From positions 22,948-86,947 of the forward strand of contig JAIORK010000036.1 of assembly GCA_021108215.1 (NCBI GenBank): a DNA stretch of 64,000 nucleotides, in the 5' to 3' direction. Shown here piece by piece: positions 1 through 64,000 of the stretch. A program made the position numbers and the translations under genes. The notes below the pieces were generated by a model. That model made no database searches and was not told the origin of the DNA. It saw only the letters and a list, made by a program, of their open reading frames with translations. This DNA comes from a bacterium (GTDB taxonomy: Bacteria > Oederibacteriota > JAAXVQ01 > JAUVAV01). Numbering within the stretch: position 1 is the stretch's first letter; each line of letters starts with the position of its first letter.

Positions 1-7
1 ATCACTG

Positions 8-2194
8 ATGAAGTATTCTTTTTGGATTGGACCCGTTTTATTCTGCCTCATGCTCATCACGACGCTGCCGCAAACTGTTAGGGCGGTTCCCCAGGACGGT
101 ATGCGACGTTTTGCGGTGGTGGTCGGGGCCAATGACGGCGGTGAATCCCGCGTTCGTCTGCGCTATGCTGTATCCGATGCCCGGACCGTGATGAAACTTT
201 TTCAAAAAATCGGCGGCGTGTTTCCGCTTGATTGCCGGTTTTTGGTTGAACCCAACCGGGAGACCTTGCTCGCTTCCCTTCAATCACTTCAACGCAAGGT
301 TCGCAAAATTCACGGCCGGACCGGAAAAACCGAGATGATTTTTTACTACTCCGGGCATTCGGATGAAGAGTCCGTACTGCTGGGCGGCGAGAAAGTCTAT
401 TATACTGAAATCAAACATGCCATCGAAGCGGTGAATGCTGATGTACGCATTGCCATTTTGGACTCCTGCTCTTCCGGGGCATTCACCCGGATCAAGGGCG
501 GCAAGACCCGTCCGCCATTTTTGCTGGATGATGCCAACGACATGAAGGGTTCCGCATTTTTAACCTCGAGTTCCTCGGACGAGGTTTCCCAGGAATCGGA
601 CCGGCTGCGCAGCTCATTTTTTACTCATTATCTGGTTTCCGGCATGCGTGGTGCCGCGGATATGAGCCAGGATGGCAAGGTCACACTCAACGAAGCTTAT
701 CAGTATGCCTATCACGAAACCCTGATGAATACCGAAAAAACCATGAGCGGTCCGCAGCATCCCAATTATAACATTCAGATGACCGGCACGGGTGACGTCA
801 TCATGACGGATATCCGTCAGAGTTCGGCGATCATGGTGTTTGACAAAAGTATCCAGGGTCGTATCTTTATACGCGACCACGAAGACCGGTTGGTCCTGGA
901 AATGCGCAAATCCGACGGCAAGTCCATGCAGATCGGTCTCGAAGAAGGCGATTACACAATCAGCTACGAAATAAACCGTGCCTTGTATGCGGCCTCGGTC
1001 CATTTGACCCTTGGTCAGGAATTACACGTCGCAAAGGCGCAGTTTGAAAAAGTGATGCGTGAATCAACCGTGGCACGGGGTAACCCGGCAAAAGCGAAAA
1101 CCGCTTATAAAGACCCGGTGCTCTTTCATGCCGGGGATGCTCAAGTAGTCCCCTGGGATTTTATGTTGATGGCTGAACCGAAAGTCTATAAAAATATTTT
1201 GCATCACAATGCGATCGGACTTTTGGGTGTTTCGAGCGGCAAGGTTGACGGTATTTCCCTGGCTGTGGGGCCGAATATTATTCTTGAAAATAGCCGCGGC
1301 GCTCAAATCTCGGCAATCGGCAATGATACCGGTTGGGATATGCAGGGTGCCCAAATTGGCGGCATTTATAATTTTTTAGGTAAAAGATTGCATGGGGTCC
1401 AGGCAGCCGGGATTTTCAACCAACTGGGCGGTGATCTTCATGGCGTCCAGACAGCCGGTATCTTTAGTATTTGCCGGGGCAATGTCCGGGGTTTTCAAAG
1501 TAGCGGCGTTTATAATATGATTGAGGGCCGTGCCAATGCCGGGCAATTTGCCGGGATTTTCAACCTGACCCACGGCCCCTGCCGGGGAATTCAAGCGGCC
1601 GGGATGGTAAATATTGCAACTACTGAGATGGAAGGCGCTCAACTGTCCGGCGGGATCAATATTGTTCATGGAAAATCCCGGGGCGTTCAAATCGGCATTG
1701 TAAATATTGCAGATGAGCAAAACGGAGTCCCTATCGGTTTGGTCAATCTTGCAAAAAACGGCGGTGTGGGACTGACCACCTGGTGGGATAATCAGAGTGG
1801 TTTTAATCTCGGCGCTAAATTCAGAGCAGGACATTTCTATTCAATCATTGCCGGTAATAAAAAATCTGCGATGGATGATTCGGAAAATGCTTGGGGTGGC
1901 GGTTTTTATTATGGAGTTCAGATTCCTATCACACAAAAATATTATGTAGCAGCGGATACAGGCTTTGTTTTTATAAATCATCGCCCAACTGATACCTTCA
2001 CTGATGATGACTTGCAGATGGCCCAACTCCGGGTAATGGCAGGTGCAACCTTTTACCGGCGCCTTTCAGTATTTGGCGGAGTGGGTAGTGCCTATATTTA
2101 TCGCGCAGAAATTGGCTGGGAAAAAGAAGTATCGGAAAGCATTAAAAAAGATATGCGCCCCCTCTATCTGGCCGGTGCTACACTGCACTTTTAG
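8..2194 (+). CDS. Secreted caspase-family (peptidase C14, orthocaspase-like) protein with tandem ~20-aa Gly/Gln repeats and a C-terminal beta-barrel-like tail
   Basis: N-terminal signal peptide (MKYSFWIGPVLFCLMLITTLPQTVRA). His/Cys dyad context typical of caspase fold (YYSGHSDEE ... ILDSCSSGAF). Middle region has ~10 tandem ~20-aa repeats (G.Q.AGI.N...LHGVQ). C-terminus ends LYLAGATLHF with a terminal Phe, consistent with an outer-membrane beta-barrel signature. Confidence 0.6.
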   Translation: MKYSFWIGPVLFCLMLITTLPQTVRAVPQDGMRRFAVVVGANDGGESRVRLRYAVSDARTVMKLFQKIGGVFPLDCRFLVEPNRETLLASLQSLQRKVRKIHGRTGKTEMIFYYSGHSDEESVLLGGEKVYYTEIKHAIEAVNADVRIAILDSCSSGAFTRIKGGKTRPPFLLDDANDMKGSAFLTSSSSDEVSQESDRLRSSFFTHYLVSGMRGAADMSQDGKVTLNEAYQYAYHETLMNTEKTMSGPQHPNYNIQMTGTGDVIMTDIRQSSAIMVFDKSIQGRIFIRDHEDRLVLEMRKSDGKSMQIGLEEGDYTISYEINRALYAASVHLTLGQELHVAKAQFEKVMRESTVARGNPAKAKTAYKDPVLFHAGDAQVVPWDFMLMAEPKVYKNILHHNAIGLLGVSSGKVDGISLAVGPNIILENSRGAQISAIGNDTGWDMQGAQIGGIYNFLGKRLHGVQAAGIFNQLGGDLHGVQTAGIFSICRGNVRGFQSSGVYNMIEGRANAGQFAGIFNLTHGPCRGIQAAGMVNIATTEMEGAQLSGGINIVHGKSRGVQIGIVNIADEQNGVPIGLVNLAKNGGVGLTTWWDNQSGFNLGAKFRAGHFYSIIAGNKKSAMDDSENAWGGGFYYGVQIPITQKYYVAADTGFVFINHRPTDTFTDDDLQMAQLRVMAGATFYRRLSVFGGVGSAYIYRAEIGWEKEVSESIKKDMRPLYLAGATLHF

Positions 2195-2235
2195 GAAAGT
2201 TATATCAGTGACGATGTGTGATTGTCATAGCATGG

Positions 2236-2778
2236 CTATTTCTTAAATAACATTGTTATACTAAATGCAATATTGGGAGGTGTCTCTGTTTTGAATCCCA
2301 ATGCCTGTGCCACCTGTATGGTTTTTTCAAAATCATGTGCGGAAACATGGATTTTGGGCTCTGTAATCAGCAGCCGTCCCCCTGGCTTCAAGTTGCCAAA
2401 AATTTGCTTAAGAAATTCCTGTATATCCGGCACTTCATGCGCCACCCAGAATACATTGGCAAAATCGACTGCTACAGTAATATCGAGACTGTCCTGTCGG
2501 CACTGATGCAATACAATCCGGTCCGCCACCCCAAATTTTTTCGCGCGCTTTTGGGTCATGGACAGCATGGCTGCCTGCATATCCACTGCATGCACATGTC
2601 CCCGGCCCTGTAGGAGCCTGGCCAGCCGCAGGGTGGTAAATCCACCCCCGCAGCCGATATCCAGGACTTCCATGCCCGGTTTGATATAAGGACTGTAAAT
2701 TTTCTCTATATTGTGGATCAGATTGCGCACCGGATTGTCAAAAGTCCAGACAAACCACCAGGGACACACATGCGGCAT
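2236..2778 (-). CDS. Class I SAM-dependent methyltransferase
   Basis: Motif I VLDIGCGGGFTTLRLA and acidic motif II (HAVDM); 180 aa Rossmann-like MTase. Confidence 0.75.
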   Translation of the reverse strand: MPHVCPWWFVWTFDNPVRNLIHNIEKIYSPYIKPGMEVLDIGCGGGFTTLRLARLLQGRGHVHAVDMQAAMLSMTQKRAKKFGVADRIVLHQCRQDSLDITVAVDFANVFWVAHEVPDIQEFLKQIFGNLKPGGRLLITEPKIHVSAHDFEKTIQVAQALGFKTETPPNIAFSITMLFKK

Positions 2779-2878
2779 AAGATTTTCCTTTCAAATCATT
2801 TTTCCGGCCGGGTGTCCAACACCATACCGAGCAACATGCATCGGCTTCCCAAAGCCGCGATATGTTGTTGCCTGCACC

Positions 2879-3139
2879 TCACGACTTTCTTTTACACGTC
2901 GACCCGCCGAACAACGTATACAAGGGACAAAACCCTATAAAACTTGTCATTACAAAGACAACCGCAAACACCATGAGCACAATTCCCAGTGTCCCCTTTA
3001 AAACACCGCCGATAAACAAGCCGGTAATGACCAAAGCAATCACAATACGCAAAATACGATCAAGACTTCCCATATTCAATTTCATACCACACCTCCCGGA
3101 CTGCCTTAATGCTTGGGTAATTTTACAATGCTCTGCCAA
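2879..3139 (-). CDS. Small inner-membrane protein, DUF2892/YgaP-like
   Basis: 86 aa with two TM helices and a GFCPLYTLFGGSTC motif typical of DUF2892; immediately downstream of the MTase on the same strand. Confidence 0.45.
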   Translation of the reverse strand: MAEHCKITQALRQSGRCGMKLNMGSLDRILRIVIALVITGLFIGGVLKGTLGIVLMVFAVVFVMTSFIGFCPLYTLFGGSTCKRKS

Positions 3140-3367
3140 GAGATTCCAGCAATAAATGCTTGTAACCCTTTATGACCGCTGTATCTGTATAATCCTTACA
3201 TGTGCCCTGATTTTTTTTTCAAAATTTAATTCCCCCTCGGCTCACGTCCATTATGTTCGCACCGGCATAACAACTCGATTTATTGCGGATGATGTTTGAT
3301 TTTTAATCTTGTCTCATCCGGGTAAAAAATGCGACAATAAAATATTCGATTTTATTGGAGTGTTTCC

Positions 3368-4213
3368 ATGTTAAAACGTTTTTTTCTTATTTCATTGATA
3401 GCTTTATTTTTGCTGCCGGCGCTTGTCCAGGCCAAAAACCTGGTCCGGATTGGTGAAAACGCGATTGTTACAGTCGAACTGGAGTTACAAGATGTGGTTG
3501 TCATCAATGGCGATGCCGAAATTTCCGGCCGCGTACTGGGCAACGTGATTGTCATTGGCGGCGACATTGTGCTCAATCCCTCAGCGTATGTCAGCGGCGA
3601 TGTGGTCTGTCTGGGCGGCATCCTCAAGAGCAGCACCGCAGCGATCATCAAAGGCTCCAAAGTGGAAATCGGCGGGAAAATCAGCTGGAAATCACTCCCT
3701 TATTTTTCTATCGCAAAGCTTATGTTCCTTAGCTTCTTATATAAAATCTCTACCGCCGTTATCCTGGTACTGCTGTGTGTATTTTTTGTACTGATGTGGC
3801 CCAATCAAATCCGCTATGCCGCGCAAGAGGCTTCCCACGATCTGGTCAAATCCATTCTGGTGGGGATTTTTGCAGTCGCGTTGCTGGTTCCCCTGGGGAT
3901 CGGATTTGCCATTACCTTATTCGGACTCCCCATCGCCTTTGCCATTTTGGTTTTTCTCCTGATTGCCAGCTGGTTTGGCATTGCCAGTATGGCCTATCTG
4001 GTCGGCACAAAAATCTCCAACCGTTTCTCGCCTTTGGTCGCGGTTATTTTTGGCCTGCTCATTCTTAAATTTGTTCATTTCGTCCCCTTCATCGGCTTCA
4101 TCCTTTACTTCATTGCCATTTTGCCCGGTCTGGGCGCGATTCTCCTGACGCGGTTCGGCACCAACCGGCCCTGGATGGGATCCAAAAACGAAAAATCCTC
4201 TAAAAAAAAATAG
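3368..4213 (+). CDS. Bactofilin-like (polymer-forming beta-helical) domain protein with signal peptide and C-terminal 4-TM membrane domain
   Basis: Signal peptide (LLPALVQA). Repetitive G.V.GDVV/GNVIVIGGDIVL pattern resembling the bactofilin beta-helix. C-terminal half is strongly hydrophobic with multiple TM segments. Confidence 0.5.
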   Translation: MLKRFFLISLIALFLLPALVQAKNLVRIGENAIVTVELELQDVVVINGDAEISGRVLGNVIVIGGDIVLNPSAYVSGDVVCLGGILKSSTAAIIKGSKVEIGGKISWKSLPYFSIAKLMFLSFLYKISTAVILVLLCVFFVLMWPNQIRYAAQEASHDLVKSILVGIFAVALLVPLGIGFAITLFGLPIAFAILVFLLIASWFGIASMAYLVGTKISNRFSPLVAVIFGLLILKFVHFVPFIGFILYFIAILPGLGAILLTRFGTNRPWMGSKNEKSSKKK

Positions 4214-4379
4214 GTCCATCACGGCTGTCATTTGCATATCAAAATCCCGGCATGGTTCCTAGACTGTCCCTTGCACAAATTTATTTTAATAACCGGCATT
4301 TCAAGTAACAAATTCTCCACCTCCCGGTGTTTCACCAATAGAAGCAACAATCACCATTTTAAATATAGGAGGCACTATC

Positions 4380-5162
4380 ATGAGAAAAAAACTATCTATT
4401 CTGGCATGGGTCATTCCCCTATTCCTGGCTATGCAGATTCAGGCTGAGACCATGCCAACCGCAGTGGGCACACCAAGTCCTGCAGCAGAACAATCCGTCA
4501 TTCCTGAAACAACACCCACACCTGAGCCCCAACCGGTTGTTTCCAAGCCGGCAATGCTGACTGAGAAAGAAACCGCCATGATTGAAAATCCAGAATCATC
4601 CTACAAAATCAACAGCCTGTTTGAAGGCCGCATCACCTCAAACGGCGGATACGGTACTGCGGGTTATAAACCCACCCGTATCGACGGAGAGACCGGACAC
4701 ATGATCGGCGGCCGGGGTGGCTGGATCATTAACCATTCACTCATGATCGGCGGTGCGGGCTATAACCTGGCCGATTCCCAGATCCAGCGTGAGTTTGACG
4801 GTGAGATGAAGAAGCTCCATTTTGGTTACGGCGGTATTGAGTTGGGGTACACTTTTTTCTCGGATCAGTTGATCCATCTTGTGGTGCACACTTTGTTTGC
4901 CGGTGGCGGTATCGGCACCCTGGACAAAGTTTATGCTGATGAAGACGAAGACGGTAATAAAAAACATACTTGGGAAGGTCCGGTAGATACGGTCTTTGTG
5001 GTCGAACCCATGATCTATGCCGAGCTAAATGTAACCGAATGGTTCCGGGTCTGCCTGGGCGGCGGTTACCGGCATGTAGAAGGCTGTGAGCTCAAGGGCG
5101 TGAGCAATCAAGACCTGAGCGGTGCTTCCGCCGAACTACTCTTCAAATTCGGATATTTTTAA
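4380..5162 (+). CDS. Secreted probable outer-membrane beta-barrel protein with Pro/Thr-rich linker
   Basis: Signal peptide (FLAMQIQA), PT-rich linker, Gly/aromatic-rich alternating pattern, C-terminal FKFGYF with terminal Phe (outer-membrane protein signature). Confidence 0.45.
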   Translation: MRKKLSILAWVIPLFLAMQIQAETMPTAVGTPSPAAEQSVIPETTPTPEPQPVVSKPAMLTEKETAMIENPESSYKINSLFEGRITSNGGYGTAGYKPTRIDGETGHMIGGRGGWIINHSLMIGGAGYNLADSQIQREFDGEMKKLHFGYGGIELGYTFFSDQLIHLVVHTLFAGGGIGTLDKVYADEDEDGNKKHTWEGPVDTVFVVEPMIYAELNVTEWFRVCLGGGYRHVEGCELKGVSNQDLSGASAELLFKFGYF

Positions 5163-5770
5163 TCGTAAAAATCCACAGGCTTACCCGGCATTCGCCGGGC
5201 AAGCTGCCCATTGTATTCGCGCCGGCACGATAAAAAAACAACAACAAGGCCAGGCAGGACATATCCCCGGCTTGGCCTTGTTATATTTCCAGTAAATAGG
5301 CCACCCGCAAGCCGGCACGATAAACATCCGCCCAATGGGATTGCTGTTTGGCTTCAGGTTAATGAAAATCCTGCCAACGGATATTCCGGTGTTTCACATA
5401 ATCATCCCAGACGATCCGCTTGTGCTGAAGTCCGGCTGCCTGAAAAAACATTTCCAATGCAGGTATGGTGAGCAGCGTAAGCATACTTAAGGATTTCCCT
5501 TTGGAATCTTTCGCGCTTTCCTGCAGACAATAATCCCGTTTCTGCGTTTGGGAGCATTATAGCACCAACCCAAACTTTTCTCTGCGTCTGTAAAATGATT
5601 TTTTCATCAGTCTTTCGCCGGCATTCTTTTTTCCGTCCCCGCGTTACCTGTATTCGGCATTTCTATAAAAATGCATTAATGGGTTGATTTTTCTTTGAAA
5701 TATGGTAAAACGTCTATTCTCACGATCTTATTTATCCAAGACACATTCTCAATAGCTGGAGGGCACAAAC

Positions 5771-7702
5771 ATGACAGAACCAACTGTAGAAAAACTTGAA
5801 TTCAAAACTGAGGTCAGCCAACTGCTTGATCTTGTGGTCCATTCCCTTTACTCGCACAAGGATATTTTTCTGCGCGAGCTCATTTCCAATGCCTCGGATG
5901 CGATTGACAAACTCCGTTATCAGGCTGTAACCCAGAGTGATCTTACGGGTGATGATGCTGACTGGAAAATAAAAATCAGCCTGGACAAAGAAAACAACAC
6001 ACTCACCCTTTCCGACAACGGCATCGGCATGAATCATGATGATCTGGTCAATAATCTCGGTACCATTGCCAAATCCGGCACCAAAGAGTTTTTGGCCACC
6101 TTACAGCAAAGCAAGGATAATGTTAATCTCATCGGTCAATTCGGCGTAGGCTTTTATGCCTCCTTCATGGTCGCTGACAAGGTCGAGGTGGTTTCCAAGC
6201 CACCCCAGGACCCGGCGCACCGCTGGGTCTCGGACGGCAAACAGGGCTTTGAGATCACGCCGGATGACAAATCCAAGCGCGGCACGGATATTATCCTTCA
6301 TCTCAATGAAGAAAACCGGACCTATCTGGAAGAATATGAAATCCGCTCTCTGGTTAAAAAATACTCTGATTTTGTCGAGTTCCCGATTTTAATGGATGTG
6401 GAACGTGAGGAAACCCCGCAAGATGCCGAGGGCAAACCGATCGAGAATGCCAAACCAGAGAAAAAAATCATCACCGAGACGCTCAACTCTATGAAAGCAA
6501 TCTGGGCCAAACAAAAAAAAGATGTCACCCCGGAAGAATATCATGAATTTTACCGGCATGTTTCCCATGATTTCACCGATCCTCTAGAAACCATTCATTA
6601 TCACGCTGAGGGAACCATTGAATTCAAAGCCCTCATTTATATTCCCAGTCAGGCACCTTTTGATCTTTTTATGCGCGATTCCCAAAAGGGCATCCAATTA
6701 TATATCAACCGGATTTTTATCATGAGTGATGCCAAAAAACTTATTCCAGCATACCTGCGCTTTCTCAGAGGGGTTGTGGATACCAGTGATCTGCCGCTGA
6801 ATGTCTCGCGCGAAATGATTCAGCAGGATGCCCAGTTGGAAAAAATCAGTAAAAATATTGTCAAGAAAACCCTGGCTACACTCAAAACCATGAAGGATAA
6901 GGATTTTGATAAATATCTGAAATTTTACAAAACCTTCGGCACGGCATTAAAAGAAGGCTTGCACTATGATCATGATAACCGGGAAGCCATTGCCGAACTG
7001 CTGCTTTTTGAGAGCACCAAAACCGAGCCGGGTCAGCTGCGTTCCCTTGATCAGTATTGTTCGGATATGCCGTCTGAACAAACCGCCATCTATTATCATA
7101 CTGCCGAGGACCGGGCATTGGCACTCGCTTCGCCCTATCTGGAAACTTTCCAATCCAAAAATTGGGAAGTCCTGCTCATGTTGGAAGCCATTGATGAAAT
7201 TGTTCTGCCTGATCTTTTTGAATACAAGAAAAAACCGGTCAAACCGATCAATCGCGGGGATGTTGATTTAAGCAGCGAAGAAAAAGAAAAAGCCGAGGCA
7301 GCTCAAAAAAAAGCCAATGAAACCTATAAAGATCTACTCGCTTATATACAGAAAAAACTTGAAAATAATATCAAAGAAGTCCGTTTTTCAAAATTACTCA
7401 AAGACAGCCCGGCCTGCCTGGCATTGGATGATGCCGGCATGACCCGCCAAATGCAGGAACTCTTTAAAGCCATGGGCAAAGAGTCGCCTGAACAAAAAAA
7501 CATTCTGGAACTCAATCCCAATCATAAGGTTGTAGAAACCATGAACACGCTTTTCCAGGAAAACCAAGCCTCAGAAAAATTATCCGACTATGTCTCTTTG
7601 ATCTACGATCAGTCGCTGCTTACCGCCGGGTTCAAGGTCAAAGATCCCCTGGCATTTTCAAAAAGGCTGACACAATTGATGGTGGGACCAACCGCTTCCT
7701 AA
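5771..7702 (+). CDS. htpG: Molecular chaperone HtpG (Hsp90)
   Basis: N-terminal HATPase motif LRELISNASDAIDKLRY, GxGxG (GQFGVGFYS), 643 aa; canonical Hsp90 architecture. Confidence 0.95.
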   Translation: MTEPTVEKLEFKTEVSQLLDLVVHSLYSHKDIFLRELISNASDAIDKLRYQAVTQSDLTGDDADWKIKISLDKENNTLTLSDNGIGMNHDDLVNNLGTIAKSGTKEFLATLQQSKDNVNLIGQFGVGFYASFMVADKVEVVSKPPQDPAHRWVSDGKQGFEITPDDKSKRGTDIILHLNEENRTYLEEYEIRSLVKKYSDFVEFPILMDVEREETPQDAEGKPIENAKPEKKIITETLNSMKAIWAKQKKDVTPEEYHEFYRHVSHDFTDPLETIHYHAEGTIEFKALIYIPSQAPFDLFMRDSQKGIQLYINRIFIMSDAKKLIPAYLRFLRGVVDTSDLPLNVSREMIQQDAQLEKISKNIVKKTLATLKTMKDKDFDKYLKFYKTFGTALKEGLHYDHDNREAIAELLLFESTKTEPGQLRSLDQYCSDMPSEQTAIYYHTAEDRALALASPYLETFQSKNWEVLLMLEAIDEIVLPDLFEYKKKPVKPINRGDVDLSSEEKEKAEAAQKKANETYKDLLAYIQKKLENNIKEVRFSKLLKDSPACLALDDAGMTRQMQELFKAMGKESPEQKNILELNPNHKVVETMNTLFQENQASEKLSDYVSLIYDQSLLTAGFKVKDPLAFSKRLTQLMVGPTAS

Positions 7703-7705
7703 AAA

Positions 7706-7739
7706 ATCGCTTGGGCGGGATTTCCCCGCCCAAGCGATC
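7706..7739. terminator. Hairpin immediately after htpG stop (ATCGCTTGGGCGGG-ATTTC-CCCGCCCAAGCGAT)
   Basis: Perfect 14-bp stem inverted repeat 4 nt after the htpG stop, A-run upstream; lies between convergent htpG and SDR genes. Confidence 0.4.
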
Positions 7740-7864
7740 ACCTTGCCAAAACATCCTGTTCAACATGTAAAGAAATCCCCGCACTCTTGCCCGGCGGACT
7801 TGCCCAGCTTGCCCTGCGTATGCGGGGGCGAATGCCGGGTGCCGGGTCAAAACAAATGACCCTA

Positions 7865-8563
7865 CTAAAATTTCTGTTCCTCAGCCCCGTACCAGGTTTT
7901 GCCGGTCTCGCCAAACGGTTTAGCCAGTAATTCCAGAATCCGAACAGCGCCGTCAACCGGCTCGCCGGGCGCATTGGAACCACCCATATCAGTTTTAAGC
8001 CATCCCGGGTCCAGACTGTTGACCGCCACTTTACCCTGGAGTGCAGTGGCCCACATCATGGTCAATCCGTTCAAAGCGTATTTACTCAAACGATAGCTAA
8101 TCATATCTTTTTCCGTCTGCACCGCTTTTTTGGTTCCGGCACCGGACGAAACATTAATAATCCGGGGTTCCTGACCTTTTTCCAGCCAAGGCAGCAATGT
8201 CCTTATCATCTGCTGAGGACTGTACAAGTTGGTCCACATGGTTTTCTCCATGATTTCCAGGGTATCTTCCTTCGGATGAAGCGTATAGGTCATCACACCG
8301 GCATTATTAATCAGCACATCCAGGCTTCCCCAGTTTTCTTCGACCCAGCTTGCCGCTGCCTGGGCAGCATCAGGATTGCACACGTCGAGGACCAATCCCT
8401 GAAAATCCCCTTTCTCTTCGAGCAAAGCAGCGGTGACTGCCATGCGCTCCTTATCGCGCGAGATCCCCAAAAGGCGGACACCCTTTTCCAATAATAACTT
8501 CGCCGTCTCCCGCCCGATACCACGCGAAACACCGGTTAAAATAATTTTTTTATTTTTGAGCAT
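7865..8563 (-). CDS. Short-chain dehydrogenase/reductase (SDR) family oxidoreductase
   Basis: TGxxxGxG cofactor motif (LTGVSRGIGRE), NNAG, catalytic YxxxK (YRLSKYAL). Confidence 0.85.
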   Translation of the reverse strand: MLKNKKIILTGVSRGIGRETAKLLLEKGVRLLGISRDKERMAVTAALLEEKGDFQGLVLDVCNPDAAQAAASWVEENWGSLDVLINNAGVMTYTLHPKEDTLEIMEKTMWTNLYSPQQMIRTLLPWLEKGQEPRIINVSSGAGTKKAVQTEKDMISYRLSKYALNGLTMMWATALQGKVAVNSLDPGWLKTDMGGSNAPGEPVDGAVRILELLAKPFGETGKTWYGAEEQKF

Positions 8564-8606
8564 AATACCGCCTCACAAAAAAAACATATACTATTTTAAT
8601 GATTAT

Positions 8607-9167
8607 TCAACTCCAAACGATGTTCCATCTCCATTCCTGAGGATTGCCCTCATCAAGACTAACCCGAATATTTTTCAGCCCTAAAATATCTCCCATGCCA
8701 AAAAGATAACCAGTCATATACACGCGCATGTTGGCGTCATAGCCCGGAAAATCACGCAGAACAAAGACCGCCGTGTTTTTTCCCTCACTCTCGATTGAAG
8801 CCTCACCTTCCCGATAAAAACTATGCCATAATTGCGCCACCCGCTTGAAAATAAATTGCGGCGTAGGAATCCGAATAAAAATTTGATAAAACCGGGGCAA
8901 CCCTTCCTTGGCCATTATTTTTCCTGTCTCCCAGAGTGCTTTTTGCAGGTTCCCGGGAAAAAGGACTTTACAGCCTTCATATAAAAATGTTCCCTCATAT
9001 GCCAGTTCCGTCTCAATCCAGGAAATCGCCAGTGTCGTGGATTCCCATATTTTCAATGCTTCCGGCGAAAGATTTTTTTCGAGCTGTTTTATTGCCTCCG
9101 GCCCTTTGTCTTCAATCAATTTTTTAAGTATAATTAATCCGGTTCCTTTAATTTTTGTCATCGTCAT
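8607..9167 (-). CDS. Hypothetical protein (186 aa)
   Basis: Intact ORF with plausible codon usage; no family recognised from sequence. Confidence 0.35.
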   Translation of the reverse strand: MTMTKIKGTGLIILKKLIEDKGPEAIKQLEKNLSPEALKIWESTTLAISWIETELAYEGTFLYEGCKVLFPGNLQKALWETGKIMAKEGLPRFYQIFIRIPTPQFIFKRVAQLWHSFYREGEASIESEGKNTAVFVLRDFPGYDANMRVYMTGYLFGMGDILGLKNIRVSLDEGNPQEWRWNIVWS

Positions 9168-9306
9168 CTCCTGAGTGTGGGGGCCTGCCGCTTCATTTCA
9201 ACCGGTACTGAAGCAGACATTAGAACTATTCCCTGATAAATTCTGTATAATTTAAGTTTATGAGGGATAAAAGTGCTTTGTCAAGCGCCATATCCCCTCC
9301 CCGGCT

Positions 9307-9513
9307 TCAGACCTTTTGAGTCCGGTTATTTCTCATGATACCGGCGATGGAAAAAATGACTAAAACAATTGCAAGTACTGTCCCCGGGGTGATCACCTCC
9401 CCCAGAATAATCCATCCTAAAAAAACTGCGATGACTGGATTAACATAGGTATTGGTGGTAACCAGCTTGTATTTAAAAATGCCCGACCAATATCTTGATA
9501 CCAATACCTGCAA
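9307..9513 (-). pseudogene. Remnant of C-terminal EamA/DMT-family transporter segment
   Basis: 68-aa ORF NPVIAVFLGWIILGEVITPGTVLAIVLVIFSI resembles the last two TM helices of EamA-domain transporters. No upstream continuation; overlaps the mntP start region. Confidence 0.3.
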
Positions 9514-10030
9514 GAATCAACCCTCCCAATATTTCCATGCGTTTCCCCAAAGCCAAACCAAACCGGCAACCAATTTCCAATCCCACCACAGTCATCCCTG
9601 CCGCAACCAAACCAATCAATCCGGCCGGCCAAAAAATGGGTGTCTCAAGTACTGAAAACCCAATTCCAACAACCAAAGCATCAATGCTGGTTGCAATAGC
9701 CAAAGTTAATAAAATCCAACCCTTGGTTGGATCGCCAGATTTCCGCTTTCTATCCGCACCTTGCATACTATCCCAAATCATATGCAACCCCACCAGCAAC
9801 AGCAATATACAAGCAATCCAATGAGATATATCCCTGAAATATCCTACAAATACAGACGCAGCCTTCCAACCGATCACCGACATAGTAAACTGAAAAAATC
9901 CGAACGCCCCTGCCATTCTCATGGTTTGTGTTAAGTTCGGCCGGCATAATTTCACACCCGTGGCGATAGCTACTGCAAAGGCATCCATGCCTAAACCCAC
10001 AGCTACACCTAAAAGCATCCAAAATGACAT
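9473..10030 (-). CDS. mntP: Manganese efflux pump MntP
   Basis: 185 aa, two DUF204 repeats with GMDAFAVAIATG and SIDALVVGIGFS motifs, six TM helices; length and motifs typical of MntP. Confidence 0.85.
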   Translation of the reverse strand: MSFWMLLGVAVGLGMDAFAVAIATGVKLCRPNLTQTMRMAGAFGFFQFTMSVIGWKAASVFVGYFRDISHWIACILLLLVGLHMIWDSMQGADRKRKSGDPTKGWILLTLAIATSIDALVVGIGFSVLETPIFWPAGLIGLVAAGMTVVGLEIGCRFGLALGKRMEILGGLILAGIGIKILVGHF

Positions 10031-10068
10031 ATGATATCCCTCTTTGATGAAAATCCGTGTAACATTTC

Positions 10069-10098
10069 AAAAAAAAACGGCCCCCTTTAAGGGGGCCG
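10069..10098 (-). terminator. Rho-independent terminator downstream of the csp gene
   Basis: Perfect palindrome CGGCCCCCTTTAAAGGGGGCCG followed on the minus strand by a T-run (AAAAAAAAA on the plus strand). Confidence 0.6.
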
Positions 10099-10135
10099 TT
10101 TCAATCATTGGCAAAATTGAATATACTTGTTAAAG

Positions 10136-10345
10136 TTAGCCGATTTTGCGAACGTTGGCTGCCTGGGCGCCTTTCGGTCCCTGGACAATGTCGAATTCAA
10201 CTTCGTCGCCTTCGTTCAGGTTACGGAAGCCGTCACCCTGGATGGCTGAAAAATGTACAAATACATCTTCACCGCCATCGTTCTGTTCCAAAAAACCATA
10301 ACCTTTTGTTCCATTAAACCATTTTGTCTTACCTTGAACTGACAT
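10136..10345 (-). CDS. cspA: Cold-shock protein, CspA family
   Basis: [12 protein letters not shown] and [11 protein letters not shown] motifs. Start reassigned to the internal ATG ([11 protein letters not shown]) preceded by GGAGG; the listed ORF carries a 16-aa spurious extension. Confidence 0.85.
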
Positions 10346-10530
10346 GAATCTTGTTCCTCCAAAATTTTCAATACCCATTTTTTGCCTTAGCAAAGAAGGG
10401 GGTTCACCTTACCATTGCGTGGTAAACCTGTCAAATAAATTATCGGTTATTATAAATAAATAATAAAGCGCTTTTTTATTCCCACTGACGCCCTGGTCAA
10501 ATTTACAATCCATTCCTATTTAATGCTACT

Positions 10531-10676
10531 GATTTTAATCGTCCCCTTCACGTTCCCTTGCACAATAACACGCGCCATATAGACACCGGGCACAACATCT
10601 TGGCAGTCCCAGACCAGACTTTGACCCGGACCCTCCGGCAACTCTTCCTGCAGTATTGCCACACGCTAACAGAAAT
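10531..10676 (-). pseudogene. Orphan 3' fragment of a T9SS C-terminal-domain gene (paralogous to the end of 14267..16906)
   Basis: About 88% nucleotide identity over ~140 bp with 14281..14420. Encodes ...LPEGPGQSLVWDCQDVVPGVYMARVIVQGNVKGTIK* behind an in-frame stop, with no upstream body; sits directly after the metE stop. Confidence 0.5.
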
Positions 10677-12977
10677 TTATCCGCTTATCTTGATTTGCCC
10701 TCTCAGCTCTTTGGCTGCTGCAACCATGTTGTGCAAGGCATCGTTGACTTCAGGCCAATTTCTGGTCTTCACTCCGCAATCAGGATTAATCCACAATTGT
10801 TCAACCGCCATAACTGCCATTGCTTTTTTCATCCTATTGATAATTGCTTCCTTTTCCGGAACAAGCGGTGAATGGATATCATAAACTCCCGGACCGATAT
10901 CATTGGGATACTTAAATTCACCAAAGGCCGTCAAAAGCACCATATCCGACCGCGAGGCCTCAATCGATATAACATCTGCGTCCATTGCGGCAATGGCATC
11001 CAAAATATCCTCAAAGTCCCCATAACACATGTGCGTATGAATCTGCGTTTCATTCTTAACCCCCGCTGATGCCAATCGAAAACAATCCACTCCCCATTTC
11101 AGATATGCGGGCCATTCGGTTTTTTTCAGCGGCAACCCTTCCCGCAAAGCCGGTTCATCAATCTGTATCACATGAATACCCGCTCGTTCCAAATCAGCTA
11201 CCTCATCCCGAATCGCCAAGGCGATTTGTTGACAGGTATCCTTCCTCGGCTGATCATCACGTACAAAAGACCATTGCAAAATAGTAACCGGTCCGGTAAG
11301 CATGCCTTTCATTGGTTTTTTCGTTAAAGATTGTGCAAAAGAACTCCACGCTACGGTCATCGGTTCTTTTCTTTCCACATCTCCATAAATAATCGGCGGT
11401 TTGACACAGCGAGACCCATAGCTCTGTACCCATCCGTTTTTAGTAAAGACAAAACCATCCAGATGTTCACCAAAATATTCAACCATATCCGTACGTTCAA
11501 ATTCTCCATGCACCAATACATCCAGGCCTATCTCTTCCTGAAATGCGATACACTTTCTTGTTTCTTCCTTTAAAAACTGTTGGTACGCTTCCTGATTCAA
11601 TTTCCCTGATTTTAAATCCCGTCTTTTCAAACGAACCGATTGCGTCTGCGGAAAAGATCCGATCGTTGTTGTCGGCAACAAAGGCAGCCGGAATTTTTCC
11701 TGCTGCATCTTTTTCCGTTCATTAAACGGAGCATTTCTGGCCAGCATCCGGGCAGTAACTTTGCGACCCCGTTCTTTAATCCGTAATTGATTGACTTTTT
11801 CCGATTTTCGTCTGAATTGAACAGCTGCCTGTCTTTTGGTTAATTCATCAGCTATTACACTCTTTCCTTGAGTGCCCACTTTTCCTAAAAGGACTATTTC
11901 ATCCATTTTTTCTTTTGCAAAACACAGCCAGGATTTAATCTCCTCATCAAGCTCGGTTTCTTCTTCCAGGCCAAACGGAACATGCAATAACGAACATGAA
12001 GAACTAATGATTACATTATTTTCACCCAGCTTGGTTATCGCTTTTTCAATCATTGGAATAAAAATCCCCAGATCGCTGCGCCAGATATTCCTCCCATTAA
12101 TCACACCCAGAGACAATTGTTGATCCGGTCTGATGATTTCCAAAACCTGATCAAGTTGTTCCGGCGCTCTAACAAGATCAACATGTAAACCATCGATTGG
12201 ACAATTGACAATGTCATTTAAATAATTTGTGATACCGCCAAAGTATGTGGTTAATTGTATTTTCCATCTTGAATCTACTGATGATAATTGTTTATAGGTT
12301 TTATGAACAGCTGCAGCAACGTCTTCTGCCCGGTCCAAAACCAAACAGGGTTCATCCATCTGAATCCAATCCGCCCCGGCTTCCGCCAATTTATCCAATA
12401 TAGCTTCATAAACCGGCAAAAGTAATGGCAATAATGTTAATACTGATGCCGCGCCATCAACCATTCTTCCCGACAAAAGATAAGAAACCGGCCCAAGCAA
12501 AACAGGCCGGGTATGAATCCCCATTGCCTTGGCCTCTTCAAATTCCCGAACCGCTTTCAATGCATAAAGTTTAAATTCCTGGTTTTCTTTAAATTCAGGA
12601 ACAAGATAGTGATAGTTGGTATCAAACCATTTGGTCATTTCCATGGCGGGAATATTCTGATTGTCGTTTTTTTTACCGCGTGCCATTGCAAAATATAAAT
12701 CAAGATCAATATCACCGTCATTCCAATTGTAGCGTTCGGGCACGGCACCTACCATACAAGTCGTATCAAGAACCTGATCATAAAACGAAAAATCATTGGA
12801 AGGAATAATTCCCAATTGATGTTCCTGCATTAGCCGCCAGTGAGCGACTCTTAATGCTGAAGCAACCTCAAGTAATTCTTCCTTATTTATTTCCCCCCTC
12901 CAATATTTTTCCAGAGCTTTTTTAAGCTCGCGTTTTTTTCCCATTCTGGGAAATCCTAAAACTGCAGTTTTGGCCAT
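10677..12977 (-). CDS. metE: 5-methyltetrahydropteroyltriglutamate--homocysteine S-methyltransferase (cobalamin-independent methionine synthase)
   Basis: N-terminus MAKTAVLGFPRMGKKRELKKALEKYW and C-terminal Zn-binding region are typical of MetE; ~766 aa after start reassignment to the ATG preceded by AGGGGG (the listed ORF has a 38-aa extension). Confidence 0.93.
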   Translation of the reverse strand: MAKTAVLGFPRMGKKRELKKALEKYWRGEINKEELLEVASALRVAHWRLMQEHQLGIIPSNDFSFYDQVLDTTCMVGAVPERYNWNDGDIDLDLYFAMARGKKNDNQNIPAMEMTKWFDTNYHYLVPEFKENQEFKLYALKAVREFEEAKAMGIHTRPVLLGPVSYLLSGRMVDGAASVLTLLPLLLPVYEAILDKLAEAGADWIQMDEPCLVLDRAEDVAAAVHKTYKQLSSVDSRWKIQLTTYFGGITNYLNDIVNCPIDGLHVDLVRAPEQLDQVLEIIRPDQQLSLGVINGRNIWRSDLGIFIPMIEKAITKLGENNVIISSSCSLLHVPFGLEEETELDEEIKSWLCFAKEKMDEIVLLGKVGTQGKSVIADELTKRQAAVQFRRKSEKVNQLRIKERGRKVTARMLARNAPFNERKKMQQEKFRLPLLPTTTIGSFPQTQSVRLKRRDLKSGKLNQEAYQQFLKEETRKCIAFQEEIGLDVLVHGEFERTDMVEYFGEHLDGFVFTKNGWVQSYGSRCVKPPIIYGDVERKEPMTVAWSSFAQSLTKKPMKGMLTGPVTILQWSFVRDDQPRKDTCQQIALAIRDEVADLERAGIHVIQIDEPALREGLPLKKTEWPAYLKWGVDCFRLASAGVKNETQIHTHMCYGDFEDILDAIAAMDADVISIEASRSDMVLLTAFGEFKYPNDIGPGVYDIHSPLVPEKEAIINRMKKAMAVMAVEQLWINPDCGVKTRNWPEVNDALHNMVAAAKELRGQIKISG

Positions 12978-13059
12978 CCTCGGGCCCCCTTTCAAAATAA
13001 AAAACCCTGACCTGTCATGCACGGGGCATAAAACAGACCAGGGGATCATTGAAAGTCCT

Positions 13060-13265
13060 GCCTTCCGATGATGCTTTCCCGGCTGCTTCACCCCAATCCA
13101 CGAGGGTCAAACAAGTTTTTTGTCTTAAGCAGGTCTTCTGGCTTCCGGATCGTTCTACTAACCCAACCTTCCCATCCGTATTGAATAGTGGTCATTTGGG
13201 TGTTCGTCACCGGTTACAGCGGCGGGACCGCGACGGACTTGCACCGTCTTCCCTTTTCATCCTCT
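13060..13265 (-). promoter_or_regulatory. Cobalamin (AdoCbl) riboswitch in the metE leader
   Basis: Minus-strand sequence GGGAAGACGGTGCAAGTCCGTCGCGGTCCCGCCGCTGTAACC...GCCAGAAGACCTGC matches the conserved cobalamin riboswitch core (GGTG.AA.TCC, CCCGCCGCTGTAA, B12-box GCCAGAAGACCTGC). Followed by a hairpin/U-tract before the metE RBS. Confidence 0.8.
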
Positions 13266-13382
13266 CGCGAGGAACATAAGACTTTTTTTATTAGATAGAT
13301 TTTATCGTTATAAAATTGAAAGTCAATCCTTAACTTACCGTTCCACATTTTTTTCGCGTTTTTTAGTGTGTCATGGAGCTGG

Positions 13383-14222
13383 TCAATCTTTGAGCGCTTT
13401 CAGAATATTTCTAAATCTCGTTGCGCTGATGGGATGGTATGCCAGAATATCACCTTGATACAGTATCCCAAACGTCCCAAACGGCACCGGACTTTGCTGT
13501 GCTGCTCTGCTGTCATTTAAATCCACAATCTTGAGTGTCAGCTTAAATTCATTTTTCGCAACCTCCGCCATTTCCTGCACATTGGTCACCGTATAAGGAC
13601 ATTGATCAGCTCTGAAAAGAATGAGTCCCTTTTTCCATTTTTCCGGGATGGTTTTTAATTGCACTGCAAAGCAAGGTGGCGGTGTCCGTGTCTGTGTGGA
13701 AAATGTCTTTGCCATCAATAAAAAATCGGGCTCTGACCGGTCCACAACCGCATACTTTCTTTTTAGAAATATCCGTTCATCCGCCATAAAAGAACCCTTA
13801 CGCACCACCACGGCAACACCCGCCAATTTTTGTTTCTTTGCATCCGCTTCACACTGTTCAATCAGCTTGGAGGCATATCCGTGCCCTTTAAATTCTTTTT
13901 TAAATCCCACAAACAAACAGTGAATCACCATATACTTATCCGCCCGGATGGACCGCCAGCAAGTTTTACCCGGCATATATTCAATCATTCCCTGTGTTCC
14001 GGTTTTTTCAGAATGAAGCATAAATACTCTCAAACCGTGTTTCAACTGTTCTAAAACCCACCCGGTTTTTTCCTGATACCCGGGCCGTTTTGGATTTTTA
14101 TACCCACAAAAGGCAAACGTCTGATAATTTTCCGGTGTCACTTGTATCATTTTCAACGCATCCATGACAGCCTCCCTTGGCAGTATTAATGTTGCGCACA
14201 TCATAACACAATCACGTGACAA
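13383..14222 (-). CDS. GNAT family N-acetyltransferase
   Basis: Acetyl-CoA binding motif A (HCLFVGFKKEFKGHGYASKLIE) in the N-terminal half, extra C-terminal domain; start codon uncertain (several in-frame ATGs). Confidence 0.6.
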   Translation of the reverse strand: MSRDCVMMCATLILPREAVMDALKMIQVTPENYQTFAFCGYKNPKRPGYQEKTGWVLEQLKHGLRVFMLHSEKTGTQGMIEYMPGKTCWRSIRADKYMVIHCLFVGFKKEFKGHGYASKLIEQCEADAKKQKLAGVAVVVRKGSFMADERIFLKRKYAVVDRSEPDFLLMAKTFSTQTRTPPPCFAVQLKTIPEKWKKGLILFRADQCPYTVTNVQEMAEVAKNEFKLTLKIVDLNDSRAAQQSPVPFGTFGILYQGDILAYHPISATRFRNILKALKD

Positions 14223-14266
14223 CCCTGTGTCAGGTTTGGGATATACGCCGACTGTTTTTATGCAAT

Positions 14267-16906
14267 TTATTTAACAATGCTAACTTTGATAGTCCCCTTC
14301 ACGCTCCCTTGCACAATAACACGCGCCATATAGACACCGGGCGCAACATCTTTGCAGTCCCAGTCCAGGCTTTGGCCCGGACCCTCCGGTAAATTTTCCT
14401 GCAGTACCGCCACGCGCTCACCGATCAAATTATAGAGCATAATCTCAACCTGGGCAGCTTGCTCCAAATGGAGCACAAAGCGCATCTCTGATTTGGCTGG
14501 ATTGGGAAATGCCAACGCCGGCCGGCCGCCCAGGTCGACATTGAGCAAAGGATTGTCCGGTGTCACGGTTGCGGTTGGCGTTACGGTCAAAGTGGGTGAG
14601 ACGGTTTGGGTCAATGTAATAGTTCCGGTCAGGGTAATGGTGGGTGTCACGGTTGCGGTAAAAGTGATGGTCCGGGTAGGTGTCGCGGTTGCGGTCGGCG
14701 GTCCAATCACAACCACATCCGTTGCAAACGAGGATGTATTGTTACTGCTGTCCGTGGCCAAAGCGGAAACCGTCTCTCCGCCAACCAGACCGGACGGCGT
14801 GAGGCTCCAGTTGCCCGAGCCATCGGCCGTGGTCCTGCCGACCAGGGAAATGCTCCCTCCCGGATTTCCGCCCGCTTCAGCCAGGAAAACCTCGATGTAA
14901 TCATTATTCCCCGCGGTTCCGGAAATCAGGGTGCTGGAGGCAGCCGTAATCACAGGCGGTATTTTATCCGTATTGCCGCCCGCGGACAACAGAATCGCAT
15001 CATGGCCTATCGCTGTGATGGTATTGGCAAACAAACCGTTTTGAATTGCATTGGAATTTAAAATACTAATTCCATAATTCATGCCGGTAAAAATATTTCC
15101 CGAACCGGTATGCTGAATACCAAAAAAATTGCCCTGCCCGTTCGAAATACGGACACCGGTACCCATGGTCAATCCAGTGGCCGTGCCGTCTGGCATGCAA
15201 TTAAGCCAGTTCTGGCATATGGTATTGTTGTCCGCTCCGTCATACAGTTCAAATCCGTAGTTTAAACAGTAAATATAGTTGCGGTCTTCAGGCAGCAGTC
15301 CGCCAATCACGTTATCGATCGCGACGCGAAGCTGGAAACCGTTAAAATTCTCGATTACGCTGCTACGGTCAAGACTCAACCCGATATCATTTCCCAGTAT
15401 ATAATTGCCAACCGCAAGTTCCAGAAAAACCGCATTCAAACTATTGCCGGAAATGATATTGCGGTAGATGGGATCCGGACCGCCGATATAATTGTTGGTG
15501 GCATTCGCGTAATATAAGCGGAGGCCGTGATAATTGGGAATCGCGGCATTTCCGGCCAGATTAAGGCCGATAATGTTTCCGATCACAGTATTTCCCTGGC
15601 AGTCGTAAATGAGCACACCCGCGTTTCCCGTACCACTGCTGCCTGAAATCAAATTGCCCCGCATCTGGCCGGCTGACAAATTGGGTCCGCCGACCAGATT
15701 ATTATCACCGGTTATCCATACCCCGCACTGGTCGCTGATGGCTGCCGCGTCACCGGCCCAGTTGGTGCCGATCAAATTGCCGCTTACCGTATTGCCCGAT
15801 CCTTGCAGCCGGATATTGTATTGGCTGCCGGATATCAGATTGCGTTCCTTATATGCTGCATTCAAATGACCGCCGATCGCGAAAGAAAACCCATACAGAT
15901 CAAGACCGTAACTGGAATTATTGGTAATCTGGTTGTTCTGGATAATATAATGATGCGAGGTTGTGGCAGTGTTATAAATGCCGCGGTCATTGGCCGCAAT
16001 GGTATTGCCATAACCGTCTACAGGCAAACCGATCCAGTTGTTATTGGAATAATTGCCGATACCAATCCCGGCAAAGGAGTGGCCCAAAGGTGTGGCCATA
16101 TCACTGCCCAGACCGATCACATTGCCGCAGACACTGTTGCCCGAGGTTGCCGCATAGGTGAAACGCAGACCCGAGTTGCTGTTGCCGGATATCAGGTTGC
16201 CCTCATTGGCATACCAGCTCCCACCGATCATATTATTTTCACATTGATCACCAAACTCCACGCCAACTAAATTAGGCCGGGCCAAAAGCCCGGAGCTGTC
16301 GGTCCCAATATAATTATTCTGGATTTTCATACTGCTGCAGTGACCAACATATATGCCATAATGGGTATTACTGGATATAATGTTGCGGTCACTGATATTG
16401 GGTGTGCCGATCACTGCATTCGTACTGCCCAAAATGTAAAGACCGTCGCGATTTGGCCGGCTTACATCTGTCCAGTCAAGACCGATCCTGCATCCGGTAA
16501 TTGAAATATTGTCGGCATTAACGGAGCGGATTGCCTGATACGCATCCACCAACGCTACATTTCTGAATTGCGTATTATCACTGGTTATGGCAATCAAAAA
16601 CATATACGTATTACTCTCCTGCGCCGGATAGTACCCGATCACCACGTCATTACTCTCCCCATCAATAATTAATTCATTATTAATCCATATTGCGCTGAAA
16701 ACCGTGATGGAATTGGAATTGCCGCTGGCGCCCGGCCCAAAGGTAATGGTATCACCTGCCGTGGCATCCAGAACCGCCTGGCGCAACGTCCCCGCACCGC
16801 TGTCCTCGCGGCTGGTGACTTGAATGGTAGCAGCTTGCGCAAGTGTCGCCATACCGCATAAAATAATAACTGCAATATACCTGACCCCTAAATATCTTTT
16901 CACCAT
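14267..16906 (-). CDS. Secreted right-handed parallel beta-helix repeat protein with Thr-rich linker and T9SS (Por) C-terminal sorting domain
   Basis: Signal peptide (GMATLAQA). Dozens of N.I.GN/NxIxxN beta-helix rungs. TATATPTRTITFTATVTPTITLTGTITL linker. C-terminal FPNPAKSEMRFVL...YNLIGERVAVL...GVYMARV matches the Por secretion tail (T9SS CTD) pattern. Confidence 0.7.
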   Translation of the reverse strand: MVKRYLGVRYIAVIILCGMATLAQAATIQVTSREDSGAGTLRQAVLDATAGDTITFGPGASGNSNSITVFSAIWINNELIIDGESNDVVIGYYPAQESNTYMFLIAITSDNTQFRNVALVDAYQAIRSVNADNISITGCRIGLDWTDVSRPNRDGLYILGSTNAVIGTPNISDRNIISSNTHYGIYVGHCSSMKIQNNYIGTDSSGLLARPNLVGVEFGDQCENNMIGGSWYANEGNLISGNSNSGLRFTYAATSGNSVCGNVIGLGSDMATPLGHSFAGIGIGNYSNNNWIGLPVDGYGNTIAANDRGIYNTATTSHHYIIQNNQITNNSSYGLDLYGFSFAIGGHLNAAYKERNLISGSQYNIRLQGSGNTVSGNLIGTNWAGDAAAISDQCGVWITGDNNLVGGPNLSAGQMRGNLISGSSGTGNAGVLIYDCQGNTVIGNIIGLNLAGNAAIPNYHGLRLYYANATNNYIGGPDPIYRNIISGNSLNAVFLELAVGNYILGNDIGLSLDRSSVIENFNGFQLRVAIDNVIGGLLPEDRNYIYCLNYGFELYDGADNNTICQNWLNCMPDGTATGLTMGTGVRISNGQGNFFGIQHTGSGNIFTGMNYGISILNSNAIQNGLFANTITAIGHDAILLSAGGNTDKIPPVITAASSTLISGTAGNNDYIEVFLAEAGGNPGGSISLVGRTTADGSGNWSLTPSGLVGGETVSALATDSSNNTSSFATDVVVIGPPTATATPTRTITFTATVTPTITLTGTITLTQTVSPTLTVTPTATVTPDNPLLNVDLGGRPALAFPNPAKSEMRFVLHLEQAAQVEIMLYNLIGERVAVLQENLPEGPGQSLDWDCKDVAPGVYMARVIVQGSVKGTIKVSIVK

Positions 16907-17246
16907 GTCAAACCCCCATCTTCGTGATATTGCCTTCCCAATAAAGTAATAACACAGGTTTTTAAAACAAACTATAAAAACAAGGAAAAAGTCACAAAAT
17001 CAAATCAGGTGACGGACCATTACGGTTCCAGCGCTTGTGCAGCCAGGCGTTTCATCTGCTTGACAATTGCGGCCAGACCATTGGCCCGGGAGAGAGAGGT
17101 TGGTGCTTAATCCAATTTGTCTATAAAGATGAAAAAAAGGCAAAATGCCATTTGACATATCTCCAAATAAAGCTTATGTTTCTTATAGATTTCAGCCGGA
17201 TAGGGTTGGGATCAGTTAGGTTCATTTTATAGGAGGAACGTATTTC

Positions 17247-17450
17247 ATGGTACAAGGTAAAGTAAAGTGGTTTAATGATGCAAAAGGATTCGGTTTCTTG
17301 GAGCGCGAAGGCGGCAGTGATGTATTTGTTCATTTCTCAGCTCTCAAAGGCGACGGATTCAAAAGTTTGGCTGAAGGTGAAGCAGTAGAATTTGATGTCG
17401 TTGACGGTCCCAAAGGCCCTCAGGCATCCAATGTTTCCAAACTTGGCTAA
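17247..17450 (+). CDS. cspA: Cold-shock protein CspA family
   Basis: 67 aa, [12 protein letters not shown] and VFVHFSAL motifs; long 5' UTR typical of csp genes; RBS AGGAGG upstream. Confidence 0.9.
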
Positions 17451-17487
17451 GCAACCCATCCGACAACTCGTTGTATAGGTTTTAATT

Positions 17488-17523
17488 AAAAACCCCCGTA
17501 CCTTTTGGTGCGGGGGTTTTTAA
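17488..17523 (+). terminator. Rho-independent terminator of cspA
   Basis: AAAAACCCCCGTACC-TTTTGG-TGCGGGGGTTTTT hairpin plus T-run 38 nt after the stop. Confidence 0.7.
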
Positions 17524-17597
17524 TTTGGGGTAGCGCTACCCTACTGCTCCCCATTAACAAAAGAAGAGTAGTATAAAAGCTCTTTATTTTCCTACTA

Positions 17598-18320
17598 CTA
17601 ATAGCACTCATAGTACGGTGGCTTTTTGGGTGTTGGATATATTTTAGCCGAATAGTGTATGTTTTTTATCTTGTCACGAAATTTGTTTTGCAAAATAATA
17701 TTATTTCTAATTGCTGAAATATACTTATCCAGCGCTATTACTAAATCAACCTTTAAGGCATTAATTGATATCGGCAACCAATATCCAGCATAGTTATTCA
17801 AATGCGTTATTTCTCCGGCAGAATGAACTTGCACTATTTGGAAGTGTTTAACATCAAGCCTTTTTTCAAATATTATTTTGCCATCATTATCTGCTATTTG
17901 GAAATTGTGGCTGTAACTATTTCGTTCACCGTCTTCATCAGAAAATACCAACCACTTTAATATCGCTTTTTTACTTTCGAGATCTATTAATAGATTTTGT
18001 GGATGAAATCTATGACACAATCCATGTCGATACATGTAATAAAACCATTTAACTTCCTGGTCTTTGTAAATACTTGTGTCAAAATAATTACGAATAAATC
18101 CTAACTCAACATCCTCACCATCTTTCCCGAAGGGTCTTTGACCATGAAGATATTCACTCAATTCCAGCACATAACTAAAAAACATCAATGGAATAGTAAA
18201 CTCTCCTATCCCTGCTTTTAGAAGAGCACCCATTTCTAAGAGGATCGAGTTTTTATAATCTTTATCCAAATATTCGATTATCTGGTCACTGCTAACATTT
18301 TTAAATAATTTCCAAGACAT
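17598..18320 (-). CDS. Hypothetical protein (240 aa), second gene of the uncharacterised two-gene island operon
   Basis: Intact AT-rich ORF 32 nt downstream of the 777-aa gene on the same strand; no recognisable catalytic motifs. Confidence 0.5.
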   Translation of the reverse strand: MSWKLFKNVSSDQIIEYLDKDYKNSILLEMGALLKAGIGEFTIPLMFFSYVLELSEYLHGQRPFGKDGEDVELGFIRNYFDTSIYKDQEVKWFYYMYRHGLCHRFHPQNLLIDLESKKAILKWLVFSDEDGERNSYSHNFQIADNDGKIIFEKRLDVKHFQIVQVHSAGEITHLNNYAGYWLPISINALKVDLVIALDKYISAIRNNIILQNKFRDKIKNIHYSAKIYPTPKKPPYYECY

Positions 18321-18352
18321 ACCTCATCTCCATTTTAGACCACTTATTGATT

Positions 18353-20686
18353 TTATTTAATCGGATGTTTAGAAAGAATTTGTCGTGCTAATTCTTCTCC
18401 GTCATTTGGGCCTGGAAATCCACCTCTTTCCCGTAATCGTTCTTCAAGTTGTTTTTGTCTAAGTAAAATATGTTTTTGTACATTTTTCCATTGTTCTTCT
18501 GTGAAAACCTTCGGTTTTGTTTTAATTTCTTCGTCAACCTTGTTTGCCATATGTGTATTGTTTTTTGCACGCATTACTAATTGAATAGCATAAAAATGTG
18601 CATATATATCACCAATTGCGTAATCATCAGGATTTTTAGAAATTTCGCAATATGATTCCAGGATTGAGCGTATATTTGAAATACATAAGAGTAATACATC
18701 TTGCCACCACTCTCGGGTATAAAATAAAAGGCCTATGTACACCATAGAATCACATGCAATATCAGTCCATTCTTTAAATATGCTCTTCTTTCTATCAAAA
18801 GCAACCCAGTAAAATGACAAAATCCACGTGAATTTATCAACTAATTCTTTCACATCATTTTGGTTAGATCGTAGTGGATTATCTAATATCTGACACACAA
18901 CTTTAGCAATATGCTTAATTAGCTCATTAATCTCCCAAATAAGAAAACTATCTCCAAACTCATTTTTTTCTGCAACATTGCGCAAGTGCCGTGCAATGAT
19001 GTCTGTCATGTCTATTAATTCGTAATATGGATTTGTCGCATCTCGTTCAGGATCTACTTTCGGAAATATAGTTGCAGCCATAGCGAATAAATTCCCGAGT
19101 GAAGTTTGTTCGACAAGACTATATGCCTTTGTAAACGGATGATTCATTGATAGTCTTCCTTGAAGAGTTTCACTAATTATTGCAAAGGGCGCTAAATTTC
19201 CAAGTTTTTGAAAAACTTGGCCAAGTACTTCTTTGAAGTAATAATCTTTATTCCGAAGCATATGGTCAAGGATGATAAAATACTGTTTAATAACTTCTTC
19301 TGCTAATACAGGATTGCGGTTAATATAGAAGTACTGAGCAATTTCTGATATTCCATTTATAACTGGCAAGTGAATGTCTGAGTCATCAACATCCTTCGGA
19401 GTACATTTAATAATTCCAGAAAGCATGCCGCTCGTCTGAAACGGCACCTCATCAAGCCCTTTTGTTTGGGCAATCCTCACGCATGACAACATGTAGTTAA
19501 TTGGTTTCATAGACAATGGTGCAGTGTTCGGCCGGTATTTTCTTGCTCCTAAATTTGCTGTGTGGATAGTAATTTTCTTGTATGCTTCAGAAACACTTAA
19601 AGCTGCGGATTCATCATTTTGTGATATAGCAATACGGCTAATTTCATTTAACATTTCATAGGAACAGCCTGTAACTGCTTCTACATCAGATTGGGAAGTT
19701 AACAGCAATGTATCTGGGCAGGGCAAAATTAGTAAATTTAGCTTTCTTGCAGATAAATAATACATAGTCAAATGAGCAATCGCATACACAGCCGATTTCG
19801 TTAATAGTTTCTCATTTCGAGAAATAGCTTTTACTGCGATCTCAGATAAATCATTAATCCAACTATTGATAGTTTGGGGATAGCCGAACACTTGAGGATA
19901 ATAAATCGTTTCTATATCCTCAATTACCACTCCCTGCTTTTTTTCTTCCGGGAGTAATTTATAATGAAGTCTTGCTGATCGATTAACTGTCTTTTTTATA
20001 CGATCAATTGTTCTCATTGCTTGCTTGAGAGCAAGATTTGTTGAATAAGTTGGATCTAACAGCTTGCATATATGACGATGATACAAGCGTAGCAGATCAA
20101 GACTAAATCCCAGAGTTAATATAGCAACAGCTAATTTCAAGTTTTCTGAAACTCCAGCGAATCCACCCGCAGAAAAAGCAAAGCACGCTATACACAATAT
20201 CGCAAGAGCTACAAACGATGCATTTGTAATTAAGTCTCTCCGATAAAGACGGACAATTGAAGATGACCAAGCTTCTGCTGCACGTTGTATTGGTATAATT
20301 GATAGGGTTAATACAAGTGCCAGAATTGTTCCGTACGTGGCACCAAGTTGAATGAGCATTTTATCTATTGATTGCGTTGTGTTTAATGCTGTTCGCAAAG
20401 GCGGATAACCCAGAATAAATGATGCTATTATAAGGCCAATAATACCTATCATAATCTTGCTTGTTTTCAAAAGCAACCCACGACTAAACGAAGTAATATA
20501 AAACCATAAACGAACAACTTTTATTGTCAAATACGTTTTTATTCGCGTTATTATAGTTTTCAATCCATCACGTAGCGACATAATCATTCGTTTGAAATAT
20601 TTCACTAGTTTTGGCCACCATAGTATTACGTTTGTTGACCATAAATTGCGAATTTTAAAGTATGATTTGTTTTTATTTTGGTTCAT
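18353..20686 (-). CDS. Hypothetical large polytopic membrane protein (777 aa; N-terminal ~4-5 TM helices plus ~550-aa alpha-helical soluble domain)
   Basis: Hydrophobic segments (IGIIGLIIASFILGY, YGTILALVLTLSIIPI, FVALAILCIACFAFSAGGF, LAVAILTLGFSL) followed by a long helical domain. No P-loop, nuclease or protease motifs recognised. AT-rich codon usage distinct from the backbone. Confidence 0.55.
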   Translation of the reverse strand: MNQNKNKSYFKIRNLWSTNVILWWPKLVKYFKRMIMSLRDGLKTIITRIKTYLTIKVVRLWFYITSFSRGLLLKTSKIMIGIIGLIIASFILGYPPLRTALNTTQSIDKMLIQLGATYGTILALVLTLSIIPIQRAAEAWSSSIVRLYRRDLITNASFVALAILCIACFAFSAGGFAGVSENLKLAVAILTLGFSLDLLRLYHRHICKLLDPTYSTNLALKQAMRTIDRIKKTVNRSARLHYKLLPEEKKQGVVIEDIETIYYPQVFGYPQTINSWINDLSEIAVKAISRNEKLLTKSAVYAIAHLTMYYLSARKLNLLILPCPDTLLLTSQSDVEAVTGCSYEMLNEISRIAISQNDESAALSVSEAYKKITIHTANLGARKYRPNTAPLSMKPINYMLSCVRIAQTKGLDEVPFQTSGMLSGIIKCTPKDVDDSDIHLPVINGISEIAQYFYINRNPVLAEEVIKQYFIILDHMLRNKDYYFKEVLGQVFQKLGNLAPFAIISETLQGRLSMNHPFTKAYSLVEQTSLGNLFAMAATIFPKVDPERDATNPYYELIDMTDIIARHLRNVAEKNEFGDSFLIWEINELIKHIAKVVCQILDNPLRSNQNDVKELVDKFTWILSFYWVAFDRKKSIFKEWTDIACDSMVYIGLLFYTREWWQDVLLLCISNIRSILESYCEISKNPDDYAIGDIYAHFYAIQLVMRAKNNTHMANKVDEEIKTKPKVFTEEQWKNVQKHILLRQKQLEERLRERGGFPGPNDGEELARQILSKHPIK

Positions 20687-20788
20687 ATAATCCTCTGAAT
20701 CTATTTTCCTGTCAGCGAAATATAGGGCATTATCGTCAACTTTTAGCGGAATAGCAATTCAAAATATATTACACCGTAAATAGCACCG

Positions 20789-20983
20789 TTATTTTATACA
20801 TGACTGTTTCTTTATGGCTTTTACTACCAAATCACTGATTTCTTGCATTATCTCTGGATCGTATTGGATAAAATCAAGTCTACCGCTGCTTTTATCTTGG
20901 TTTTCTTTTACTACTTCTCGATCCATACGTTCAGTTATGATTTGGAAGACCTTTATATCACCCCGTGCCGCTTGTTTGATCAT
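20789..20983 (-). CDS. Small hypothetical protein (64 aa from ATG; open frame continues ~45 codons upstream without an ATG)
   Basis: In-frame upstream region (back to a TGA at ~21120) encodes a GNPCGAKCGVSHW Cys-rich motif but has no canonical start; possibly a degraded gene or a non-AUG start. Confidence 0.25.
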   Translation of the reverse strand: MIKQAARGDIKVFQIITERMDREVVKENQDKSSGRLDFIQYDPEIMQEISDLVVKAIKKQSCIK

Positions 20984-21119
20984 GGCGCCTGCAACCTTTT
21001 CCTGGCTGATACTGCCAGTCTCAAACTGTTCCTTGATAACAACATTCCAGTGACTGACTCCACACTTGGCACCGCAGGGATTTCCGCTTTGTCCCTTTCT
21101 TCTAATTAATTCTTTATAA

Positions 21120-21147
21120 ACAAAAAAGAGCCTCCCTTTCGGGAGGC
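21120..21147 (-). terminator. Terminator hairpin after the XRE regulator gene
   Basis: AAGAGCCTCCC-TTTC-GGGAGGCTCTT perfect stem followed on the minus strand by TTTTTTG. Confidence 0.5.
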
Positions 21148-21149
21148 TC

Positions 21150-21359
21150 TTAAAGATTCATTAGGTCCTTTAATTTAATCCCCAGCCCATGAGCTATCTT
21201 AGCTAGAGTGGTGAATTGCGGGTCCACAAGACCTTTTTCGATCTTACTTAGGTTGCCTTTGGACATGCCGTTTTCATAAGCTAGGTGTTCCAGGGTAATC
21301 CCCTTCTCCTTCCTTAGCTTATGTATCCTCATGCCCAGTTTTTCGGTTAATTGGCTCAT
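21150..21359 (-). CDS. XRE-family helix-turn-helix transcriptional regulator (Cro/CI-like)
   Basis: 69 aa with HTH (ITLEHLAYENGMSKGNLSKIEKG). Confidence 0.7.
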   Translation of the reverse strand: MSQLTEKLGMRIHKLRKEKGITLEHLAYENGMSKGNLSKIEKGLVDPQFTTLAKIAHGLGIKLKDLMNL

Positions 21360-21647
21360 AATGGAGTTGATTTTACAATATTTTAGGTTTATAGTAGTTT
21401 CTTATAAGAAACTTTTGGAGGTTAAATATGCAAATCTTAAAATCTACAATTCCTTATGTCATTGAATTTTCACCGGATGACATCAATTATTTACATTTGG
21501 CCTGTCATTATTATAAAGATTTACTGAAAAATAATAAGGACATGAAAAAAATCAAACGACGGGATAGACTTAAGCATCTAAACCAAATGATAACGCTCAT
21601 TGATTTGATGATGTGAGGATTATCAAAAAAATATTTTTATATTTGTT

Positions 21648-22214
21648 CTATTTACTCTGCATTGCTAATAGCTCCGCCTTTTTTCCCTCCATCGGGGCTG
21701 AAATATGTATTCGTGATTTTTCTTTTTTACGCTTCTGGCCTCCCTGGTTTAATTTCGAGAGGTTTTCAGATATAAATCTATCAATATTCTCTTTAGCTTC
21801 CACATGAAAGCGAGCCACTCCGTTTTTAATATCCACATCTTTACCAGCCATGTGTATCAATTGATCAAGATACATTTTTACTTTAAATGCATGATATTTA
21901 ATCAAATCAACAATTTTTACCGAAGGCTGGCGAAAACCAATTTCCAAGTGAAGCCCAAGGACGCTTGCATAATTCAATAGATCACCAACAGCGATATCTT
22001 TGTCATAAGAGGATTCGATTTTGGATATTTTCCCCTGGGAACAACCAACTTTTTTCGCCAGTTTGGTCTGCGTGAGTTGGTGTTTGCAACGCAACATGAG
22101 CAGGAATTTGGAAATCATCCGGTTTTCGATTTCATACGCTACGCTTTTCTTGAATTCCTCATCCGTTGAAAGCCCTTCCATCATTTTCATAACATTTTCA
22201 TATTTTTTCGCCAT
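21648..22214 (-). CDS. HigA-like antitoxin / XRE-family HTH protein
   Basis: HTH (LTQTKLAKKVGCSQGKISKIES) in a 188-aa protein; start overlaps the stop of the upstream toxin-like gene (toxin-first HigBA arrangement). Confidence 0.6.
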   Translation of the reverse strand: MAKKYENVMKMMEGLSTDEEFKKSVAYEIENRMISKFLLMLRCKHQLTQTKLAKKVGCSQGKISKIESSYDKDIAVGDLLNYASVLGLHLEIGFRQPSVKIVDLIKYHAFKVKMYLDQLIHMAGKDVDIKNGVARFHVEAKENIDRFISENLSKLNQGGQKRKKEKSRIHISAPMEGKKAELLAMQSK

Positions 22215-22585
22215 TATTGTCCCCCCTGTTTCATACCCTTTACCTTTTTCTTGTATTCCTCAATATCCCTACTCTGGGACCTCTTATCCCCTATTCCTAA
22301 AAGCACAACCCTCTTTTCCTTTACGTCGGAATAGATATAAAGCCGTGTTTCCTGGAGCTTCTTTCTTATTCCTCCACATCTTTGGTCAATCGCTTTGATG
22401 CCCATGGGTTCCGGATAGACAAACCCCACCTGGACCAACGAAGGCGACCCACACTCACACAAAGTCCTAAAATACGTGTCCAGGTTGTTCAAAACGCACT
22501 TTAATTCATCTTTGTGCTTTTTTTGATAGTGCTTGTGGTCCCTCTCGAAGGATTGCGTCGGTTGGAGATGCCATGGTTCCATCAT
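22214..22585 (-). CDS. RelE/HigB-like type II toxin (addiction-module killer family)
   Basis: C-terminal RLYIYSDVKEKRVVLLGIGDKRSQSRDIE resembles the HigB/RelE-like killer signature (...Y..vvLL.ggdKs.Q..DI); 123 aa, coupled to the downstream XRE antitoxin. Confidence 0.5.
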   Translation of the reverse strand: MMEPWHLQPTQSFERDHKHYQKKHKDELKCVLNNLDTYFRTLCECGSPSLVQVGFVYPEPMGIKAIDQRCGGIRKKLQETRLYIYSDVKEKRVVLLGIGDKRSQSRDIEEYKKKVKGMKQGGQ

Positions 22586-23034
22586 CGGCTCAATCCGTAG
22601 GTATTGGTATAATTATTCCATATTGGAATATTATCTCTTTTGGTTATATTTGTCAACGCTTCCATAAAACGTTTCCCTCGAATAAGTATCTTGCGTACCC
22701 TTTATTCGTTAGACAATTTTTTCGAGAGTTTCATGCATTTATTACTATTTTTTTTATTCTTTTTACGGATTGATATTGAGGTTGTATTAAGGACTCCTAC
22801 AAGGAATATCATGGTTTTTGGATAAGATGGCTGAAATGAGATAAGGGAAATTGGCTGCTGTGCTCACAGAGTTCTCTTCGCATGAGATTCCCCGTTTGGT
22901 ATCTAAGAAAAACAGAAAAAACCAATCTTCACTACTCGGGAATCGGTTACTACGGTCGCAACATCATGTTGCTCCCTGCGTAACCCCGCCTCGACAGCTA
23001 GCCAAAGACATCTCGTTTTTCATCCCAAAAAACT

Positions 23035-23403
23035 CTATTTTCCTGCTTCCTTTTTATCCAAACCCCTCACCAGTCCGTTGATCATTTTGCAAATTTCATT
23101 AAGATTTTCGTTCAAGTCTAGACAGTTATCTGAATTTATTAATTGTTTGCGTTTACATACTTCAATAATCGGTATACATTCCTGAGCAGATCCTCTAGCA
23201 ATCCAAAAGAACTGTTTGCGTTCTTTTGGATGCCATCTACCGTTTCCTTCTGCCAAATTAGCCGATATGGATAGCGCTGCCCGATTGAGCTGATCAATAA
23301 GGTAATAGTTGCCTTTCGGAAATGTGTCGGTAAGTTTAGATGTCTTTTCTGCAACATCGACCGCTTTTTGGTAAACTTCCAATTTCTCAAACATGAAAGA
23401 CAT
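23035..23403 (-). CDS. Four-helix-bundle protein (23S rRNA intervening-sequence protein family)
   Basis: LEVYQKAVDVAEKTSKLTDTFPKGNYYLIDQLNRAALSISANLAEGNGR matches the family signature (vYq.a..l......FPk.e...l..Ql.RAa.Si..NiAEG.gR). Confidence 0.7.
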   Translation of the reverse strand: MSFMFEKLEVYQKAVDVAEKTSKLTDTFPKGNYYLIDQLNRAALSISANLAEGNGRWHPKERKQFFWIARGSAQECIPIIEVCKRKQLINSDNCLDLNENLNEICKMINGLVRGLDKKEAGK

Positions 23404-23602
23404 AGTTCAAACCTCCTATTTGGGTCCTTTATGGTATTAGACTGAAAATAGGAAGATTTCATGCTGGGAAAATGAAAAAAATACAAAAAAAATTGTGAAC
23501 AGCAGATCAGCTGAGCAGCAGACCGCCCTGAATCACATGTGATTCAGGACTCCACCAGAAATAGAAAACCCTGCACCTTATTGGTGCAGGATTTTCTATT
23601 TC

Positions 23603-23677
23603 TGGTAGCGCTACGGGGAATCGAACCCCGGCTTGATGACTGAGAATCATCCGTCCTAGCCGCTAGACGATAGCGCC
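23603..23677 (-). tRNA. tRNA-Glu (anticodon CUC)
   Basis: Minus strand GGCGCTATCGTCTAGCGGCTAGGACGGATGATTCTCAGTCATCAAGCCGGGGTTCGATTCCCCGTAGCGCTACCA folds as a cloverleaf. Anticodon stem GATGA/TCATC, loop TTCTCAG (CTC), T-loop TTCGATT, encoded CCA. Confidence 0.8.
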
Positions 23678-24133
23678 ATGAGCGAAGCGAATAGCTCTGC
23701 TGTTCTGCTGCTCTGATTTCAATAAATATGTACAAGCCAATTCCAACAACTTAAAAATATGATCAGCGGACCAGCCGATAGCAGACCGCTGGTTCGCTTT
23801 TTCCTGCTGTTCTGCTGCTCTGATGCTCACCTGCTCTGCAATTTCGCTTTTTCGAAATTGCGAACCCCGGCTTGATGACTGAGAATCATCCGTCCTAGCC
23901 GCTAGACGATAGCGCCATGAGCGAAGCGAATAGCTCTGCTGTTCTGCTGCTCTGATTTCAATAAATATGTACAAGCCAATTCCAACAACTTAAAAATATG
24001 ATCAGCGGACCAGCCGATAGCAGACCGCTGGTTCGCTTTTTCCTGCTGTTCTGCTGCTCTGATGCTCACCTGCTCTGCAATTTCGCTTTTTCGAAATTGC
24101 GAACCCCGGCTTGATGACTGAGAATCATCCGTC
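23622..24133. repeat. Tandem direct repeat, 239-bp unit x ~2.1, each unit starting with the 5' ~55 nt of tRNA-Glu (truncated tRNA copies)
   Basis: Units start at 23622, 23861 and 24100 with CGAACCCCGGCTTGATGACTGAGAATCATCCGTC... and are near-identical through ...CAATTTCGCTTTTTCGAAATTG. Copies 2 and 3 lack the tRNA 3' acceptor/T-arm strand. Confidence 0.85.
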
Positions 24134-24151
24134 GTCTTGCGCAGCAAGACA

Positions 24152-24235
24152 GCTCTGCTGTTCTGCTGTTCTGCTGTTCTGCTGTTCTGCTGTTCTGCTG
24201 TTCTGCTGTTCCGCTGTTCTGATGCTCTGCTGTTC
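24152..24235. repeat. Octanucleotide microsatellite (CTGTTCTG)n, ~10 units with minor variants
   Basis: CTGCTGTTCTGCTGTTCTGCTGTTCTG... directly read in sequence between the tandem repeats and tRNA-Gln. Confidence 0.8.
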
Positions 24236-24277
24236 TGATGTTCTGCTGCTCTGCCACTCTTTCTCACTACGAAAGAG

Positions 24278-24353
24278 TGGCTGCCGATCCTGGGCTCGAA
24301 CCAGGGACCCCCTGCTCCAGAGGCAGGTGCTCTACCAATTGAGCTAATCGGCA
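24278..24353 (-). tRNA. tRNA-Gln (anticodon CUG)
   Basis: Minus strand TGCCGATTAGCTCAATTGGTAGAGCACCTGCCTCTGGAGCAGGGGGTCCCTGGTTCGAGCCCAGGATCGGCAGCCA. Anticodon stem CCTGC/GCAGG, loop CTCTGGA (CTG), T-loop TTCGAGC, discriminator G plus CCA. Confidence 0.8.
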
Positions 24354-24449
24354 ACAATTCTTCACCGCGGAGACGCTGAGCACACAGAGTAAACCAAAAA
24401 TAAATCTAAACGACTTCAAATCTCTCTGCGTTCTCTGCAATAAAAAAAT

Positions 24450-25919
24450 TTAAATATCGATCCCCGCCGTTTTCAAACCTATTTCCAAACGGCTGATCGT
24501 TTTTTCCTTACCCAAAATTTCCATCACTTCAAAAATACCGGGTGATTGCATACGTCCCGTCAGGCTAACCCGCAAAGGATGCGCTAAAATCCCGAATTTC
24601 ACCTGCTTTTCTTCAATAAAACCCTTGAGGGATTCTTCCAATCCTGAAACGGAAAAGGATTCTACCATTTTCAATTTTTCGTGTAAAGCCTTAAATAAAA
24701 CCTGATTTTCCTTCATACTCGCTAATTTTTCCCGCGCTTTTTCATCTATTTTTTCCAAATCCGGCTCCTGAAAAAAATAATCCACCTGACCGGGCAGCTC
24801 CGTAAGCAGTTTAAATTTTTCCCGCACCAATTTGACGCAGGCTGTGGCATAGGTTGTATCGTCTTTATCAGATAAAACCCCGGTATTTCGTAAAACACTC
24901 AGCGCACGTTTAATGTAAACAGCTTCATCAATACTGCGCATATACTGCCCGTTCATCCAGGTCAATTTATCCGGATCAAAGACCGCAGGATTTTTACTGA
25001 CTTTTTTCAAAGAAAATTTTTCTTCCAGTGCTTGTTTGGAAAATAGTGTGGTTTTGTCATCAAATGCCCAGCCCAAGAGCGCTAAATAATTAATCATGGT
25101 TTCCGGCAGGTAACCCTCTTTGGCATACGCACCAATTGAAGTGGCGCCGTGCCGTTTGGACAACCGCGTCTTATCCGGACCCAGAATCATGGGAACATGC
25201 GCAAATTTCGGAAGCGGTTCATTGAGCGCCTTGTACACCGCAATCTGACGGGGTGTATTGGAAAGATGATCGTCACCGCGGATCACATGCGTAATTTTCA
25301 TGGTCACATCATCCACTACAACAGCAAAATTATAGGTCGGCAGACCATTGGTCCTAAACAGGACAAAATCATCCAGTACTTTATTTTCAAAAACAACTTT
25401 TTCCCGAACAGCATCCCCGATAATCGTCTCGCCCTCGGTCGGCATTTTCATGCGAATGGTATGCGGTTCTCCGGCAGCAACACGGGCTTTGGCCTCTGTT
25501 GACGGGATGTGACGACAAGCTCCGTTGTATTTGGGATCTTCATTTTTTTCCAATGCTTGCTTGCGCATACTGTCCAGGCTTTCTGCTGAACAAAAACAAT
25601 AATAGGCATCTCCCGAGTCAAGCAGCTGATTCACTTTCTCCCGATAGATATCCAACCGCTCTGTCTGACGGTAGGGTCCAAAATCACCGCCCACACCCGG
25701 CCCTTCATCCCAATTGAGGCCGAGCCATTTCATATCTTCAAGGATCATCTGCACAGATTCCTCGGTGCTGCGCTCAACATCGGTATCTTCCAGGCGAAGC
25801 ACAAAGGTCCCCCCCTGACGGCGTGCATAGAGATAATTAAAGAGTGCGGTGCGTGCGCCGCCAATATGCAGATGACCGGTCGGCGAGGGTGCAAAGCGGA
25901 CGCGAATGGTTCCAGACAT
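24450..25919 (-). CDS. gltX: Glutamate--tRNA ligase (GluRS)
   Basis: HIGH motif (PSPTGHLHIGGART) and KMSKS-type RLSKRHGA. Start reassigned to the second ATG (MSGTIRV...) because GGAGGT lies between the two ATGs. Confidence 0.93.
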   Translation of the reverse strand: MSGTIRVRFAPSPTGHLHIGGARTALFNYLYARRQGGTFVLRLEDTDVERSTEESVQMILEDMKWLGLNWDEGPGVGGDFGPYRQTERLDIYREKVNQLLDSGDAYYCFCSAESLDSMRKQALEKNEDPKYNGACRHIPSTEAKARVAAGEPHTIRMKMPTEGETIIGDAVREKVVFENKVLDDFVLFRTNGLPTYNFAVVVDDVTMKITHVIRGDDHLSNTPRQIAVYKALNEPLPKFAHVPMILGPDKTRLSKRHGATSIGAYAKEGYLPETMINYLALLGWAFDDKTTLFSKQALEEKFSLKKVSKNPAVFDPDKLTWMNGQYMRSIDEAVYIKRALSVLRNTGVLSDKDDTTYATACVKLVREKFKLLTELPGQVDYFFQEPDLEKIDEKAREKLASMKENQVLFKALHEKLKMVESFSVSGLEESLKGFIEEKQVKFGILAHPLRVSLTGRMQSPGIFEVMEILGKEKTISRLEIGLKTAGIDI

Positions 25920-26139
25920 AGTACCTCCAGGCATTTTTGTGCAACAAAAATGCAGAGCATTTGAGAGAAGAAAACAGAAAACAGTTCAACACACTCAAAT
26001 GTGGTCTATTCTCAACTTTCTATTGCTCTGCGTACGTTTTATAATAACAAAACCCGAAAAAAGGTTTCCAGTTTCACCCTTTCTCGGGTTTTCAATGTCA
26101 CTTTTGAATAATATCCGTTGCCATACAAAAAAATCTATG

Positions 26140-26520
26140 TCAACGCTTCTTGGCAGGGTCGTACTTGGTCTCCGGCTCAAATTTTTCAAATCCCATATCA
26201 CAATTGCCCTTAAAAATAACGCCCTCGGCAATGGCCAGACGGGGAGTATGAATATCACCCTGGAGCTGACCGGCCGGCATGATTTCCAAGCGCTTGGCAG
26301 CCGAAACATTGCCGGTTATTTTTCCGGAAAGTAAAACCGTCTTGGCGGTAATATTTCCCTTGATCAAACCTTTCTCGCCCACAATGACGCCCTCTTCGCT
26401 GCTGACATTTCCCTCAACCTTGCCGTCAATGCGAACTGTACCTTTGGCATTAATCTGCCCTTTAAACTCTGAACCGGCGCCCAAAATAGTATCAACGCCT
26501 CTGCTTTTTTCTTCTGCCAT
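26140..26520 (-). CDS. Bactofilin (polymer-forming cytoskeletal protein)
   Basis: 126 aa with repetitive G.V.G.V beta-helix pattern (GTVRIDGKVEGNVSSEEGVIVGEKGLIKGNITAKTVLLSGKITGNVSA). Confidence 0.75.
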   Translation of the reverse strand: MAEEKSRGVDTILGAGSEFKGQINAKGTVRIDGKVEGNVSSEEGVIVGEKGLIKGNITAKTVLLSGKITGNVSAAKRLEIMPAGQLQGDIHTPRLAIAEGVIFKGNCDMGFEKFEPETKYDPAKKR

Positions 26521-26541
26521 GTCGTTTATCTCCGATAGGTA

Positions 26542-27444
26542 TTATTGTTTTATATATTTTAGGGGATCAACCGGAATGCCATTGACGCGAATTTCATAGT
26601 GAAGATGAGCTGCCGTAGAACGGCCGGTATTTCCGACAAATCCAATCACCTGGCCGCGCCGGACACGCTGCCCGATATTCACCAATTGGCGCTGAAGATG
26701 CGCATAACGGGTGGAAAAACCATATCCATGATCAACCACGATCAGTTTACCATAGCCGCCTTCCCATCCCACATACGTTACCACACCGTCAGCCGGCGCT
26801 TTGATCGAGGTTCCTGCCTCATTGGCAATATCCAGACCGTGGTGCATGGTCGTACCTTCAAAAAACGGTGAATTGCGCATTCCGAAACGGGAGGTGATCC
26901 AGCCCCGAATCGGCCAGTCTGTGGGTTTTGAAGCCAGCAAGGACCGCTGGGTCGCTATATATTTTTTTAATTCCTGATAACTTTGCATTCTTTCACGCGC
27001 ATTTTGTTTAAGAAATGTAAGGGATTTTGCAAATTCATTGGGCGTCAGGGTTGATTTGCTGTTCAAGGCCTTCATAAGATTAACCTGGTCCACCGGTGAA
27101 GGCCCCCCCTCGCCGGTATATTTAAGCAGATTTTTTTTATTCTTCATTTTTAACATAGCGCGTAATTCATCTTCGATTTTAACCACACGCTGAAAAGCTT
27201 CATGTGTACTGGCCAATTCCTGTATAAAATAAGCATTTTTTTCAACCAATTGGATATTGGCCCGGCGTGTCAATTCATAACCCACATGGCGGGTCATGAT
27301 GAAAGAAGAGACGCCTACCGTGGTCAGCCCCAAAAACCCAACCAGCAAGAGAATTGCCGTTGATATTTTAAACGAAAATATTTTCCGCTCATCATGGGGG
27401 ATCAACATCAGTGTTACAAAGTTGTCTTTTTTCTTTTTTGCCAT
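26542..27444 (-). CDS. M23 family metallopeptidase (membrane-anchored, coiled-coil)
   Basis: N-terminal TM, coiled-coil region, C-terminal LytM domain with HHGLDIA...GNTGRSTAAHLHYEIRVNG zinc ligand motifs (HxxxD, HxH). Confidence 0.85.
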   Translation of the reverse strand: MAKKKKDNFVTLMLIPHDERKIFSFKISTAILLLVGFLGLTTVGVSSFIMTRHVGYELTRRANIQLVEKNAYFIQELASTHEAFQRVVKIEDELRAMLKMKNKKNLLKYTGEGGPSPVDQVNLMKALNSKSTLTPNEFAKSLTFLKQNARERMQSYQELKKYIATQRSLLASKPTDWPIRGWITSRFGMRNSPFFEGTTMHHGLDIANEAGTSIKAPADGVVTYVGWEGGYGKLIVVDHGYGFSTRYAHLQRQLVNIGQRVRRGQVIGFVGNTGRSTAAHLHYEIRVNGIPVDPLKYIKQ

Positions 27445-27563
27445 AAGTAGTCACCTATTATAGTAACGGTCGTTAGCGCTAATCTTTAATATACCAATTT
27501 TAAAAAAAGCTGTCAATTATTTTGTTAGGATTGAGGTCTCTTACAAAATACACGAAAAAACGG

Positions 27564-28433
27564 TCATCCCAGCAAAGCTAAAATTCTATCTAAATCTTCG
27601 AGCGAATAATACTCAATCTCAATTTTGCCTTTTTGACCACTCCGCGGCATCACCTTGACTTGGGTGCCTAATTTCCGTCTTAATTCTTCTTCCAACTGGC
27701 GCGTATGCGGGTCCTTGACATCACCACGTCCCACCCGTTTATGCTTCACCGCCTTTTCAGGGCGTATTCCCTGCGCAAGACGCTCCGCCTCGCGAACCGA
27801 GAGACTATCCCGAACAATTTTCTCAGCCAACCGTTCCAACATACTCTCGTCAGTTATTGTCAATAAAGCGCGGGCATGTCCTTCGCTGATGCGGCTTTTC
27901 TTAACCAGTTCCTGAACAGACTGGGGAAGTTTGAGCAGGCGCAGGGTGTTGGCAACTGAAGACCGGTCTTTACCGACCCGCTTGGCCATGTCTTCCTGAG
28001 TAAGACTGAATTTTGTCATCAACTGATGATAAGCCAGTGCCGCTTCAATGGCGTTCAGATTCGAACGCTGAATATTTTCTATCAGGGCAATTTCCAGGCA
28101 TTCGGTATCATCAACCTCGCGGACAATCACCGGAATTTGCGACAGCCCGGCCAGCTTGGCCGCGCGGAAGCGACGTTCTCCCGCCACCAGCTCAAACTTC
28201 CCATCCTGCCGGGGACGAACCATGACAGGCTGAACAATGCCCTTTTCCTTGATCGAAGCGGACAACTCATCGAGTTCCTTGGGATCAAATTCCAGCCGGG
28301 GTTGAAATGGATTGGGAAAAATATTCTCGATCGTGATCTCAGCCGGCATGGCATACGTAGAAGGCGCGTTTTCAATATTCCCTTGCATGGGAATCAGTGC
28401 TTCCAAACCTTTTCCGAGTGCTTGTCTACTCAT
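27564..28433 (-). CDS. parB: Chromosome partitioning protein ParB/Spo0J
   Basis: ParB box GERRFRAAKLAGL, HTH region and N-terminal KGLEALI motif; downstream of parA. Confidence 0.9.
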   Translation of the reverse strand: MSRQALGKGLEALIPMQGNIENAPSTYAMPAEITIENIFPNPFQPRLEFDPKELDELSASIKEKGIVQPVMVRPRQDGKFELVAGERRFRAAKLAGLSQIPVIVREVDDTECLEIALIENIQRSNLNAIEAALAYHQLMTKFSLTQEDMAKRVGKDRSSVANTLRLLKLPQSVQELVKKSRISEGHARALLTITDESMLERLAEKIVRDSLSVREAERLAQGIRPEKAVKHKRVGRGDVKDPHTRQLEEELRRKLGTQVKVMPRSGQKGKIEIEYYSLEDLDRILALLG

Positions 28434-28572
28434 CGCGAAATGCCCCTTTACGCTAAATTTGATGATCCTGCTGTGAAAGTGCAGCCCGAAATCATATCCG
28501 AAAAACAGTCATCCATCAAGTAAATATCGCATGAAAAATCACATGCCCTGCCCGCCAGAAGAGGTTGTCTCC

Positions 28573-29403
28573 TTAACCCTGAAGACTGGTTTGTGTGGTG
28601 TTGGAATTGTCGGCACTGACCGCGACTGATTCCGTCGTCGGCTGATTGCGCGCGATGATCTCCTCCGCCAGTTGGATATAGGCAACCGATCCACTACACT
28701 TGCTGTCGTACTGCATGATCGGTTTACCAAAACTGGGTGCTTCGGAAAGTTTAACATTGCGCGGAATAATCGTGTCGTAGACTTTATTTTGAAAACGCTT
28801 TTTAATCTCCTGCATAACCTGGACCGTTAAATTAGTCCTTAAGTCACACATGGTCAGGACCACACCCTCGATCCGCAAATCCGGATTCAGCCCGTTTTTC
28901 ACCAAAATGATGGTACGCAACAACTGCCCCACACCATCCAGCGCGTAAAATTCCCCCTGAATGGGAATCAAAACGGTCTCGGCGGCAGTGAGTGTATTTA
29001 ATGTCAGCAATCCCAGGGAAGGCGGGCAATCGATAAAAATAAAATCAAATGAATCACGCAGCGGGGCAATCCCCTGGCGGAGTTTGGTTTCGCGGGCAAT
29101 CACATTGACCAGCTCAATTTCAGCACCGGACAGTTGAATATTGGCCGGTGCCAAATAAAAATTCTCCGTCTCGGTCTTGATAATAACATCAGCCATGGAT
29201 TGGTTTCCGATCAGAACATCATAAATACTTTTTTCCAGCTTTTCTTTGTCAAATCCCAATCCAACGGTCGAATTTCCCTGGGGATCAATATCAATTAACA
29301 AAACTTTCTTTCCCAAGGTTGCCAACCCGGCACATAAATTAATCGAGGTTGTGGTTTTACCCACACCGCCTTTTTGATTAACAATCGCAATAACTTTTCC
29401 CAT
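28573..29403 (-). CDS. parA: Chromosome partitioning ATPase ParA/Soj
   Basis: Deviant Walker A KGGVGKTTTSINL; 276 aa. Confidence 0.9.
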   Translation of the reverse strand: MGKVIAIVNQKGGVGKTTTSINLCAGLATLGKKVLLIDIDPQGNSTVGLGFDKEKLEKSIYDVLIGNQSMADVIIKTETENFYLAPANIQLSGAEIELVNVIARETKLRQGIAPLRDSFDFIFIDCPPSLGLLTLNTLTAAETVLIPIQGEFYALDGVGQLLRTIILVKNGLNPDLRIEGVVLTMCDLRTNLTVQVMQEIKKRFQNKVYDTIIPRNVKLSEAPSFGKPIMQYDSKCSGSVAYIQLAEEIIARNQPTTESVAVSADNSNTTQTSLQG

Positions 29404-29464
29404 TACAATCCTAATGTTCTAATTTTTTTAATATCAGCCTTCCGGATTCCCCGGCTGTAAAAGT

Positions 29465-29836
29465 TTAAAGCAGTTTGGCTATTTCCTCGCCCAATTGAAA
29501 CGGATCAAAGGGCTTGGTAAAATAACCGGCCGCGCCGACTTCCTTGCCCCGTTCAAAATCATCGTCATTGTTGCGCACGGTGAGAAAAACCACCGGAATA
29601 TCTTTTAAATCCTTGTTTTGTTTAATTCGGCGGCAGACTTCAAAACCATCCAGATCCGGCATCATCACATCCAATAAAATAAGATCAGGTCTGAATGTTT
29701 CCAAAATTTCCAATGCCTGATAACCCGAACCCGCTGGTGTGACTTCAAATGTCTTCATATCCAGGCTGCGATGAATCAGCATACTGATGTCTTCTTCATC
29801 TTCAACCACGAGAATGCGTTTAGCGGCCATGTGCAT
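29465..29836 (-). CDS. Response regulator, receiver domain only (CheY-like)
   Basis: ILVVEDEEDI, phospho-acceptor context DLILLDVMMPDLDGFEV and conserved K (YFTKPF); 123 aa. Confidence 0.85.
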   Translation of the reverse strand: MHMAAKRILVVEDEEDISMLIHRSLDMKTFEVTPAGSGYQALEILETFRPDLILLDVMMPDLDGFEVCRRIKQNKDLKDIPVVFLTVRNNDDDFERGKEVGAAGYFTKPFDPFQLGEEIAKLL

Positions 29837-30072
29837 GAACTCCTGAAATTATCGTGCAAACGTAAAGTATAGCATAATTTGAATTTTCGCAAGCAGCAAT
29901 TTTAATAAAAGCACCCCGGCTATAACATCGCAGCTTCATCACCGGACCCGCACAACCCCCTGCCCATTCCGGGCAGGGGGTTGTGCGGGAATACTTCAAA
30001 AAATAATGATTTTTTTAGCATGATTTCACTTAAAAATGAGTCAAACCCTAAAAAAGCCAAAGGAGTCTTCCC

Positions 30073-31629
30073 ATGTATTCACAGGTCTATAGCAGCGCCC
30101 TCTGGGGCATCTCAGCCAAACCCGTCCGGGTGGAAATCGATGTCAGCCGCGGATTACCGGGATTTTGTATTGTCGGTCTCCCGGATACCGCAGTCAAGGA
30201 AAGCCGCGACCGCGTTGTCGCCGCCTTGAAAAATTCGCAGCTTGATTTACCGCCGCGCCGTATCACGGTCAACTTAGCCCCGGCGCATCTCCGTAAAGAA
30301 GGTCCGGCATACGATCTCCCGATTGCTTTGGCCTTGTTGGGTGCCTTGGGACAAATCCCGCTGCCGGCGCTGGAAGAACACCTCATCTTCGGTGAACTCT
30401 CCTTGGACGGCCGGGTCTGTCCGGTGCGCGGTGCGCTCTCGCTTATTTCCGCAACGCAGTCAGCCCGCTTGTCGAAGGTCATGCTTCCCCGGGGCAATGC
30501 CCCGGAAGCCGGTGTCCTTGAACATCTTACTATTTTCCCCATGGATACACTGCTGGATGCGGTTGACTATCTTTCCGGAAGAACCACCCCTACACCCTTC
30601 ACGGTCAATACCGCGCAACTTTTCCAGAACGCCAATCAGTACACCGTGGATTTTTCAGAAGTCCGCAGCCAGGCGCATGCCAAACGCGCTTTGGAGGTCG
30701 CAGCGTGCGGGGGACACAACGTACTGATGATCGGTCCCCCTGGCAGCGGCAAGACTATGCTCACCCAGCGCCTGCCTACCATCCTGCCGGAACTGACGCT
30801 TCCGGAGGCACTGGAAACCACCCGCATTTATAGTATTAGCGGTCTGCTCTCTCACGAGCATACCCTGATGACTTCACGCCCCTTTCGTTCCCCCCATCAT
30901 ACTGTCAGCGATGTCGCCTTAATCGGCGGCGGCACTTTCCCGCGACCGGGCGAGGTTTCATTGGCACACAATGGTGTTCTGTTCTTAGATGAGCTCTCGG
31001 AGTTCTCAAAAAATGCCCTGGAAGTACTCCGGCAGCCGCTGGAAAACCAGGAAGTCACCATCTCCCGTACTGCGGCGGCAATTACCTATCCTGCCCGCTT
31101 CATGTTGATCGCGGCCATGAATCCCTGTCCCTGCGGTTTTTTCACAGACCCGGCCAAAGAGTGTCTTTGCACACCGACACAGATTCAGCGCTATCTCGGA
31201 AAAATTTCCGGACCTCTGCTTGACCGTTTTGATATCCATCTTGAAGTCCCGGCAGTTAAATACCAAGAGCTTGCCGGTACACAGGATCCCGAACCTTCTC
31301 AGATAATTCGCGAACGGGTTGTACAGGGACGAAAAAACCAGAAACAACGTTTCCAGGAACTGCCCGGACTTTATTTGAATTCCCAACTCAGTCCCCGCCT
31401 GATGCGGCACTATTGCCGTCTGGGAAGCGAGAGCCATGCCCTGCTCAAAAACGCCATTGAGCACCTCAATCTCTCCGCCCGTGCCTATCACCGGGTCATC
31501 AAGGTGGCGCGTACCATTGCCGATCTGGAGGGGTCCGCCGATATTTTGCCGGAGTATGTGGGTGAGGCTATCCAGTACCGGACATTGGACAAACGCTATT
31601 GGGGGCAGATGCATACCGCAATGCGCTAA
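30073..31629 (+). CDS. comM: YifB/ComM family Mg-chelatase-like AAA+ ATPase
   Basis: N-terminal Lon-like/ChlI domain (RVEIDVSRGLPGFCIVGLPDTAVKESRDRV), Walker A GPPGSGKT and C-terminal Mg-chelatase domain; 518 aa. Confidence 0.9.
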   Translation: MYSQVYSSALWGISAKPVRVEIDVSRGLPGFCIVGLPDTAVKESRDRVVAALKNSQLDLPPRRITVNLAPAHLRKEGPAYDLPIALALLGALGQIPLPALEEHLIFGELSLDGRVCPVRGALSLISATQSARLSKVMLPRGNAPEAGVLEHLTIFPMDTLLDAVDYLSGRTTPTPFTVNTAQLFQNANQYTVDFSEVRSQAHAKRALEVAACGGHNVLMIGPPGSGKTMLTQRLPTILPELTLPEALETTRIYSISGLLSHEHTLMTSRPFRSPHHTVSDVALIGGGTFPRPGEVSLAHNGVLFLDELSEFSKNALEVLRQPLENQEVTISRTAAAITYPARFMLIAAMNPCPCGFFTDPAKECLCTPTQIQRYLGKISGPLLDRFDIHLEVPAVKYQELAGTQDPEPSQIIRERVVQGRKNQKQRFQELPGLYLNSQLSPRLMRHYCRLGSESHALLKNAIEHLNLSARAYHRVIKVARTIADLEGSADILPEYVGEAIQYRTLDKRYWGQMHTAMR

Positions 31630-31680
31630 AAAAAGCATTTTATTGACACTCGCAGCACACTCCTCTATATTAAAAGGACT

Positions 31681-33984
31681 TTGTTCTTTGCCGGGAGGCT
31701 TTACGTGAATGCTTTGACTGCCCAAACATCTTCGGATACCAAAATTATAAAAATCTGTGACCGCCTCAATGAAATCCTGATCGCTCTGGTGATTCTGCTT
31801 ATTCCAACTTTTTTCATTATTTTAACCCGTGACCAATTCGAACTGCCTAAACTGACTATTTTCCGCATCCTAACCTGCTTTATGCTGGGAACCTGGGGTG
31901 TCCGGATCGTGGCCGCCAGAAAGATCCATTTCCGCAAAACACCACTCGATATTCCCATCCTGGTCTGGGCTGCTCTGCAAATCGTCACCACCTTTATTTC
32001 CGTCTCCGGATATGTATCTTACCGCGGAGAGTACGAAAATTTCCGCGGTTTAATCACCGTCCTCAATTATGCTGTTTTATACTTTGTGGCTGTCAATTTT
32101 ATCCGGACCCGCGAACAAATCAACCGCATGCTTTTCATCATTTTGTTTACCGGCCTATTGGTGACCGCTTACGGAATTGCGCAATTTTTCGGTATGGATT
32201 TTATTGCCTGGAATCCGACTTCCGTCGCGCCGGGCCGCTACTTTGCCTCTCTGGGAAACCCCAATTTTCTGGCAGCCTACCTGGCCATGATCATGCCATT
32301 AATCGTCATTTTCTTTATTGAAAGCACTTCGCGTTTTCGCCGAATCCTGCTGTTTGTAAGCTTCATTGTTATGTTCACGGCCTTGATGGGGACATGGAGT
32401 CGCGGCGGTTTTTTAGGTCTGCTGGGTGCTTTAGATGTGATCATTCTTTTTGGCGTGGTACGAGCGTTCCGTGCCCTCCAGACGCAATCCGCCAACCGGC
32501 AAGCCAACATCGGTACGCTCATCAAAGAATGGATTGATGCGCACAAAATGCTGAGTATGACAATGGCTGCCGCCCTCATCCTTCTGATAAGTATTTCAGC
32601 CACTTTTGGCCGGGCGCATATGCTGCGCATGGCCGATACCGTTATCCATATCAAAGATGCCGTGACCGTCTCGCGGCTGCATATCTGGGGGCCGGCGCTG
32701 GGTATGATTAAGGAAAATCCAATTTTGGGAAGCGGGCTGGATACCTTCAAAACCGTCTTTCCACGCTATGCCACACCTAAATTTGCTGCGATCGATGGTG
32801 CCAATGTTTCTTCCCGTACAGCTCACAATGAAATTCTACAAGTACTTGCAACCCAGGGATTTGTTGGATTGCTTATCGTCACCTGGCTAACGGTGATGCT
32901 CCTGATCAATTGGTGGAAAGCCTATCAGCGAAGCCGGGAACGTTGGCAAGACCGCCTTGTTTTAGTCGGCATGGCAGCAAGCTGGACAGCCTATTCCATC
33001 CAAAATCTTTTCTCTTTCGGGGTGGTGGCCATTGATTCACTCTATTGGCTGATGATTGCCGTTATTATTCTGCTCGGTGAGTCACCAAAAAAGCAGACCG
33101 CACTGGCACCTTCTCAAATTCCGGAAGAAAATCCCAACACTTTTTTTTCGCGCTTGGCACCCTTGCGTGTTGTGGTCATTCTGGCCATGCTGGGACTGGC
33201 CGGTTTCGGCTCCTGGCAAGTTCTCAAAACCGCATTGGCTGACTATGCCTACAATCTGGGGACCATCTATCGCTTGCGCAGTATGTGGGACCATTGTATT
33301 GTCGCCTTCACCCGCGCACATACCCTTTCTCCCACGGAAGTCAAATATGCCGTCTATCAAGGCCTGGCCTATGAAGAGAAAGCCAAACATGTTGCGCCCG
33401 GGCAGCAACTCCCGCTCATTCTCAAGGCTCTGGAAGCCTATCACCGGGGCGCAAAGATGAACCCCACCAATGCCTACTACTTAGGCAATCTGGGGCGTGC
33501 TTATGCTTTTGCCTCCAACGTGGAACCGACGAATCAAACTTATTCCGATAACTCAATTCGATATTTAAACGAGGCGATTGTTTACGCCCCGGTCACAGTG
33601 CTGTTTTATCAAAACCTTGGGATGACATACTTTGGCCGGCGAAATTATGATGACTTTGTAAAAATTGTTGATAAGCTGGCGGTCTTTAATACGGTCGAAG
33701 CTTCCAAACTGGTTTTCTCTGCAGGTAACCAACTCTACAACATAAATGATTTGGGAGGATGCAAAACGTATTATGGAAAAGCGCTGGAAATCAATCCGGA
33801 CTATGTTGAGGCGCACTTTAATCTGGGGGTAACCCTGGCAAGAATGGGCAGCGAAAAAGAAGCCATCGCACACTGGCAACAGGCATTGGTATTAAAACCC
33901 TCTTTTAGCCCTGCCAAGCAAATGCTGGAGCGGTATCAATCCGATCCTCAAACCATGCCCGGCCGGGTCATCATGAATAAATAA
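31681..33984 (+). CDS. O-antigen ligase (Wzy_C)-like polytopic membrane protein fused to C-terminal TPR repeats
   Basis: About 10 TM helices with a large periplasmic loop and an O-antigen-ligase-type motif region (TWSRGGFLGLLGA...H), followed by TPR-like repeats (AYYLGNLGRAY, AHFNLGVTLARMG); exact start uncertain. Confidence 0.6.
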   Translation: MFFAGRLYVNALTAQTSSDTKIIKICDRLNEILIALVILLIPTFFIILTRDQFELPKLTIFRILTCFMLGTWGVRIVAARKIHFRKTPLDIPILVWAALQIVTTFISVSGYVSYRGEYENFRGLITVLNYAVLYFVAVNFIRTREQINRMLFIILFTGLLVTAYGIAQFFGMDFIAWNPTSVAPGRYFASLGNPNFLAAYLAMIMPLIVIFFIESTSRFRRILLFVSFIVMFTALMGTWSRGGFLGLLGALDVIILFGVVRAFRALQTQSANRQANIGTLIKEWIDAHKMLSMTMAAALILLISISATFGRAHMLRMADTVIHIKDAVTVSRLHIWGPALGMIKENPILGSGLDTFKTVFPRYATPKFAAIDGANVSSRTAHNEILQVLATQGFVGLLIVTWLTVMLLINWWKAYQRSRERWQDRLVLVGMAASWTAYSIQNLFSFGVVAIDSLYWLMIAVIILLGESPKKQTALAPSQIPEENPNTFFSRLAPLRVVVILAMLGLAGFGSWQVLKTALADYAYNLGTIYRLRSMWDHCIVAFTRAHTLSPTEVKYAVYQGLAYEEKAKHVAPGQQLPLILKALEAYHRGAKMNPTNAYYLGNLGRAYAFASNVEPTNQTYSDNSIRYLNEAIVYAPVTVLFYQNLGMTYFGRRNYDDFVKIVDKLAVFNTVEASKLVFSAGNQLYNINDLGGCKTYYGKALEINPDYVEAHFNLGVTLARMGSEKEAIAHWQQALVLKPSFSPAKQMLERYQSDPQTMPGRVIMNK

Positions 33985-34054
33985 TAAGGGGTTCGTCGCA
34001 GGGAACGGTTTGAAACCGTTCCCTACAAAATTTACGATACGATGATTTTATTTT

Positions 34055-37000
34055 TTATTTCCCGCGATGAATTCCCTGAATTTTAATCCGGCTGCTATCG
34101 ATCAATCCTGTCAAGGCTTCCAGCAGCGACAATGTAACGGTCACTCCAAAACGTTCCGGCAAAGACTCGATAACCTCACCATGATGCGTGGTTTGCAAAT
34201 GGAGTACCACCGGCACCGGCCCGCTATGTTTCAATAAAATGGATTTCAAAGACTCCAATTGGTCGATCCCGGTGGTCACGGTAATGAGCAAACGGAGTTT
34301 TTTAGTAAGCTGAGAATACGCATGACTCAACGGCACAATATCCGTGGCCACTACCTTACTTTCATCCCCGCTGCGATCAAGCTTGCCCACCACAAACAGC
34401 ATCGCATCCTTGACTAAATAGGTTTTATGCCTCCCCAAAAGATCCGGCCAGACAATCACCTCTACCATCCCTTCACCATCATCCAATGAAAAACGGAGCA
34501 TCGCCTCCTTGCGCTTGGTCATGCTGTGCCGAATCCCGACCACCACACCACCCACCACCAGGGACTGCCCCTCGTTCAATCTGTCAACCTTCAACGTGGT
34601 GGTAGTACGAAATGTCTCCAGCAGTTTTTGAAACTCCTCCAGCGGATGACCGGAAAGATAAAATCCTAAAACCTCTTTTTCATTGGCAAGCCGTTCTTTT
34701 TCCGTCTCAGCCGGAATATTTTTAATCTCCATGGAAATCGTATCATCCAGATGCTCAAACATATTAACCTGTCCCTGGTCTTTTTCCACCTGCCACTTTT
34801 GCGCAGAAGACAACATCTGCGGCATGTTCTGCAAAAGTATGTTACGGGCCTGTTGTGTAAAATCAAAAGCACCGGCTTTGATAAGACTTTCAATCGCCCG
34901 TGCATTCACTGTCTTCACATCCACCCGGTTACAGAAATCCTCAAAAGAAGTAAAAGAATCATTGGCTTCCTGCTCTAAGTGGACCACCTGGGCCGCACCG
35001 GTCCCGACATTTTTTATTGCAGCCAATCCGAAGCGAATGGCATCTTTTTCCACGGCAAATCTGTCCCGGCTTGCATTGACATCCGGCGGCAGGATGGCAA
35101 TCTCCATGCTGCGGCATTCCATCAAGTATTGGGAAACCTTATCCGTGCTCCCCATTTCATTGGAAAGCAACGCAGACATATAGGCCAGAGGAAAATTTGC
35201 TTTTAAATAAGCGGTCTGATATGCCAGAAGCGCATAGGCAAGACTGTGTGATTTATTAAAACCATATTCTCCAAAACGCGCCATATAATCAAAAATTTCC
35301 TCCGCCACCTCCGGTGCGATTTTTTTTGCATGGGCGCCGCTTACAAACCGGTCCCGCTGCTGTTCAATGATTTCCGGATTTTTCTTCCCCATGGCGCGAC
35401 GGAGCAGATCGGATTGTCCGTAGGTAAAACCGCCGATTACCACCGCAATTTGCATCACCTGTTCCTGGTAAACAATGGTTCCATATGTTTCCTTGAGAAT
35501 GGGTTCCAATAGAGGATGGGTATACCGAATCGGCACCCGGCCTTGTTTGCGCATAATATACTCATCAATAATCGCCATGGGACCCGGCCGGTAGAGGGCA
35601 ATCAGCGCACAAATTTCTTCTAAAGAACGCGGTTTTAATCGTTTCAAAAGATCGCGCATCCCGGATGATTCAAGCTGGAAAACACCGGCAGTCCGCCCGG
35701 CACTGAGCAACTCAAAAGTTTTTTCATCTTCCAAAGGAATTTGTTTTATGTCTAATTTTTCATTTGTCTGCCAATACACTTCTTCGAGTGTATCTTCAAT
35801 AATTGTAAGCGTTCGCAACCCTAAAAAATCCATTTTCAACAACCCCAGACGTTCCAATGATTCCATGGCATACTGGGTTGTCAAGGTCGCGTCATCGGTT
35901 GTCCCGTCTTTTATGCTGCCGCGGCCGGCTTTGGTCCGGCAAAGCGGGACCAAGTCCATCAGCGGATCACGCGAAATCACAACGCCGGCCGCGTGGGTGG
36001 ACGCATGCCGCACCTGTCCCTCCAACGCACGTGCCACATCCAGTAATTTCCGGATAGGTTCATCGCCTTGGTATTTTTCACGCAACTCCGGTACCTGCTC
36101 CATGGCACGATCAATGGTTATATCCGGAACTTGCGGAATCAACTTGGCAATACGGTCAACCTTGTCATAGGGAAGGTTCAAAACACGTCCCACATCCCGC
36201 ACCGCAGCCCGGGCAGCCATGGTGCCAAACGTAATGATCTGAGCCACGTTTTCCTGGCCATATTTTTGAGTAACATATCGAATAACGTTTTCCCGTCCGG
36301 TATCGGAAAAATCAACATCAATGTCCGGCATGGAGATTCGCTCCGGATTTAAAAACCTTTCGAAAATAAGCCCATATTTCATGGGATCAATATCAGTGAT
36401 GCCGAGAAGATAGGCTGTCAAAGAGCCTGCTACAGATCCCCTGCCGGGACCTACCGGAATCCCCTGCGTACGTGCATAACTGATAAAATCCCAGACAATA
36501 AGGAAATAAGCGGCATATCCCATTTTCCGGATAACCCCCAGCTCATAGTCCAGTCGTTCATGAACCGCCGGTACAGGGTCCCCAAAACAACGCTGCAATC
36601 CTGCTTGACACAAATGCCCTAAATAAGCATCCAGCGTTCCTGTCTTCTCCTCCTCCGTTTCCTGCGGGAGTTGAGCAATAACGTCGGCCGGGACAGGATA
36701 GTTCGGAAGCTGTATCCTGCCTGTCGGCATTTCCAAATTGCAATGATTGGCAATTTCAGTTGTATGATGGGCCGCTTCAGGTATCTCGTGAAACAAGGAT
36801 TCCATCTCATCGCCGGATTTTAAATAAAATTCCTGAGTGGACATACGCATCCGGTTTTCATCCGTCAAATTTGTCCCGGTCTGCAAACAAAGCAATGCCT
36901 CCTGCGCCAGAGCATCCTCGCGCCGAAGATAGTGAACATCATTGGTTGCCACCAAAGGAATACCCACTTCGCGGGAAAGATCAATCAAACCGCGATTCAC

Positions 37001-37573
37001 CGCCCCTTGCACCGGAAGATTCTGATCCATGATTTCGAGATAAAAATTACCCTTCCCAAACAATTGCTGATAGTCTTCCGCCAATTGCCGGGCCAACGGC
37101 ATCTCGCCTTTTTGAAGACTCATTGGAATCTCACCATGCAGGCAGGCACTTAAACCGATCAGTCCCTCACTATGCTTGGCCAAAACTTCCTTGTCAATCC
37201 GCGGCCGGTAATAAAATCCCTGCAAAAACCCAATACTGGTTAATGCCACCAAATTTCGATACCCGGTAAAGTTTTTTGCCAGCAAGGTAAGATGGTAGGC
37301 TGCGTCTTTCATGCCATGATTGCTTTTTTTGTCCAGCCTGGAACCGCTGGCAATATAGGCTTCCATTCCGATGATGGGTTTAACACCATGCTTGAGGCAG
37401 GTATGATAAAACTCAATGGCACCATACATAACGCCGTGATCTGTCATGGCCAGAGCCGGCATGCGCAGCTCACGGGCACGTTTCACCAACGAATCAAGAC
37501 GGCAGGCACCGTCCAGCAGGGAATACTCGGTATGAACATGCAGGTGGACAAAATTTTTAAACGGCATCAGCAT
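34055..37573 (-). CDS. dnaE: DNA polymerase III alpha subunit
   Basis: N-terminal PHP domain (FVHLHVHTEYSLLDGA), polymerase core and C-terminal OB fold; 1172 aa. Confidence 0.95.
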   Translation of the reverse strand: MLMPFKNFVHLHVHTEYSLLDGACRLDSLVKRARELRMPALAMTDHGVMYGAIEFYHTCLKHGVKPIIGMEAYIASGSRLDKKSNHGMKDAAYHLTLLAKNFTGYRNLVALTSIGFLQGFYYRPRIDKEVLAKHSEGLIGLSACLHGEIPMSLQKGEMPLARQLAEDYQQLFGKGNFYLEIMDQNLPVQGAVNRGLIDLSREVGIPLVATNDVHYLRREDALAQEALLCLQTGTNLTDENRMRMSTQEFYLKSGDEMESLFHEIPEAAHHTTEIANHCNLEMPTGRIQLPNYPVPADVIAQLPQETEEEKTGTLDAYLGHLCQAGLQRCFGDPVPAVHERLDYELGVIRKMGYAAYFLIVWDFISYARTQGIPVGPGRGSVAGSLTAYLLGITDIDPMKYGLIFERFLNPERISMPDIDVDFSDTGRENVIRYVTQKYGQENVAQIITFGTMAARAAVRDVGRVLNLPYDKVDRIAKLIPQVPDITIDRAMEQVPELREKYQGDEPIRKLLDVARALEGQVRHASTHAAGVVISRDPLMDLVPLCRTKAGRGSIKDGTTDDATLTTQYAMESLERLGLLKMDFLGLRTLTIIEDTLEEVYWQTNEKLDIKQIPLEDEKTFELLSAGRTAGVFQLESSGMRDLLKRLKPRSLEEICALIALYRPGPMAIIDEYIMRKQGRVPIRYTHPLLEPILKETYGTIVYQEQVMQIAVVIGGFTYGQSDLLRRAMGKKNPEIIEQQRDRFVSGAHAKKIAPEVAEEIFDYMARFGEYGFNKSHSLAYALLAYQTAYLKANFPLAYMSALLSNEMGSTDKVSQYLMECRSMEIAILPPDVNASRDRFAVEKDAIRFGLAAIKNVGTGAAQVVHLEQEANDSFTSFEDFCNRVDVKTVNARAIESLIKAGAFDFTQQARNILLQNMPQMLSSAQKWQVEKDQGQVNMFEHLDDTISMEIKNIPAETEKERLANEKEVLGFYLSGHPLEEFQKLLETFRTTTTLKVDRLNEGQSLVVGGVVVGIRHSMTKRKEAMLRFSLDDGEGMVEVIVWPDLLGRHKTYLVKDAMLFVVGKLDRSGDESKVVATDIVPLSHAYSQLTKKLRLLITVTTGIDQLESLKSILLKHSGPVPVVLHLQTTHHGEVIESLPERFGVTVTLSLLEALTGLIDSSRIKIQGIHRGK

Positions 37574-37584
37574 AACTCATTGAT

Positions 37585-38025
37585 TTATTTTCCCATCACC
37601 TGGATCACCACACACCGGTTCCGGCTGCGGGTATCATGATCAATCAAGACCACTTGCTGCCAGGTTCCCAACATCATTTCCCGGCCCAGTACCGGAATGG
37701 TAAGTGACGGCCCAATCAGGGCGGCCCGGATATGCGATCCACCGTTACCATCCCCCCAGGTCTGATTATGCTCCCAGTTTTTTTGAAATGGAATCAAAGA
37801 CTCCAATACCTGCGGAATATCTTTAAGCAGACCGGGTTCATATTCAATTGTTGTGATTGAGGCGGTCGCACCCGGAGTAAACACAGTGGCGTGACCTTCC
37901 GCAACACCGCTTTTCCGGACAAGATCACGTACCGCTTCGGTCACATCAATAATATGATCTTTGCCGCGGGTCGGTACTGTGATTTCCTTGGTCATCACTT
38001 TCCAGTCAGTATCCGTCTTGGGCAT
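37585..38025 (-). CDS. yjbQ: YjbQ family protein (UPF0047; secondary thiamine-phosphate synthase-like)
   Basis: ITVPTRGKDHIIDVT ... IDHDTRSRNR characteristic of YjbQ family; ~135 aa from the likely start MTKEI. Confidence 0.7.
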   Translation of the reverse strand: MPKTDTDWKVMTKEITVPTRGKDHIIDVTEAVRDLVRKSGVAEGHATVFTPGATASITTIEYEPGLLKDIPQVLESLIPFQKNWEHNQTWGDGNGGSHIRAALIGPSLTIPVLGREMMLGTWQQVVLIDHDTRSRNRCVVIQVMGK

Positions 38026-38062
38026 TTTAAAACCTCATCACTATTTTAATTTCAGAACAGCA

Positions 38063-38130
38063 GAGCAGCTGATCAGCAGACCGCAGGTTCACTTTTTTGC
38101 TGTTCTGCTGTTCTACTGCTCACCTGCTCT
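38063..38130. repeat. Copy of dispersed ~85-bp CTGCTGTTCTGCTG-core repeat (also at 23771..23857 and 24010..24096)
   Basis: CAGCAGACCGCAGGTTCACTTTTTTGCTGTTCTGCTGTTCTACTGCTCACCTGCTCTAC closely matches ...CAGACCGCTGGTTCGCTTTTTCCTGCTGTTCTGCTGCTCTGATGCTCACCTGCTCTGC in the tRNA-Glu repeat units. Confidence 0.5.
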
Positions 38131-38180
38131 ACGATTGAATGGGAATAATTGTTTTTGGACAATTATTCCCATTCAATCGT
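38131..38180 (-). terminator. Perfect 22-bp-stem hairpin overlapping the guaA stop codon
   Basis: ACGATTGAATGGGAATAATTGT-TTTTGG-ACAATTATTCCCATTCAATCGT; one arm encodes the last residues TIEWE* of GuaA. Confidence 0.5.
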
Positions 38181-39710
38181 TGCAGGCGGCTTGGAGGAGA
38201 TGTCCAGCACCACTCGGTTGACACCTTTGACCTCATTGATGATCCGGTTGGAAATTTTACCCAGAACCTCCTGGGGCAGATATGCCCAGTCCGCTGTCAT
38301 GGCATCCACACTGGTCACCGTACGAATGGCAACGACATTTTCATAGGTCCGCTCATCCCCCATAACCCCGACCGACTTAACCGGCAATAAAACAGCAAAT
38401 GCCTGCCAGAGATTGCGATAATTGCCGCTGGTTTTTATTTCCTCAATCAAAATCGCATCCGCTTTGCGCAAAACCTCCAGACGTTCACGCGTCACCTCTC
38501 CGATAATCCTAATTGCCAAACCGGGCCCGGGGAAAGGATGACGCCAAACCATGTCCTCCGGCAATCCCATTTCCAATCCCACACGCCGCACCTCATCTTT
38601 AAACAACTCACGCAGCGGTTCAACCAGCTCAAAACGCATGTCATCGGGAAGTCCGCCGACATTGTGATGAGATTTAATGGTGGCGGAAGGACCTTTGACC
38701 GAGACGCTCTCGATCACATCCGGATAGATCGTCCCCTGGGCCAAAAATTCAAAATGCCCCAATGCTTTGGATTCCTTATCAAATACCTCAATAAACTTTT
38801 TTCCGATACGTTTTCTTTTCTCTTCGGGATCTGTGATGCCCGAAAGATCATCTAAAAAATCGTCTGTGGCATCCACCAGATCAAAACGGATATCATAATT
38901 TTTTTTAAAAATACTCAAAACCAGTTCCGCTTCACCTGTCCGGAGAACCCCATTGTCAATCAACATACACGTCAATTGGTCCCCGATTGCTTTATGCAGC
39001 AAAACCGCAGCTACCGCGGAATCAACCCCGCCGGACAAACCGCAAAGTACTTTACCCTTGCCAACTTGTTTACGAATTCGCGCCACGGTCTCCTCTACAA
39101 ACGAGGCCGGTGTCCAGGTCCCGGAACAGCCGCAAACCGTATACAAATAATTTTTTAGAATGGTCATGCCCTCGCTGGTATGCTCAACCTCAGGATGAAA
39201 CTGAATACCAAAAATCCTTCGCCGGGCATCGGCGATCCCCGCCATCGGCGCATTATCTGTTCCGGCCACAATCTCAAACCCTTGCGGCAAAGCTGCCAGA
39301 CGGTCACCGTGGCTCATCCATACCTGGGTGGTTTCCTGAACACCGGCAAACAGGTCACAACCTGCGGAGATCTGTAACTTGGCAAATCCATATTCCCGGT
39401 CCTGTGATGGTTCCACTTTCCCACCCAACAGGTGACTGATTAATTGCATCCCGTAACAGATCCCCAAAATGGGCAGCCCCAATTCAAATAGTCCGCGATC
39501 CACCAGCGGCGCCCCCTCGGCATAAACTGAGGAAGGTCCCCCTGATAAAATAATACCTTTGGGATGCATATCTTTTACCTTCTCCAATGGAATATTATAG
39601 GGGTGAATTTCGCAATAAATATTTAATTCCCGGATACGCCGTGCAATCAGTTGGGTATATTGAGATCCAAAATCCAAAACAAGAATAAATTCTTCATGTG
39701 CAGTGGTCAC
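38163..39710 (-). CDS. guaA: GMP synthase (glutamine-hydrolysing)
   Basis: N-terminal GATase ([10 protein letters not shown]), PP-loop SGGVDSAV, C-terminal dimerisation domain; 515 aa. Confidence 0.95.
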
Positions 39711-39901
39711 GTGCCTTCTCCTTCACTATTTAAGATGACCCGATGAATACCTCCCGTATTCACTGGACACAATGCAACGGGCGAATACATGGATTCGCCC
39801 CTACAATGCACAATACGATCGCCTGATAAAACCAATAAGGGCGACCCTTTGGGTCGCCCTTATATGCTGCTACAGTCCAACCGACCGACCCGATAAAACA
39901 A

Positions 39902-41389
<1,488 letters not shown>

Positions 41390-41720
41390 TCATCCCGGCT
41401 GCATTAAACCGCTACTGCGGGAACAATTGAATTTGTGATGTTATCAGATGGGTTCAAAAAAGTCAAGTAGCAGAAAAACACTATTTTCAAAAGATTTTCA
41501 ACAGCCACAAGAAGGTGTTTCCTTAGAAAAACGCGGTTTTTATCTATCTTCCGATTGAAATCTTCATCTGAAGTCTGGCAGTATATCTGTTTTTTTCCTT
41601 TGGAGGCGAAATAACCGGATGTGATTACGCCTTACTTTTTAGCAAACAATTTACGATTGATCTGATATGGCGTTTCGTATGAATCAACCAAAGCTACTGC
41701 CAGGCCAATTTCATATTCAC

Positions 41721-41782
41721 ACAAAAAAAGAGGGACAAAGCATCTTGTCCGGCGCATGCCGGATGCTTTGTCCCCTTTTTTT
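41721..41782. terminator. Bidirectional hairpin terminator downstream of groEL
   Basis: AGGGACAAAGCATC...GATGCTTTGTCCCCT with inner palindrome CCGGCGCATGCCGG, flanked by A-run and T-run. Confidence 0.55.
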
Positions 41783-41872
41783 ATAGTACGGATTGAAACC
41801 GCACTTATATCTATTTATTATTTATTGATTATTTTCAACTGCTTAGAAACAAAGGATCGAACTCCTTTGTTT

Positions 41873-43549
<1,677 letters not shown>

Positions 43550-43576
43550 TTAATTTTCAGTCGTGCGTCACTGTAA

Positions 43577-43867
43577 TCAGCCTTCCAAAATTCCGTAAAT
43601 ATCATCCTCGTTCATAATCATATACTCTGCATCATCCAGCTTTACTTCATTGCCGGCATACTTGCCATACAGGACTTTGTCCCCGGTTTTAACATTCATC
43701 GCAACTTTCTGGCCCTTGTCATCCGTCTTACCCGGTCCAACAGCGATGACCTCTCCGACCAAAGGTTTTTCCTTGGCTGTATCAGGAATAATGATCCCCC
43801 CACGCTTCTCCTCTTTTTCTTCATTCGGCTTCACAAGGACACGGTCACCCAGTGGTTTGAATTTCAT
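43577..43867 (-). CDS. groS: Co-chaperonin GroES
   Basis: MKFKPLGDRVLVKP ... GEVIAVGPG; start reassigned to the second ATG (RBS GGGGGA inside the listed extension). Confidence 0.95.
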   Translation of the reverse strand: MKFKPLGDRVLVKPNEEKEEKRGGIIIPDTAKEKPLVGEVIAVGPGKTDDKGQKVAMNVKTGDKVLYGKYAGNEVKLDDAEYMIMNEDDIYGILEG

Positions 43868-43922
43868 ACGTGATTCCCCCTTCATTCATGTTGATATATT
43901 GAAAAACAGGTTTCCAATAGAA

Positions 43923-43949
43923 TTAGCAGTCTCCGCCAGAGACTGCTAA
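43923..43949. promoter_or_regulatory. CIRCE operator (HrcA binding site) upstream of groES
   Basis: TTAGCAGTC-N9-GACTGCTAA versus consensus TTAGCACTC-N9-GAGTGCTAA, ~55 nt upstream of the groES start. Confidence 0.8.
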
Positions 43950-44239
43950 TTCCGAGAGACAACTATACGCATTCTTAAAAAATTGTCAATTTTTTTTTCG
44001 GATTTTTGTACATTCTTATCTAAATTAAAAAAACGGCAGCTAACCGGATCGTCTTAAATCCGAAATAATTTGCCTGCCTTTTCAGCAAATTTTGAGAAGT
44101 CGAGCTGAAATAGAGCAGGCATCCGACACCCGGCATTCGCCGGGCAAGTCCGCCGGACACGGTACGCAGGGCGAAAAAATATTTCTTAACCGAGTTTAAC
44201 TGTCTTTGGCTGGATTCTGGTTATTCACACGATTTATTT

Positions 44240-44989
44240 TTAGGCAGGCATATGCGTCTTTAAAAAATCAACAATCCACTGGGCAACTTGCTCAAATTCA
44301 TTGTCCAATGTCAATACGTGAAAGGAATTTTTCAGACGGTGCATCTCCTTGATTTCCGAACCAACATGCTCGATAAAATAATCCAAACACCGGGGCGAAA
44401 TGGTATGATCAATTTCCGACTGAATACCCAACACCGGCATTTTTAAGCTTGGCAGATCTTTTTGTGCCATTTTTCCCAAGTACAACATATCTTCTACATT
44501 TTTCAGATGAAAACGCGGGTAACTTTTTTCCTGATACCGCGTCCCTTTCACATCATTCCCAATGGACTTTTTCCAGGGCATGATATATTTAAGAATTGGT
44601 AAAAAAAACGTACGCCAATCATCCAGAAACAAAGCCGGTGCCAAAGCGACAAAGACAGGTACCGGCCGGTTGGCCGCTATCTGGATACCCAATGCACCGC
44701 CCATGGAAAAACCGATAATTGCAGGATTTTTATATTTTTCAGCCAACTGATCATAGGCGGCAAATGAGGCCTTACGCCAATCTGCATGAGAATGCGCGGC
44801 CATATCCTCCGGCGTGGTGCCGTGCCCGGGCAAAAGCGGCATCGAAACCGTAAAACCCGCATCTGCCAAAATTCCGCCCATCGGCCGCAGTGCCTGCGTG
44901 GTGCTGGTAAATCCATGAAGAAACAAGACCGCCTGAGGGCCGCGTTCCAGTAAAACAGATTCACCGCCGAGATATTCGGATGACGTCAT
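44240..44989 (-). CDS. Alpha/beta hydrolase (esterase/lysophospholipase-like)
   Basis: Nucleophile elbow GFSMGG, HG oxyanion motif (LHGFT), C-terminal His; 249 aa. Confidence 0.75.
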   Translation of the reverse strand: MTSSEYLGGESVLLERGPQAVLFLHGFTSTTQALRPMGGILADAGFTVSMPLLPGHGTTPEDMAAHSHADWRKASFAAYDQLAEKYKNPAIIGFSMGGALGIQIAANRPVPVFVALAPALFLDDWRTFFLPILKYIMPWKKSIGNDVKGTRYQEKSYPRFHLKNVEDMLYLGKMAQKDLPSLKMPVLGIQSEIDHTISPRCLDYFIEHVGSEIKEMHRLKNSFHVLTLDNEFEQVAQWIVDFLKTHMPA

Positions 44990-44991
44990 GG

Positions 44992-45885
44992 CTATTTATC
45001 CTTTTTCTTAATTGTCCGGATAAGTTCCATCAATGTATTCATACTGGTTTTGCTAAACGCCCCACGGTCATAATAGGCCAACTGCCGGTTTTGCGCATCC
45101 TGGATACGCATCCCCGCAAAATCATCAAATTCATAGCGCCGCACCACCTGGCTGGCAGTCGTGAAAATTAATTTTTTAAAATCCTCTTTCACTGCCGCCG
45201 GCACATCAAATGACTTGAAGGGTTCCGCGTCCGGTAAAAAATGGAGTGTCAGTATGAACAAACCGTCACCTGGTTTGTCTTTTTTATCAAAGATTCCCTG
45301 TACACCGGAAATACTAAAAAGCCGCTCGCTGATAAAACTCATCTGAAACTTCAGCCTTACACGCTCGGCAATTTGTGCCGCTAAAAAATCCGGCACAGAA
45401 TAATCTTTAAGCTTGTGAATACCCCGGCTGTTTTTCGGCACCGGCGCTTGCGCGGAAACCTCGATAAGCAATCTTTGAAAATAATCACTACGGGAAATAT
45501 CGTCCATAATCAGGCGCCGAATATCTTTGATATACCGGACAAAAGACACCTCGACACCCGTATCCGCATCACGCAAAGAGATCACAAAAAAATCAAAAAC
45601 AAATTCAGAAGAGAGTGTGACCCGGGAGGTGGTCAGCATGACATTTTCAATCTTGTTTAAAGCCTGGTCGGAAAAAGTCAGGTCAGAGAGCAGCGTGTCC
45701 GGCATGACAATCAAAGCACCCACGGTTTTGTTCCGGGTCGCTACCGTGACATCCACACCGTACTCTTTCTCGCAGATTTGTTTGATCGTCTCTTCTACCG
45801 AACCCGTAGGGTAGGAGGCACGGCATCCGGCCATCACCGGAATCACCAAACCAAGTAAAATGACAAGCTTCGAAATACGCTTCAA
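44992..45885 (-). CDS. Hypothetical lipoprotein
   Basis: Lipobox-type signal (LVIPVMAGC); 4-nt overlap with the ftsH stop, so co-transcribed. Confidence 0.4.
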   Translation of the reverse strand: MKRISKLVILLGLVIPVMAGCRASYPTGSVEETIKQICEKEYGVDVTVATRNKTVGALIVMPDTLLSDLTFSDQALNKIENVMLTTSRVTLSSEFVFDFFVISLRDADTGVEVSFVRYIKDIRRLIMDDISRSDYFQRLLIEVSAQAPVPKNSRGIHKLKDYSVPDFLAAQIAERVRLKFQMSFISERLFSISGVQGIFDKKDKPGDGLFILTLHFLPDAEPFKSFDVPAAVKEDFKKLIFTTASQVVRRYEFDDFAGMRIQDAQNRQLAYYDRGAFSKTSMNTLMELIRTIKKKDK

Positions 45886-47609
45886 TTTTTTTGTTTCCCG
45901 GTTTTCGCCTTTTTAGCGGCCGCGGTCTTTGCAGCACTCTTTCCGCCACCCTTGGAACCTGATTTATCCGCAACTGTAACTGCCGTGGTTTCCAAAAATT
46001 CTTTGACAGAATGTTTCAGTCCATACTGATCAAAAATTGCATCAATTTCGTCGTAATCCAGTTCTTCGCGCTCTAACAATTCTCTAACAAAGTGATCTAC
46101 AATCTTCCAATTTTTCTTAAGTACCCGAACCGTATCATCATAACATTCCTTCATAATTTTCTCAGTCTCTGCATTCAGCCGTTCCTTGAGTGACTCAGAA
46201 ATCTGTGCCTCAGGCAAAATGGCAAAGTCACCCAAAAAGCCATTGCTGCCCATACCCACCCGCCAGACCATACTATGCGCCATGCCCATGGCATGCTGGA
46301 AATCGCTGGAAACACCGGTAGACGTAACACCAAAGCGGAGTTTCTCCGATACATACCCTGCCAAAGAAACCTTAATATTTGCCATGAGGGTATTCCGATC
46401 CATGGTATACAGCTCTTCGCGCGGCGAATGATGCACCACACCCAGAGCGCCGCCACGGGATATAATTGAGGCCTTGAACACATCATCTGTGGGATGCAGC
46501 AAATACAGGGTTACCAGATGCCCGGACTCGTGATAAGCCACCATCTCCCGCTCATGCGGAGTCATGGTTTTGCGGTGTTCAATCCCAAGTTCAATCCGTT
46601 CAATCGCCTTGGTCATATCCGCATACTCAACTTGGTCACCTCCGCGGCGCATGGCGATCAGGGCGGATTCCTTAATAACATTTTCAATTTCCGCCGGACT
46701 CTTGCCCACGGATTTACGGGCCAGACGGCCTATGTCCAAATCCGGATCATGCTGGATCTTGGACATATAAAATTTAAATAATTCTTCGCGCTCAACCAAA
46801 TTGGGTTTATCAATATAGAGCTTGCGATCAAAACGACCGGGACGCATAAGCGCCTGATCCAGCACATCTTCACTTGCATTGGTCGCGCCAATCACAATAA
46901 CGTTCTCGCGCTTGGATCCCAAGCCGTCCATCTCCACTAAGAGTTGGTTCTGCGTACTGTTGGTCTCCTCGCCGCCGCCAAATTTTGTAAAAGTTCTGCC
47001 GCGCCCAATTACCTCAATTTCATCGATAAAAACAATACACGTTCCTTCCGCATAGGCCAGCTGGCGCGCCTGTTTAAAAAGTTTCCGTACACGCGATGCA
47101 CCCACACCCACAAACACCTCGGTAAATTCGGAACCTGCCACAGACAGAAACGGCACCTTGGCCTCAGTTGCGATTGCCTTGGCCAGCATGGTCTTGCCGC
47201 AGCCCGGCGGACCGACCATCACCACGCCGCGCAGAATTTTGCCGCCAATGGCTTTGAGTTTTGCCCGGTCCGAGATGAGCTGTACAACTTCCCAGGCTTC
47301 CCGTTTGGCCTGCTCCAACCCGATAATATCGGCAAATGTAATATTTACATAGGATGATTTGACTTTCTGTTTTTTCATCTGGGAAAAACCGCCGCGGAAT
47401 ACGGTCATATACAGATATACAAAAATCACCGCATTAAGTGCTGCCATTAAAAGCTGAAGCGGCAGGGTGGCCAGAGTCAAATTCAAATAAAACGATTCCA
47501 ACGACGCCAGTCCGATCACGGTAAAAACCAGCAAAAGGATGACCGCTGTGATGATCAACATCCGCACCCAGTAATTCATCAACCATACTTTAACTCTACG
47601 GTACCACAT
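45882..47609 (-). CDS. ftsH: ATP-dependent zinc metalloprotease FtsH (short form lacking large periplasmic domain)
   Basis: AAA+ Walker A GPPGCGKT, second region of homology, M41 zinc motif HESGH; 575 aa with two closely spaced N-terminal TM helices. Confidence 0.88.
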
Positions 47610-47725
47610 AAAAATTAACTCCCTTTTTTAGACCCTCTGAAACTTCGGGGTAAAAATAGCATCACGCCCTGCTCACGGCTGCGTAAATAACTGCTTCATC
47701 TGTCATGCTCCGGAAACGAACTGGA

Positions 47726-48004
47726 TTATCCTTCAACCTTATGGGTCAGGACAACAATCTTGATCGCGCTTTTCCGTTCCCCGTCCAATTCGAGATGCAT
47801 GAATTCCGGACGAAAGGTCAATTCAATTTTATCATCCGTAAGGTAAGACCGGGAAATGGTAATCGCTTTTACTGCCTGATTCACACTTTGAGGACCCATC
47901 GCAACAACTTCAATATCCTTGCCTTCGCGGATATTATTAGCAATCGCACCAGCTACAGTGGCAGGGTTGCTTTTCCCGGCAACTTTGAGAGTGAGCATTG
48001 GCAT
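47726..48004 (-). CDS. spoVS: SpoVS family protein
   Basis: 92 aa MPMLTLKVAGKSNPATVAGAIANNIREGKDIEVVAMGPQSVNQAVKAITISR closely matches the SpoVS family. Confidence 0.75.
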   Translation of the reverse strand: MPMLTLKVAGKSNPATVAGAIANNIREGKDIEVVAMGPQSVNQAVKAITISRSYLTDDKIELTFRPEFMHLELDGERKSAIKIVVLTHKVEG

Positions 48005-48194
48005 AGTCGTAAGTCTCCTTTTGCGACGTTATTGAACCGGGACCTAACCGGCGCAACCCTAAATAGGGGCTGATTATTATTTTTAAAGTATAGCATATTC
48101 ATGCCTGTATTTCAATTTGACTTCTTTTATTGACGCTGGACTTTTCTGCCCGGAAAACCGGTGCCTGGCACCAAATCCCCGAAGCTTTTATGAA

Positions 48195-48740
48195 TTACTT
48201 TTCTATTTGTACTATATATGGTGGGTCAAGTTTTAAGAGTGCATATGTTTTACGAAGAGTTTTTTCTCCTCCAGATCGAATCAGATATTCACCTCGCGTC
48301 GGGATTGTGTCCTTTCTCCAAGATCCATTTTTATAAAGCCATTCCACCTTGATTCCTTTCAGTTCTTGCAAAACAGGATGTATCACCTCAACAACTTTAA
48401 ACGCTGTTGCCCGTTTTTTTTTGCCAAAAGGGTGAGGGATTTCTACTGTTGATGGGATTGATTGCCATTCCTGATCATCAACACTCTTGTATTGAGTTGC
48501 CTTTGCTTGGACACCTCCGGGATCTTTTGCTTCCGGACTATCTGAACAGAAAGCATAGATGGGTTGGGGTTGTGGATTCGCATTAATGTAGTTAATCCAC
48601 TGTCTAATAAATTCTTCTTTTCTATCTTGAAACGACCATAGCGTCCATTCGTTTGCTTCAATTTCCTTTTCTTTACGCCGAAGAATGTCCTCACGGGTTT
48701 CTCCAGCGTGAACTCCTAAACAGTGCCAAAATCCTAGCAT
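48195..48740 (-). CDS. Hypothetical protein (181 aa), third gene of a TA-like operon
   Basis: Start overlaps the upstream toxin gene by 7 nt; AT-rich; no recognisable motifs. Confidence 0.4.
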   Translation of the reverse strand: MLGFWHCLGVHAGETREDILRRKEKEIEANEWTLWSFQDRKEEFIRQWINYINANPQPQPIYAFCSDSPEAKDPGGVQAKATQYKSVDDQEWQSIPSTVEIPHPFGKKKRATAFKVVEVIHPVLQELKGIKVEWLYKNGSWRKDTIPTRGEYLIRSGGEKTLRKTYALLKLDPPYIVQIEK

Positions 48741-49099
48741 ATTTTCCCAATCCTCCCCCGATCCTCTTTCTCCTTATCCCCTTTAAAATAAATTTCTATC
48801 AACGCCACTTTATTTTCCGCCGCATAATACGCATAGATCACCCTGATCCCGGAATTCGCGCCCCTGCCTTTCAGAGCCTTGCAGGCGAATTTGCGGGCTT
48901 TGTAGATTTTCGGATTTTCAATGCCTAAATCAGGAATGGATACGATGCCCTGGTTATCCTTATCCAGCTTATGATAGAGCTGAAGCTGAACTTTGATAAA
49001 TACATCCAAATCATCTTCCGGGGTTTTGAATCGTTTCCTCAGCTTTTTTAAATCCTTCTCAAATTCCGGCCAGCGTCTGACCTCACTGAATATTTTCAT
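48734..49099 (-). CDS. RelE/ParE-superfamily toxin (phage Gp49-like / HigB-like)
   Basis: C-terminal GANSGIRVIYAYYAAENKVALIEIYFKGDKEKEDRG pattern (G.yRviY......i.ll..f.K...k) typical of Gp49/RelE-type toxins; overlaps the upstream antitoxin stop by 17 nt. Confidence 0.55.
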   Translation of the reverse strand: MKIFSEVRRWPEFEKDLKKLRKRFKTPEDDLDVFIKVQLQLYHKLDKDNQGIVSIPDLGIENPKIYKARKFACKALKGRGANSGIRVIYAYYAAENKVALIEIYFKGDKEKEDRGRIGKIC

Positions 49100-49901
49100 C
49101 GCTTCGTCTCACTGAATAGGGTGCTGTCCGGTAAAACACGGATTCATATTCAATATTTTTACCCTCCTCGGAGGTCATCCAGGGAACATCAGCATGTGAA
49201 TAATCTTCCATTTGCCTGGCATTCTTATCCGACAGCCGGGCCAAAACATCGTCAATTACTTCCTTTTCATTCGCTGAAAGAACACTTAAATCCGGTTCCT
49301 TTAGCGGCAAATATTTTGTTTGCGGATAGTCAAAGTATTGGCTTTTCACTTTCTCGATTTCATTATTCTTGATCATGTTATCCACAATCACTTTAAATTC
49401 CCGCGGTGTAGGGCCGTGATGATTCTTAATATACGTGGCCCCGATAAGCTGTTCCTCAAACCTTTCATAATAATCGAAGTCCATAAAATACAGGAGTTTA
49501 TAGATAACGCTTTCCCCGATATTGGGTTTTGATCCCACTTTGCCCAGTATATACAATAAAATCTGCTTGAATTTTTTCAGATTCTTCTGCGGCACGTTTA
49601 TGCGAATACCGGGTTTGGTCTCTTTTTCTTCTTTAGTCATTTCCAAAATCACCTGCGGCTCTTTGGAAATATCCATAAGGCTCTCCACCGAGACCCCGAA
49701 TATTTGGGAAATTTTCTTCAACTCTTTTATTGAGACAGCTCTGGTGCCGTTTTCCATTTGAGAAATCGTGGGACGCACCACTTTCAGTAAGTTCGCCAAT
49801 GCCTGCTGACTCATTTCCTGAGATTCCCTCAACAATTTGACATGTTTGCCTATTTTTTTATCAAATTCGCCCACGGTGAACACCCCCTTTTCTATACTCA
49901 C
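49083..49901 (-). CDS. Antitoxin-like protein: N-terminal XRE HTH fused to Panacea (DUF4065/SocA-like) domain
   Basis: HTH (MSQQALANLLKVVRPTISQMENG) then IYKLLYFMDFDYYERFEEQLIGATYIKNHHGPTP, matching the Panacea-domain core (KLLYF.D......G.p......A...GPv). Confidence 0.55.
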   Translation of the reverse strand: MSIEKGVFTVGEFDKKIGKHVKLLRESQEMSQQALANLLKVVRPTISQMENGTRAVSIKELKKISQIFGVSVESLMDISKEPQVILEMTKEEKETKPGIRINVPQKNLKKFKQILLYILGKVGSKPNIGESVIYKLLYFMDFDYYERFEEQLIGATYIKNHHGPTPREFKVIVDNMIKNNEIEKVKSQYFDYPQTKYLPLKEPDLSVLSANEKEVIDDVLARLSDKNARQMEDYSHADVPWMTSEEGKNIEYESVFYRTAPYSVRRSDENIQ

Positions 49902-50184
49902 TCTACGTCATGTAATTATTCCTGTCAACGCAAAGTTAGCATTTATTACTTTTGTCCCTGGGCTATTTATTAGAGGATGGCTTCATCTTGGTCATGCTAT
50001 CTGGTCAATCCTGAAAAAGTCAAAAATAAAAAAAAGTGGCTGGCACCACTTTCATTTTCTTCAAGACCCTCGGCATACTACTTTTTCACAGTGCATCCTG
50101 TTTGAGCTTCCCGAAGGGGGCGAGTTATGCACCAGAAAAAGTAGTATGCCGAGGGTCTCCTAAAAAAGAACCGACACCTTGGCT

Positions 50185-51066
50185 CTATTTCTTATGAATC
50201 GCATGGGCCAGTGCATAGACTTCCGGCCGGGGAAGGTTTTTCTGCCGGGCGACACGCGCAATGGCCTGGTTCAGGGTCAATCCGTCTGCCTGCAAACGAT
50301 CCAATTGTTCCTGAATGGATTCTGAGACCACGGACTCCTCAGGATCATGATTGCCGTCAATCACCAAAGTATATTCACCCCGGGTGATTTGGGCTGCATT
50401 TTCAATCAGTTGCGAAATCGTGCCGCTGATATAGTCTTCATGGATCTTCGTCATCTCGCGGCATAACACCGCCGGCCGGTCTCCCAAAATATCAAGAATA
50501 TCCTTTAAAATTTTGTCTAATTTATGCGGCGAGAGAAAAAAAACCAGAGTTTCACTGCGCTGCCTGAGGGTCTCCAAAAAACGGCATCGCGGTCCGGTCT
50601 TGGCATCTAAAAATCCAAAAAATGAGAAGCAATCATTTGGAAACCCGGCACCTACCAGCGCAGTTAACACTGCGGACGGACCGGGTAAAATCTCGGTCCG
50701 CACACCATGTTCGCGGGCCGTCTGTACCAAATAAGCGCCCGGATCGGAGATCCCCGGCATGCCCGCATCGGAAACCAGCGCGATGGTTTTACCTGAACGC
50801 AGGCGGGCAAGAATTTCCGGCGCTTTTCTCTTTTCGGTTTCCTTATAATAACTCGTCAGCGGGGTATGAATATCATAGTAGGATAAAAGCTTGCGGGTAT
50901 GGCGGGTATCCTCGGCAAGTATCAGATCCGCCTCTTTGAGCAGGCGCAAACCGCGCAACGTCATGTCTTCCAGATTACCAATCGGGGTACCGATGAGATA
51001 GAGTGTTCCCGCGCGTTCATCCTGACCGGACGGATGAAACAATTGCGAATTCGGCGTTTTTGCCAT
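50185..51066 (-). CDS. rsmI: 16S rRNA (cytidine1402-2'-O)-methyltransferase
   Basis: Tetrapyrrole-methylase fold N-terminus GTLYLIGTPIGNLEDMTLRGLRLLKEADLILAEDTR; 293 aa. Confidence 0.88.
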   Translation of the reverse strand: MAKTPNSQLFHPSGQDERAGTLYLIGTPIGNLEDMTLRGLRLLKEADLILAEDTRHTRKLLSYYDIHTPLTSYYKETEKRKAPEILARLRSGKTIALVSDAGMPGISDPGAYLVQTAREHGVRTEILPGPSAVLTALVGAGFPNDCFSFFGFLDAKTGPRCRFLETLRQRSETLVFFLSPHKLDKILKDILDILGDRPAVLCREMTKIHEDYISGTISQLIENAAQITRGEYTLVIDGNHDPEESVVSESIQEQLDRLQADGLTLNQAIARVARQKNLPRPEVYALAHAIHKK

Positions 51067-51081
51067 AGCGGCTTTCCTTAA

Positions 51082-51540
51082 TTATTTCCGTTTTCGGTTG
51101 AGCACCAAAATGCGCTGCGCCTCGGAAAGCAGCATCTCTAATTTTTCGAGCTCACCAGGTGCCAGTTTCCCTTCGCGAGTGATCTCCTCACAAACTTTAA
51201 GCACAAACATAAGATGCCCGCCAATTTTAGGATCCAATTTTTTTTCGGATTGTACCATAGCCTTGACACCATAAATAATTTTTGCCAAGCGGTCCCGTTC
51301 ATCCATGGTAAAGCGGCTGCTCGATTTTCGCAACTCACTCTCGAGTGTTTGCGAGGTTGCCATCACACTAATCTTGATAAACCGGGCTTTGTTAAGCTGT
51401 ACAAATCCCACAATACTGATAATTACCACTGCAAAAAAAACAGCACTCCCCACCACCCAGGCGGAAAAAGAAGACTTGCCGCGCGCCGGGACCTTCTTCT
51501 GCTGAGTCTTTTCTTTTTTGCTTCTTTGTTTCTTTCCCAT
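51082..51540 (-). CDS. Hypothetical single-pass membrane protein
   Basis: Lys-rich N-terminus, one TM (SAWVVGSAVFFAVVIISIVGF), helical C-terminus. Confidence 0.4.
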   Translation of the reverse strand: MGKKQRSKKEKTQQKKVPARGKSSFSAWVVGSAVFFAVVIISIVGFVQLNKARFIKISVMATSQTLESELRKSSSRFTMDERDRLAKIIYGVKAMVQSEKKLDPKIGGHLMFVLKVCEEITREGKLAPGELEKLEMLLSEAQRILVLNRKRK

Positions 51541-51574
51541 ACCGCTTCCTCTCTTTTAAAAAAAACGACCCGAT

Positions 51575-52876
51575 TTAGAGCCCACCGGAGCGCGGGATCG
51601 TCGCGTCCGTTAAGTCCACCCGGGGTGCGAGACGACCCGCCCGAACAGCATTTTGCATGCAGTGATAAATCCAGAGAAGTTTATTTTCATCCATCCCGAT
51701 TTTCCTTAGATGCGCGAGTGAAATACGCACATCAGCAATCTGATAAAGATAATAATCCACTTCCTTCCAGACCAACTCTGCAGACCGGGAGGTTCGATAA
51801 GGCGCTTCCACCAATAATGATTGCTCCTGAATAACTTTGGGAACATTCAAGACACGCGCCAGTTCAATAAGCTGACTTAGATAGACATCTTCCAATGGAT
51901 TGATATCATACGCCAAATCACCAAAGCGGGTGCCATACCCCAACAACCGCTTGGTTTTATTCATACTGCCAATGACCAAAGCATTATTGGCATCCGCCAA
52001 TTCGTACAATGCCAGCATCCGAACACGCGCAATTTTCTTCTTCTTTTCTCCGACCAGCCCGGATCCATTGGTAAAACTATTTTGCAGCCGCGGCCGCAGA
52101 TCGTGCATTGCCAACTGGTTTTTCAAACCACGGCTGATCAAATCAGCCCGGGCGCGTGTGGCTGCGCTTTTTTCGGTTTCAATAAAATGAACAAACCGGA
52201 CTTTTTCTCTTCCCAGCGCAGCCATCACCAACGCAGCGGTGACTGCCGAGTCCAATCCGCCGGAAATGCCCAAACATACGCTTTGTTTGCCGGAATGTTC
52301 AAATTGTTCTTTAATGAATGCTACAATCCGCTCACGGGCAACCTTGGTATCAACCCCCGGAAATTTTAGATTCCGCAAACCCACCGGAACCTCTCCGGTA
52401 AAGCTTTTGATCGCTTGGGCATGTTCCTGAAAAAAAAGATTCGAAAAATCCATTTCCACAATGCCTTCAAACGCTGAAAAATCCTGAAATCTATCCGTAC
52501 GCTGTTTGGGCCGGCGATTGGCGGTTCCGCCGCGATTATGATAGCTCTTTCGCTGCACTGGTTTTTTTTCATCCCTCTGTACCGGACGCGGTGCGCTCGC
52601 TGCTTTCTCCGGAACGGGGTTTGAACGCGGCGGACTTGCCGTGTTCTCCATCGCAGGTCTTGGATGCGGAACACTCCTTGCTTTCTCCGGTGCAGACATC
52701 GGGCGGGGCGCTTTCGACGGTTGCTTCGCCGTCAACCCCGTGTTCCCATCTTTTGGAACCAATGGTTTTTTTCGCCATTCACGATAAGGACGGCGTCTGC
52801 GTTTGGTCGCTCCGGCTGGTTTTTTCTCTCCAGACGGCGTGTTCGGTTTTCTTTCTGACTGTCCCTCTTCGAGCAT
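51575..52876 (-). CDS. nadE: NH3-dependent NAD+ synthetase with ~140-aa Pro/Arg/Lys-rich N-terminal extension
   Basis: PP-loop CLGISGGLDSAV, NKTKRLLGYGTRFGDLAYDINPLEDV (NadE signature). First ATG has a strong RBS (AGGAGAAAAC), so the low-complexity extension is probably translated. Confidence 0.8.
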   Translation of the reverse strand: MLEEGQSERKPNTPSGEKKPAGATKRRRRPYREWRKKPLVPKDGNTGLTAKQPSKAPRPMSAPEKARSVPHPRPAMENTASPPRSNPVPEKAASAPRPVQRDEKKPVQRKSYHNRGGTANRRPKQRTDRFQDFSAFEGIVEMDFSNLFFQEHAQAIKSFTGEVPVGLRNLKFPGVDTKVARERIVAFIKEQFEHSGKQSVCLGISGGLDSAVTAALVMAALGREKVRFVHFIETEKSAATRARADLISRGLKNQLAMHDLRPRLQNSFTNGSGLVGEKKKKIARVRMLALYELADANNALVIGSMNKTKRLLGYGTRFGDLAYDINPLEDVYLSQLIELARVLNVPKVIQEQSLLVEAPYRTSRSAELVWKEVDYYLYQIADVRISLAHLRKIGMDENKLLWIYHCMQNAVRAGRLAPRVDLTDATIPRSGGL

Positions 52877-52900
52877 GTTTTCTCCTAAAAAAAATATAGT

Positions 52901-53761
52901 CTAATAGCCTAAAGCTGCCAGCGAATCCAAATTTCGACGCGCGGTTTCATTTTTTTGATCAAGCTTCAGGGACAACTCCCATTCTTGCCGGGCCCGTTGG
53001 TAACGTCCCTGTTTAAAAAAAGCGGTCCCCCAATTGTTATGCGCCACGGAAAGACCGGGATCAAGACTCACTGCCTGTTCAAACGCCGCAATGGCATCAT
53101 CCAAACGTCCAACCTTGAGATAAACACTACCGAGATTATTATACACCCGCGCATCCCGGGGGTTGAGGCGCAAAACCTGCTGAAACTGCAGGATCGCTTC
53201 CGCATAGTTTCCTTGCTTGTAATAAACCAGCCCCAAAGAACGATGGGCCTCAAAATCACGCGGACGTTGCCGGGTCATTTTCTGGTATTGCGCAGCTGCT
53301 TTGTCATCTTCGCCCTGATCTGAATAAAGTTTTGCCAGTTGCGCATTGGCTTCCATGTGCCCGGGTCGTAGTTTAAGCGTTTTTTGCCAGGATTCAAATG
53401 CATCGCTGATTTTTCCCTCAGCCCGGTATTTTTCACCGCGCCGAAAATAAGTGTCTGCCAATTCTCCGGCAATGCCGGTATGCTCTAAATGTGCAGACTG
53501 TGCCTGTTCCAGGACGCGTACAGCCTCATCCGCCAATCCTTTTTTTTCCAGAACCCTGGACAACCGCATGCTGACATCCACATGCTTCGGTTCCTGTTCC
53601 AAAGCCCGGTAATAGGCGGCAATGGCTTCATCAATTTTTCCGGCAGACTCCAATTCACCGGCGTTTTTTACATGTCCGCCCAGAGAAGCACATCCCGCCA
53701 GCAGCAGCATGACAAAACCGGGAAGAAGTATTATTTGTATTTTCTTAAAAAAAGTGTTCAT
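52901..53761 (-). CDS. TPR-repeat lipoprotein
   Basis: Lipobox LLLAGCAS followed by ~7 TPR motifs (AIAAYYRALEQEP, AEAILQFQQVLRLNP, etc). Confidence 0.6.
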   Translation of the reverse strand: MNTFFKKIQIILLPGFVMLLLAGCASLGGHVKNAGELESAGKIDEAIAAYYRALEQEPKHVDVSMRLSRVLEKKGLADEAVRVLEQAQSAHLEHTGIAGELADTYFRRGEKYRAEGKISDAFESWQKTLKLRPGHMEANAQLAKLYSDQGEDDKAAAQYQKMTRQRPRDFEAHRSLGLVYYKQGNYAEAILQFQQVLRLNPRDARVYNNLGSVYLKVGRLDDAIAAFEQAVSLDPGLSVAHNNWGTAFFKQGRYQRARQEWELSLKLDQKNETARRNLDSLAALGY

Positions 53762-53846
53762 TGGTTAACAAAACCACCCTGTCCTGTTCCCCCGGCCCCA
53801 AATCCGGTGTTGGTTGCTTCTACGGTAGCAGATCGTTTTAGGCTTG

Positions 53847-54815
53847 TCAAGAAAGCGGCCCTGCCGCCATGCTGTCCAGCACAGCTAAAAATGCCGCCTC
53901 TGTCTCACAGGTATTCACCTGTCGCCGGTAAACCGACGCACCCCGCAATCCTTTCAGATACCAAGCTGTATGCTTGCGCATTTCCAGGCGCGCCGTGTGC
54001 CCGCCTTTGAGCGCCTTCAATTGTTGATAATGTCCACGAATAATCCCCACACGCTCATTCCAGCCTGGTTCCAAAAGCGTCTCGCCGGTTTGAAGATATT
54101 GATTGATGTTCTGAAAAACCCAGGGACGTCCCATGGCACCGCGCCCCACCATCACGGCGGCACAGCCGGTCTGATCAAGCATGGCCTTGGCATCCGGGCC
54201 GCTTAGTATATCACCATTGCCTATCACCGGAATGGTCACGACATTGACCACATCTTGAATATGCCGCCAATCGGCCCGCCCCTCAAACCGTTGCGCACGG
54301 GTCCGCGCGTGCACCGCAATAGCCGCTGCCCCCGCAGCTTCAACCCGCTGTGCAATCTCAATCGCGTTGATGGCGGACTGATCCCATCCTATTCGAATTT
54401 TGACAGTAACAGGTACCGGACATTTTTTGACACATGCGACCACAATGGACTGAAGCAATGCCGGTTCTTTGAGAAGTGCAGAGCCGCCGCGATGACGGAC
54501 CACTTTGGGCACCGGACAGCCGAAATTAAGATCCACCATATCTGCTCCGGCTTGCGCTAACTTAACAGAGGCTTCGGCCATGATATCGGGATCTGCACCA
54601 AATAGTTGAAATGCCAAGGGATGCTCTTCTGCCTCTGTTGCCAGCATTTTCAGGGTATTGGGCTGGTTGCGCATAATGCCGTGACAGCTGAGCATTTCCG
54701 AGTAAACCAGTGCCGCGCCATAACCACGGCACAATCTCCGAAAAGGAAGATTTCCCACACCGGCCAATGGCGCCAGGACTGCCTGCCCCTTTATTTTCAA
54801 ATTGCCTATATCCAT
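53847..54815 (-). CDS. dusB: tRNA-dihydrouridine synthase
   Basis: FMN TIM-barrel, catalytic Cys context DLNFGCPVPKVV; 322 aa. Confidence 0.88.
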   Translation of the reverse strand: MDIGNLKIKGQAVLAPLAGVGNLPFRRLCRGYGAALVYSEMLSCHGIMRNQPNTLKMLATEAEEHPLAFQLFGADPDIMAEASVKLAQAGADMVDLNFGCPVPKVVRHRGGSALLKEPALLQSIVVACVKKCPVPVTVKIRIGWDQSAINAIEIAQRVEAAGAAAIAVHARTRAQRFEGRADWRHIQDVVNVVTIPVIGNGDILSGPDAKAMLDQTGCAAVMVGRGAMGRPWVFQNINQYLQTGETLLEPGWNERVGIIRGHYQQLKALKGGHTARLEMRKHTAWYLKGLRGASVYRRQVNTCETEAAFLAVLDSMAAGPLS

Positions 54816-54852
54816 TCCTGTCCCTTACTACCAAAAGGCTGTACCCTAATAA

Positions 54853-55176
54853 TTAGTCTACCAACATTTCATTGATCACCGCTTTAATTTGCAGACGGGT
54901 TTTGGCACTTAGCTTTCCAATCTTTTTAACCAATCGGCGTTTGTCAACGGTCCGGATTTGATCAAGAACAACCCATCCTTTTTTATTCTGAAATGTCAGA
55001 CCAACTCTGGTGGGATATTTCTTTGATTGTGTGGTCATTGGCGCAATAATAACAGTTGAAATATACCGATTCATTTCATCAGGAGAAATGACAACACAGG
55101 GTCTGGTTTTCTTGATCTCATGACCCATTGCAGGATCCAGACAAATAAGATAAATATCATATTGAGTGATCACCAC
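54853..55176 (-). CDS. mazF: MazF/PemK family endoribonuclease toxin
   Basis: 107 aa; GDIYLICLDPAMGHEIKKTRPCVVISPDEMN matches the PemK/MazF core (GDI..v.fdP..G.E..K.RPalVvS). Confidence 0.75.
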   Translation of the reverse strand: MVITQYDIYLICLDPAMGHEIKKTRPCVVISPDEMNRYISTVIIAPMTTQSKKYPTRVGLTFQNKKGWVVLDQIRTVDKRRLVKKIGKLSAKTRLQIKAVINEMLVD

Positions 55177-55418
55177 TTCCAGTCACCTTTATCCAGATCA
55201 AGATAATCATCAATAAGCAGGGTATCTTGTTTATTATTGTTCATTGCCAAAAACTTTGCATCCCAGTCTTTCCGAATATCTTTTTTGACTGGTTTTAAAA
55301 CGATACGGTCACTGGTTATTTCGGCATCAACTTGCTCGCCGATATGACATTGCCGCAAAATAGCTTTTGGCAATCGAACACCTCTGGAATTTCCAATTTG
55401 TATAATATCAATCCGCAT
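55170..55418 (-). CDS. mazE: MazE/AbrB-type antitoxin (SpoVT/AbrB swapped-hairpin domain)
   Basis: IQIGNSRGVRLPKAIL motif. Start reassigned to the ATG after GGGAGGTG (the listed ORF has a 41-aa extension); overlaps the mazF start. Confidence 0.65.
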   Translation of the reverse strand: MRIDIIQIGNSRGVRLPKAILRQCHIGEQVDAEITSDRIVLKPVKKDIRKDWDAKFLAMNNNKQDTLLIDDYLDLDKGDWKW

Positions 55419-55548
55419 TGTATTCACCTCCCTTACTTCAAATGTAATTATATTGTAATTACATTTGTTTGTCAAGCATTCATGCCTATCATCGCTATAG
55501 CGCCGGCACGAAGGACGAAAATGCAAGTCGGCTATATGCATATCTGTC

Positions 55549-58500
55549 TCACCGACTGTATTTTTGCAAAATATTGCGAAACTCCATAAATCCTTTGCTT
55601 AATAAATAATTACAAAACTCTTCTGCTCTCTTTTTACTCGCTTGATGATTCTTACTGAAAACACTCTCGAGTATCGCCATAATCTCATCCTGATGAAACG
55701 CAATGAAATTTATTTCATTTTCCGCTAAAGCTACTAATATTTTAACAACTTCAGTTGGATAAGTTTCAACCATTGTTTTAAGTTGTTCCATAATTGGTGG
55801 AATTGCTTCGATATGCTTGGTTTTTTCCAGCACAAATAATAATTGATCAATCGCCCACTGCGAGTCACACTTCCCGGATCCAAACCAATGCCCAAACGCC
55901 GACATTTCATTCAAAAAGATTTCCGGACTCGTTGATAAAAAAAGCATTTTGCATCGCTTTTCCCACATTTTTTTTATGCGCTGCATTTCCATAGCTGATA
56001 AATTTTCCGTGCTCCCTAATATATCAAAACCGATCATTTGCATTGCTGTCCCTCTTAATTCATCCGGCGCTCTTTTCCAAAAATTTATAAAAATATCCGA
56101 TTCTAATTCCAGTTTTCCGCGAATATAAAACAACATCAGATGCCAAGCCAATCGCTTATCTTTTTCTTCCGCAACATCCTCAATTTCGTTGACTGCCCGA
56201 GCATACTCTGTTTTCAATATTTCAAAAACATTATCATAGGGCTGACACAACAAAATATATGCCTTCCAGGCCACAGCCCAATATTCACGTTCCCTCTCAT
56301 CTTCCGGGAATATCCGGGTCCGTGCTTTGGCTGACCATTCCGGTTTTACTTTTGCCAGCCAAGGAAACCAACGCCCGTATACCGAATGAATAGCCAAGCT
56401 GGAATCTTGCGTATGATCAAGATGTTTATCCAAAATCTTTTCAATTTCAGGCATCATTTCTTCTCTTTTATCCTCTTCAAAATCATCTGTTTGACTCTGG
56501 ATTTTATTTCTGTAAATCCACCACATATAATTCATAACTGCATGCATGGCTTTTCCGCGGGTAGAATTGATTGAACGGGAATATGGTTCCATGTCATGTG
56601 TGTTTTCATATTCACTTGTCGGATCCGAATCTTCGGTTAATGGCTCTAAAACAGTCCAAACGCTTTTCCGTAGCTTTAAGGGGATTAAATTTTTACGCAT
56701 ACCTTCAACCAGGCAGTCTGCTATCTCCCCCCTGGCTTGGCCCCTATCGTCCGCATTTTCCTCTTTTATTTCGCGTGACTGTCGCATCCACTGACCAAGT
56801 TCCAGCATAGACGCCCACTCCAGCTTTGTATTGGTATTACGGATCACTTCTTTAAATCCAAATAATATCCAAAATAAATAATTTGAAGTATATGGACTGG
56901 TAAGCCGGGTAAATTGCCGTGCCTCGACAGAATACAATTCAGGCCTGGCTTGCACCAAAGACGACAGCATTTGCGCCAATCCTTCCGCAGAAACGTCTCT
57001 GACTTCTGCTGATGGTTTCCAAGCGTTTAAAAATTCAACCAGCTTCTCAATTGGCAAGGCGGCTAACTCGTCCAGGGTTTTTGGGCTGGATTCCCATCCC
57101 CCCTCCACTACAACTCCGGTGTTTCTCTTTTTCTCCGCTACACCATATTCTTGAACTAATTTCGTATAATAAGGCTGCCATGCCGCTGGCAAAGCTTGGC
57201 CAAACCTGGCCAGACAATCCCTTTGCCAGTGCCGGCGAACTTGCTCAGCCTCATCTTTCCCGGGTTTTCTGTACCTCTTGTCAAAATCCGGCCCGTCTTC
57301 AACCCATTTTAAGATCATCGCCTGTTTATCCTGCGGTAAAAATCCAAAACCCTTTTCCAGCAGCGGTCCATATTCATCCCAGCATTCACCACTTGCAAAT
57401 AACGCCTTGTCTGATAAATATTTATCTGTCAGTTCCGGCGCTGACCCGGGACAAAGGCTTAATAAATGAAGCGCTATCCGCTTGAAAAGCATCCATGGTT
57501 TCTCGCTTGAAATTTTTACCAAAACATCAATACCTATAGTCGCATCCAATTGCGTGCCTGTCTTTAATATCAAATCGATTAGAATATTTCTAAGCTCGTA
57601 CATCTCATATTGCATTGGTTTTTCAATCTCCGGGCGCCAAAAAAAAGAATAATCATTATTATTTTCCGGTTCCTCATCCTTGGCTTGTGAATATCTCAAT
57701 GCCATATCCAACATCTCGCATAGCCATCGGAACACAGGAACACCGGTTGACTTTGCAAGTTCCGGAATAATCTTCTCCGTTATCTCTTTATACCGGGAAA
57801 TTTCTACTCTTGTTTTCGGATGCGGGCCATCCCAATAGCGCTCTGCGTTTTCTTTGCTCTTCTGCCAGCGAGGATCCGGGAGTATTACCAGCATTTTTTT
57901 CGCCAGCCCGAAAGCTTCCTCCGCTTTTCCTGCCAAAGTATAATACAGGACCAGTTCAGCCAAATGCTTGTCAAGCGGATAAAACAAATATTCATTTACC
58001 ATCCACTTGGCTGCTTTATCTATTAAACTCATAGCTATATCAATCGGCAGATTCAGCGTTGCTTTAACCAAACCATCAATAACATAGACATTTTGTGTGT
58101 CAGGGATGATTAAAATAATATCCGCAACTGCTTGGGGCGCTATTTTGGCCATCCGCACTAAATAACCGGATTCCGCCCAAAATGGAAACGTTATGGAACC
58201 ATCTTCATTTTGTAGCAGCTCCGGGGGACTTCGAAAAACTGATGTATCTTTTAGCCGTGCAAGCCATTTTGGATTAGAGCATCTTTCAAAAAAGTATTTG
58301 CGTATAAAATAGACATCAGGAATTTCTTTGTAGAGTTTTTCCGCATCCTTAGAAGTCGGATTATCTTTTTCCAGTAATTTATCCAGTTCGGCAATCAATC
58401 CCGAGCTATGATTGCGCAACGCATGTAAAATCCGCTTCAAATAAACATCCATGTCCGACAAGTTTTTTTCCAGATCACTTGGAGTCATTCGCGGAGCATC

Positions 58501-59391
58501 CAATCTATCTCGGTGCGCTATTTTTTGCAGGGTTCCAGGCTTTACAAACCACTGCAATTCATCTTCTTCTCTCTCTCCTGTTAATTCTTTTAACAACCTC
58601 TCTATTTCTTTTTTATGCGCATCATGTTCACCTTGTTTTTTTTCTATATCCAGATAAAGTCTCAACACATCCCTGATACTGCTTTCAATTTCTCTAAGCA
58701 AATGCCCCAGCAAATGCGAGCGAGTCTTTAATTCCCCTCCATTTCGTCTTATCCAGCAAATATCCCAATAAAACGCTTCTGCTCCAGGCCCGGCCAGTTC
58801 TTTTAAGTCCTCATAGACTTGTCTTTGGATGCCATCTAATTGAAAATTTTGCTGCGGTCCTAGGGGCATCTCTGCTGCTTTTTTGTCCACCTGCTCAGGC
58901 AATTTTCCCAGCTCTAATATCTTTTCCAATTTCGCAAGCGTCGCAATTGTGATATTTTTTTTCCCTTTTTCAAGAGCGGAAATATCCGGCTGCTTTAAAC
59001 CTGTGCGGCGGGCCAAATCTGCTTGTGTCCAACCCTTCTGTTCTCTGGCCTGTTTTATTTTTCTTCCAATTACCTGATTCTCTTCAGCCGGCGCACCTTT
59101 AATCCGCTTGTTTTTACCTTTTTTTTGTTCAAGCAGTTCATAAACACGCTCCCACTTGGCATAATAATCCGGCGCCTCACTGGTGCGCTTCCATTCCCGC
59201 CGGATTTTCGGCCACACTTCAGTAAATTGCTCTTTTGTGATGAAGGTAAAAATGTCTTTGGGGCGATCATTGCGTGTTAAAACACGGATAATTTTTTTCG
59301 GAAAATCAGGATGTTCAGGAATCTTAAGGATTCGCTCCGTTTCCTTCAAGGCATCTTCCGGCAAATCCCAAAAATAATCTCCGATCTTCAT
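55549..59391 (-). CDS. Giant (1280-aa) helical protein with embedded XRE-family HTH, translationally coupled to an AbiEii-like nucleotidyltransferase
   Basis: HTH at ~aa 105-165 (IGRKIKQAREQKGWTQADLARRTGLKQPDISALEKGKKNITIATLAKL). Remainder is alpha-helical/repeat-like with no Walker or nuclease motifs seen. Stop overlaps the downstream start (ATGA). Confidence 0.5.
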   Translation of the reverse strand: MKIGDYFWDLPEDALKETERILKIPEHPDFPKKIIRVLTRNDRPKDIFTFITKEQFTEVWPKIRREWKRTSEAPDYYAKWERVYELLEQKKGKNKRIKGAPAEENQVIGRKIKQAREQKGWTQADLARRTGLKQPDISALEKGKKNITIATLAKLEKILELGKLPEQVDKKAAEMPLGPQQNFQLDGIQRQVYEDLKELAGPGAEAFYWDICWIRRNGGELKTRSHLLGHLLREIESSIRDVLRLYLDIEKKQGEHDAHKKEIERLLKELTGEREEDELQWFVKPGTLQKIAHRDRLDAPRMTPSDLEKNLSDMDVYLKRILHALRNHSSGLIAELDKLLEKDNPTSKDAEKLYKEIPDVYFIRKYFFERCSNPKWLARLKDTSVFRSPPELLQNEDGSITFPFWAESGYLVRMAKIAPQAVADIILIIPDTQNVYVIDGLVKATLNLPIDIAMSLIDKAAKWMVNEYLFYPLDKHLAELVLYYTLAGKAEEAFGLAKKMLVILPDPRWQKSKENAERYWDGPHPKTRVEISRYKEITEKIIPELAKSTGVPVFRWLCEMLDMALRYSQAKDEEPENNNDYSFFWRPEIEKPMQYEMYELRNILIDLILKTGTQLDATIGIDVLVKISSEKPWMLFKRIALHLLSLCPGSAPELTDKYLSDKALFASGECWDEYGPLLEKGFGFLPQDKQAMILKWVEDGPDFDKRYRKPGKDEAEQVRRHWQRDCLARFGQALPAAWQPYYTKLVQEYGVAEKKRNTGVVVEGGWESSPKTLDELAALPIEKLVEFLNAWKPSAEVRDVSAEGLAQMLSSLVQARPELYSVEARQFTRLTSPYTSNYLFWILFGFKEVIRNTNTKLEWASMLELGQWMRQSREIKEENADDRGQARGEIADCLVEGMRKNLIPLKLRKSVWTVLEPLTEDSDPTSEYENTHDMEPYSRSINSTRGKAMHAVMNYMWWIYRNKIQSQTDDFEEDKREEMMPEIEKILDKHLDHTQDSSLAIHSVYGRWFPWLAKVKPEWSAKARTRIFPEDEREREYWAVAWKAYILLCQPYDNVFEILKTEYARAVNEIEDVAEEKDKRLAWHLMLFYIRGKLELESDIFINFWKRAPDELRGTAMQMIGFDILGSTENLSAMEMQRIKKMWEKRCKMLFLSTSPEIFLNEMSAFGHWFGSGKCDSQWAIDQLLFVLEKTKHIEAIPPIMEQLKTMVETYPTEVVKILVALAENEINFIAFHQDEIMAILESVFSKNHQASKKRAEEFCNYLLSKGFMEFRNILQKYSR

Positions 59392-60110
59392 GAGAGTTCA
59401 CCCTCCAAAAACGCGCTCAATTCATCATCTAAATGACGGATAATCATTTTTGATTTGAGTTTGCGGTCATAAATGGCATCAGCATAATCCAAATAATCTT
59501 GCTCAAACTTTTGGGTTGAAAATCTCTTGCGCCACCCTATCATCGTTCGCTGATAGGTGCGTGGAATCGTTTTTAAAAATGAATGTAATGGCTCGATCTT
59601 TTTGGACAAATAATAGAGATCAATAACATCACGCGGGACATTTCGACCAACAGCTTGCGGTTCTCCATGTCCATTCTTCTCAGGTACAATTCCGGTAATC
59701 GCGATTATTTTTTGAAAATAAATCCGATTGACATCATACACCGGTATACCCTTAATTTTCTTAATAAAATTTTCCCTGGTTAGCTGCGGAAGGACATCTT
59801 CTACGAAATCAAGTTTCAATGATTCGGAAGTTTTCTCTATAGGGATGGTATAAAAATGAACATTCATTTTCCCGGGATGAGTAATTTCATCCTTGAATTC
59901 CGGTTTGTATCCACCTTTTTTTATTTCTTCAAGAATCGAAACAATTTCCCCATAATTAAACTCAAGTGAAAAGAAATCCAGATCGCGTGAAAAACGATGT
60001 TGAAGATAAAAAATCTCCAATGCCGTCCCGCCGGCCAAAGCAAAATTCCCGGGATTTTTGGAAAATAAGTTCAAAATTTCCAGATGTAATTTTCGCAGTC
60101 TTTTATTCAC
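59388..60110 (-). CDS. Nucleotidyltransferase, AbiEii/AbiGii toxin family (DUF1814-like)
   Basis: NTase-fold motifs FALAGGTALEIFYLQHRFSRDLDFFS (hG[GS] ... [DE]xD pattern typical of AbiEii); 240 aa. Confidence 0.65.
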   Translation of the reverse strand: MNKRLRKLHLEILNLFSKNPGNFALAGGTALEIFYLQHRFSRDLDFFSLEFNYGEIVSILEEIKKGGYKPEFKDEITHPGKMNVHFYTIPIEKTSESLKLDFVEDVLPQLTRENFIKKIKGIPVYDVNRIYFQKIIAITGIVPEKNGHGEPQAVGRNVPRDVIDLYYLSKKIEPLHSFLKTIPRTYQRTMIGWRKRFSTQKFEQDYLDYADAIYDRKLKSKMIIRHLDDELSAFLEGELS

Positions 60111-60175
60111 ATCAACACCGCCAACAAAATATAGCTTATATGCTATATTGATTATAGTTTAAAAGCTATATTTTG

Positions 60176-61192
60176 TCAACTATCCATTGAAGCAAGATTG
60201 GCATAAGCCGGCAAATCCCAAGCAGAGCGCCGACCCGCTGCCAAATAGCGCGCGCCTACGGATGCTATCATGGCGGCGTTGTCTGTACACCACTCCACCG
60301 GCGGGCTAAAAAACGGGATACCCTCTTGATGTGCGGCCGCAGAAAACGCCTCCCGCAAAGACCGGTTGGCGGCAACCCCGCCGGTCAGTACCAAAGCATG
60401 TACCTCATGCTTTTGAATAACCGCCAGGGTTTTGCGTACCAAATCCTCAATAACCGTCTTTTGAAACCCGGCGGCAATCTCTGCCGCCACCAATTCTTTT
60501 CCTGCTTTACGACTGCTCTCGAGCAAATAACGAACCGCAGTTTTTATCCCGGAATAGGAAAAATCCGCAGACCCGTCTTTCATACGCGGAAGGGTGAACC
60601 GAATACCGGATTGCGGGTGATTCTTGGCTGCCGCCTCAATGGCCGGACCACCGGGATATGGCATCCCCAACAATTTGGCAACTTTATCAAATGCCTCCCC
60701 CACCGCATCATCCCGGGTACTGGCCAGCAATTCATACTCCGGAAGATCGCCCGCTGTCACCAGATAAAGATTAGTATGTCCGCCGGATGCAACCAGCCCG
60801 ACAAAGGGATAGGGTAAAGCGGGATGATTCAATTCCGAAGCAAACAGATGGCCTTCCAGATGGTTAATGCCAATAAAAGGCAGTTGACGTGCAAAAGCAG
60901 CTGCCTTGGCCCATGTCAACCCAACCAATAAAGCACCCATAAGACCGGGACCGCAGGTGGCGGCAATGCCGTCAATATCATCCCAGGATAACCCGGCCTG
61001 AGAAAATGTCTCATCAATGACCCGGGGTAGATCGCGCAGATGCTGCCGCGAGGCAAGCTCCGGAACCACCCCGCCATAAGGCGCATGCACCTTGAGCTGC
61101 GATGCCACAACAGAGGCAAGCACTTCCCGCTGCTCTGTGACCACGGCTGCTGATGTTTCATCACAAGATGATTCAATGCCGAGTATTTTCAT
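60176..61192 (-). CDS. tsaD: tRNA N6-adenosine threonylcarbamoyltransferase
   Basis: MKILGIESSCDETSAAVV, HxxGH metal site (NHLEGHLF), Kae1/YgjD fold; 338 aa. Confidence 0.93.
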   Translation of the reverse strand: MKILGIESSCDETSAAVVTEQREVLASVVASQLKVHAPYGGVVPELASRQHLRDLPRVIDETFSQAGLSWDDIDGIAATCGPGLMGALLVGLTWAKAAAFARQLPFIGINHLEGHLFASELNHPALPYPFVGLVASGGHTNLYLVTAGDLPEYELLASTRDDAVGEAFDKVAKLLGMPYPGGPAIEAAAKNHPQSGIRFTLPRMKDGSADFSYSGIKTAVRYLLESSRKAGKELVAAEIAAGFQKTVIEDLVRKTLAVIQKHEVHALVLTGGVAANRSLREAFSAAAHQEGIPFFSPPVEWCTDNAAMIASVGARYLAAGRRSAWDLPAYANLASMDS

Positions 61193-61473
61193 AAAGCTTC
61201 CGTTTGCCGCCCTTAATCAAACACCACGCCCGGATCGTTCGAACGTGGTGTGGAGATTGTGCCAAGTATTTGTTTTATTCAGACGAGAAACAAAAAAAAC
61301 CGGATGATTCACCGTAAATGCTGCTTGACGAATCGATTTGCTTTATCCAATAATACCGTTTCATCTGAATAAAACAAACACTTGGCACAATCCATTAAAT
61401 TATTTTAATCCCCGGCGTAAGCCCCGACTGAAAAAATACCGTTCTTTGGAACGCTGTCACAGCCTGTGAATTT

Positions 61474-62988
61474 TTATCTGCCATGCAGCAACAAAATATT
61501 AATCGCGTCTTTGGCGCGCTCCACCTGAAGATCTCCCTCCAGCTTGATTTTTCTGGCCGCCTTTACGCCTTTTACTTTCCTTACAATTTCCTGACGAACA
61601 CGGTTGAGAATAAAGTGAAGGTCCTCGTTGAGCTGCGCCTTATTGATCTCAATGTGTTCATCCTTAAGCCATTTCTGAAAAGCATTTTTGAGTTTTTCAT
61701 CCCTGGTTTTGGGTTTCAATTTTTTCCAGGAGCTTTCAGATACTTTAACATTTTCATGCTCTTTCTCTTCCGCCGACTCGCCTTTGGGATGCAGTTTTAA
61801 ATAATGCATGGTAAATTCCTCAAAAGCCCGTGCCTTGATGAGCGAGACCATAAACTCATTGGGCCGGTAGGGTTCAACCGTCATATCCGGTGCAATCCCA
61901 TTGCCATGGATCATCTGTCCTTTGGGAGTTAGATACCGCGCCGTGGTCATGCGCAATGCCGAACCGTCACCCAACGGTACGATGGTCTGAACCGATCCTT
62001 TGCCGAACGAATTTTCTCCCACAATAACGCCGAGATTCCAGTCTTGAATGGCGCCGGCCACGATCTCCGAAGCGGATGCCGACCCGCGGTTTACCAGGAC
62101 AGCCAAGGGAATGTCCTTAAAAGGACGCATGGTTGAGGAGAAAAAACGGATATTCTGGGATTTATGCCGGCCTTCGGTGTACACAATCAATTTCCCCTGG
62201 GGCACAAAATATTCGGCAATCTCGGCCGCCATGTTAAGCAATCCGCCGGGATTATTACGCAGATCAAGAATAAGGCCTTTCATGCCATTGTTTTCCAATG
62301 TCCGCAGCGCTTTGTTGAAATCATCGCCGGTCCGTTCCATAAACTCAGTAAGCCGAATATACCCAATTTCGCCTTCCAGCATTTCATGCCGGATTGACTG
62401 AATTTTAATCGTATCACGAATGATGGCGACATCAATCCAATCTTCTTCTCCCCGGCGGCGGACGGTCAATTCACATTTGGTGCCTTTTAAACCGCGCATT
62501 TTATGCACCGCATCCATAATCGTGATGCCTTCCGTGCTCTCATCATCAATTTTCATAATCTCATCACCCGGTTGCAGACCCGCCCGGTAGGCCGGTGTAC
62601 CGTCAATCGGGGTGACAATGGTCAACTGATTGTTGCGAACGGAAATCTCTATGCCTAGACCGCCGAAGCTCCCCTTGGTATCCTGACGCATATCTTTGTA
62701 GCTCTGCGGGTCCATAAACTGGCTGTAAGGGTCCAGCTCAGCCACCATGCCTTTGATTGCGCCGTAGACCAGATCTTTCTGGTTTATTTTTTCCACATCA
62801 ACATAATTATTTTTAATCAGGGACATGGACTGAATCAGCGGGCGCAGACTTTCATAGCTGTCTTCCGACAGGCTGATATCCTCGCTGGTAGACCGGGATG
62901 CGCCGGAAAGCCAGCCCCCGAAAAATCCAAAAAGACTGAGTGATAATACCGTTGTGGTAATCCAAAGGGTTTTCTTTAAATTCATCAT
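61474..62988 (-). CDS. ctpA: Carboxyl-terminal processing protease (S41 family) with PDZ domain
   Basis: PDZ (GGLGIEISVRNNQLTIVTPIDGTPAYRAGLQPGDEI), catalytic region NRGSASASEI and K in LRNNPGG context; N-terminal signal/TM. Confidence 0.88.
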   Translation of the reverse strand: MMNLKKTLWITTTVLSLSLFGFFGGWLSGASRSTSEDISLSEDSYESLRPLIQSMSLIKNNYVDVEKINQKDLVYGAIKGMVAELDPYSQFMDPQSYKDMRQDTKGSFGGLGIEISVRNNQLTIVTPIDGTPAYRAGLQPGDEIMKIDDESTEGITIMDAVHKMRGLKGTKCELTVRRRGEEDWIDVAIIRDTIKIQSIRHEMLEGEIGYIRLTEFMERTGDDFNKALRTLENNGMKGLILDLRNNPGGLLNMAAEIAEYFVPQGKLIVYTEGRHKSQNIRFFSSTMRPFKDIPLAVLVNRGSASASEIVAGAIQDWNLGVIVGENSFGKGSVQTIVPLGDGSALRMTTARYLTPKGQMIHGNGIAPDMTVEPYRPNEFMVSLIKARAFEEFTMHYLKLHPKGESAEEKEHENVKVSESSWKKLKPKTRDEKLKNAFQKWLKDEHIEINKAQLNEDLHFILNRVRQEIVRKVKGVKAARKIKLEGDLQVERAKDAINILLLHGR

Positions 62989-63099
62989 GTAAAACTGCCT
63001 CCTGAAAATTATCCGACTGATAAAAGAATCCGTACCGCTTAACTATCGAATTACTCAAAAAAAACCAAGGTTTTTCAACAGCGATTCAAAAAAACGCCA

Positions 63100-63945
63100 C
63101 TATTTTTCAAGCCAACTTGAGGGATTCAGCGCTTTGCCCCGTTTTCTGATTTCAAAATACAAGACTGGCCCTTTCCAGGTACCGGATTCACCAAGCGTCC
63201 CGATGGCCTGTCCTTCCTTGACCGTATCGCCTTCATTCACCAGGATTTTCCGAAGATGGGCATAGACGGTATTGTAGCCGCCGCCATGATCAAGAATAAT
63301 CATTCGTCCAAAACCTTCAAACCATTCGGCAAAAAGCACCTGACCCTGGCCAACGGAAATCACATTTTGACCGATAGACCCTTTGATGTCAATTCCTTTA
63401 TTATAGATATATGTATTAAAACGCGGATGGCGTGATTTACCAAATTTTGTGACGACTCTTCCCCGTGTCGGCCAGGATAAAGTGCTTTTTCTTTTGGCAA
63501 ACAGCTTGCCATATTGGGCAATACGCTTCTGAATCCTGGACGCCCGCTTTTTCAGCATCGTAATCAATCGGTTTAATTTTTTAGAAGCAGCATCCAATTC
63601 ACGAGCAGCTTTTTCATGCTGGCCCCGCTCCCGGCGGACACCTTTTAAGATTTTTTCCCGTGTATGCTTGTGCTGTTTTATTTTCCCCAGCGTCCGGCGC
63701 GAGGCCGTTTCCATTTCTTCACTTTTTTGTTCCTCGCGTATAAGCTGCCGGGTCCGTTCCAGCAGCATTTTCCGCTCCAGATTCAACCGCTCAACCACAT
63801 AAGCATTTTGCGCGGCAACAACATGAAAAAATTTCATACGGCTCAATGCCTGCGTCATGGTCTGGGAGGTCGCCAGCACCCGCCAGATACCGCTCTGGCG
63901 TTCCCGGTAGATCATCCGCAGCCGCGCAGCCAAAAACTGCTGCAT
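63100..63945 (-). CDS. M23 peptidase-domain protein with N-terminal coiled coil (EnvC-like); N-terminus may extend beyond the listed start toward the window edge
   Basis: C-terminal LytM domain (GIDIKGSIGQNVISVGQGQVLFAEWFEGFGRMIILDHGGGYNTVYAHL), long coiled-coil upstream; ORF begins at first ATG but the frame may continue upstream. Confidence 0.7.
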   Translation of the reverse strand: MQQFLAARLRMIYRERQSGIWRVLATSQTMTQALSRMKFFHVVAAQNAYVVERLNLERKMLLERTRQLIREEQKSEEMETASRRTLGKIKQHKHTREKILKGVRRERGQHEKAARELDAASKKLNRLITMLKKRASRIQKRIAQYGKLFAKRKSTLSWPTRGRVVTKFGKSRHPRFNTYIYNKGIDIKGSIGQNVISVGQGQVLFAEWFEGFGRMIILDHGGGYNTVYAHLRKILVNEGDTVKEGQAIGTLGESGTWKGPVLYFEIRKRGKALNPSSWLEK

Positions 63946-64000
63946 GCGCTTGATTTCCGATTCTGTTTGCGTAATCTGCGTTCGAATATCTATAACTCGG

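Follow-up and report, generated by a model that had tools for sequence, protein, structure and literature searches.

A metacaspase-type protein with a predicted export signal, a β-solenoid and an outer-membrane-type barrel, encoded next to an ECF sigma/anti-sigma pair

Architecture of the caspase protein

The 64-kb window (the whole stretch of DNA analyzed here) opens with the last bases of one gene and a second gene for a protein of 728 residues, in which a signal peptide, a C14 caspase domain, a β-sandwich, a flexible linker, a β-solenoid and an eight-stranded barrel follow each other in this order (Table 1). An earlier note, made from the sequence alone, had described a secreted C14 caspase with a His/Cys dyad, repeats and a C-terminus of the outer-membrane barrel type, and this description held when Pfam, 120 homologues and an AlphaFold2 model were consulted. 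Architecture, folds, catalytic residues, operon conservation and conserved motifs of the caspase cassette are shown by these analyses and those described below.

Table 1 Features of the caspase locus. Nucleotide positions refer to the window unless stated otherwise; a slash between residues marks a candidate cleavage point.
Feature	Position	Strand	Remarks
End of upstream anti-sigma gene (last 8 bases)	1-8	+	Stop TGA (6-8) overlaps caspase ATG (8-10) as TGATG
Caspase ORF	8-2194	+	728 aa, ATG start, stop TAG 2192-2194; secreted C14 protease, β-solenoid and outer-membrane barrel
Signal peptide, residues 1-26	8-85	+	Cleavage predicted after V-R-A26; read from sequence; AlphaFold2 helix 4-19
Metacaspase-type caspase domain, residues 33-268	104-811	+	Pfam Peptidase_C14
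Putative acidic S1-pocket residue Asp57	176-178	+	Invariant; aligns to metacaspase position
Catalytic His117	356-358	+	Invariant, 120/120 homologues
Putative acidic S1-pocket residue Asp152	461-463	+	Invariant; aligns to metacaspase position
Catalytic Cys154	467-469	+	Invariant, 120/120 homologues
T160-R-I-K163-G-G loop	485-502	+	Candidate autoprocessing site K163/G164, directly after catalytic Cys; cleavage inferred
β-Sandwich domain, residues 274-349	827-1054	+	AlphaFold2 strands 274-349, pLDDT >90
Flexible linker, residues 350-378	1055-1141	+	Opens with invariant pair R357-G358; pLDDT <50 at 356-370
β-Solenoid stalk, residues 379-585	1142-1762	+	Twelve LA_2272-type repeats, consensus GxQxAGIxNxxxGxxx
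Eight-stranded outer-membrane β-barrel, residues 586-728	1763-2191	+	Ends ...LYLAGATLHF
Possible second promoter for the cassette ECF sigma factor	4305-4331	+	GTAACA-N16-GTGTT, 49 nt upstream of ORF 4380-5162; tentative
260-aa secreted protein	4380-5162	+	Ends ...FKFGYF; weak outer-membrane barrel match, Pfam OMP_b-brl E = 0.0017, below threshold
Anti-sigma ORF on contig L001	1778-2560 (L001)		Caspase ORF starts at 2560 (L001)

The N-terminus, MKYSFWIGPVLFCLMLITTLPQTVRA followed after the predicted cleavage point by VP, has the properties of a typical Sec signal, i.e., a hydrophobic core and V-R-A at positions -3 to -1. This assignment was read from the sequence without a dedicated predictor. 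A hydrophobic N-terminal segment is found in 111 of the 120 caspase homologues.

Peptidase_C14 (PF00656) matches residues 33-229 with an E-value of 1.6e-9 and 38.2 bits, above the gathering score of 21.4, such that the Pfam check named in the earlier note was passed, and the same family is present in all 120 listed homologues. The catalytic motifs read YYSGH117SDEE and DSC154SSGAF, and their SGH and DxCxSG cores align to metacaspase-1 and metacaspase-4. The C14 domain meets the criterion for the caspase-hemoglobinase fold. Ser115 is also invariant and aligned to a metacaspase position, and the positions of Asp57, Ser115 and Asp152 are those that reportedly form the S1 pocket in the TbMCA2 structure. 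The metacaspase criterion of an acidic pocket, formed by the Asp of L-x-G-C-x-N-D together with that of D-x-C-H-S-G, is likewise met. We infer an active metacaspase-type protease with specificity for Arg/Lys. Note that activity, autoprocessing and specificity were not measured and that a basic P1 residue can only be called probable. The score against the NCBIfam model caspase_w_EACC1 (NF047832) remained under the cut-off (61.6 versus 140 bits). The protein differs from metacaspases and orthocaspases of MEROPS family C14B, such as AtMC4, AtMC9, Yca1 and MaOC1 of Microcystis, by its export signal, β-sandwich, solenoid stalk and outer-membrane barrel. The additional claim that most bacterial orthocaspases are cytoplasmic proved poorly founded: a survey from 2012 covered 671 prokaryotic metacaspases, could infer a localization for only 142 and placed most of the latter in the membrane or the extracellular space (PMC3501461). 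Secretion or membrane attachment as such is not rare among metacaspases.

No Pfam match was obtained for the β-sandwich (residues 274-349), and the linker behind it varies in length from 4 to 78 residues among the homologues. The repeats extend from residue 399 to 586 with a period of 16 residues and comprise ten full units plus two shorter ones of 14 residues, which are the last two. The existence of repeats had thus been recognized correctly in the earlier note, while the period of about 20 residues was wrong. A tandem repeat at the DNA level is absent from the repeat region, and the protein repeats are therefore old and diverged. With stacked coils and one sequence repeat per turn, the region fulfills the definition of a β-solenoid. 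The NCBIfam surface repeat LA_2272_repeat (NF047436) scores 31.3 bits against a cut-off of 25, with residues 558-585 as the best stretch; published mentions of LA_2272 and VC2662 are confined to prediction lists and a proteomics hit without phenotype. Matches to the Flavivirus E stem/anchor (Pfam E = 0.0011, below threshold; PDB phmmer E ≥0.035) were rejected as compositional, reflecting Gly-rich repeats.

The C-terminal 143 residues are modeled as a closed barrel of eight antiparallel, amphipathic strands that matches outer-membrane proteins of the OmpA/OprF/NspA/OmpX type, and with this the second check, i.e., that for a C-terminal barrel, was also passed. Since none of the Pfam outer-membrane barrel families (OMP_b-brl, OmpA_membrane or similar) matched the caspase protein at E ≤1, the likeness to OmpA and OmpX is one of fold and not of a named sequence family. 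The C-terminal residue is F in 45 of 120 homologues, and in others F or Y is found 2-4 residues before the end. The combination of a Sec signal and an aromatic-terminal β-signal that characterizes small outer-membrane barrels is present. Classical autotransporter barrels have 12 strands. The criteria for a type Va autotransporter are not met, because there are eight strands instead of 12, the model contains no helical segment before the barrel, which is directly preceded by the solenoid, and PF03797 did not match.

The sigma factor, anti-sigma factor and caspase cassette

The first two genes of the cassette lie just upstream of window position 1 and were therefore invisible to the author of the earlier note. 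They are found on the near-identical contig L001, where positions 2553-7465 match window positions 1-4913 with 3 mismatches. Both on L001 and in an FCPU426 genome the order is sigma factor, 260-aa protein, caspase, with overlapping stop and start codons. In 79 loci, defined as those in which the caspase ORF was called, an anti-sigma-like gene lies on the same strand as the caspase gene in 74 cases and is adjacent to it or overlaps it in nearly all. A sigma factor gene is present in 66 of the 79; in most of these the sigma and anti-sigma genes lie end to end, and in the remainder their longest-ORF calls overlap. The caspase gene is usually the third of a translationally coupled cassette for an ECF sigma factor, a single-pass anti-sigma factor and the caspase (about 74 of 79 loci), and the coupling of the latter two is by overlaps of 1-4 bp. 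The loci span Spirochaetota, Myxococcota, Aminicenantes, FCPU426, Goldbacteria, Fermentibacteria, Eisenbacteria, Bacteriovoracaceae and Proteobacteria, and include the cultured carriers Archangium gephyra and Breznakiella homolactica as well as Treponema primitia. Four metacaspase operons linked to sigma factors are reported, without assignment to this family, for Myxococcus xanthus DK1622. This form of caspase occurs in at least 583 species genomes. That metacaspase genes can form operons with sigma factor genes was already noted in 2012.

The sigma factor reaches 62.4 bits with the ECF model TIGR02937 (cut-off 42.9), and the periplasmic domain of the anti-sigma factor matches DUF4384 in 44 out of 120 members (best E = 3.7e-6). 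With an ECF sigma gene adjoining a gene for a transmembrane anti-sigma factor, the two qualify as an ECF sigma/class I anti-sigma pair. Profile-profile comparison of the anti-sigma and caspase families revealed neither homology nor a shared domain (probability 0.4%), and the β-sandwich of the caspase protein could not be shown by this method to be a DUF4384 domain. Apart from sigma and anti-sigma genes, there are no conserved neighbors within 5 kb, the other large clusters being artefacts of antisense ORFs. None of the genes that come after the caspase gene in the window (methyltransferase, YgaP-like, DUF8173-like) is conserved as a partner, and a second copy of the caspase, sigma or anti-sigma gene is not present in the 64 kb. 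A role of the cassette in phage defence is unsupported, as PADLOC defence-system models did not match any of the three proteins. The proposal of extracytoplasmic proteolytic signaling, made before the upstream genes were known, is strongly supported by the cassette but remains an inference.

A promoter-like motif, GT(G/A)ACA-N16-GTGTT, was detected in 45 of 71 loci, in most of these 16-53 nt upstream of the sigma factor start; on L001 it lies upstream of the sigma gene at positions 1240-1266. The same motif precedes genes for TonB-dependent receptors and ExbB, and in one locus (L071) it resides directly upstream of a caspase gene without a sigma factor gene nearby. The only match in the window, at 4305-4331, closely resembles that at L001:1240-1266; 0.69 matches would be expected by chance in 64 kb. 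Given this promoter-like site, the following ORF (4380-5162) is possibly a member of the regulon, an assignment that we consider tentative.

Topology, candidate cleavage sites and a proposed mechanism

Topology, substrate, cleavage sites, direction of regulation and signal are all inferred. Eight-stranded outer-membrane barrels have both ends in the periplasm, and the 12-rung solenoid would therefore project into this compartment as a stalk, inferred to be about 6 nm long, that bears the linker, the β-sandwich and the protease. Judging from general outer-membrane protein topology and from sister proteins, the protease at the outer membrane most probably faces the periplasm and not the cell exterior. 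A search with solenoid and barrel alone returned matches to 5024 cluster representatives. Of 20 sampled proteins with this anchor module, 18 have STN and/or CarboxypepD_reg-like domains at the N-terminus and one has a caspase domain; the three shortest (408-504 aa) gave no Pfam match. All three STN-type genes that were inspected directly follow a gene for a FecR-type anti-sigma factor, and in both complete contexts among them an ECF sigma gene precedes fecR. Short forms of the anchor module do not all adjoin sigma factors. STN is a periplasmic signaling domain of cell-surface signaling, and its presence on the same anchor supports the periplasmic orientation as well as a role directed at the anti-sigma factor.

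Three conserved basic-Gly pairs deserve attention as putative cleavage sites. In the loop that follows the catalytic cysteine, K163, G164 and G165 are conserved in 120 of 120 homologues, R161 in 116 and T160 in 108, and AlphaFold2 assigns a pLDDT <50 to residues 163-176. At the head of the linker, R357 is conserved in 120 and G358 in 119 of 120 sequences; from conservation and flexible position we infer a candidate site for release of the protease from its anchor between these residues. The third pair, in the RxK118-G motif, lies in the juxtamembrane linker that joins the transmembrane helix of the anti-sigma factor to its periplasmic DUF4384-like domain. K118 is found in 120/120 and 60/60 sequences, G119 in 118/120 and 60/60, and R116 in 103/120 and 58/60. 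The RxKG motifs of both proteins (RxK163-G and RxK118-G) are situated in segments of low pLDDT. Paired proteins share the residue between R and K in 13 of 65 cases (permutation p = 0.004), a result that carries little weight in the absence of a correction for phylogeny.

These findings can be combined into a model in which a periplasmic protease tethered to the outer membrane performs site-1 cleavage of the anti-sigma factor and thereby activates the sigma factor. Following Sec export, the C-terminal barrel would insert into the outer membrane. An unidentified envelope signal would activate the protease, which would mature itself at RxK163/G and possibly leave its anchor by a further cut at R357/G. 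It would then cut the anti-sigma factor at the invariant RxK118/G, between the transmembrane helix and the DUF4384-like domain, and this site-1 cut would let an intramembrane protease finish the process and release the sigma factor. The latter would transcribe its own operon from the GT(G/A)ACA-N16-GTGTT promoter and, in several lineages, also adjacent genes for TonB-dependent receptors and ExbB. The model is inferred and not shown, there is no experiment behind it, and we see as much reason to doubt as to accept it. If the operon were autoregulated and the protease no more than one of its products, co-transcription would be expected just as well. Structural constraints could account for the invariant basic-Gly pairs. 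Furthermore, the site in the anti-sigma factor is only about 12 residues away from the inner membrane in this genome, and an enzyme tethered to the outer membrane may have difficulty reaching it unless released.

Several known systems resemble the one proposed here. One parallel is DdvS/DdvA of Myxococcus xanthus (PMC11506125, PMC6061681), where a periplasmic His-Cys protease with caspase fold is also coupled to an ECF sigma/anti-sigma pair. For DdvA, cleavage of the juxtamembrane linker by the protein's own CHAT domain has been proposed as a step that precedes the action of RseP (PMC11506125), such that in both cases a first cut in a flexible linker beside the transmembrane helix of the anti-sigma factor would be followed by intramembrane proteolysis. 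However, CHAT domain and TPR repeats of DdvA are fused to the anti-sigma factor itself and act within a dimer, while the enzyme studied here is a separate C14 protein anchored to the outer membrane by solenoid and barrel, and its anti-sigma factor carries only a small DUF4384-like domain. In type III-E Craspase (Cas7-11 with Csx29; Csx30-Csx31-RpoE), a caspase-like protease also cuts the linker of a protein that holds an ECF sigma factor: Csx29 cleaves Csx30, thereby acting on the sigma factor, and the C-terminal domain of some Csx30 versions belongs to DUF4384. Craspase works in the cytoplasm and is triggered by RNA, and its CHAT-family protease cuts after Met or Leu, whereas the present system belongs to the envelope, shows no CRISPR link and no PADLOC match, and probably prefers a basic P1 residue. 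FecA/FecR/FecI likewise consists of three genes for an ECF sigma factor, a transmembrane anti-sigma factor and an outer-membrane partner whose periplasmic N-terminal domain contacts the anti-sigma factor. Genes for TonB-dependent uptake belong to the regulon in both systems, as judged here from the promoter motif, and STN is found on the same anchor in the sister family, which is encoded after FecR. Here, on the other hand, the outer-membrane protein is not a 22-stranded TonB-dependent transducer and the contact domain is a protease; Pfam detected neither STN nor Plug in the caspase protein and no FecR in its anti-sigma factor, while STN and FecR are present in the sister family. Finally, DegS, RseA and sigma-E offer the precedent of a dedicated periplasmic site-1 protease that cuts a single-pass anti-sigma factor and licenses intramembrane cleavage, as is proposed here. 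DegS is a serine protease with a PDZ sensor, anchored in the inner membrane and encoded outside the sigma operon, in contrast to a co-transcribed, caspase-fold cysteine protease anchored in the outer membrane.

Alternative explanations and implications

In principle, the protease could be an output of the sigma factor and not its activator. It would then be an enzyme of envelope quality control or processing whose synthesis follows activation of the ECF sigma factor by other means, with substrates in the outer membrane or periplasm, for example components of the co-regulated TonB-dependent uptake systems. This is possible but less likely than the model above. Autoregulation is usual for ECF operons, and the promoter motif sits upstream of this one; in L071 it directly precedes a caspase gene that lacks a nearby sigma gene; and it also precedes genes for TonB-dependent receptors and ExbB. 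On the other hand, an output gene would have no need of the 1-4-bp overlaps that tie the caspase gene to that of the anti-sigma factor in about 74 of 79 loci from different phyla, no other neighbor being conserved, and an output function leaves unexplained both the invariant RxKG in the anti-sigma linker and the occurrence of STN on the same anchor beside FecR in the sister family.

Alternatively, the protein could be a negative regulator, a co-anti-sigma factor similar to RseB, which binds the DUF4384-like domain and shields the anti-sigma factor until a signal dissociates the pair; proteolysis would serve self-maturation only. The tight translational coupling suggests a stoichiometric complex, and a docking role would agree with the frequent fusion of DUF4384 to protease domains that has been described (bioRxiv 10.1101/2022.08.17.504292). 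We nevertheless consider this unlikely, because conservation of the dyad and the S1-pocket residues in 120/120 homologues argues for catalysis on a substrate and because the motif in the anti-sigma factor is of the type seen in the protease's own flexible loop. A surface-exposed, autotransporter-like protease or adhesin, whose barrel exports solenoid and caspase toward external substrates, is very unlikely given the eight strands without a helical plug segment, the solenoid directly before the barrel, the matches to OmpA, OprF, NspA and OmpX, the lack of a Pfam Autotransporter match and the periplasmic STN of the sister proteins, and it would leave the link to the anti-sigma factor unexplained.

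Within the literature searched, we came across no publication that deals with the site-1 mechanism or with the anchor of such metacaspases. Publications connecting ECF sigma or anti-sigma factors with caspases, metacaspases or orthocaspases were limited to DdvA, Craspase and the 2012 survey, and the main text of the ECF re-classification paper does not mention caspases. Bacterial metacaspases are abundant, almost none has a known substrate or role, and discussion has revolved around programmed cell death. In the present case, the gene neighborhood points to the anti-sigma factor as a candidate substrate and supplies a candidate cleavage site and, with the promoter motif, a read-out, and function is thus directly testable in cultured carriers. 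The protease responsible for the first cut is unidentified for most ECF groups, and a cysteine protease with an outer-membrane anchor would represent a novel way of making it.

A bolder reading, toward which we lean slightly less than against it, is that solenoid and eight-stranded barrel constitute a general, hitherto unrecognized outer-membrane device for trans-envelope sigma signaling with interchangeable periplasmic heads. An STN head would address FecR-type anti-sigma factors, and the metacaspase head would be the first site-1 protease tethered to the outer membrane, maturing at RxK/G, detaching at R/G and cutting DUF4384-type anti-sigma factors at RxK/G. The anchor shared with STN-bearing proteins hints at outer-membrane signaling partners distinct from TonB-dependent transducers. 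If this reading were true, bacterial metacaspases would gain a defined signaling function unrelated to cell death across many diderm phyla.

Architecture of the caspase protein

The ORF at window positions 8..2194 (+) encodes a product of 728 residues. As read from the sequence, its N-terminus looks like a Sec signal peptide (MKYSFWIGPVLFCLMLITTLPQTVRA, followed by VP), and a hydrophobic N-terminal segment is present in 111 of the 120 homologues that were aligned (33-54% identity). Residues 33-229 match Peptidase_C14 of Pfam (E=1.6e-9, 38.2 bits versus a gathering score of 21.4). The caspase domain with a His/Cys dyad claimed in the earlier note thus held, with the Pfam match above threshold and both His117 (YYSGHS) and Cys154 (DSCSSG) invariant in the alignment. 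The family is common and is annotated merely as 'caspase family protein'. When the family profile is compared with metacaspases, LRYAVSD57A corresponds to LRGC(I/V)ND, YS115GH to YSGH and D152SCSSG to DSCHSG. Going by the TbMCA2 structure, these Asp/Ser positions reportedly form the lining of the acidic S1 pocket of metacaspases, and a P1 preference for Arg or Lys is therefore expected by inference.

AlphaFold2, run on the alignment of 120 sequences, gave a model (mean pLDDT 89.9) with a beta-solenoid and an eight-stranded barrel behind the caspase domain (Table). The Foldseek results agree with the modelled structure, and the barrel segment, which ends in ...LYLAGATLHF, contains 16% aromatic residues with alternating hydrophobicity. 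All three structural claims of the earlier note, which had described a secreted orthocaspase with tandem repeats and an outer-membrane barrel at its C-terminus, therefore stand. Only the repeat period of about 20 residues failed: the measured period is 16, with the consensus GxQxAGIxNxxxGxxx and ten full units plus two of 14 residues between residues 399 and 586. The repeats reach the cut-off of the NCBIfam model LA_2272_repeat, while no DNA-level repeat was found in this region of the gene.

Features of the caspase protein, the anti-sigma protein and fetched comparison loci (L numbers)
Feature	Position	Basis or conservation
Protease, signal helix	residues 4-19	AlphaFold2 model
Protease, caspase domain	residues 33-268	AlphaFold2 model
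Protease, low-confidence loop directly after catalytic Cys	residues 163-176	AlphaFold2 model
Protease, beta-sandwich	residues 274-349	AlphaFold2 model
Protease, disordered stretch	residues 356-370	AlphaFold2 model
Protease, very regular 7+4-residue strands, period 16	residues 379-585	AlphaFold2, pLDDT ~98
Protease, eight long strands	residues 586-727	AlphaFold2 model
Protease, candidate site T-R-x-K163-G-G	nine residues past catalytic Cys	K, G, G 120/120; R 116/120
Protease, candidate site R357-G358	head of inter-domain linker	R 120/120, G 119/120
Anti-sigma, transmembrane helix	residues ~84-110	model
Anti-sigma, low-confidence stretch	residues 110-116	model
Anti-sigma, Ig-like beta domain	residues 123-257	model
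Anti-sigma, candidate site T-R-x-K118-G	between variable juxtamembrane tether and first strand of periplasmic domain	
Motif before TonB-dependent receptor genes (Plug domain) near cassette	L005:1815-1841, L006:2014-2040, L008:1821-1847, L022:331-357	
Motif before ExbB genes near cassette	L002:10405-10431, L007:8128-8154, L020:4176-4373 (-)	
Sister family (STN and/or CarboxypepD_reg-like + LA_2272-type solenoid + small barrel)	L084:1759-3471, L085:5001-6935, L087:875-2779	

A sigma/anti-sigma/caspase cassette and its promoter motif

The genetic context is not visible from the window alone because the window begins 7 bases 5' of the caspase ORF. A metagenome contig (L001) matches window 1-4913 with 3 mismatches and reaches 2.5 kb further upstream. 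On it, an ECF sigma gene (1297-1788; TIGR02937, 62.4 versus 42.9 bits, and a Sigma70_r2 match) is followed by a gene for a 260-aa protein (1778-2560) and then by the caspase gene, whose ATG overlaps the preceding TGA stop (TGATG, window 6-10). These three genes recur in an FCPU426 genome. We identify the 260-aa protein as an anti-sigma factor, resting on its modelled transmembrane helix and periplasmic domain (pLDDT 85.7), on DUF4384 matches in 44 of 120 family members (best E=3.7e-6) and on the name 'anti-sigma factor' given to a few members by their sources.

Scanning one genome per species revealed at least 583 relatives, and 80 loci were fetched. Of all 79 loci with a called caspase ORF, 74 carry the anti-sigma gene on the same strand, in nearly all cases adjoining or overlapping the caspase ORF, typically by 4 bp. 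The sigma gene is present in 66 of the 79, mostly abutting the anti-sigma gene and otherwise with overlap between the longest-ORF calls. Among the loci that remain, some have too little upstream sequence to judge. Within 5 kb of the cassette, the fetched loci have no further conserved neighbours. Carriers belong to diderm lineages only: Spirochaetota (including Treponema primitia and Breznakiella homolactica), Myxococcota (including Archangium and Corallococcus), Aminicenantes, FCPU426, Goldbacteria, Fermentibacteria, Eisenbacteria, Bacteriovoracaceae and Proteobacteria.

The bipartite motif GT(G/A)ACA-N16-GTGTT precedes the sigma gene in 45 of 71 loci, mostly at a distance of 16-53 nt to its start codon (1240-1266 in L001). 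This promoter-like arrangement, inferred from sequence, fits an autoregulated ECF promoter. Elsewhere in the fetched loci, 33 further sites were present in 934 kb versus about 10 expected at the rate seen on shuffling the window (0.69 per 64 kb). Those examined include four before TonB-dependent receptor genes, three before ExbB genes, three before an unknown family of 370-410 residues and one before the caspase gene of locus L071. The sites before TonB-dependent receptor and ExbB genes suggest control of TonB-dependent uptake by the sigma factor in several lineages. No sigma or anti-sigma gene adjoins the L071 caspase-family gene (5875-8196), and the motif lies directly upstream of it (5672-5698); it follows that the cassette is separable and that its sigma factor can lie elsewhere in the genome.

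The sole window match, GTAACA-N16-GTGTT at 4305-4331 (+), lies 49 nt upstream of ORF 4380-5162 (+), and its -10 flank is almost identical to the one before the sigma gene. The product of this ORF, 260 aa long and secreted, has a Pro-rich linker; its C-terminal half is rich in Gly and terminates in FKFGYF, and its OMP_b-brl match stays below threshold, a weak outer-membrane barrel signature. The gene is a possible regulon member, but one match versus 0.69 expected is suggestive at most.

Some other genes in the window deserve mention. The product of the gene at 3368-4213 (+), a gene not conserved beside the cassette, has 281 aa and includes a signal peptide, a C-terminal half that is hydrophobic and multi-pass, a short weakly bactofilin-like segment (E=0.047) and a weak DUF8173 match in precomputed annotation. 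The region 17598-20686 (-) has a low GC content (0.35-0.36 versus ~0.47 elsewhere) and two ORFs of 240 and 777 aa without Pfam match; it is possibly foreign DNA amid a housekeeping region (MetE, DnaE, GltX, GroEL, HtpG). An 879-aa right-handed beta-helix protein (14267-16906 (-); NosD and Beta_helix matches) scores near threshold for a type IX secretion C-terminal sorting domain (Por_Secre_tail, 26.5 versus 27 bits), a hint that the organism might have a T9SS. In the 1280-aa product of 55549-59391 (-), a Cro/C1-type HTH (residues 107-164) is the only recognisable part, the other ~1100 residues lacking any Pfam match.

The anchor module and candidate cleavage sites

Solenoid and barrel (residues 377-728) match 5024 of 1.84 billion cluster representatives at E<=0.001 and 3098 at E<=1e-10, many of them too short for a caspase domain. 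N-terminal STN and/or CarboxypepD_reg-like domains are present in 18 of 20 sampled proteins and a caspase domain in only one; the three shortest (408-504 aa) have no Pfam match. A FecR-type anti-sigma gene directly precedes the STN/CarboxypepD_reg-type anchor gene in all three inspected cases, and an ECF sigma gene lies ahead of it in the two complete contexts, L084 and L085; the L087 contig stops within the FecR gene. This sister family resembles a cell-surface-signalling partner other than a TonB-dependent transducer. TonB-dependent transducers touch FecR through STN, their signalling domain in the periplasm. Its presence on the sister proteins would therefore place the N-terminal part of anchor-bearing proteins in the periplasm, as predicted for an even-stranded barrel whose termini are periplasmic. 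It also follows from the STN/FecR contexts that evolution has repeatedly used the anchor as the outer-membrane partner of sigma/anti-sigma pairs. This association does not always hold, as one short form has no sigma factor nearby.

Three invariant basic-Gly pairs, two in the protease and one in the anti-sigma factor, each border a flexible segment (Table). Caspases and metacaspases carry an autoprocessing loop at the position of the first; the linker behind the second varies from 4 to 78 residues among homologues. In the anti-sigma factor, K118 is conserved in 120/120 and 60/60 sequences, the Gly in 118/120 and 60/60 and the Arg in 103/120 and 58/60. The pairs would be natural targets for an Arg/Lys-specific protease, cleavage itself being inferred. 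The residue between R and K is the same in both proteins in 13 of 65 paired loci (permutation p=0.004), an agreement of little weight because the test ignores phylogeny.

Proposed site-1 protease mechanism and alternatives

We propose that the caspase protein is tethered to the outer membrane facing the periplasm, that an unknown envelope signal would let the metacaspase-type protease mature by a cut at K163-G, and that it may also detach from its anchor by a cut at R357-G. It would then make the site-1 cut in the co-encoded anti-sigma factor at K118-G, whereupon intramembrane cleavage would free the sigma factor. Structure and context are nearly certain, while substrate and direction of regulation are inferred; as a whole, this is the best-supported reading, one that could as well prove wrong as right. 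The observation of the earlier note is confirmed apart from the repeat period, and its interpretation is supported and considerably sharpened.

Of the alternatives, all of them less likely, the first in rank is that the operon merely yields the protease as an output. A protective, RseB-like role as co-anti-sigma factor is unlikely. A surface autotransporter-like enzyme is least likely of all, given a barrel of only eight strands, no pore helix and relatives bearing STN.

In mechanism, two known systems come closest, DdvA and the type III-E Craspase. The anti-sigma factor DdvA has a CHAT domain of caspase fold fused to it in the periplasm, for which a self-cut in the juxtamembrane linker before RseP action has been proposed (PMC11506125). 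In the Craspase, Csx30 is cut by Csx29 to act on an ECF sigma factor, and some Csx30 forms carry DUF4384. What sets the cassette apart is that its protease is C14, not CHAT, and resides on a separate outer-membrane protein with a solenoid and eight-strand barrel as anchor, together with its DUF4384-type anti-sigma factor. Fec-type cell-surface signalling and DegS/RseA are parallels in logic. A 2012 survey noted sigma-70-family factors in four Myxococcus xanthus metacaspase operons and the same arrangement in Anaeromyxobacter, Haliangium, Sorangium, Ralstonia and Fibrobacter, giving neither mechanism nor anchor description (PMC3501461). We found no description of this outer-membrane caspase/anti-sigma system in the open-access literature searched. 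Now that a candidate substrate and cleavage sites are named, along with a promoter as read-out and hosts in culture, the function of a bacterial metacaspase becomes testable.

Follow-up and report, generated by a model that had tools for sequence, protein, structure and literature searches.

What is the AT-rich segment of about 6 kb that lies between cspA and the 3' end of tRNA-Glu in this genome, and how did it come to be there? The first-pass annotation took it for a decayed integrative element that had used tRNA-Glu as its attachment site. We examined this proposal in the 64,000-nt stretch of DNA that contains the segment (the window) and in related contigs; the closest named relatives of the source lineage are candidate division FCPU426 and Firestonebacteria.

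Boundaries and Composition

The conserved left flank is cspA, encoding a cold-shock protein (17247–17450, plus strand; PF00313, E=3e-29), which is convergent with an intact tRNA-Glu(CTC) (23603–23677, minus strand). The conserved right flank comprises tRNA-Gln(CTG) and gltX (24278–24353 and 24450–25934, minus strand; 24278–25934 overall). The 11-mer GGTAGCGCTAC, reported as a tRNA-derived direct repeat bounding the segment, occurs on the plus strand of the window only at 17529 and 23604 (0.00 expected in shuffles). The copy at 23604–23614 is the 3' acceptor strand of tRNA-Glu plus CC; the other begins 4 nt past the cspA terminator hairpin (17484–17525). This distal copy belongs to a perfect 12-nt palindrome, GGTAGCGCTACC, ending at 17540, and for that reason matches the minus strand too. 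Since both copies have a palindromic 10-mer core, the orientation of the repeat cannot be read from the 11-mer alone.

The 11-mer is, moreover, the perfect core of a longer, degenerate att-like repeat in which 23559–23614 aligns directly with 17484–17539 over 57 columns, 44 of them identical (score 45), the remaining ~45 nt of imperfect similarity covering the terminator hairpin. Elsewhere in the window, scanned exhaustively on both strands, alignment scores had a mean of 14.7, a standard deviation of 2.3, and a maximum of 28, and the same pair scores only 22 when inverted; the similarity is thus in direct orientation only, and the reported repeat is real. The distal copy (17484–17539) consists of the cspA terminator hairpin and the 11-mer (17529–17539), and the proximal copy (23559–23614) of the tRNA-Glu 3' acceptor strand, CC, and a terminator hairpin whose full stem (23554–23606) takes in the CCA end. 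From the distal copy to the end of the AT-rich module that another contig shares (see below) runs a 36-nt junction (17541–17576) that is unique to the source genome and contains, on its minus strand, GAGCAGTAGG, which is similar to periodic arrays found elsewhere at the locus.

The annotated AT-rich island is also apparent in GC and k-mer profiles. Positions 17541–23602 have a GC content of 36.5%, whereas the remainder of the window has 46.9%, and the segment has both the lowest 6-kb GC and the largest tetranucleotide distance in the window. The drop is uneven: GC3 is 0.27–0.32 in the genes for proteins of 240, 777, and 64 aa and 0.40–0.56 in the XRE and toxin–antitoxin genes, compared with a mean of 0.494 (standard deviation 0.075) for the 33 ORFs that reach 200 aa in the window as a whole, a set that includes two island genes. 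Composition therefore supports a foreign character for part of the segment.

Gene Content

All genes of the segment are on the minus strand. Next to the tRNA-Glu terminator is a leader (23404–23558) in which CGGTCT precedes an inverted periodic array (23497–23522), and then a gene for a four-helix-bundle protein (23035–23403; PF05635/TIGR02436, Avd-like; PF05635 E=2e-29, PDB 2GSC E=2e-10). A putative toxin–antitoxin pair follows (21648–22585; TIGR02683 E=1e-3, HTH_3 E=2e-7), in which a weakly RelE/ParE-like putative toxin of 123 aa (22214–22585; no match among solved structures) overlaps by 1 nt an HTH antitoxin of 188 aa (21648–22214). After an XRE-family HTH regulator of 69 aa (21150–21359; PF12844 and PF01381; GC3 0.51), a strong intrinsic terminator (21126–21151; 11-bp stem, 7 GC pairs, T-run) divides this part from an AT-rich module. 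The module probably begins with a 64-aa ORF (20789–20983; GC3 0.32) upstream of the gene for a 777-aa membrane protein (18353–20686; GC3 0.27) and ends with a 240-aa near-orphan (17598–18320; GC3 0.30).

Neither of the two larger module proteins has a match above Pfam's cut-off, the weak DUF2254-like N-terminus of the 777-aa protein being sub-threshold. The 240-aa protein has six matches among 1.84 billion representatives, and its AF2 model (pLDDT 70) gave no fold match. Homologs of the 777-aa protein are patchily distributed and at most 56% identical outside the source population and contig L115; one is adjacent to AbiEii, DUF499/DUF1156, and SNF2-helicase genes and another stands alone. L115, an unrelated contig, is 88.9% identical at the DNA level to window positions 19114–17577 and encodes a copy of the 240-aa protein that is 85% identical. 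The match ends at 17577, 37 nt short of the repeat, where L115 runs into a different gene. Because of this 89% match on an unrelated contig, sequence comparison points firmly to a recent, horizontal acquisition of the AT-rich module.

As the first-pass annotation had it, the content is purely accessory: two genes without a family match above cut-off, the XRE and toxin–antitoxin genes, and PF05635. The cargo has no recognized housekeeping role and may be stress- or defense-related, the basis for this being the toxin–antitoxin pair and the one 777-aa homolog beside AbiEii, DUF499/DUF1156, and SNF2-helicase genes. The reported lack of a recombinase likewise holds, since family searches found no integrase or recombinase among the genes of the segment and no recombinase remnant among 65 six-frame fragments that reach 35 aa.

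The four-helix-bundle family has a pronounced association with stable RNA genes. A tRNA or tmRNA 3' end faces the gene within 400 nt at 43 of 80 homolog loci (0.5 expected by chance) and the opposite geometry occurs at none of the 80; among assessable loci the adjacency is found in 24 of 35. The adjacent genes usually have a conserved periodic hairpin with no entry in Rfam. This array-hairpin motif had 28 matches (none in shuffles), of which 27 have a four-helix-bundle ORF no more than 200 nt away; some array hairpins stand apart from such genes, as at window positions 38040–38135. As read from the sequences, the leader layout is common to lineages whose tRNA-Glu sequences differ. Four-helix-bundle genes in L062, L066, and L086 have flanking repeats that take in the tRNA 3' end and, in the last case, enclose a Cass2 gene as well, and some repeats around other family members comprise only the last 5–8 nt of the tRNA and its hairpin. 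No integrase family was among the Pfam families listed (25/56) for genes beyond comparable loci.

The Site in Related Genomes

Synteny on the gltX side is found in L004, L022, L031, and L117, and gene content is not the same in all relatives. L022, whose gltX is 68% identical, has a near-empty site with the order gltX, tRNA-Gln, tRNA-Glu, a truncated four-helix-bundle ORF, and cspA; ~1 kb separates tRNA-Glu from cspA and all cargo genes are missing, which speaks for the proposal of an inserted element. The CSD gene adjoining tRNA-Glu in L022 encodes a protein with 89% amino acid identity to CspA, DNA homology on the cspA side reaches window position 17490, and the leader and N-terminus of the four-helix-bundle gene are homologous over 23417–23270. 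L031 has an LVIVD-repeat gene after its four-helix-bundle gene, and L117 has a different 2.7-kb AT-rich module (34–39% GC), encoding an SDH-type protease and an NmeDI_C-domain protein, directly after tRNA-Glu. The tRNA-Glu 3' flank is thus well supported as a repeatedly used insertion hot spot, with the proviso that, as there are no relatives between 69% and 100% gltX identity, insertion here is not formally separable from deletion in relatives.

The distal 11-mer is absent from L022 and L117 and is therefore lineage-specific. The terminators are duplicated in L022 although the cargo is absent, and the copies are alike within a genome (77% in the window, 93% in L022) and not between genomes, so that concerted evolution, repeated events, or independent duplications are needed. 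The four-helix-bundle protein is 73% identical to that of L031 and 74% identical to the L022 fragment, a divergence like that of the housekeeping flank (68–69% for gltX), which suggests vertical inheritance at the tRNA-Glu site.

Origin of the Segment

Three layers of different age can be distinguished: the PF05635 gene and its structured leader, resident by tRNA-Glu across the clade; the toxin–antitoxin pair and XRE regulator, with a composition close to that of the host; and the recently gained AT-rich module encoding the 64-, 777-, and 240-aa proteins. We favor, with about even confidence, a composite integrase-less islet of a known kind at a tRNA-Glu/cspA insertion hot spot. The decayed-element proposal is accordingly retained in part: the segment is repeat-bounded, partly foreign, accessory-only, free of recombinase genes, and absent from L022. 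It is a mosaic, however, and not one decayed element, given that the tRNA-proximal gene and leader are conserved in relatives and the toxin–antitoxin and XRE genes are near host composition, and nothing demonstrates the past presence of an integrase.

In the composite islet, recombination at the 3' end of the tRNA would have brought DNA in and copied the tRNA end and terminator to the far side as in attB × attP recombination, through a recombinase that either worked in trans or later disappeared with no detectable trace. Later cargo would have inserted between the four-helix-bundle gene and the distal repeat. An integrase of the element's own could conceivably have been responsible. Against integration of an islet stands the lack of an integrase, excisionase, or remnant of either, and against the classical model the tRNA-adjacent gene, which is expected to be element-borne and instead looks vertically inherited.

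It is possible, if doubtful, that no site-specific integration took place and that the tRNA-Glu/cspA gap is a permissive, recombination-prone region filled by illegitimate recombination or by homologous swaps through conserved flanks (cspA at one end, tRNA-Glu with the four-helix-bundle gene at the other), the repeat being a by-product of local duplications. Local tandem duplications arise readily here, and the repeat may accordingly have arisen other than as an att site: a perfect 239-bp tandem repeat of 2.14 copies (23622–24133) begins in the T-arm of tRNA-Glu and yields partial copies of that gene upstream (23861–23916, tRNA positions 1–56; 24100–24133, positions 23–56), a periodic array (ACAGCAGA)n of 12.6 copies lies between tRNA-Gln and a tRNA-Glu fragment (24154–24254, minus strand), and L004 and L054 contain tandem terminator-plus-array units. 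The cargo-free terminator duplication in L022, the short repeats around other four-helix-bundle genes with no listed integrase family nearby, the mosaic composition, and the missing recombinase remnant fit as well. However, the core is perfect at 11 of 11 nt beside 46 adjoining columns at 72% identity, a contrast that a crossover core should show and that uniform decay would seldom produce (~0.03 if the core had decayed like the rest). The repeat also begins cleanly within the acceptor stem, like classical tRNA att sites, and its copies are 6 kb apart, not tandem.

We consider it unlikely that the repeat was left by a mobile cassette made up of a terminator, an array hairpin, and the four-helix-bundle (PF05635) gene, one that homes to tRNA/tmRNA 3' flanks without encoding a recombinase, with the AT-rich and toxin–antitoxin genes as later passengers. 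The one-sided orientation of family loci toward tRNA/tmRNA 3' ends, the layout common to different lineages, the proximity of array hairpins, the flanking repeats in L062, L066, and L086, and GAGCAGTAGG adjoining the distal core would all be in keeping with such a cassette. Yet the gene diverges like its housekeeping flanks rather than like a recently mobile one, PF05635 has no known transposition or integration function, array hairpins also occur without the gene, and the adjacency could be functional, through co-expression or processing with stable RNAs.

A chance 11-mer match or an assembly artifact, with the AT-rich block misjoined or simply native DNA, is highly improbable: short-read contigs do end in the repeat zone beside tRNA-Glu and a different same-strain assembly (L001) has one 239-bp unit fewer, but the extended repeat is far above background, the same-strain contigs L001 and L002, from independent assemblies, are collinear with the window from cspA across the islet and into that zone, L001 and L020 overlap by ~85 nt over the array zone, and a variant with 99.67% identity (L003) has the cspA/islet junction. 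The assembly is sound, and no presence/absence polymorphism was seen in five independent contigs spanning the cspA side or the islet.

Comparison with Known Systems

Tyrosine recombinases integrate genomic islands and prophages at the 3' ends of tRNA and tmRNA genes, and Williams is said to have defined sublocation classes of att sites in 2002. The composite islet resembles such elements in its position 3' of a tRNA gene, its direct repeat starting inside the tRNA 3' end with a perfect core, its atypical composition and accessory cargo, and its variability among relatives. It differs in having no integrase, excisionase, or remnant, in a core of only 11 nt, in a tRNA-proximal gene that is a conserved four-helix-bundle gene and not an integrase, and in being a mosaic of modules of different age.

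CIMEs and similar islets are non-autonomous, att-flanked, devoid of recombination genes, and mobilized in trans, as described for relatives of ICESt1 and ICESt3 of Streptococcus thermophilus. They share with our islet att-type repeats around accessory DNA and the lack of an integrase in cis. In contrast, the 64 kb revealed neither a helper element nor a cognate integrase, excision is not in evidence, and the repeat arms are far more diverged (77% identity) than in typical CIMEs.

Hot spots of horizontal gene transfer that lack integrases and lie between conserved core genes, often beside tRNA genes, were reportedly described by Oliveira and colleagues in 2017. Constant flanks with differing content (the window, L022, L031, and L117), the absence of mobility genes, and a toxin–antitoxin pair with other, possibly defense-related cargo are likewise features of our site. 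Unlike these hot spots, the islet is bracketed by a direct repeat that derives from the tRNA and has a perfect core, which homologous recombination alone would not predict.

PF05635 (cd16375) includes 23S rRNA intervening-sequence ORFs and the Avd proteins of DGRs (PMC10053308; bioRxiv 10.1101/2023.10.23.563531). The four-helix-bundle protein scores 17.3 on the NCBIfam DGR-Avd model (cut-off 80), and neither a reverse transcriptase nor a template or variable repeat came to notice in the 17–25 kb region. Its gene is beside a tRNA and not within 23S rRNA; like the intervening-sequence ORFs, it sits within a stable-RNA locus, with long hairpin-forming sequence on its flanks. The islet itself is ordinary, the exception being this tRNA-side gene from a family linked to tRNA and tmRNA 3' ends.

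Organization of the tRNA-Glu Flank

The AT-rich islet (17541-23602) lies between cspA (17247-17450, plus strand) and a pair of minus-strand tRNA genes predicted by ARAGORN, tRNA-Glu(CTC) (23603-23677) and tRNA-Gln(CTG) (24278-24353), upstream of which is gltX (24450-25934). The 11-mer GGTAGCGCTAC, placed by the first-pass annotation after the cspA terminator (17529-17539) and at the acceptor end of tRNA-Glu, indeed has two plus-strand copies in the window, at positions 17529 and 23604 only, with none expected in shuffled sequence. The copy at 23604 comprises the tRNA-Glu 3' acceptor strand plus CC, and the copy at 17529 begins 4 nt past the cspA terminator hairpin (17484-17525), inside a perfect 12-nt palindrome. 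Both repeat copies contain the palindromic 10-mer GTAGCGCTAC, so the 11-mer by itself leaves the repeat orientation undecided. An extended alignment in the tRNA orientation of 23559-23614 with 17484-17539 settled it as direct, with identity in 44 of 57 columns and 2 gaps (score 45, versus 22 for the inverted orientation); an exhaustive scan of the remaining window on both strands gave a background mean of 14.7 (sd 2.3, maximum 28). A longer degenerate repeat, which had been suggested as a search target, is present.

The repeat is made up of the tRNA 3' end and the entire terminator hairpin; its 11-nt core is perfect, and its arms are ∼72% identical. Under uniform decay, 11 matches of 11 in the core have a probability of ∼0.03, and a perfect core beside 72%-identical arms is what a crossover core would be expected to look like. 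A candidate internal att remnant in the gap between the four-helix-bundle and toxin genes (∼22770-22800) was rejected, its score of 25 falling below the background maximum of 28.

The tRNA side of the junction has been rearranged locally. A perfect 239-bp tandem repeat (23622-24133, 2.14 copies) begins in the T-arm of tRNA-Glu, and partial tRNA-Glu copies are found at 23861-23916 (positions 1-56) and 24100-24133 (positions 23-56). One 239-bp unit fewer is present in L001, an assembly of the same strain, and short-read contigs end in this repeat zone. The 34-nt tRNA-Glu fragment comes immediately after the hairpin that in L022, a contig from a relative, stands before the intact tRNA-Glu, and it therefore marks the ancestral location of tRNA-Glu. 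Elsewhere in the window, a 134-nt repeat (10534-10667 and 14285-14418, ∼90% identity) represents the 3' end of an 879-aa gene (T9SS sorting tail) copied immediately past the stop codon that ends metE (10677-13091), a cobalamin-independent methionine synthase gene with a cobalamin riboswitch upstream (13111-13294, 124 bits).

A Layered Mosaic of Accessory Genes

Composition profiles bear out the description of the islet as AT-richer than its flanks: its GC content is 36.5% versus 46.9% elsewhere in the window, the lowest 6-kb value, and its tetranucleotide distance of 0.34 is the window's largest (typical 0.15). Family scans of the islet ORFs likewise recovered the accessory gene content originally described. 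The view of this DNA as a single decayed element did not hold; it is a layered mosaic, which GC3 splits into three parts. The 240-, 777-, and 64-aa genes (17598-20983) have GC3 values of 0.30, 0.27, and 0.32; the XRE, antitoxin, and toxin genes (21150-22585) 0.51, 0.40, and 0.56; and the four-helix-bundle gene (23035-23403) 0.37, compared with a mean of 0.494 (sd 0.075) for all 33 window ORFs that reach 200 aa, two of which are island genes. A strong terminator (21151-21126) separates the AT-rich module from the XRE/toxin-antitoxin part. A second low-GC gene pair in the window (55549-60110), encoding 1280 aa (GC3 0.40) and 240 aa (GC3 0.35), may be another acquired module.

The AT-rich part was acquired by horizontal transfer, as seen from its similarity to L115, a 2.4-kb contig from another run (34% GC), which has 88.9% DNA identity to window 19114-17577, stops matching 37 nt short of the distal repeat and, beyond the shared stretch, runs on into a different 220-aa gene. 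The 240-aa protein is a near-orphan with 6 homologues among 1.84 billion representatives; its AF2 models reached a pLDDT of 70 in only one of five cases, and Foldseek returned nothing below E=0.5 against the PDB. Homologues of the 777-aa protein number ∼100 and form a patchy family, at most 56% identical; one is encoded beside AbiEii, DUF499/DUF1156, and SNF2-helicase genes, and another stands alone. A PADLOC search of the islet for known defence systems recovered only generic HTH regulators. In the adjacent layer, the ORFs of the putative toxin and antitoxin overlap by 1 nt. The antitoxin matches HTH_3 (E=2e-7); the toxin has a weak match to TIGR02683 (E=1e-3, 19 bits vs a cut-off of 63) and none in Pfam or to solved structures.

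Comparison with Related Loci

The lineage is poorly sampled, its nearest named gltX relatives being candidate division FCPU426 and Firestonebacteria. A search of 5.8 billion proteins left the range from 69% to 100% gltX identity empty, and a genome-contig search with gltX found one relative only (64% identity), the contig of which ends 225 bp past tRNA-Glu. All contigs with 100% identity are from the same strain and contain the islet, and the cspA/islet junction is also present in L003, a variant with 99.67% identity. An empty site with cspA directly next to tRNA-Glu had been proposed as a check on the first reading. The relatives available for this comparison have gltX identities of 64-69%, closer contigs being the same strain, and among them a near-empty site was found in L022 (gltX 68%), in which tRNA-Glu is followed by a truncated four-helix-bundle ORF and then by cspA (89% amino acid identity) ∼1 kb from tRNA-Glu, with no cargo genes. 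In L031 (69%), an inverted tRNA-Glu is followed by a four-helix-bundle gene (73% identical) and an LVIVD-repeat gene; in L117 (64%), the four-helix-bundle gene is not called, its leader is partly recognisable, and a different 2.7-kb AT-rich module is present; and L025 (64%) is without tRNA-Glu. The tRNA-Glu 3' flank is therefore a hot spot of variable content, at which the four-helix-bundle gene is resident, with a sequence divergence about that of the housekeeping flanks.

Two of these loci have further features. Directly after tRNA-Glu, L117 carries a module of 34-39% GC (11587-14400) encoding an SDH-type ClpP-like protease and an NmeDI_C-domain protein. At 3409-3882 of L031, tRNA-Glu is flipped relative to tRNA-Gln and the four-helix-bundle gene is still next after tRNA-Glu, which points to a local inversion.

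A direct repeat (46 nt, 93% identity) likewise joins the tRNA-Glu and cspA terminators of L022, in this case without the tRNA end. Homology between L022 and the window extends through cspA up to 17490, through the tRNA up to 23601, and over the four-helix-bundle gene's leader and N-terminal part, excluding the terminators; with a repeat within each genome, the terminators are therefore alike within but not between genomes. The distal tRNA-derived 11-mer was found in the window lineage only. This pattern fits recurrent recombination at the tRNA 3' end in each lineage, or concerted evolution, and does not fit a single ancient event. An apparent resemblance of the L117 CSD terminator to the tRNA-Glu terminator (score 32) was discarded because the control scan contained the query's own hairpin and the match is without the tRNA part.

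Searches for Recombinases and Phage

Consistent with the initial report of no integrase or recombinase, Pfam searches detected no recombinase families in the islet ORFs, and a screen of 65 six-frame fragments (35 aa or longer) for recombinases, including an integrase pseudogene, was equally negative. Scans of viral contigs with the tRNA 3' end, four-helix-bundle, 777-aa, and antitoxin queries returned no relevant element. On these scans a phage or provirus origin was rejected, the sole viral match being an unrelated phage tRNA array, a stretch of 29 tRNA genes at 5590-10109 of viral contig L029 (IMGVR_UViG_3300047678_000160); one of these, a tRNA-Glu(CTC) gene, is identical to that of the window over the 3' 27 nt.

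A Four-Helix-Bundle Family Associated with tRNA and tmRNA Genes

The tRNA-proximal gene encodes a member of PF05635 (102 bits vs a cut-off of 33.8) and TIGR02436 (96 bits vs 24) that matches PDB entry 2GSC (E=2e-10). It scores 17.3 against a cut-off of 80 with the DGR-Avd NCBIfam model, and no RT family was found among the individually scanned island ORFs, cspA, the 879-aa protein, and gltX. Outside diversity-generating retroelements, PF05635 proteins have had no known role since their discovery in 23S rRNA intervening sequences, and full-text literature searches for PF05635 beside tRNA genes turned up no setting other than Avd and 23S intervening sequences.

We sampled 80 metagenomic loci (L035-L114, JGI) encoding homologues 45-70% identical to the four-helix-bundle protein. 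In 43 of these, against ∼0.5 predicted from the tRNA density in the same loci, a tRNA or tmRNA gene points its 3' end at the four-helix-bundle gene from within 400 nt, either co-directionally (29 loci, gaps of 105-305 nt) or convergently (14 loci, gaps of 97-242 nt), and none of the 80 has the four-helix-bundle gene on the 5' side. Of the 35 loci in which 400 nt or more is available on each side, 24 have the arrangement. The stable-RNA genes concerned are of ten kinds (Arg, Met, Glu, Val, Ala, Gln, Ile, Pro, and His tRNAs and tmRNA). The genes past the four-helix-bundle gene are mostly housekeeping, with no integrase families among the best 25 of 56 Pfam families.

Lineages with different tRNA-Glu sequences share a layout comprising a terminator hairpin, the stem of which includes the CCA end, followed by a long hairpin in which a GARCA purine array with an 8-nt period leads into a loop that ends in TGCGGTCY and then into a pyrimidine array complementary to the first. 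Searched with a strict pattern, the 1.05 Mb of fetched DNA contained 28 such hairpin sites, 27 of them at most 200 nt from a four-helix-bundle ORF, and shuffled sequences contained none. Rfam contains no family matching the array hairpin, and an Rfam scan returned only the two tRNAs, the cobalamin riboswitch, and sub-threshold terminator look-alikes. Three-unit GARCA arrays occur in the window at 23497-24251 and 38055-38129 only, the second within an element (38040-38135) with a folding z of -4.6.

Several observations accompany these arrays. A (TCTGCTGT)n tract (24154-24254; 12.6 copies, 90% match) lies between tRNA-Gln and the tRNA-Glu fragment, and an inverted partial (TCTGCTGT)n copy (23497-23522) lies in the leader of the four-helix-bundle gene. 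The 38040-38135 element lies upstream of a gene that, judged by eye on its translation, is YjbQ-like. Further array hairpins are present at 12176-12270 of L022, at ∼610-730 of metagenomic locus L049, and in L036, L038, L039, L044, L054, and others, where they come after tRNA/tmRNA terminators and flank four-helix-bundle genes.

At several metagenomic loci (L062, L066, and L086), the four-helix-bundle gene is flanked by repeats that start 5-8 nt before the tRNA ends. At 1748-3000 of L086, a 78-nt direct repeat of the last 8 nt of tRNA-Arg, hairpin, and array encloses the four-helix-bundle gene and a Cass2 (integron-associated effector-binding) gene, a second example of a four-helix-bundle gene with a passenger within a tRNA-derived repeat. 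A supposed tRNA-derived repeat 5.4 kb downstream in L094 proved to be another tRNA-Arg gene.

It is possible, though less likely than not, that PF05635 genes and the structured element together constitute an undescribed recombinase-less cassette tied to the 3' flank of tRNA/tmRNA genes and possibly capable of homing, in which case the window islet would be such a cassette with passenger genes. By analogy with Avd, which binds DGR RNA, the periodic array, in RNA or single-stranded DNA form, may be a binding target of the four-helix-bundle protein. One PF05635 subfamily is now linked, testably, to stable-RNA loci, raising the questions of whether the protein binds the array, whether transcripts are processed there, and whether the cassette is polymorphic in populations.

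Origin of the Islet and Comparison with tRNA-Integrated Islands

The islet is an att-like, repeat-bounded, recombinase-less layered mosaic at a tRNA-Glu hot spot. The original reading, a decayed integrative element that used tRNA-Glu as its attachment site, therefore survives with respect to the bounding repeat and the lack of a recombinase, and gives way on unity: the layers are distinct, and the gene next to the tRNA belongs, as a resident, to a tRNA/tmRNA-associated cassette family. We give roughly even odds to recombination at the tRNA 3' end by a recombinase since lost or acting in trans. Accretion without site-specific recombination is a less probable origin, favoured by the layering and the empty recombinase searches and disfavoured by the perfect repeat core. 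It is doubtful that the repeat is the footprint of the four-helix-bundle cassette itself, a reading favoured by the tRNA-derived repeats of L062, L066, and L086. Chance or artefact is highly improbable at an alignment score so far above background.

As a case of tRNA 3' flanks gathering foreign accessory DNA the islet is routine, and it adds a documented example, with a clear att-like repeat and no recombinase, from a candidate phylum with very little sampling. Of broader interest is the association of the four-helix-bundle cassette with tRNA/tmRNA genes, which is worth following up. Like tRNA-integrated islands, the islet adjoins a tRNA 3' end (tRNA-Glu(CTC), at 23603) and is flanked by att-like direct repeats, one of which overlaps the 3' part of the tRNA; its composition is atypical in part only (GC3 0.27-0.32 in three genes), and in place of an integrase gene the gene adjoining the tRNA is PF05635. 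Bounded by att-like flanks and free of recombination or transfer genes, it is CIME-like in these respects.

What the first reader, a model, noticed from the sequence alone, without database searches (positions are those of the whole stretch)
17598..20686. Uncharacterised two-gene operon in an AT-rich tRNA-linked island: candidate new defense/abortive-infection module
A 777-aa protein is followed 32 nt later by a 240-aa protein on the same strand. The large protein has ~4-5 N-terminal TM helices and a ~550-aa helical cytoplasmic domain.

- Neither protein shows any motif of a known enzyme family (no P-loop, HNH/PD-(D/E)xK, SIR2/TIR or NTase signatures).
- The pair sits in the AT-rich accessory segment with XRE regulators, a HigBA-like pair and a tRNA attachment-site remnant, the genomic context in which anti-phage systems cluster.
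- The membrane-anchored large subunit plus small partner recalls effector/sensor logic, but the sequences do not match families I can name.
Basis: partly seen in the sequence, partly recalled or inferred. Interest (0 to 1): 0.8.

Follow-up and report, generated by a model that had tools for sequence, protein, structure and literature searches.

The report
Two unrelated defence-island genes, side by side
The two adjacent genes are real and uncharacterised, but they are not a conserved two-gene system: each belongs to its own family that turns up alone next to restriction enzymes and other anti-phage genes in distant bacteria, so they are two separate candidate defence genes that sit together only in this lineage.

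Summary
The anatomy is confirmed. A (777 aa, 18353-20686, minus strand) is followed after 32 nt by B (240 aa, 17598-18320), in a 33-36% GC segment beside tRNA-Glu and tRNA-Gln.

A has four transmembrane helices distantly related to DUF2254, then a ~570-aa cytoplasmic alpha-solenoid with no enzyme fold. It has about 100 full-length homologues across several phyla.

B belongs to a sparse, uncatalogued family of more than 120 members.

The pairing is not conserved:
- No B-like gene occurs in about 17 independent A neighbourhoods.
- No A-like gene occurs in 84 B-family loci.
- The pair recurs only in one ~86%-identical relative.

Each family on its own is associated with defence or mobile DNA. A is coupled to Type I and Type III R-M operons, lies next to Shedu, NACHT, TIR and GmrSD genes, and is carried as ICE cargo. 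B follows Type ISP, Type III and Schlafen-helicase genes. Neither family matches a PADLOC model or occurs in phage collections.

Verdict: two independent candidate defence genes, probably co-transcribed here. Both mechanisms are inferred: membrane action for A, RNase activity for B. Interest is moderate.

The parts
18353..20686 (-). Gene A, 777 aa: basic N-terminal helix, 4 TM helices, and a cytoplasmic alpha-solenoid. NCBI K8S19_08125, annotated as a hypothetical protein.
   Evidence: ORF. 104 homologues at 32-56% identity. AlphaFold model with pLDDT 86 and pTM 0.78. AGAGGA ribosome-binding site before the ATG.
20087..20458 (-). A residues ~77-200: four TM helices. This is the most conserved part of the family, with the block GATYGTILALVLTLSIIPIQRA...WS.SI.RLYRRD and then D197..R200..YH203xH205xC207.
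   Evidence: Hydropathy and per-block conservation of 0.66-0.86. Invariant columns.
19865..20383 (-). A residues 102-274: stretch matching the N-terminal half of Pfam DUF2254 (profile positions 40-209 of 368).
   Evidence: PF10011 E=0.0037, 16.6 bits, below the gathering score of 28.8. PF10011 is precomputed on about 40 of 104 homologues.
18356..20059 (-). A residues ~210-777: all-alpha solenoid (HEAT/ARM/TOG-like) with no recognisable catalytic fold. Predicted cytoplasmic by the positive-inside rule.
18321..18352 (-). 32-nt A-B spacer with GGAG 7 nt upstream of B's ATG and no terminator. Co-transcription is likely.
17598..18320 (-). Gene B, 240 aa: N-terminal helical bundle, beta-sheet insert (aa 109-185), then two C-terminal helices. 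NCBI K8S19_08120, annotated as a hypothetical protein.
   Evidence: ORF. Model pLDDT 70 for the best model, with the other four poor. 49 family representatives. 122 metagenome relatives.
17994..18035 (-). B residues 96-109, MYRHGLCHRFHPQN: the family signature [hydrophobic]-R-[H/N]-x3-H-x3-P, a HEPN-type Rx4H motif.
   Evidence: R98, H103 and P107 are invariant in 49/49. H99 is H in 45 and N in 4. The motif is present in 132 of 133 family sequences. It lies in the last turn of helix 87-102 and the start of the following loop.
20687..20757 (-). Promoter-like hexamer pairs directly upstream of A: TTGCTA-17-GATAAT and CTGACA-17-GATTAT.
   Evidence: Consensus scan only. The number of hits in the region is not above the shuffled expectation.
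20789..20983 (-). 64-aa ORF upstream of A with no family match. It is not found next to any other A homologue and may not be a gene.
21126..21151 (-). Strong intrinsic terminator (11-bp stem, 7 GC pairs, T-run) after the 69-aa XRE gene. It separates that gene from the orf64-A-B unit.
21150..21359 (-). 69-aa XRE-family HTH regulator.
   Evidence: HTH_19 at 4e-11 and HTH_3 at 3e-10.
21648..22585 (-). 123-aa weak RelE/ParE/HigB-like gene (22214-22585) overlapping by 1 nt a 188-aa XRE protein (21648-22214). This is a TA-like pair.
   Evidence: TIGR02683 E=1e-3, phrog_3445 toxin E=6e-3, HTH_3 E=2e-7.
23603..23677 (-). tRNA-Glu(CTC), at the upstream edge of the AT-rich segment.
   Evidence: ARAGORN and Rfam.

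Best explanation
The locus is a small, horizontally acquired, AT-rich islet next to tRNA-Glu. It holds several independent accessory genes: a TA-like pair, XRE regulators, gene A and gene B. A and B are not two halves of a conserved system. They belong to two separately distributed families, each associated with defence islands, and they sit together, probably co-transcribed, only in this narrow lineage.

Shown:
- The anatomy of both genes.
- The lack of pair conservation in both directions.
- Defence and mobile-element neighbourhoods for each family.
- The absence of both families from phage collections and from PADLOC.

Inferred for A: it is a stand-alone membrane-acting sensor-effector. The variable cytoplasmic alpha-solenoid would recognise an infection cue, such as a phage protein or the inactivation of the adjacent R-M enzyme. 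The highly conserved DUF2254-type 4-TM module would then change state and compromise the membrane, giving abortive infection. A's start is translationally coupled to Type III mod and Type I hsdS genes in other bacteria. That fits a back-up role for restriction, like PrrC/RloC but acting through the membrane.

Inferred for B: it founds a new HEPN-like family, and its R98/H103 pair would form a metal-independent RNase site. Most members stand alone, often directly behind restriction genes. The C-terminal beta/alpha part would therefore have to keep the nuclease silent until triggered.
For: Pair not conserved:
- tblastn and a B-profile HMM find no B in 15 genome loci carrying A relatives.
- A relatives sampled on long contigs are solo or have other partners.
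- An A-profile HMM finds nothing in 84 B-family loci.
- Neither family has a conserved neighbour.
- The pair recurs only in L001, at 86%/85% protein identity and 89% DNA identity. That similarity ends ~21 nt after B's stop.

A and defence or mobile DNA:
- L010 reads hsdR-hsdM-hsdS then A after 7 nt. In L005/L011 the Type III mod gene overlaps A's start, followed by a PDC-M32A-like gene.
- NACHT plus DUF3800; Shedu SduA; CAP12/TIR; Eco57I methylase plus NsnA/GmrSD; PDC-S31 plus IS elements; RHS; ICE cargo.
- Patchy distribution over Beta- and Gammaproteobacteria, Acidobacteriota, Spirochaetota and Alphaproteobacteria, and low GC in the window.

B as HEPN-like:
- R-[H/N]-x3-H in 132 of 133 sequences.
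- The motif lies at the end of a helix and the start of a loop. There is an extra helix between H2 and H3, and an acidic residue in helix 2 in 42 of 49 members.
- These are the features listed for HEPN in PMC3710099, which also documents frequent HEPN association with R-M.
- B-family genes follow a Type ISP enzyme by 9 nt, Type III mod-Shedu-res, and a Schlafen-type helicase by 26 nt.
- R-M, Shedu and recombinase families top the pooled neighbour list.
Against: - Nothing here is experimental. The defence role rests on guilt by association.
- 6 of 17 A contexts are purely housekeeping.
- Only a minority of B loci (roughly 10-15%, many on short contigs) show recognisable defence genes.
- No background control set was run, so enrichment is semi-quantitative.
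- B's model is only moderate (pLDDT 70, with four of five models poor).
- In B's own clade the helix-2 Asp is replaced by Leu, with Glu one position later.
- The A-B block is retained across ~11% DNA divergence with a tight 32-36 nt junction. A second lineage (L010) also has a different HEPN-motif gene behind A. A functional link therefore cannot be excluded.
- The function of the DUF2254 TM module is unknown.
Confidence: 0.55

Rival explanations
1. A and B form a genuine two-component system. A is the membrane-anchored sensor or scaffold and B is its HEPN-type effector. The system is either very young and lineage-specific, or is built on a conserved A core with interchangeable small HEPN partners.
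For: - Same strand, 32-nt gap, RBS, no terminator.
- The block is retained in L001 with the breakpoint right after B.
- A, B and orf64 share the lowest GC of the island.
- In L010, A is followed after 52 nt by an unrelated 243-aa protein with RNDYAH and a weak HEPN_Apea hit.
Against: - Only 2 of ~17 independent A contexts have a HEPN-motif gene downstream, which is compatible with chance because HEPN genes are common beside R-M.
- Most A homologues are solo, often with convergent or divergent neighbours.
- None of 84 B-family loci has an A-like gene or any conserved partner.
- L005's downstream gene is a PDC-M32A-like protein, not a HEPN.
Confidence: 0.2
2. Neither gene is a defence gene. A is an accessory membrane protein with another role, such as envelope or stress sensing, metal or redox handling through its conserved His/Cys motif, or mobile-element maintenance or exclusion. 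B is an unrelated small enzyme. Both merely accumulate in variable regions where defence genes also accumulate.
For: - 6 of 17 A contexts are housekeeping only.
- Most B neighbours are not recognisable defence genes.
- No PADLOC model matches either protein.
- The conserved D..R..YHxHxC motif and an invariant Cys in TM3 could bind a metal.
- DUF2254 proteins are widespread and of unknown function.
Against: - A is translationally coupled to hsdS and mod genes in independent R-M operons.
- It lies immediately next to Shedu, NACHT, TIR, GmrSD and PDC candidates in lineages sharing <70% identity.
- B sits 9-26 nt behind restriction or helicase genes.
- Patchy phylogenetic spread and low GC.
Confidence: 0.2
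3. B is a DinB/YfiT-like metal-dependent enzyme, not an RNase. H99-x3-H103 would act as metal ligands with H159, D192 or the helix-2 acidic residue.
For: - Near-invariant H159 and D192 lie outside the Rx4H motif.
- From my own knowledge, not tested here: DinB-fold enzymes carry a His ... HxxxH metal triad on the last helix.
Against: - H99 is replaced by Asn in 4 of 49 members, as expected for the polar position of a HEPN motif but awkward for a metal ligand.
- The invariant Arg has no role in the DinB triad.
- No DinB Pfam hit in any of the 49 members.
Confidence: 0.15
4. B is a toxin and A is its membrane-bound immunity or antitoxin partner, forming an addiction pair.
For: The probable operon organisation, and the neighbouring TA-like pair in the same islet shows this kind of cargo is present.
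Against: - B-family genes occur alone in more than 80 loci with no conserved partner, so they cannot need a dedicated antitoxin.
- A occurs alone in most loci.
- A 777-aa membrane protein would be an unusual antitoxin.
Confidence: 0.05

Closest known systems
Pfam DUF2254 (PF10011), predicted membrane proteins of unknown function
   Same: A's residues 102-274 (TM2-TM4 plus the juxtamembrane helix) align to profile positions 40-209. About 40 of 104 homologues carry a precomputed PF10011 hit, and JGI names one of them 'predicted membrane protein DUF2254'.
   Different: A itself scores 16.6 bits, below the gathering score of 28.8. The C-terminal half of the DUF2254 profile (positions 210-368) is not matched. 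In its place A has a ~570-aa alpha-solenoid, making it twice the usual length. No function is known for DUF2254; the only literature found concerns knot topology.
HEPN superfamily RNases found beside R-M systems (PrrC, RloC, Abi-type HEPN, ApeA)
   Same: The B family has R-[H/N]-x3-H with invariant R and H, placed at the end of a helix and the start of a loop in a helical bundle. It also has an insert helix between H2 and H3 and an acidic residue in helix 2 of most members. It recurs directly behind restriction genes.
   Different: There is no significant HMM, profile or fold match to any HEPN family. A ~75-residue beta-sheet insert separates the motif from the last helices. There is no ABC-ATPase or other regulatory domain of the kind PrrC and RloC have. 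RNase activity is untested.
Single-protein or membrane-effector abortive-infection systems (RexB-type channels, TM effectors of CBASS/Pycsar/retrons, Kiwa KwaA), and solenoid-sensor immune proteins (Avs/NLR-like STAND)
   Same: By analogy only, from my own knowledge: a multi-pass membrane module combined with a large repeat domain of the kind that serves as a ligand or protein sensor. It also shares location in defence islands and on an ICE.
   Different: No sequence or fold relation to any of these was detected. A matches no PADLOC model. It has no NTPase, no cyclic-nucleotide-binding domain and no partner gene. Pore or channel activity is purely inferred.
PADLOC candidate systems (PDC-M32, PDC-S31, PDC-S35) and Shedu, NACHT and GmrSD genes
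   Same: These are A's immediate neighbours in different lineages, so A occupies the same genomic niche.
   Different: They are neighbours, not homologues. Neither A nor B matches any of the 5027 PADLOC models.

Membership tests
DUF2254 (PF10011) | Whole-protein score at or above Pfam's gathering score (28.8 bits). | tested here: not met
   A scores 16.6 bits, E=0.0037.
DUF2254 (PF10011) | Homologues of the protein are recognised as family members (transitive membership). | tested here: inconclusive
   About 40 of 104 homologues carry a precomputed PF10011 hit. The hit is flagged 'weak' for P0026 and 'faint' for P0004, and is unmarked for P0029.
DUF2254 (PF10011) | Match over the full profile, meaning the TM half and the C-terminal half. 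| tested here: not met
   Only profile positions 40-209 of 368 are matched. The C-terminal part is replaced by an alpha-solenoid.
HEPN superfamily (gene B) | Conserved Rx4-6H motif with a polar residue (N, D or H) right after R (PMC3710099). | tested here: met
   R98 and H103 are invariant. Position 99 is H in 45 and N in 4 of 49 members. The motif is present in 132 of 133 sequences.
HEPN superfamily (gene B) | Motif at the end of core helix 3 and the start of the loop to helix 4, in a four-helix bundle that often has an insert between helices 2 and 3. | tested here: inconclusive
   In the model R98 and H99 close helix 87-102 and H103 opens the loop. Helix 65-79 fits the insert. However, the model is moderate (pLDDT 70), and a beta-sheet (aa 109-185) intervenes before the next helix.
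HEPN superfamily (gene B) | Conserved acidic residue in helix 2, near the motif. | tested here: inconclusive
   It is D or E in 42 of 49 family members at the column of B's L52. B's own clade has Leu there, with Glu53 adjacent.
HEPN superfamily (gene B) | Significant profile or structural similarity to an established HEPN family. | tested here: not met
HEPN superfamily (gene B) | Metal-independent RNase activity that depends on the R and H. | not testable with these tools
   Needs biochemistry.
Conserved two-gene defence system (A+B as a module) | Co-occurrence of homologues of both genes, in conserved order, across diverged genomes. | tested here: not met
   No A locus has B and no B locus has A, apart from one ~86%-identical relative.
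Defence-island gene (guilt by association) | Homologues recurrently lie next to known defence genes in unrelated genomes. | tested here: met
   For A, about 11 of 17 independent contexts qualify. For B the result is weaker: R-M, Shedu and recombinases are the top neighbours but appear in a minority of 61 loci. No background control was run.
Defence-island gene (guilt by association) | Protection against phage when expressed. | not testable with these tools
   Needs an experiment.
tRNA-integrated genomic island | Direct repeat of the tRNA 3' end at the distal boundary, plus an integrase. | tested here: not met
   No repeat longer than 11 nt was found and there is no integrase ORF. The partial tRNA-Glu copies lie in a tandem duplication upstream of the tRNA.

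The most novel reading that the evidence does not exclude
The A family (a DUF2254-type four-helix membrane module fused to a large alpha-solenoid) is a new, widespread single-gene anti-phage system. It senses infection, or the failure of the restriction system it is coupled to, and kills through the membrane. In some lineages it recruits interchangeable small HEPN nucleases, and B would be the founder of a previously unrecognised HEPN family.
Probability: 0.25. Interest if true: 0.7.

Novelty: new variant of a known kind. Interest (0 to 1): 0.5.

Why it matters
If either gene protects against phage, it would add an uncatalogued family to the defence repertoire. Neither has a Pfam, NCBIfam, PHROG or PADLOC model beyond a marginal DUF2254 relation.

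A would give the large orphan DUF2254 membrane family its first functional handle. It would also be an example of a membrane-acting guard wired directly to Type I and Type III R-M operons.

B would extend the HEPN superfamily with a form that carries a beta-sheet insert and works without a dedicated partner.

There is also a methodological point. Adjacency and a tight intergenic gap in a single genome suggested an 'operon system' that comparative genomics does not support.

Tried and rejected
- Profile libraries: Pfam, NCBIfam, PHROGs and PADLOC on A, B and neighbours gave nothing significant for A or B. Pfam on all 49 B-family members also gave nothing.
- PDB sequence-profile searches with both family alignments were empty.
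- Fold searches:
  - Foldseek against the PDB on B found nothing.
  - The AFDB library was unavailable.
- B as a partner of A elsewhere: rejected by tblastn and HMM searches.
- Hidden homology between B and the other genes found downstream of A: hhalign against L010's 243-aa protein gave probability 0.2. L005's 309-aa gene is PDC-M32A-like.
- Phage or plasmid origin: there were no relatives in IMG/VR or INPHARED for either gene. Only one distant A hit (25% identity) was found, on an Ensifer megaplasmid with no annotation. B had no plasmid hit.
- Pattern scan with the full B-family alignment failed because it was too divergent. A 13-sequence subset worked.
- tRNA att-site repeat at the island edge: none found.
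- The 64-aa ORF as a conserved leader gene: not found next to any other A homologue.
- An alternative, shorter start for A at Met35/37 was rejected. The annotated ATG has an AGAGGA RBS and the internal ATGs do not.
- Literature: searches on DUF2254, PF10011, PDC-M32, and TM plus HEAT-repeat anti-phage proteins found no description of either family.
Full report
**1. Observation**

A lies at 18353-20686 on the minus strand (777 aa), and B at 17598-18320 on the minus strand (240 aa), 32 nt apart. The spacer has GGAG 7 nt before B's ATG, and no terminator-like hairpin was found in it. A strong terminator at 21151-21126 closes the upstream XRE gene, so orf64-A-B is a plausible transcription unit. 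A's annotated ATG has an AGAGGA ribosome-binding site.

Both are real genes. The identical pair is present in ENA, Logan and NCBI assemblies, annotated as hypothetical proteins K8S19_08125 and K8S19_08120 of an unclassified 'bacterium'. The segment is AT-rich: A 35.3%, B 32.6% and orf64 35.4% GC, against 45.9% for the window. It lies just downstream of tRNA-Glu(CTC) and tRNA-Gln(CTG).

Two sub-claims fail:
- There is no attachment-site repeat at the distal edge of the segment and no integrase. The partial tRNA-Glu copies belong to a perfect 239-nt tandem duplication between the two tRNAs.
- B does carry a recognisable catalytic-type motif (section 3).

**2. Gene A**

Hydropathy gives four TM segments, at about aa 77-97, 110-133, 155-175 and 182-200, after a basic and poorly conserved N-terminal helix. 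Positive charges cluster in the N-terminus, in the 134-154 loop and after TM4. By the positive-inside rule (inference) this gives an N-in/C-in topology with a cytoplasmic C-terminal domain.

The only library hit is a sub-threshold DUF2254 match over TM2-TM4 (16.6 bits against a cut-off of 28.8). About 40 of the 104 homologues carry PF10011. The TM block is the best-conserved part of the family, with mean column identity 0.74-0.86 against about 0.5-0.7 in the solenoid. It includes the invariant juxtamembrane motif D197..R200..YH203xH205xC207. No functional literature on DUF2254 was found.

**3. Gene B**

The word-indexed search found only two relatives. An exhaustive profile search found 49 cluster representatives at E<=1e-3, and a metagenome scan found 122 relatives. 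The family is about 200-240 aa long and very divergent, with mean column identity of 20%. R98, H103 and P107 are invariant, and H99, G100, W123, H159 and D192 are nearly so.

The motif [hydrophobic]-R-[H/N]-x3-H-x3-P is present in 132 of 133 sequences, with H in 128 and N in 4 at the position after R. The HEPN reference analysis (PMC3710099) defines the following features:
- an Rx4-6H motif whose next residue is 'mostly N, D or H';
- frequent inserts between helices 2 and 3;
- an acidic residue in helix 2;
- frequent association with R-M systems.

In B's model (pLDDT 70, moderate) R98 and H99 close helix 87-102 and H103 opens the loop. Helix 65-79 fits the insert. The helix-2 column is Asp or Glu in 42 of 49 members, though it is Leu in B's own clade, with Glu53 adjacent.

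**4. Is A+B a system?**

No. The evidence runs in both directions:
- A genome scan with the A-family alignment returned 15 loci from Beta- and Gammaproteobacteria, Acidobacteriota, Spirochaetota, an Alphaproteobacterium and a Streptomycetaceae MAG. tblastn and a B-profile HMM find no B in any of them.
- Look-ups of seven further A homologues show solo genes or other neighbours. This includes P0004, at 53% identity, which has convergent housekeeping neighbours.
- Conversely, an A-profile HMM finds nothing among the ORFs of 84 B-family loci, and the B family has no conserved neighbour at all.
- The pair recurs only in L001. There A's C-terminal part is 86% and B 85% identical, and DNA identity is 89% over 1539 nt. 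The similarity ends ~21 nt after B's stop, where L001 carries a different 220-aa gene.
- The 51% B relative (L002) is preceded by a gene end that does not resemble A-family C-termini, but only 21 residues are visible.

So within this narrow clade A-B behaves as one block, but it is not a conserved module.

**5. Contexts**

I grouped A homologues at below ~70% mutual identity so that lineages count once. L005 and L019 are the same contig, L011 belongs with them, and L012, L013 and L026 form one group.

| Locus group | Neighbouring genes |
|---|---|
| L005/L011 | Type III res, Bro-N, mod; the mod stop overlaps A's start; a PDC-M32A-like gene (4e-50) lies downstream |
| L010 | Type I hsdR-hsdM-hsdS, then A after 7 nt, then a 243-aa protein with RNDYAH and a weak HEPN_Apea hit |
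| L012/13/26 | DUF3800, A, NACHT |
| L014 | Shedu SduA |
| L031 | CAP12/TIR |
| L030 | Eco57I-type methylase, N6_N4 methylase, NsnA/PD-T4-2-like GmrSD |
| L027 | PDC-S31 (DUF2971) plus transposases |
| L008 | RHS toxin |
| L015 | Methylase |
| L020-25 | Cargo of an ICE |
| Window | TA-like pair, XRE regulators, B |

Six contexts are housekeeping only: L006, L007/28/29, L009, L016, L018 and P0004. That makes about 11 of 17, well above what I would expect for a random gene, but I ran no control set.

For B, the examples are:
- a Type ISP enzyme followed by the B-like gene after 9 nt (L063);
- Type III mod, Shedu, res, then the B-like gene (L046);
- a Schlafen-type helicase, then the B-like gene after 26 nt (L062/77);
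- a Type IIG methylase (L097);
- large serine recombinases in three loci.

Pooling 145 neighbours from 61 non-redundant B loci, the most recurrent families are N6_Mtase, Eco57I, RE_endonuc, ResIII, HsdS, SduA, Resolvase and RadC. Each occurs in only 2-3 proteins. The signal is real but modest.

Neither family occurs in IMG/VR or INPHARED. Plasmids yield only one distant A hit. Neither protein matches any PADLOC model.

**6. Mechanism (inferred)**

A has no catalytic domain. Its most conserved part is the 4-TM module, and its large solenoid is the more variable part. That is the layout expected of a sensor (solenoid) fused to an effector (membrane module). It is translationally coupled to R-M methylase and specificity genes in two unrelated R-M types.

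My preferred reading is a stand-alone abortive-infection-type protein that compromises the membrane when the solenoid detects a phage cue or failure of restriction. For B I favour a self-restrained HEPN-like RNase. In this window the two are probably co-expressed, which could make them act in parallel. A direct A-B partnership remains possible (rival 1, 0.2), encouraged by the second A+HEPN-motif case in L010.

**7. Comparison, novelty and score**

A is at most a divergent offshoot of DUF2254 and shares only the TM half. B meets the motif criteria of HEPN but fails the similarity criteria. Neither is in the defence catalogues available here, and no paper describing them was found.

The kinds of thing they appear to be are already known: a membrane-acting single-gene defence candidate, and a HEPN-type nuclease beside R-M. 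I therefore rate the locus as a new variant of a known kind.

What remains is two decent, testable defence-gene candidates among the many such candidates in defence islands. Interest: 0.5.

Noticed in passing
window 23622-24273: A perfect 239-nt tandem duplication (23622-23860 is identical to 23861-24099). Each unit begins with the 5' 56 nt of tRNA-Glu. A third partial copy lies at 24100-24133, followed by an 8-nt (TCTGCTGT)n microsatellite up to tRNA-Gln. It may be a real duplication or an assembly artefact. It is not an island-flanking att site.
   Followed up: partly
window 21648-22585 (-): A 123-aa weak RelE/ParE/HigB-like ORF overlaps by 1 nt a 188-aa XRE-HTH protein, forming a probable type II toxin-antitoxin pair. 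The toxin hits are weak (TIGR02683 E=1e-3, phrog_3445 E=6e-3).
   Followed up: partly
window 23035-23403 (-): A 122-aa '23S rRNA intervening sequence protein', a four-helix-bundle protein distantly similar to DGR Avd, lies between the islet and tRNA-Glu (PF05635 E=2e-29).
   Followed up: no
L005 and L019 (whole loci): These two contigs are 100% identical over 11,880 nt but are deposited in MAGs of different classes (Polaromonas and Pseudohongiellaceae). This is either a binning artefact or a very recent transfer of a Type III R-M + A + PDC-M32A-like block.
   Followed up: partly
L010:10245-10976 (+): The gene directly downstream of the A homologue, inside a Type I R-M operon, is an unrelated 243-aa protein. 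It has a textbook HEPN motif (RNDYAH at aa 211) and a weak HEPN_Apea hit, but no PADLOC match.
   Followed up: partly
window 20067-20098 (-) (A residues 197-207) and residue C165: The A family has an invariant juxtamembrane motif D..R..YHxHxC after TM4 and an invariant Cys in TM3. Together they could form a metal-binding or redox-sensing site.
   Followed up: no
L001:1594-2256 (+): In the only relative that shares the A-B pair, a 220-aa gene follows B. It has no match in the window, in any fetched locus, or in PADLOC. The cargo next to the A-B block is therefore itself variable.
   Followed up: partly
window 14267-16906 (-): An 879-aa protein with a signal-peptide-like N-terminus, a faint NosD/beta-helix repeat signal and a Thr/Pro-rich linker lies just outside the AT-rich segment. 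It is probably a secreted or surface protein.
   Followed up: no
window 48000-50000 and 55000-60000: Further low-GC stretches (37-42% GC) may be other acquired segments. They were not examined.
   Followed up: no

Follow-up and report, generated by a model that had tools for sequence, protein, structure and literature searches.

The window, which is the whole 64,000-nt stretch of DNA that was analysed, contains on its minus strand a glutamyl-tRNA synthetase gene, gltX (24450..25919), identified as an open reading frame (ORF) with an exact protein on record (MCD4813649.1, 'glutamate--tRNA ligase [bacterium]') and with the Pfam domains tRNA-synt_1c and Anticodon_2. Directly downstream of gltX and in the same orientation lie tRNA-Gln(CUG) (24278..24353; ARAGORN and Rfam RF00005, 65.7 bits) and an intact tRNA-Glu(CUC) (23603..23677; ARAGORN and Rfam, 58.5 bits). 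The sole promoter-like site returned by a promoter scan is a candidate sigma-70-like promoter, TTGAAA-18-TAAATT, located upstream of tRNA-Gln. The gltX side also encodes bactofilin, M23, parB and parA (Pfam). The source, an uncultured bacterium, resembles the FCPU426/Firestonebacteria lineage, its GroEL protein being 89% identical to a protein of 'candidate division FCPU426' and 85% identical to a protein of Ca. Firestonebacteria.

What lies between the two tRNA genes? Read in the tRNA sense, the order is tRNA-Gln, hairpin H1, the octamer microsatellite (CAGAACAG)n, palindrome h2, P, S, T5a-P, S, T5a-P-T3 and a terminator, where T5a denotes tRNA-Glu positions 1-22, P positions 23-56, T3 the last 19 nt of the tRNA and S a 183-nt spacer. 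All of these features are read on the minus strand. H1 (CCACTCTTTC-GTAGTGA-GAAAGAGTGG; 24254..24280), assigned by sequence reading and as the first helix of the fold, contains the CCA terminus of tRNA-Gln and is followed by the octamers (24154..24254), h2 (GTCTTGCTGCGCAAGAC; 24134..24150) and a partial third repeat unit that consists of the 34-nt fragment P (24100..24133). Repeat unit 2 (23861..24099) is composed of S (24099..23917) and a truncated tRNA-Glu of positions 1-56 (23916..23861), and repeat unit 1 (23622..23860) of S (23860..23678) and the first 56 nt of the intact tRNA-Glu. A hairpin, hS (GCAATTTCG-AAAAAG-CGAAATTGC), spans the novel joint of T-loop and spacer at 24077..24100, with a second copy at 23838-23861 (inverted repeat I11). 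The terminator hairpin (23554..23606; inverted repeat I6, 24 nt, 96% complementary; terminator scan) includes the CCA end of tRNA-Glu, and inverted-repeat and alignment evidence places beyond it, within 23497..23547, a small hairpin (23526-23547) and the remnant of an element described below (23497-23522).

Tandem Repeats Finder (TRF) resolves the repeat at 23622-24133 as a 239-bp period with 100% matches in 2.14 copies (TRF: 2.1). A script comparison shows 23622-23860 to be identical to 23861-24099, and 24100-24133 to be the first 34 nt of the unit. The description given in a first-pass annotation of this DNA, two and a bit near-identical 239-bp tandem units, is thus confirmed. The same annotation had each unit start with the 5' ~55 nt of tRNA-Glu, and here a correction is needed. 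A blastn-short search of the window with tRNA-Glu returns positions 1-56 at 23916..23861, truncated before the 3' T-stem strand and the 3' acceptor strand as had been described, but the third copy (24133..24100) holds only the internal 34 nt of positions 23-56, which span the 3' strand of the D-stem, the anticodon arm, the variable loop, the 5' strand of the T-stem and TTCG. The 5' 56 nt are therefore present twice, once in one truncated repeat copy and once in the intact gene itself. All tRNA-Glu pieces lie on the minus strand and upstream of the intact gene, arranged head-to-tail in a single phase, such that 34-bp direct repeats flank every 205-bp interval.

Could the truncated copies still act as tRNAs? 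ARAGORN finds only two tRNAs in the window, and Rfam at a permissive threshold (E<=1) returns these two and sub-threshold hairpin noise at the terminator, with no match on the truncated copies, which fold like shuffled sequence (z = +0.2). A cloverleaf rebuilt from a truncated copy and the next hairpin was considered and rejected, as no complement to the acceptor 5' strand is found downstream and the fold is no better than that of shuffles. With the 3' T-stem and acceptor strands missing, the truncated copies cannot fold or be processed as tRNA and are most likely inert passengers in the transcript of the Gln-Glu spacer. Given that tRNA parts are missing and that folding is weak, we infer that the array is a non-functional by-product.

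The octamer array was described in the first-pass annotation as about 10 copies of an octanucleotide ending at 24235; the array is present, but it extends over 24154-24254 with a period of 8, 12.6 copies and 90% matches (TRF), and its longest perfect run is 7.25 units. The motif CTGCTGTTCTGCTG, allowing at most 2 mismatches, was counted 25 times where 0.24 would be expected, and 0 of 100 shuffles reach 25; the repetition is therefore not due to chance. A literature search with the octamer sequence found no papers. The ORFs that cross the region had been suspected to be spurious, and their relatives bear this out, being either the same locus (hypothetical protein K8S19_08155) or unrelated DNA in which (CAGAACAG)n arrays are translated as QQNSRTAE.

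Each 239-bp unit also holds a copy of an approximately 85-nt element, here called element E, at 23987..24079 in unit 2 (covariance model (CM) R1, 96.9 bits; alignments; terminator-like site) and at 23748..23840 in unit 1 (CM R1, 96.9 bits). Element E consists of an octamer left arm of the CAGNNCAG type that follows GAGCAGGTGAGCA, a core AAAGCGAACCAGCGGTCT, a right arm that is partly complementary to the left arm, and a T-run; a terminator scan places a terminator-like site, ATCGGCTGGTCCGCTGAT and CATATTTTTA, in every unit. RNAalifold predicts a 22-pair hairpin in which 2 pairs are changed on both sides, and the folding z-scores are modest, at -1 to -2.3. An independent copy lies between guaA and a UPF0047 gene, 3' of guaA on the minus strand (38042..38133; CM R1, 96 bits), and adjoins a 22-bp perfect hairpin; for this reason the octamer motif must belong to a dispersed element. 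The right-arm-only remnant 3' of the tRNA-Glu terminator is orthologous to a complete element located 3' of tRNA-Glu in a relative, L075, which carries homologues at two orthologous sites (the Gln-Glu spacer and 3' of tRNA-Glu), and a further homologue follows tRNA-Gln in L078. In total, CM R1 recovers 2 independent loci and a half copy in the 64-kb window together with orthologous copies in L075 and L078, and the covariance model search found no further copies in the 136 kb examined. The start of the octamer array (CAGAGCAG…) resembles the left arm of element E and its end (…CAGCAGAGCT) resembles the short octamer run before the tRNA leader, which suggests that the array arose by fusion of these two runs followed by expansion.

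A fundamental question is whether the repeated DNA is native to this locus. A closest-relative search among GTDB representative genomes, in which the species itself is absent, gave L005 as the only useful match, and L005 (64% identical) has a single tRNA-Glu and no fragments; L078 and L081 have tRNA-Gln without an adjacent tRNA-Glu. In L075, whose GltX is 68% identical, gltX is followed by tRNA-Gln, a hairpin (GCAATTTTGC-TTC-GCAAAATTGC), then AGAGCAAGTAAGCA…, a core GCGAACCTGCGGTCT (…GCGAACCTGCGGTCTACTGATCAAC…), an octamer-like run ending in GAGCT, GTCCTGCTGCGCAGGAC and an intact tRNA-Glu. The start of S, which comprises hS, CAGAGCAGGTGAGCA… and AAAGCGAACCAGCGGTCTGCT, is homologous to the first hairpin of L075 and its sequel, and the homologue of hS in L075 sits after the CCA end of tRNA-Gln. 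Moreover, the L075 homologue of h2, GTCCTGCTGCGCAGGAC, lies immediately next to the 5' end of the intact tRNA-Glu. This homology identifies S as the native Gln-to-Glu spacer, so that a full unit equals that spacer plus tRNA-Glu positions 1-56, and indicates that the native neighbor of h2 is the 5' end of tRNA-Glu. In the window this neighbor is P instead, and the upstream-most copy therefore occupies the ancestral position of tRNA-Glu, minus its first 22 nt. At the junction of P and S (…GGGGTTCG|CAATTTCG…) the T-loop meets the base that comes first after tRNA-Gln in the relative, the microhomology being only 1 nt (G), and this is the novel joint expected of a tandem duplication of the spacer together with tRNA positions 1-56.

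The observed anatomy, the homology to the relative's spacer, the missing integrase and the differing assemblies, the last two of which are detailed below, lead us to infer that the array is probably native DNA between tRNA-Gln and tRNA-Glu that was rearranged by slippage or unequal recombination, and neither foreign DNA nor a set of attachment-site scars. The events could have occurred in the following order. An illegitimate join with 1 nt of microhomology would have fused the tRNA-Glu T-loop (…GGGGTTCG|) with the opening base of the hairpin found after tRNA-Gln in the normal order, creating a duplicated block of spacer and tRNA-Glu positions 1-56. The upstream-most copy, which kept the ancestral palindrome h2, would later have lost its first 22 tRNA bases and become the 34-nt internal fragment. 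The resulting 34-bp direct repeats, 205 bp apart, would then have allowed slipped-strand mispairing or unequal sister-chromosome exchange to raise the number of units from 1.14 to at least 2.14, and since the two units are perfectly identical, spacer included, this expansion would be very recent. The octamer array, as the left arm of the lineage-specific hairpin element E, would have expanded by similar slippage. Direct repeats of this kind are classic substrates for both of these processes, as known from RecA-independent rearrangement of tandem repeats. Derivation from an ancestor resembling L075 in one duplication step was rejected, as the flanks of the 1.14-copy allele do not fit; a 22-nt deletion, a 16-nt leader that replaces h2 and a replaced hairpin after tRNA-Gln are needed as extra steps. 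The block's left boundary falls precisely at the 3' end of tRNA-Gln in the relatives, which is somewhat unlikely for random joining and speaks against a random illegitimate join.

Independent assemblies of the same population bear on both the structure and the copy number. The SPAdes contig L001 (ERZ26872896) matches the window at every aligned base over 6.86 kb, ends inside the octamers, and reproduces base for base the junctions of h2 with P, of P with the hairpin and of the tRNA with the terminator. The 141-kb contig L003 (ERZ26872904) is 99.96% identical over 7.8 kb, with all 3 mismatches in or next to the microsatellite, and octamers repeat perfectly there for at least 11.9 units, at which point the contig ends, versus 7.25 in the window, a difference of at least about 4 octamers. 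The basic structure and all its junctions are therefore real, and the microsatellite is polymorphic in length and sequence within the population. However, L001 holds h2-P-S-T5a-P-T3, or 1.14 units versus 2.14 in the window, and as both counts come from assemblies, either could reflect collapse or over-expansion. Is the second unit an artefact of assembly? By that account the true structure would have 1.14 copies, the second unit being a repeat loop traversed once too often, or the true number would exceed 2.14, the window giving just the shortest path through the loop. The loss of one unit in a contig from the same population that otherwise matches at all aligned bases would fit, as would the tendency of assemblies to break here: L001 and L003 end in octamers, and L002 (Logan) stops 30 nt into P, inside the 34-nt repeat. 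Moreover, an exact-protein look-up found no record of the 103-aa ORF that is diagnostic of two or more units, nor of the 151-aa ORF, and a metagenome scan for the novel junction GAAATTGCGAACCCCGG returned 48 loci, all chance or coding matches with no independent copy of the junction, of which the two longest (L056 and L032) fall in protein-coding sequence. Against this stand the upstream partial tRNA copy, both junctions and the octamers, all reproduced independently in L001, and the junction of the second unit itself (the 5' 22 nt of the tRNA, the 34 nt and the hairpin), which requires spanning k-mers or reads longer than 36 nt that, judging from how de Bruijn assemblers work, a normal assembler would not invent. 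We consider an artefact unlikely. The locus is a hotspot at which assemblies of this population from short reads are interrupted or may carry a wrong copy count. The replication slippage proposed in the first-pass annotation, with unequal recombination as its counterpart, is supported by the head-to-tail identical units, the 34-bp direct repeats, and the variation in unit and octamer number among assemblies that are identical in other respects.

Among verified cases the tyrT/tyrV repeat of E. coli comes closest, and by this comparison the present array would be a further example of a familiar type of event, an ordinary product of slippage or unequal recombination. In E. coli (NC_000913.3) TRF finds a 178-bp period with 3.1 copies (about 3.14) and 95% matches that starts in the 3' end of tyrV, in a region annotated rttR/tpr, and each unit ends in AATCCTTCCCCCACCACCA, the last 19 nt of tRNA-Tyr. 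The two arrays share a phase that starts inside a tRNA gene, head-to-tail units made of a tRNA piece and spacer, approximately 2-3 units and a fractional last copy. They differ in that E. coli repeats the 3' ~19 nt downstream of the gene, whereas here the 5' 56 nt or internal 34 nt are repeated upstream, as in a mirror image, and in that the copies in E. coli are divergent (95%) and give rise to rtT RNA and an annotated peptide, tpr, whereas those here are 100% identical and show no sign of a product. The tyrT repeat was reportedly generated and varied by unequal recombination, a view that is attributed to Egan and Landy in 1978 and to Russell et al. in 1970. The octamer array in turn resembles the simple-sequence repeats of contingency loci, in that a perfect short array (7.25 octamers), of the kind prone to slippage, varies in length and carries point variants between strains with otherwise identical genomes; unlike those repeats, it is intergenic between two tRNA genes and outside any reading frame or promoter spacer, and no phase-variable gene is evident.

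The E. coli analogue also raises the question of whether the array has a function, with units or octamers whose copy number tunes the output of tRNA-Glu(CUC), or which release a spacer RNA such as rtT, an RNA from the tyrT repeat that has been linked to the stringent response (bioRxiv 10.1101/2024.07.17.603846). Each unit places a terminator-like hairpin and T-run, and on this account perhaps a promoter, between the tRNA-Gln promoter and tRNA-Glu, element E is kept at orthologous positions in three species, and gltX lies directly upstream, all of which would suit such a role. However, the promoter scan finds no sigma-70-like promoter inside the 239-bp unit, one spacer without tRNA fragments suffices in relatives, the complete identity of the copies provides no evidence of selection, and the folding z-scores of element E are modest. 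A copy-number-tunable array is for these reasons regarded as improbable.

The least tenable explanation is that of serial integration and excision scars, offered in the first-pass annotation, in which the partial tRNA-Glu copies would be tDNA fragments displaced by an element that uses tRNA-Glu as its attachment site: the 56-nt copy is indeed a 5' end fragment upstream of and in the same orientation as the full gene, as in the islands recognized by Islander, and the 3' flank of tRNA-Glu is a variable low-GC block, but Pfam detects no integrase gene in the roughly 10 kb flanking each side (10.6-23.4 kb and the gltX-to-parA side), there is no genuine ORF between the fragments, which are 183 bp apart, the upstream-most fragment is internal to the tRNA (positions 23-56) and is of a kind that Islander rejects, the DNA between the fragments has its homologue in the native L075 Gln-Glu spacer, and the non-tRNA sequence is identical as well, as in a duplication and not in independent insertions, so that scars are very hard to credit. 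An island in the sense of Islander has an integrase, a fragment from an end of the tDNA and a distance of 2 kb or more between tDNA and fragment, every member of a tandem array having an integrase and a fragment of its own, and 5' fragments are in a minority (159 of 3919 islands) (PMC4383910); the present locus has no integrase, 183 bp in place of 2 kb or more, one internal fragment, and native DNA where an island would have foreign DNA. Any att-like signature at tRNA-Glu would lie on its other (3') side, and the low-GC block there encodes only HTH regulators and a 23S_rRNA_IVP protein, with no integrase found (Pfam, PADLOC, PHROGs). K8S19_08155 in the NCBI record is a translation of the repeat, and the region should be annotated neither as a protein gene nor as an attachment-site scar.

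The array, read as rearranged native DNA, leaves the question of what element E represents. REP/BIME sequences of enterobacteria and the STRR heptamer arrays of cyanobacteria are dispersed intergenic families of palindromic or short-tandem repeats. Element E would resemble them in being intergenic and hairpin-forming, in occurring at several loci with short tandem units, and in lying just 3' of genes or terminators; it differs in having octamers and a conserved loop core (GCGARCCNGCGGTC) between species-specific arms, and in its low copy number (2 loci and a half copy in 64 kb), with no RAYT-type transposase seen in the available DNA. We tentatively raise the possibility, which we hold to be considerably less probable than not, that element E forms a previously undescribed intergenic class within the FCPU426/Firestonebacteria lineage, whose octamer arms may expand as microsatellites and which, together with adjacent hairpins, may seed local rearrangements such as the partial tRNA-Glu duplications. 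Under the same doubtful reading, the class might be defined by the conserved loop core GCGARCCNGCGGTC preceded by GAGCAGGTGAGCA, by species-specific and mutually complementary octamer arms, and by a position immediately 3' of the terminator hairpins of tRNAs or genes.

The locus presents a clean and very young case in which short internal repeats and hairpins beside a tRNA gene would yield tandem duplications and pseudo-tRNA fragments. The lineage-specific hairpin and octamer element may merit its own study once the candidate phylum has complete genomes. If the tentative classification holds, element E would undergo concerted evolution within each genome, would destabilize tRNA loci, and would count as REP-like or as terminator-associated.

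The hairpin element E, whose octamer-built arms surround a conserved core (GCGARCCNGCGGTC) with the leader GAGCAGGTGAGCA, is a lineage-specific element. It was located at four sites in the window (23748-23840, 23987-24079, 38042-38133 and 23497-23522), at two sites in the relative L075 (4619-4730 and 5178-5271) and at one in the relative L078 (4629-4722), and at every one of these sites it is positioned close to, and 3' of, the terminator hairpin of a tRNA or a gene. The arms differ from species to species, and comparison of the element with Rfam returned no match.

The octamer of the window is also found elsewhere. In L069 (3020-3190; CP121794.1) and L072 (3375-3475; ERZ22155170), both of which are apparently genomes unrelated to the window's organism, the identical octamer forms perfect (CAGAACAG)n arrays with 12-16 units. 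The L069 array immediately follows an array of another octamer, (GGCACTCA)n. In the NCBI record, the repeat region of the window (23902-24267, minus strand) is annotated with a 121-aa product, 'hypothetical protein K8S19_08155' (P0004). The first-pass annotation had considered open reading frames here likely to be spurious, and this one was rejected as a real gene because its sequence merely translates octamers, the palindrome h2, the 34-nt tRNA-Glu fragment, spacer and the 5' end of a truncated tRNA copy.

In L075, the tRNA-Glu terminator hairpin (…AAAAAGGGGTGAACCATGTAAGGTTCACCCCTTT…; 5130-5190) has a near-exact second copy ~900 bp downstream, beside the cold-shock gene (6040-6095), and the block bracketed by the two copies contains element E and a remnant of a 23S_rRNA_IVP gene. 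L075 also has GTAG-type REP-like hairpins (GTAGGGGCG…CGCCCCTAC) surrounding tRNA-Gln.

In the window, a ~6-kb low-GC block (33-39%; 17541-23602) separates tRNA-Glu from the cold-shock gene. Most of this block is absent in L075, and homology to L075 restarts at or below 17490. At its far edge, within 17485-17541, lies an 11-nt exact match to the 3' acceptor strand of tRNA-Glu (GTAGCGCTACC) in the same orientation as the tRNA, with a terminator-like hairpin after it. The match (E=0.79, blastn-short) could be a displaced 3' tDNA fragment left by an old island whose integrase has since been lost, or it could be a chance match. Two large minus-strand ORFs in the block, at 18353-20686 and 17598-18320, encode proteins of 777 and 240 aa that could not be assigned to an informative family: neither had a significant match in Pfam, PADLOC or PHROGs. 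Likewise, a 1280-aa protein encoded at 55549-59391 (minus strand) has no informative family match, and its only recognizable domain is an N-terminal XRE-type HTH. Elsewhere in the window, a cobalamin riboswitch (13111-13294, minus strand; 124.5 bits) stands in the standard arrangement upstream of the cobalamin-independent methionine synthase gene metE (10677-13091, minus strand).

tRNA-Gln(CUG) comes after gltX at all five loci examined (window 24278-25919, L075, L005, L078 and L081), and tRNA-Glu(CUC) is additionally present in the window, L075 and L005. The synthetase gene therefore adjoins the genes of the tRNAs that GltX probably charges. JGI gives several homologues the name 'nondiscriminating glutamyl-tRNA synthetase'.
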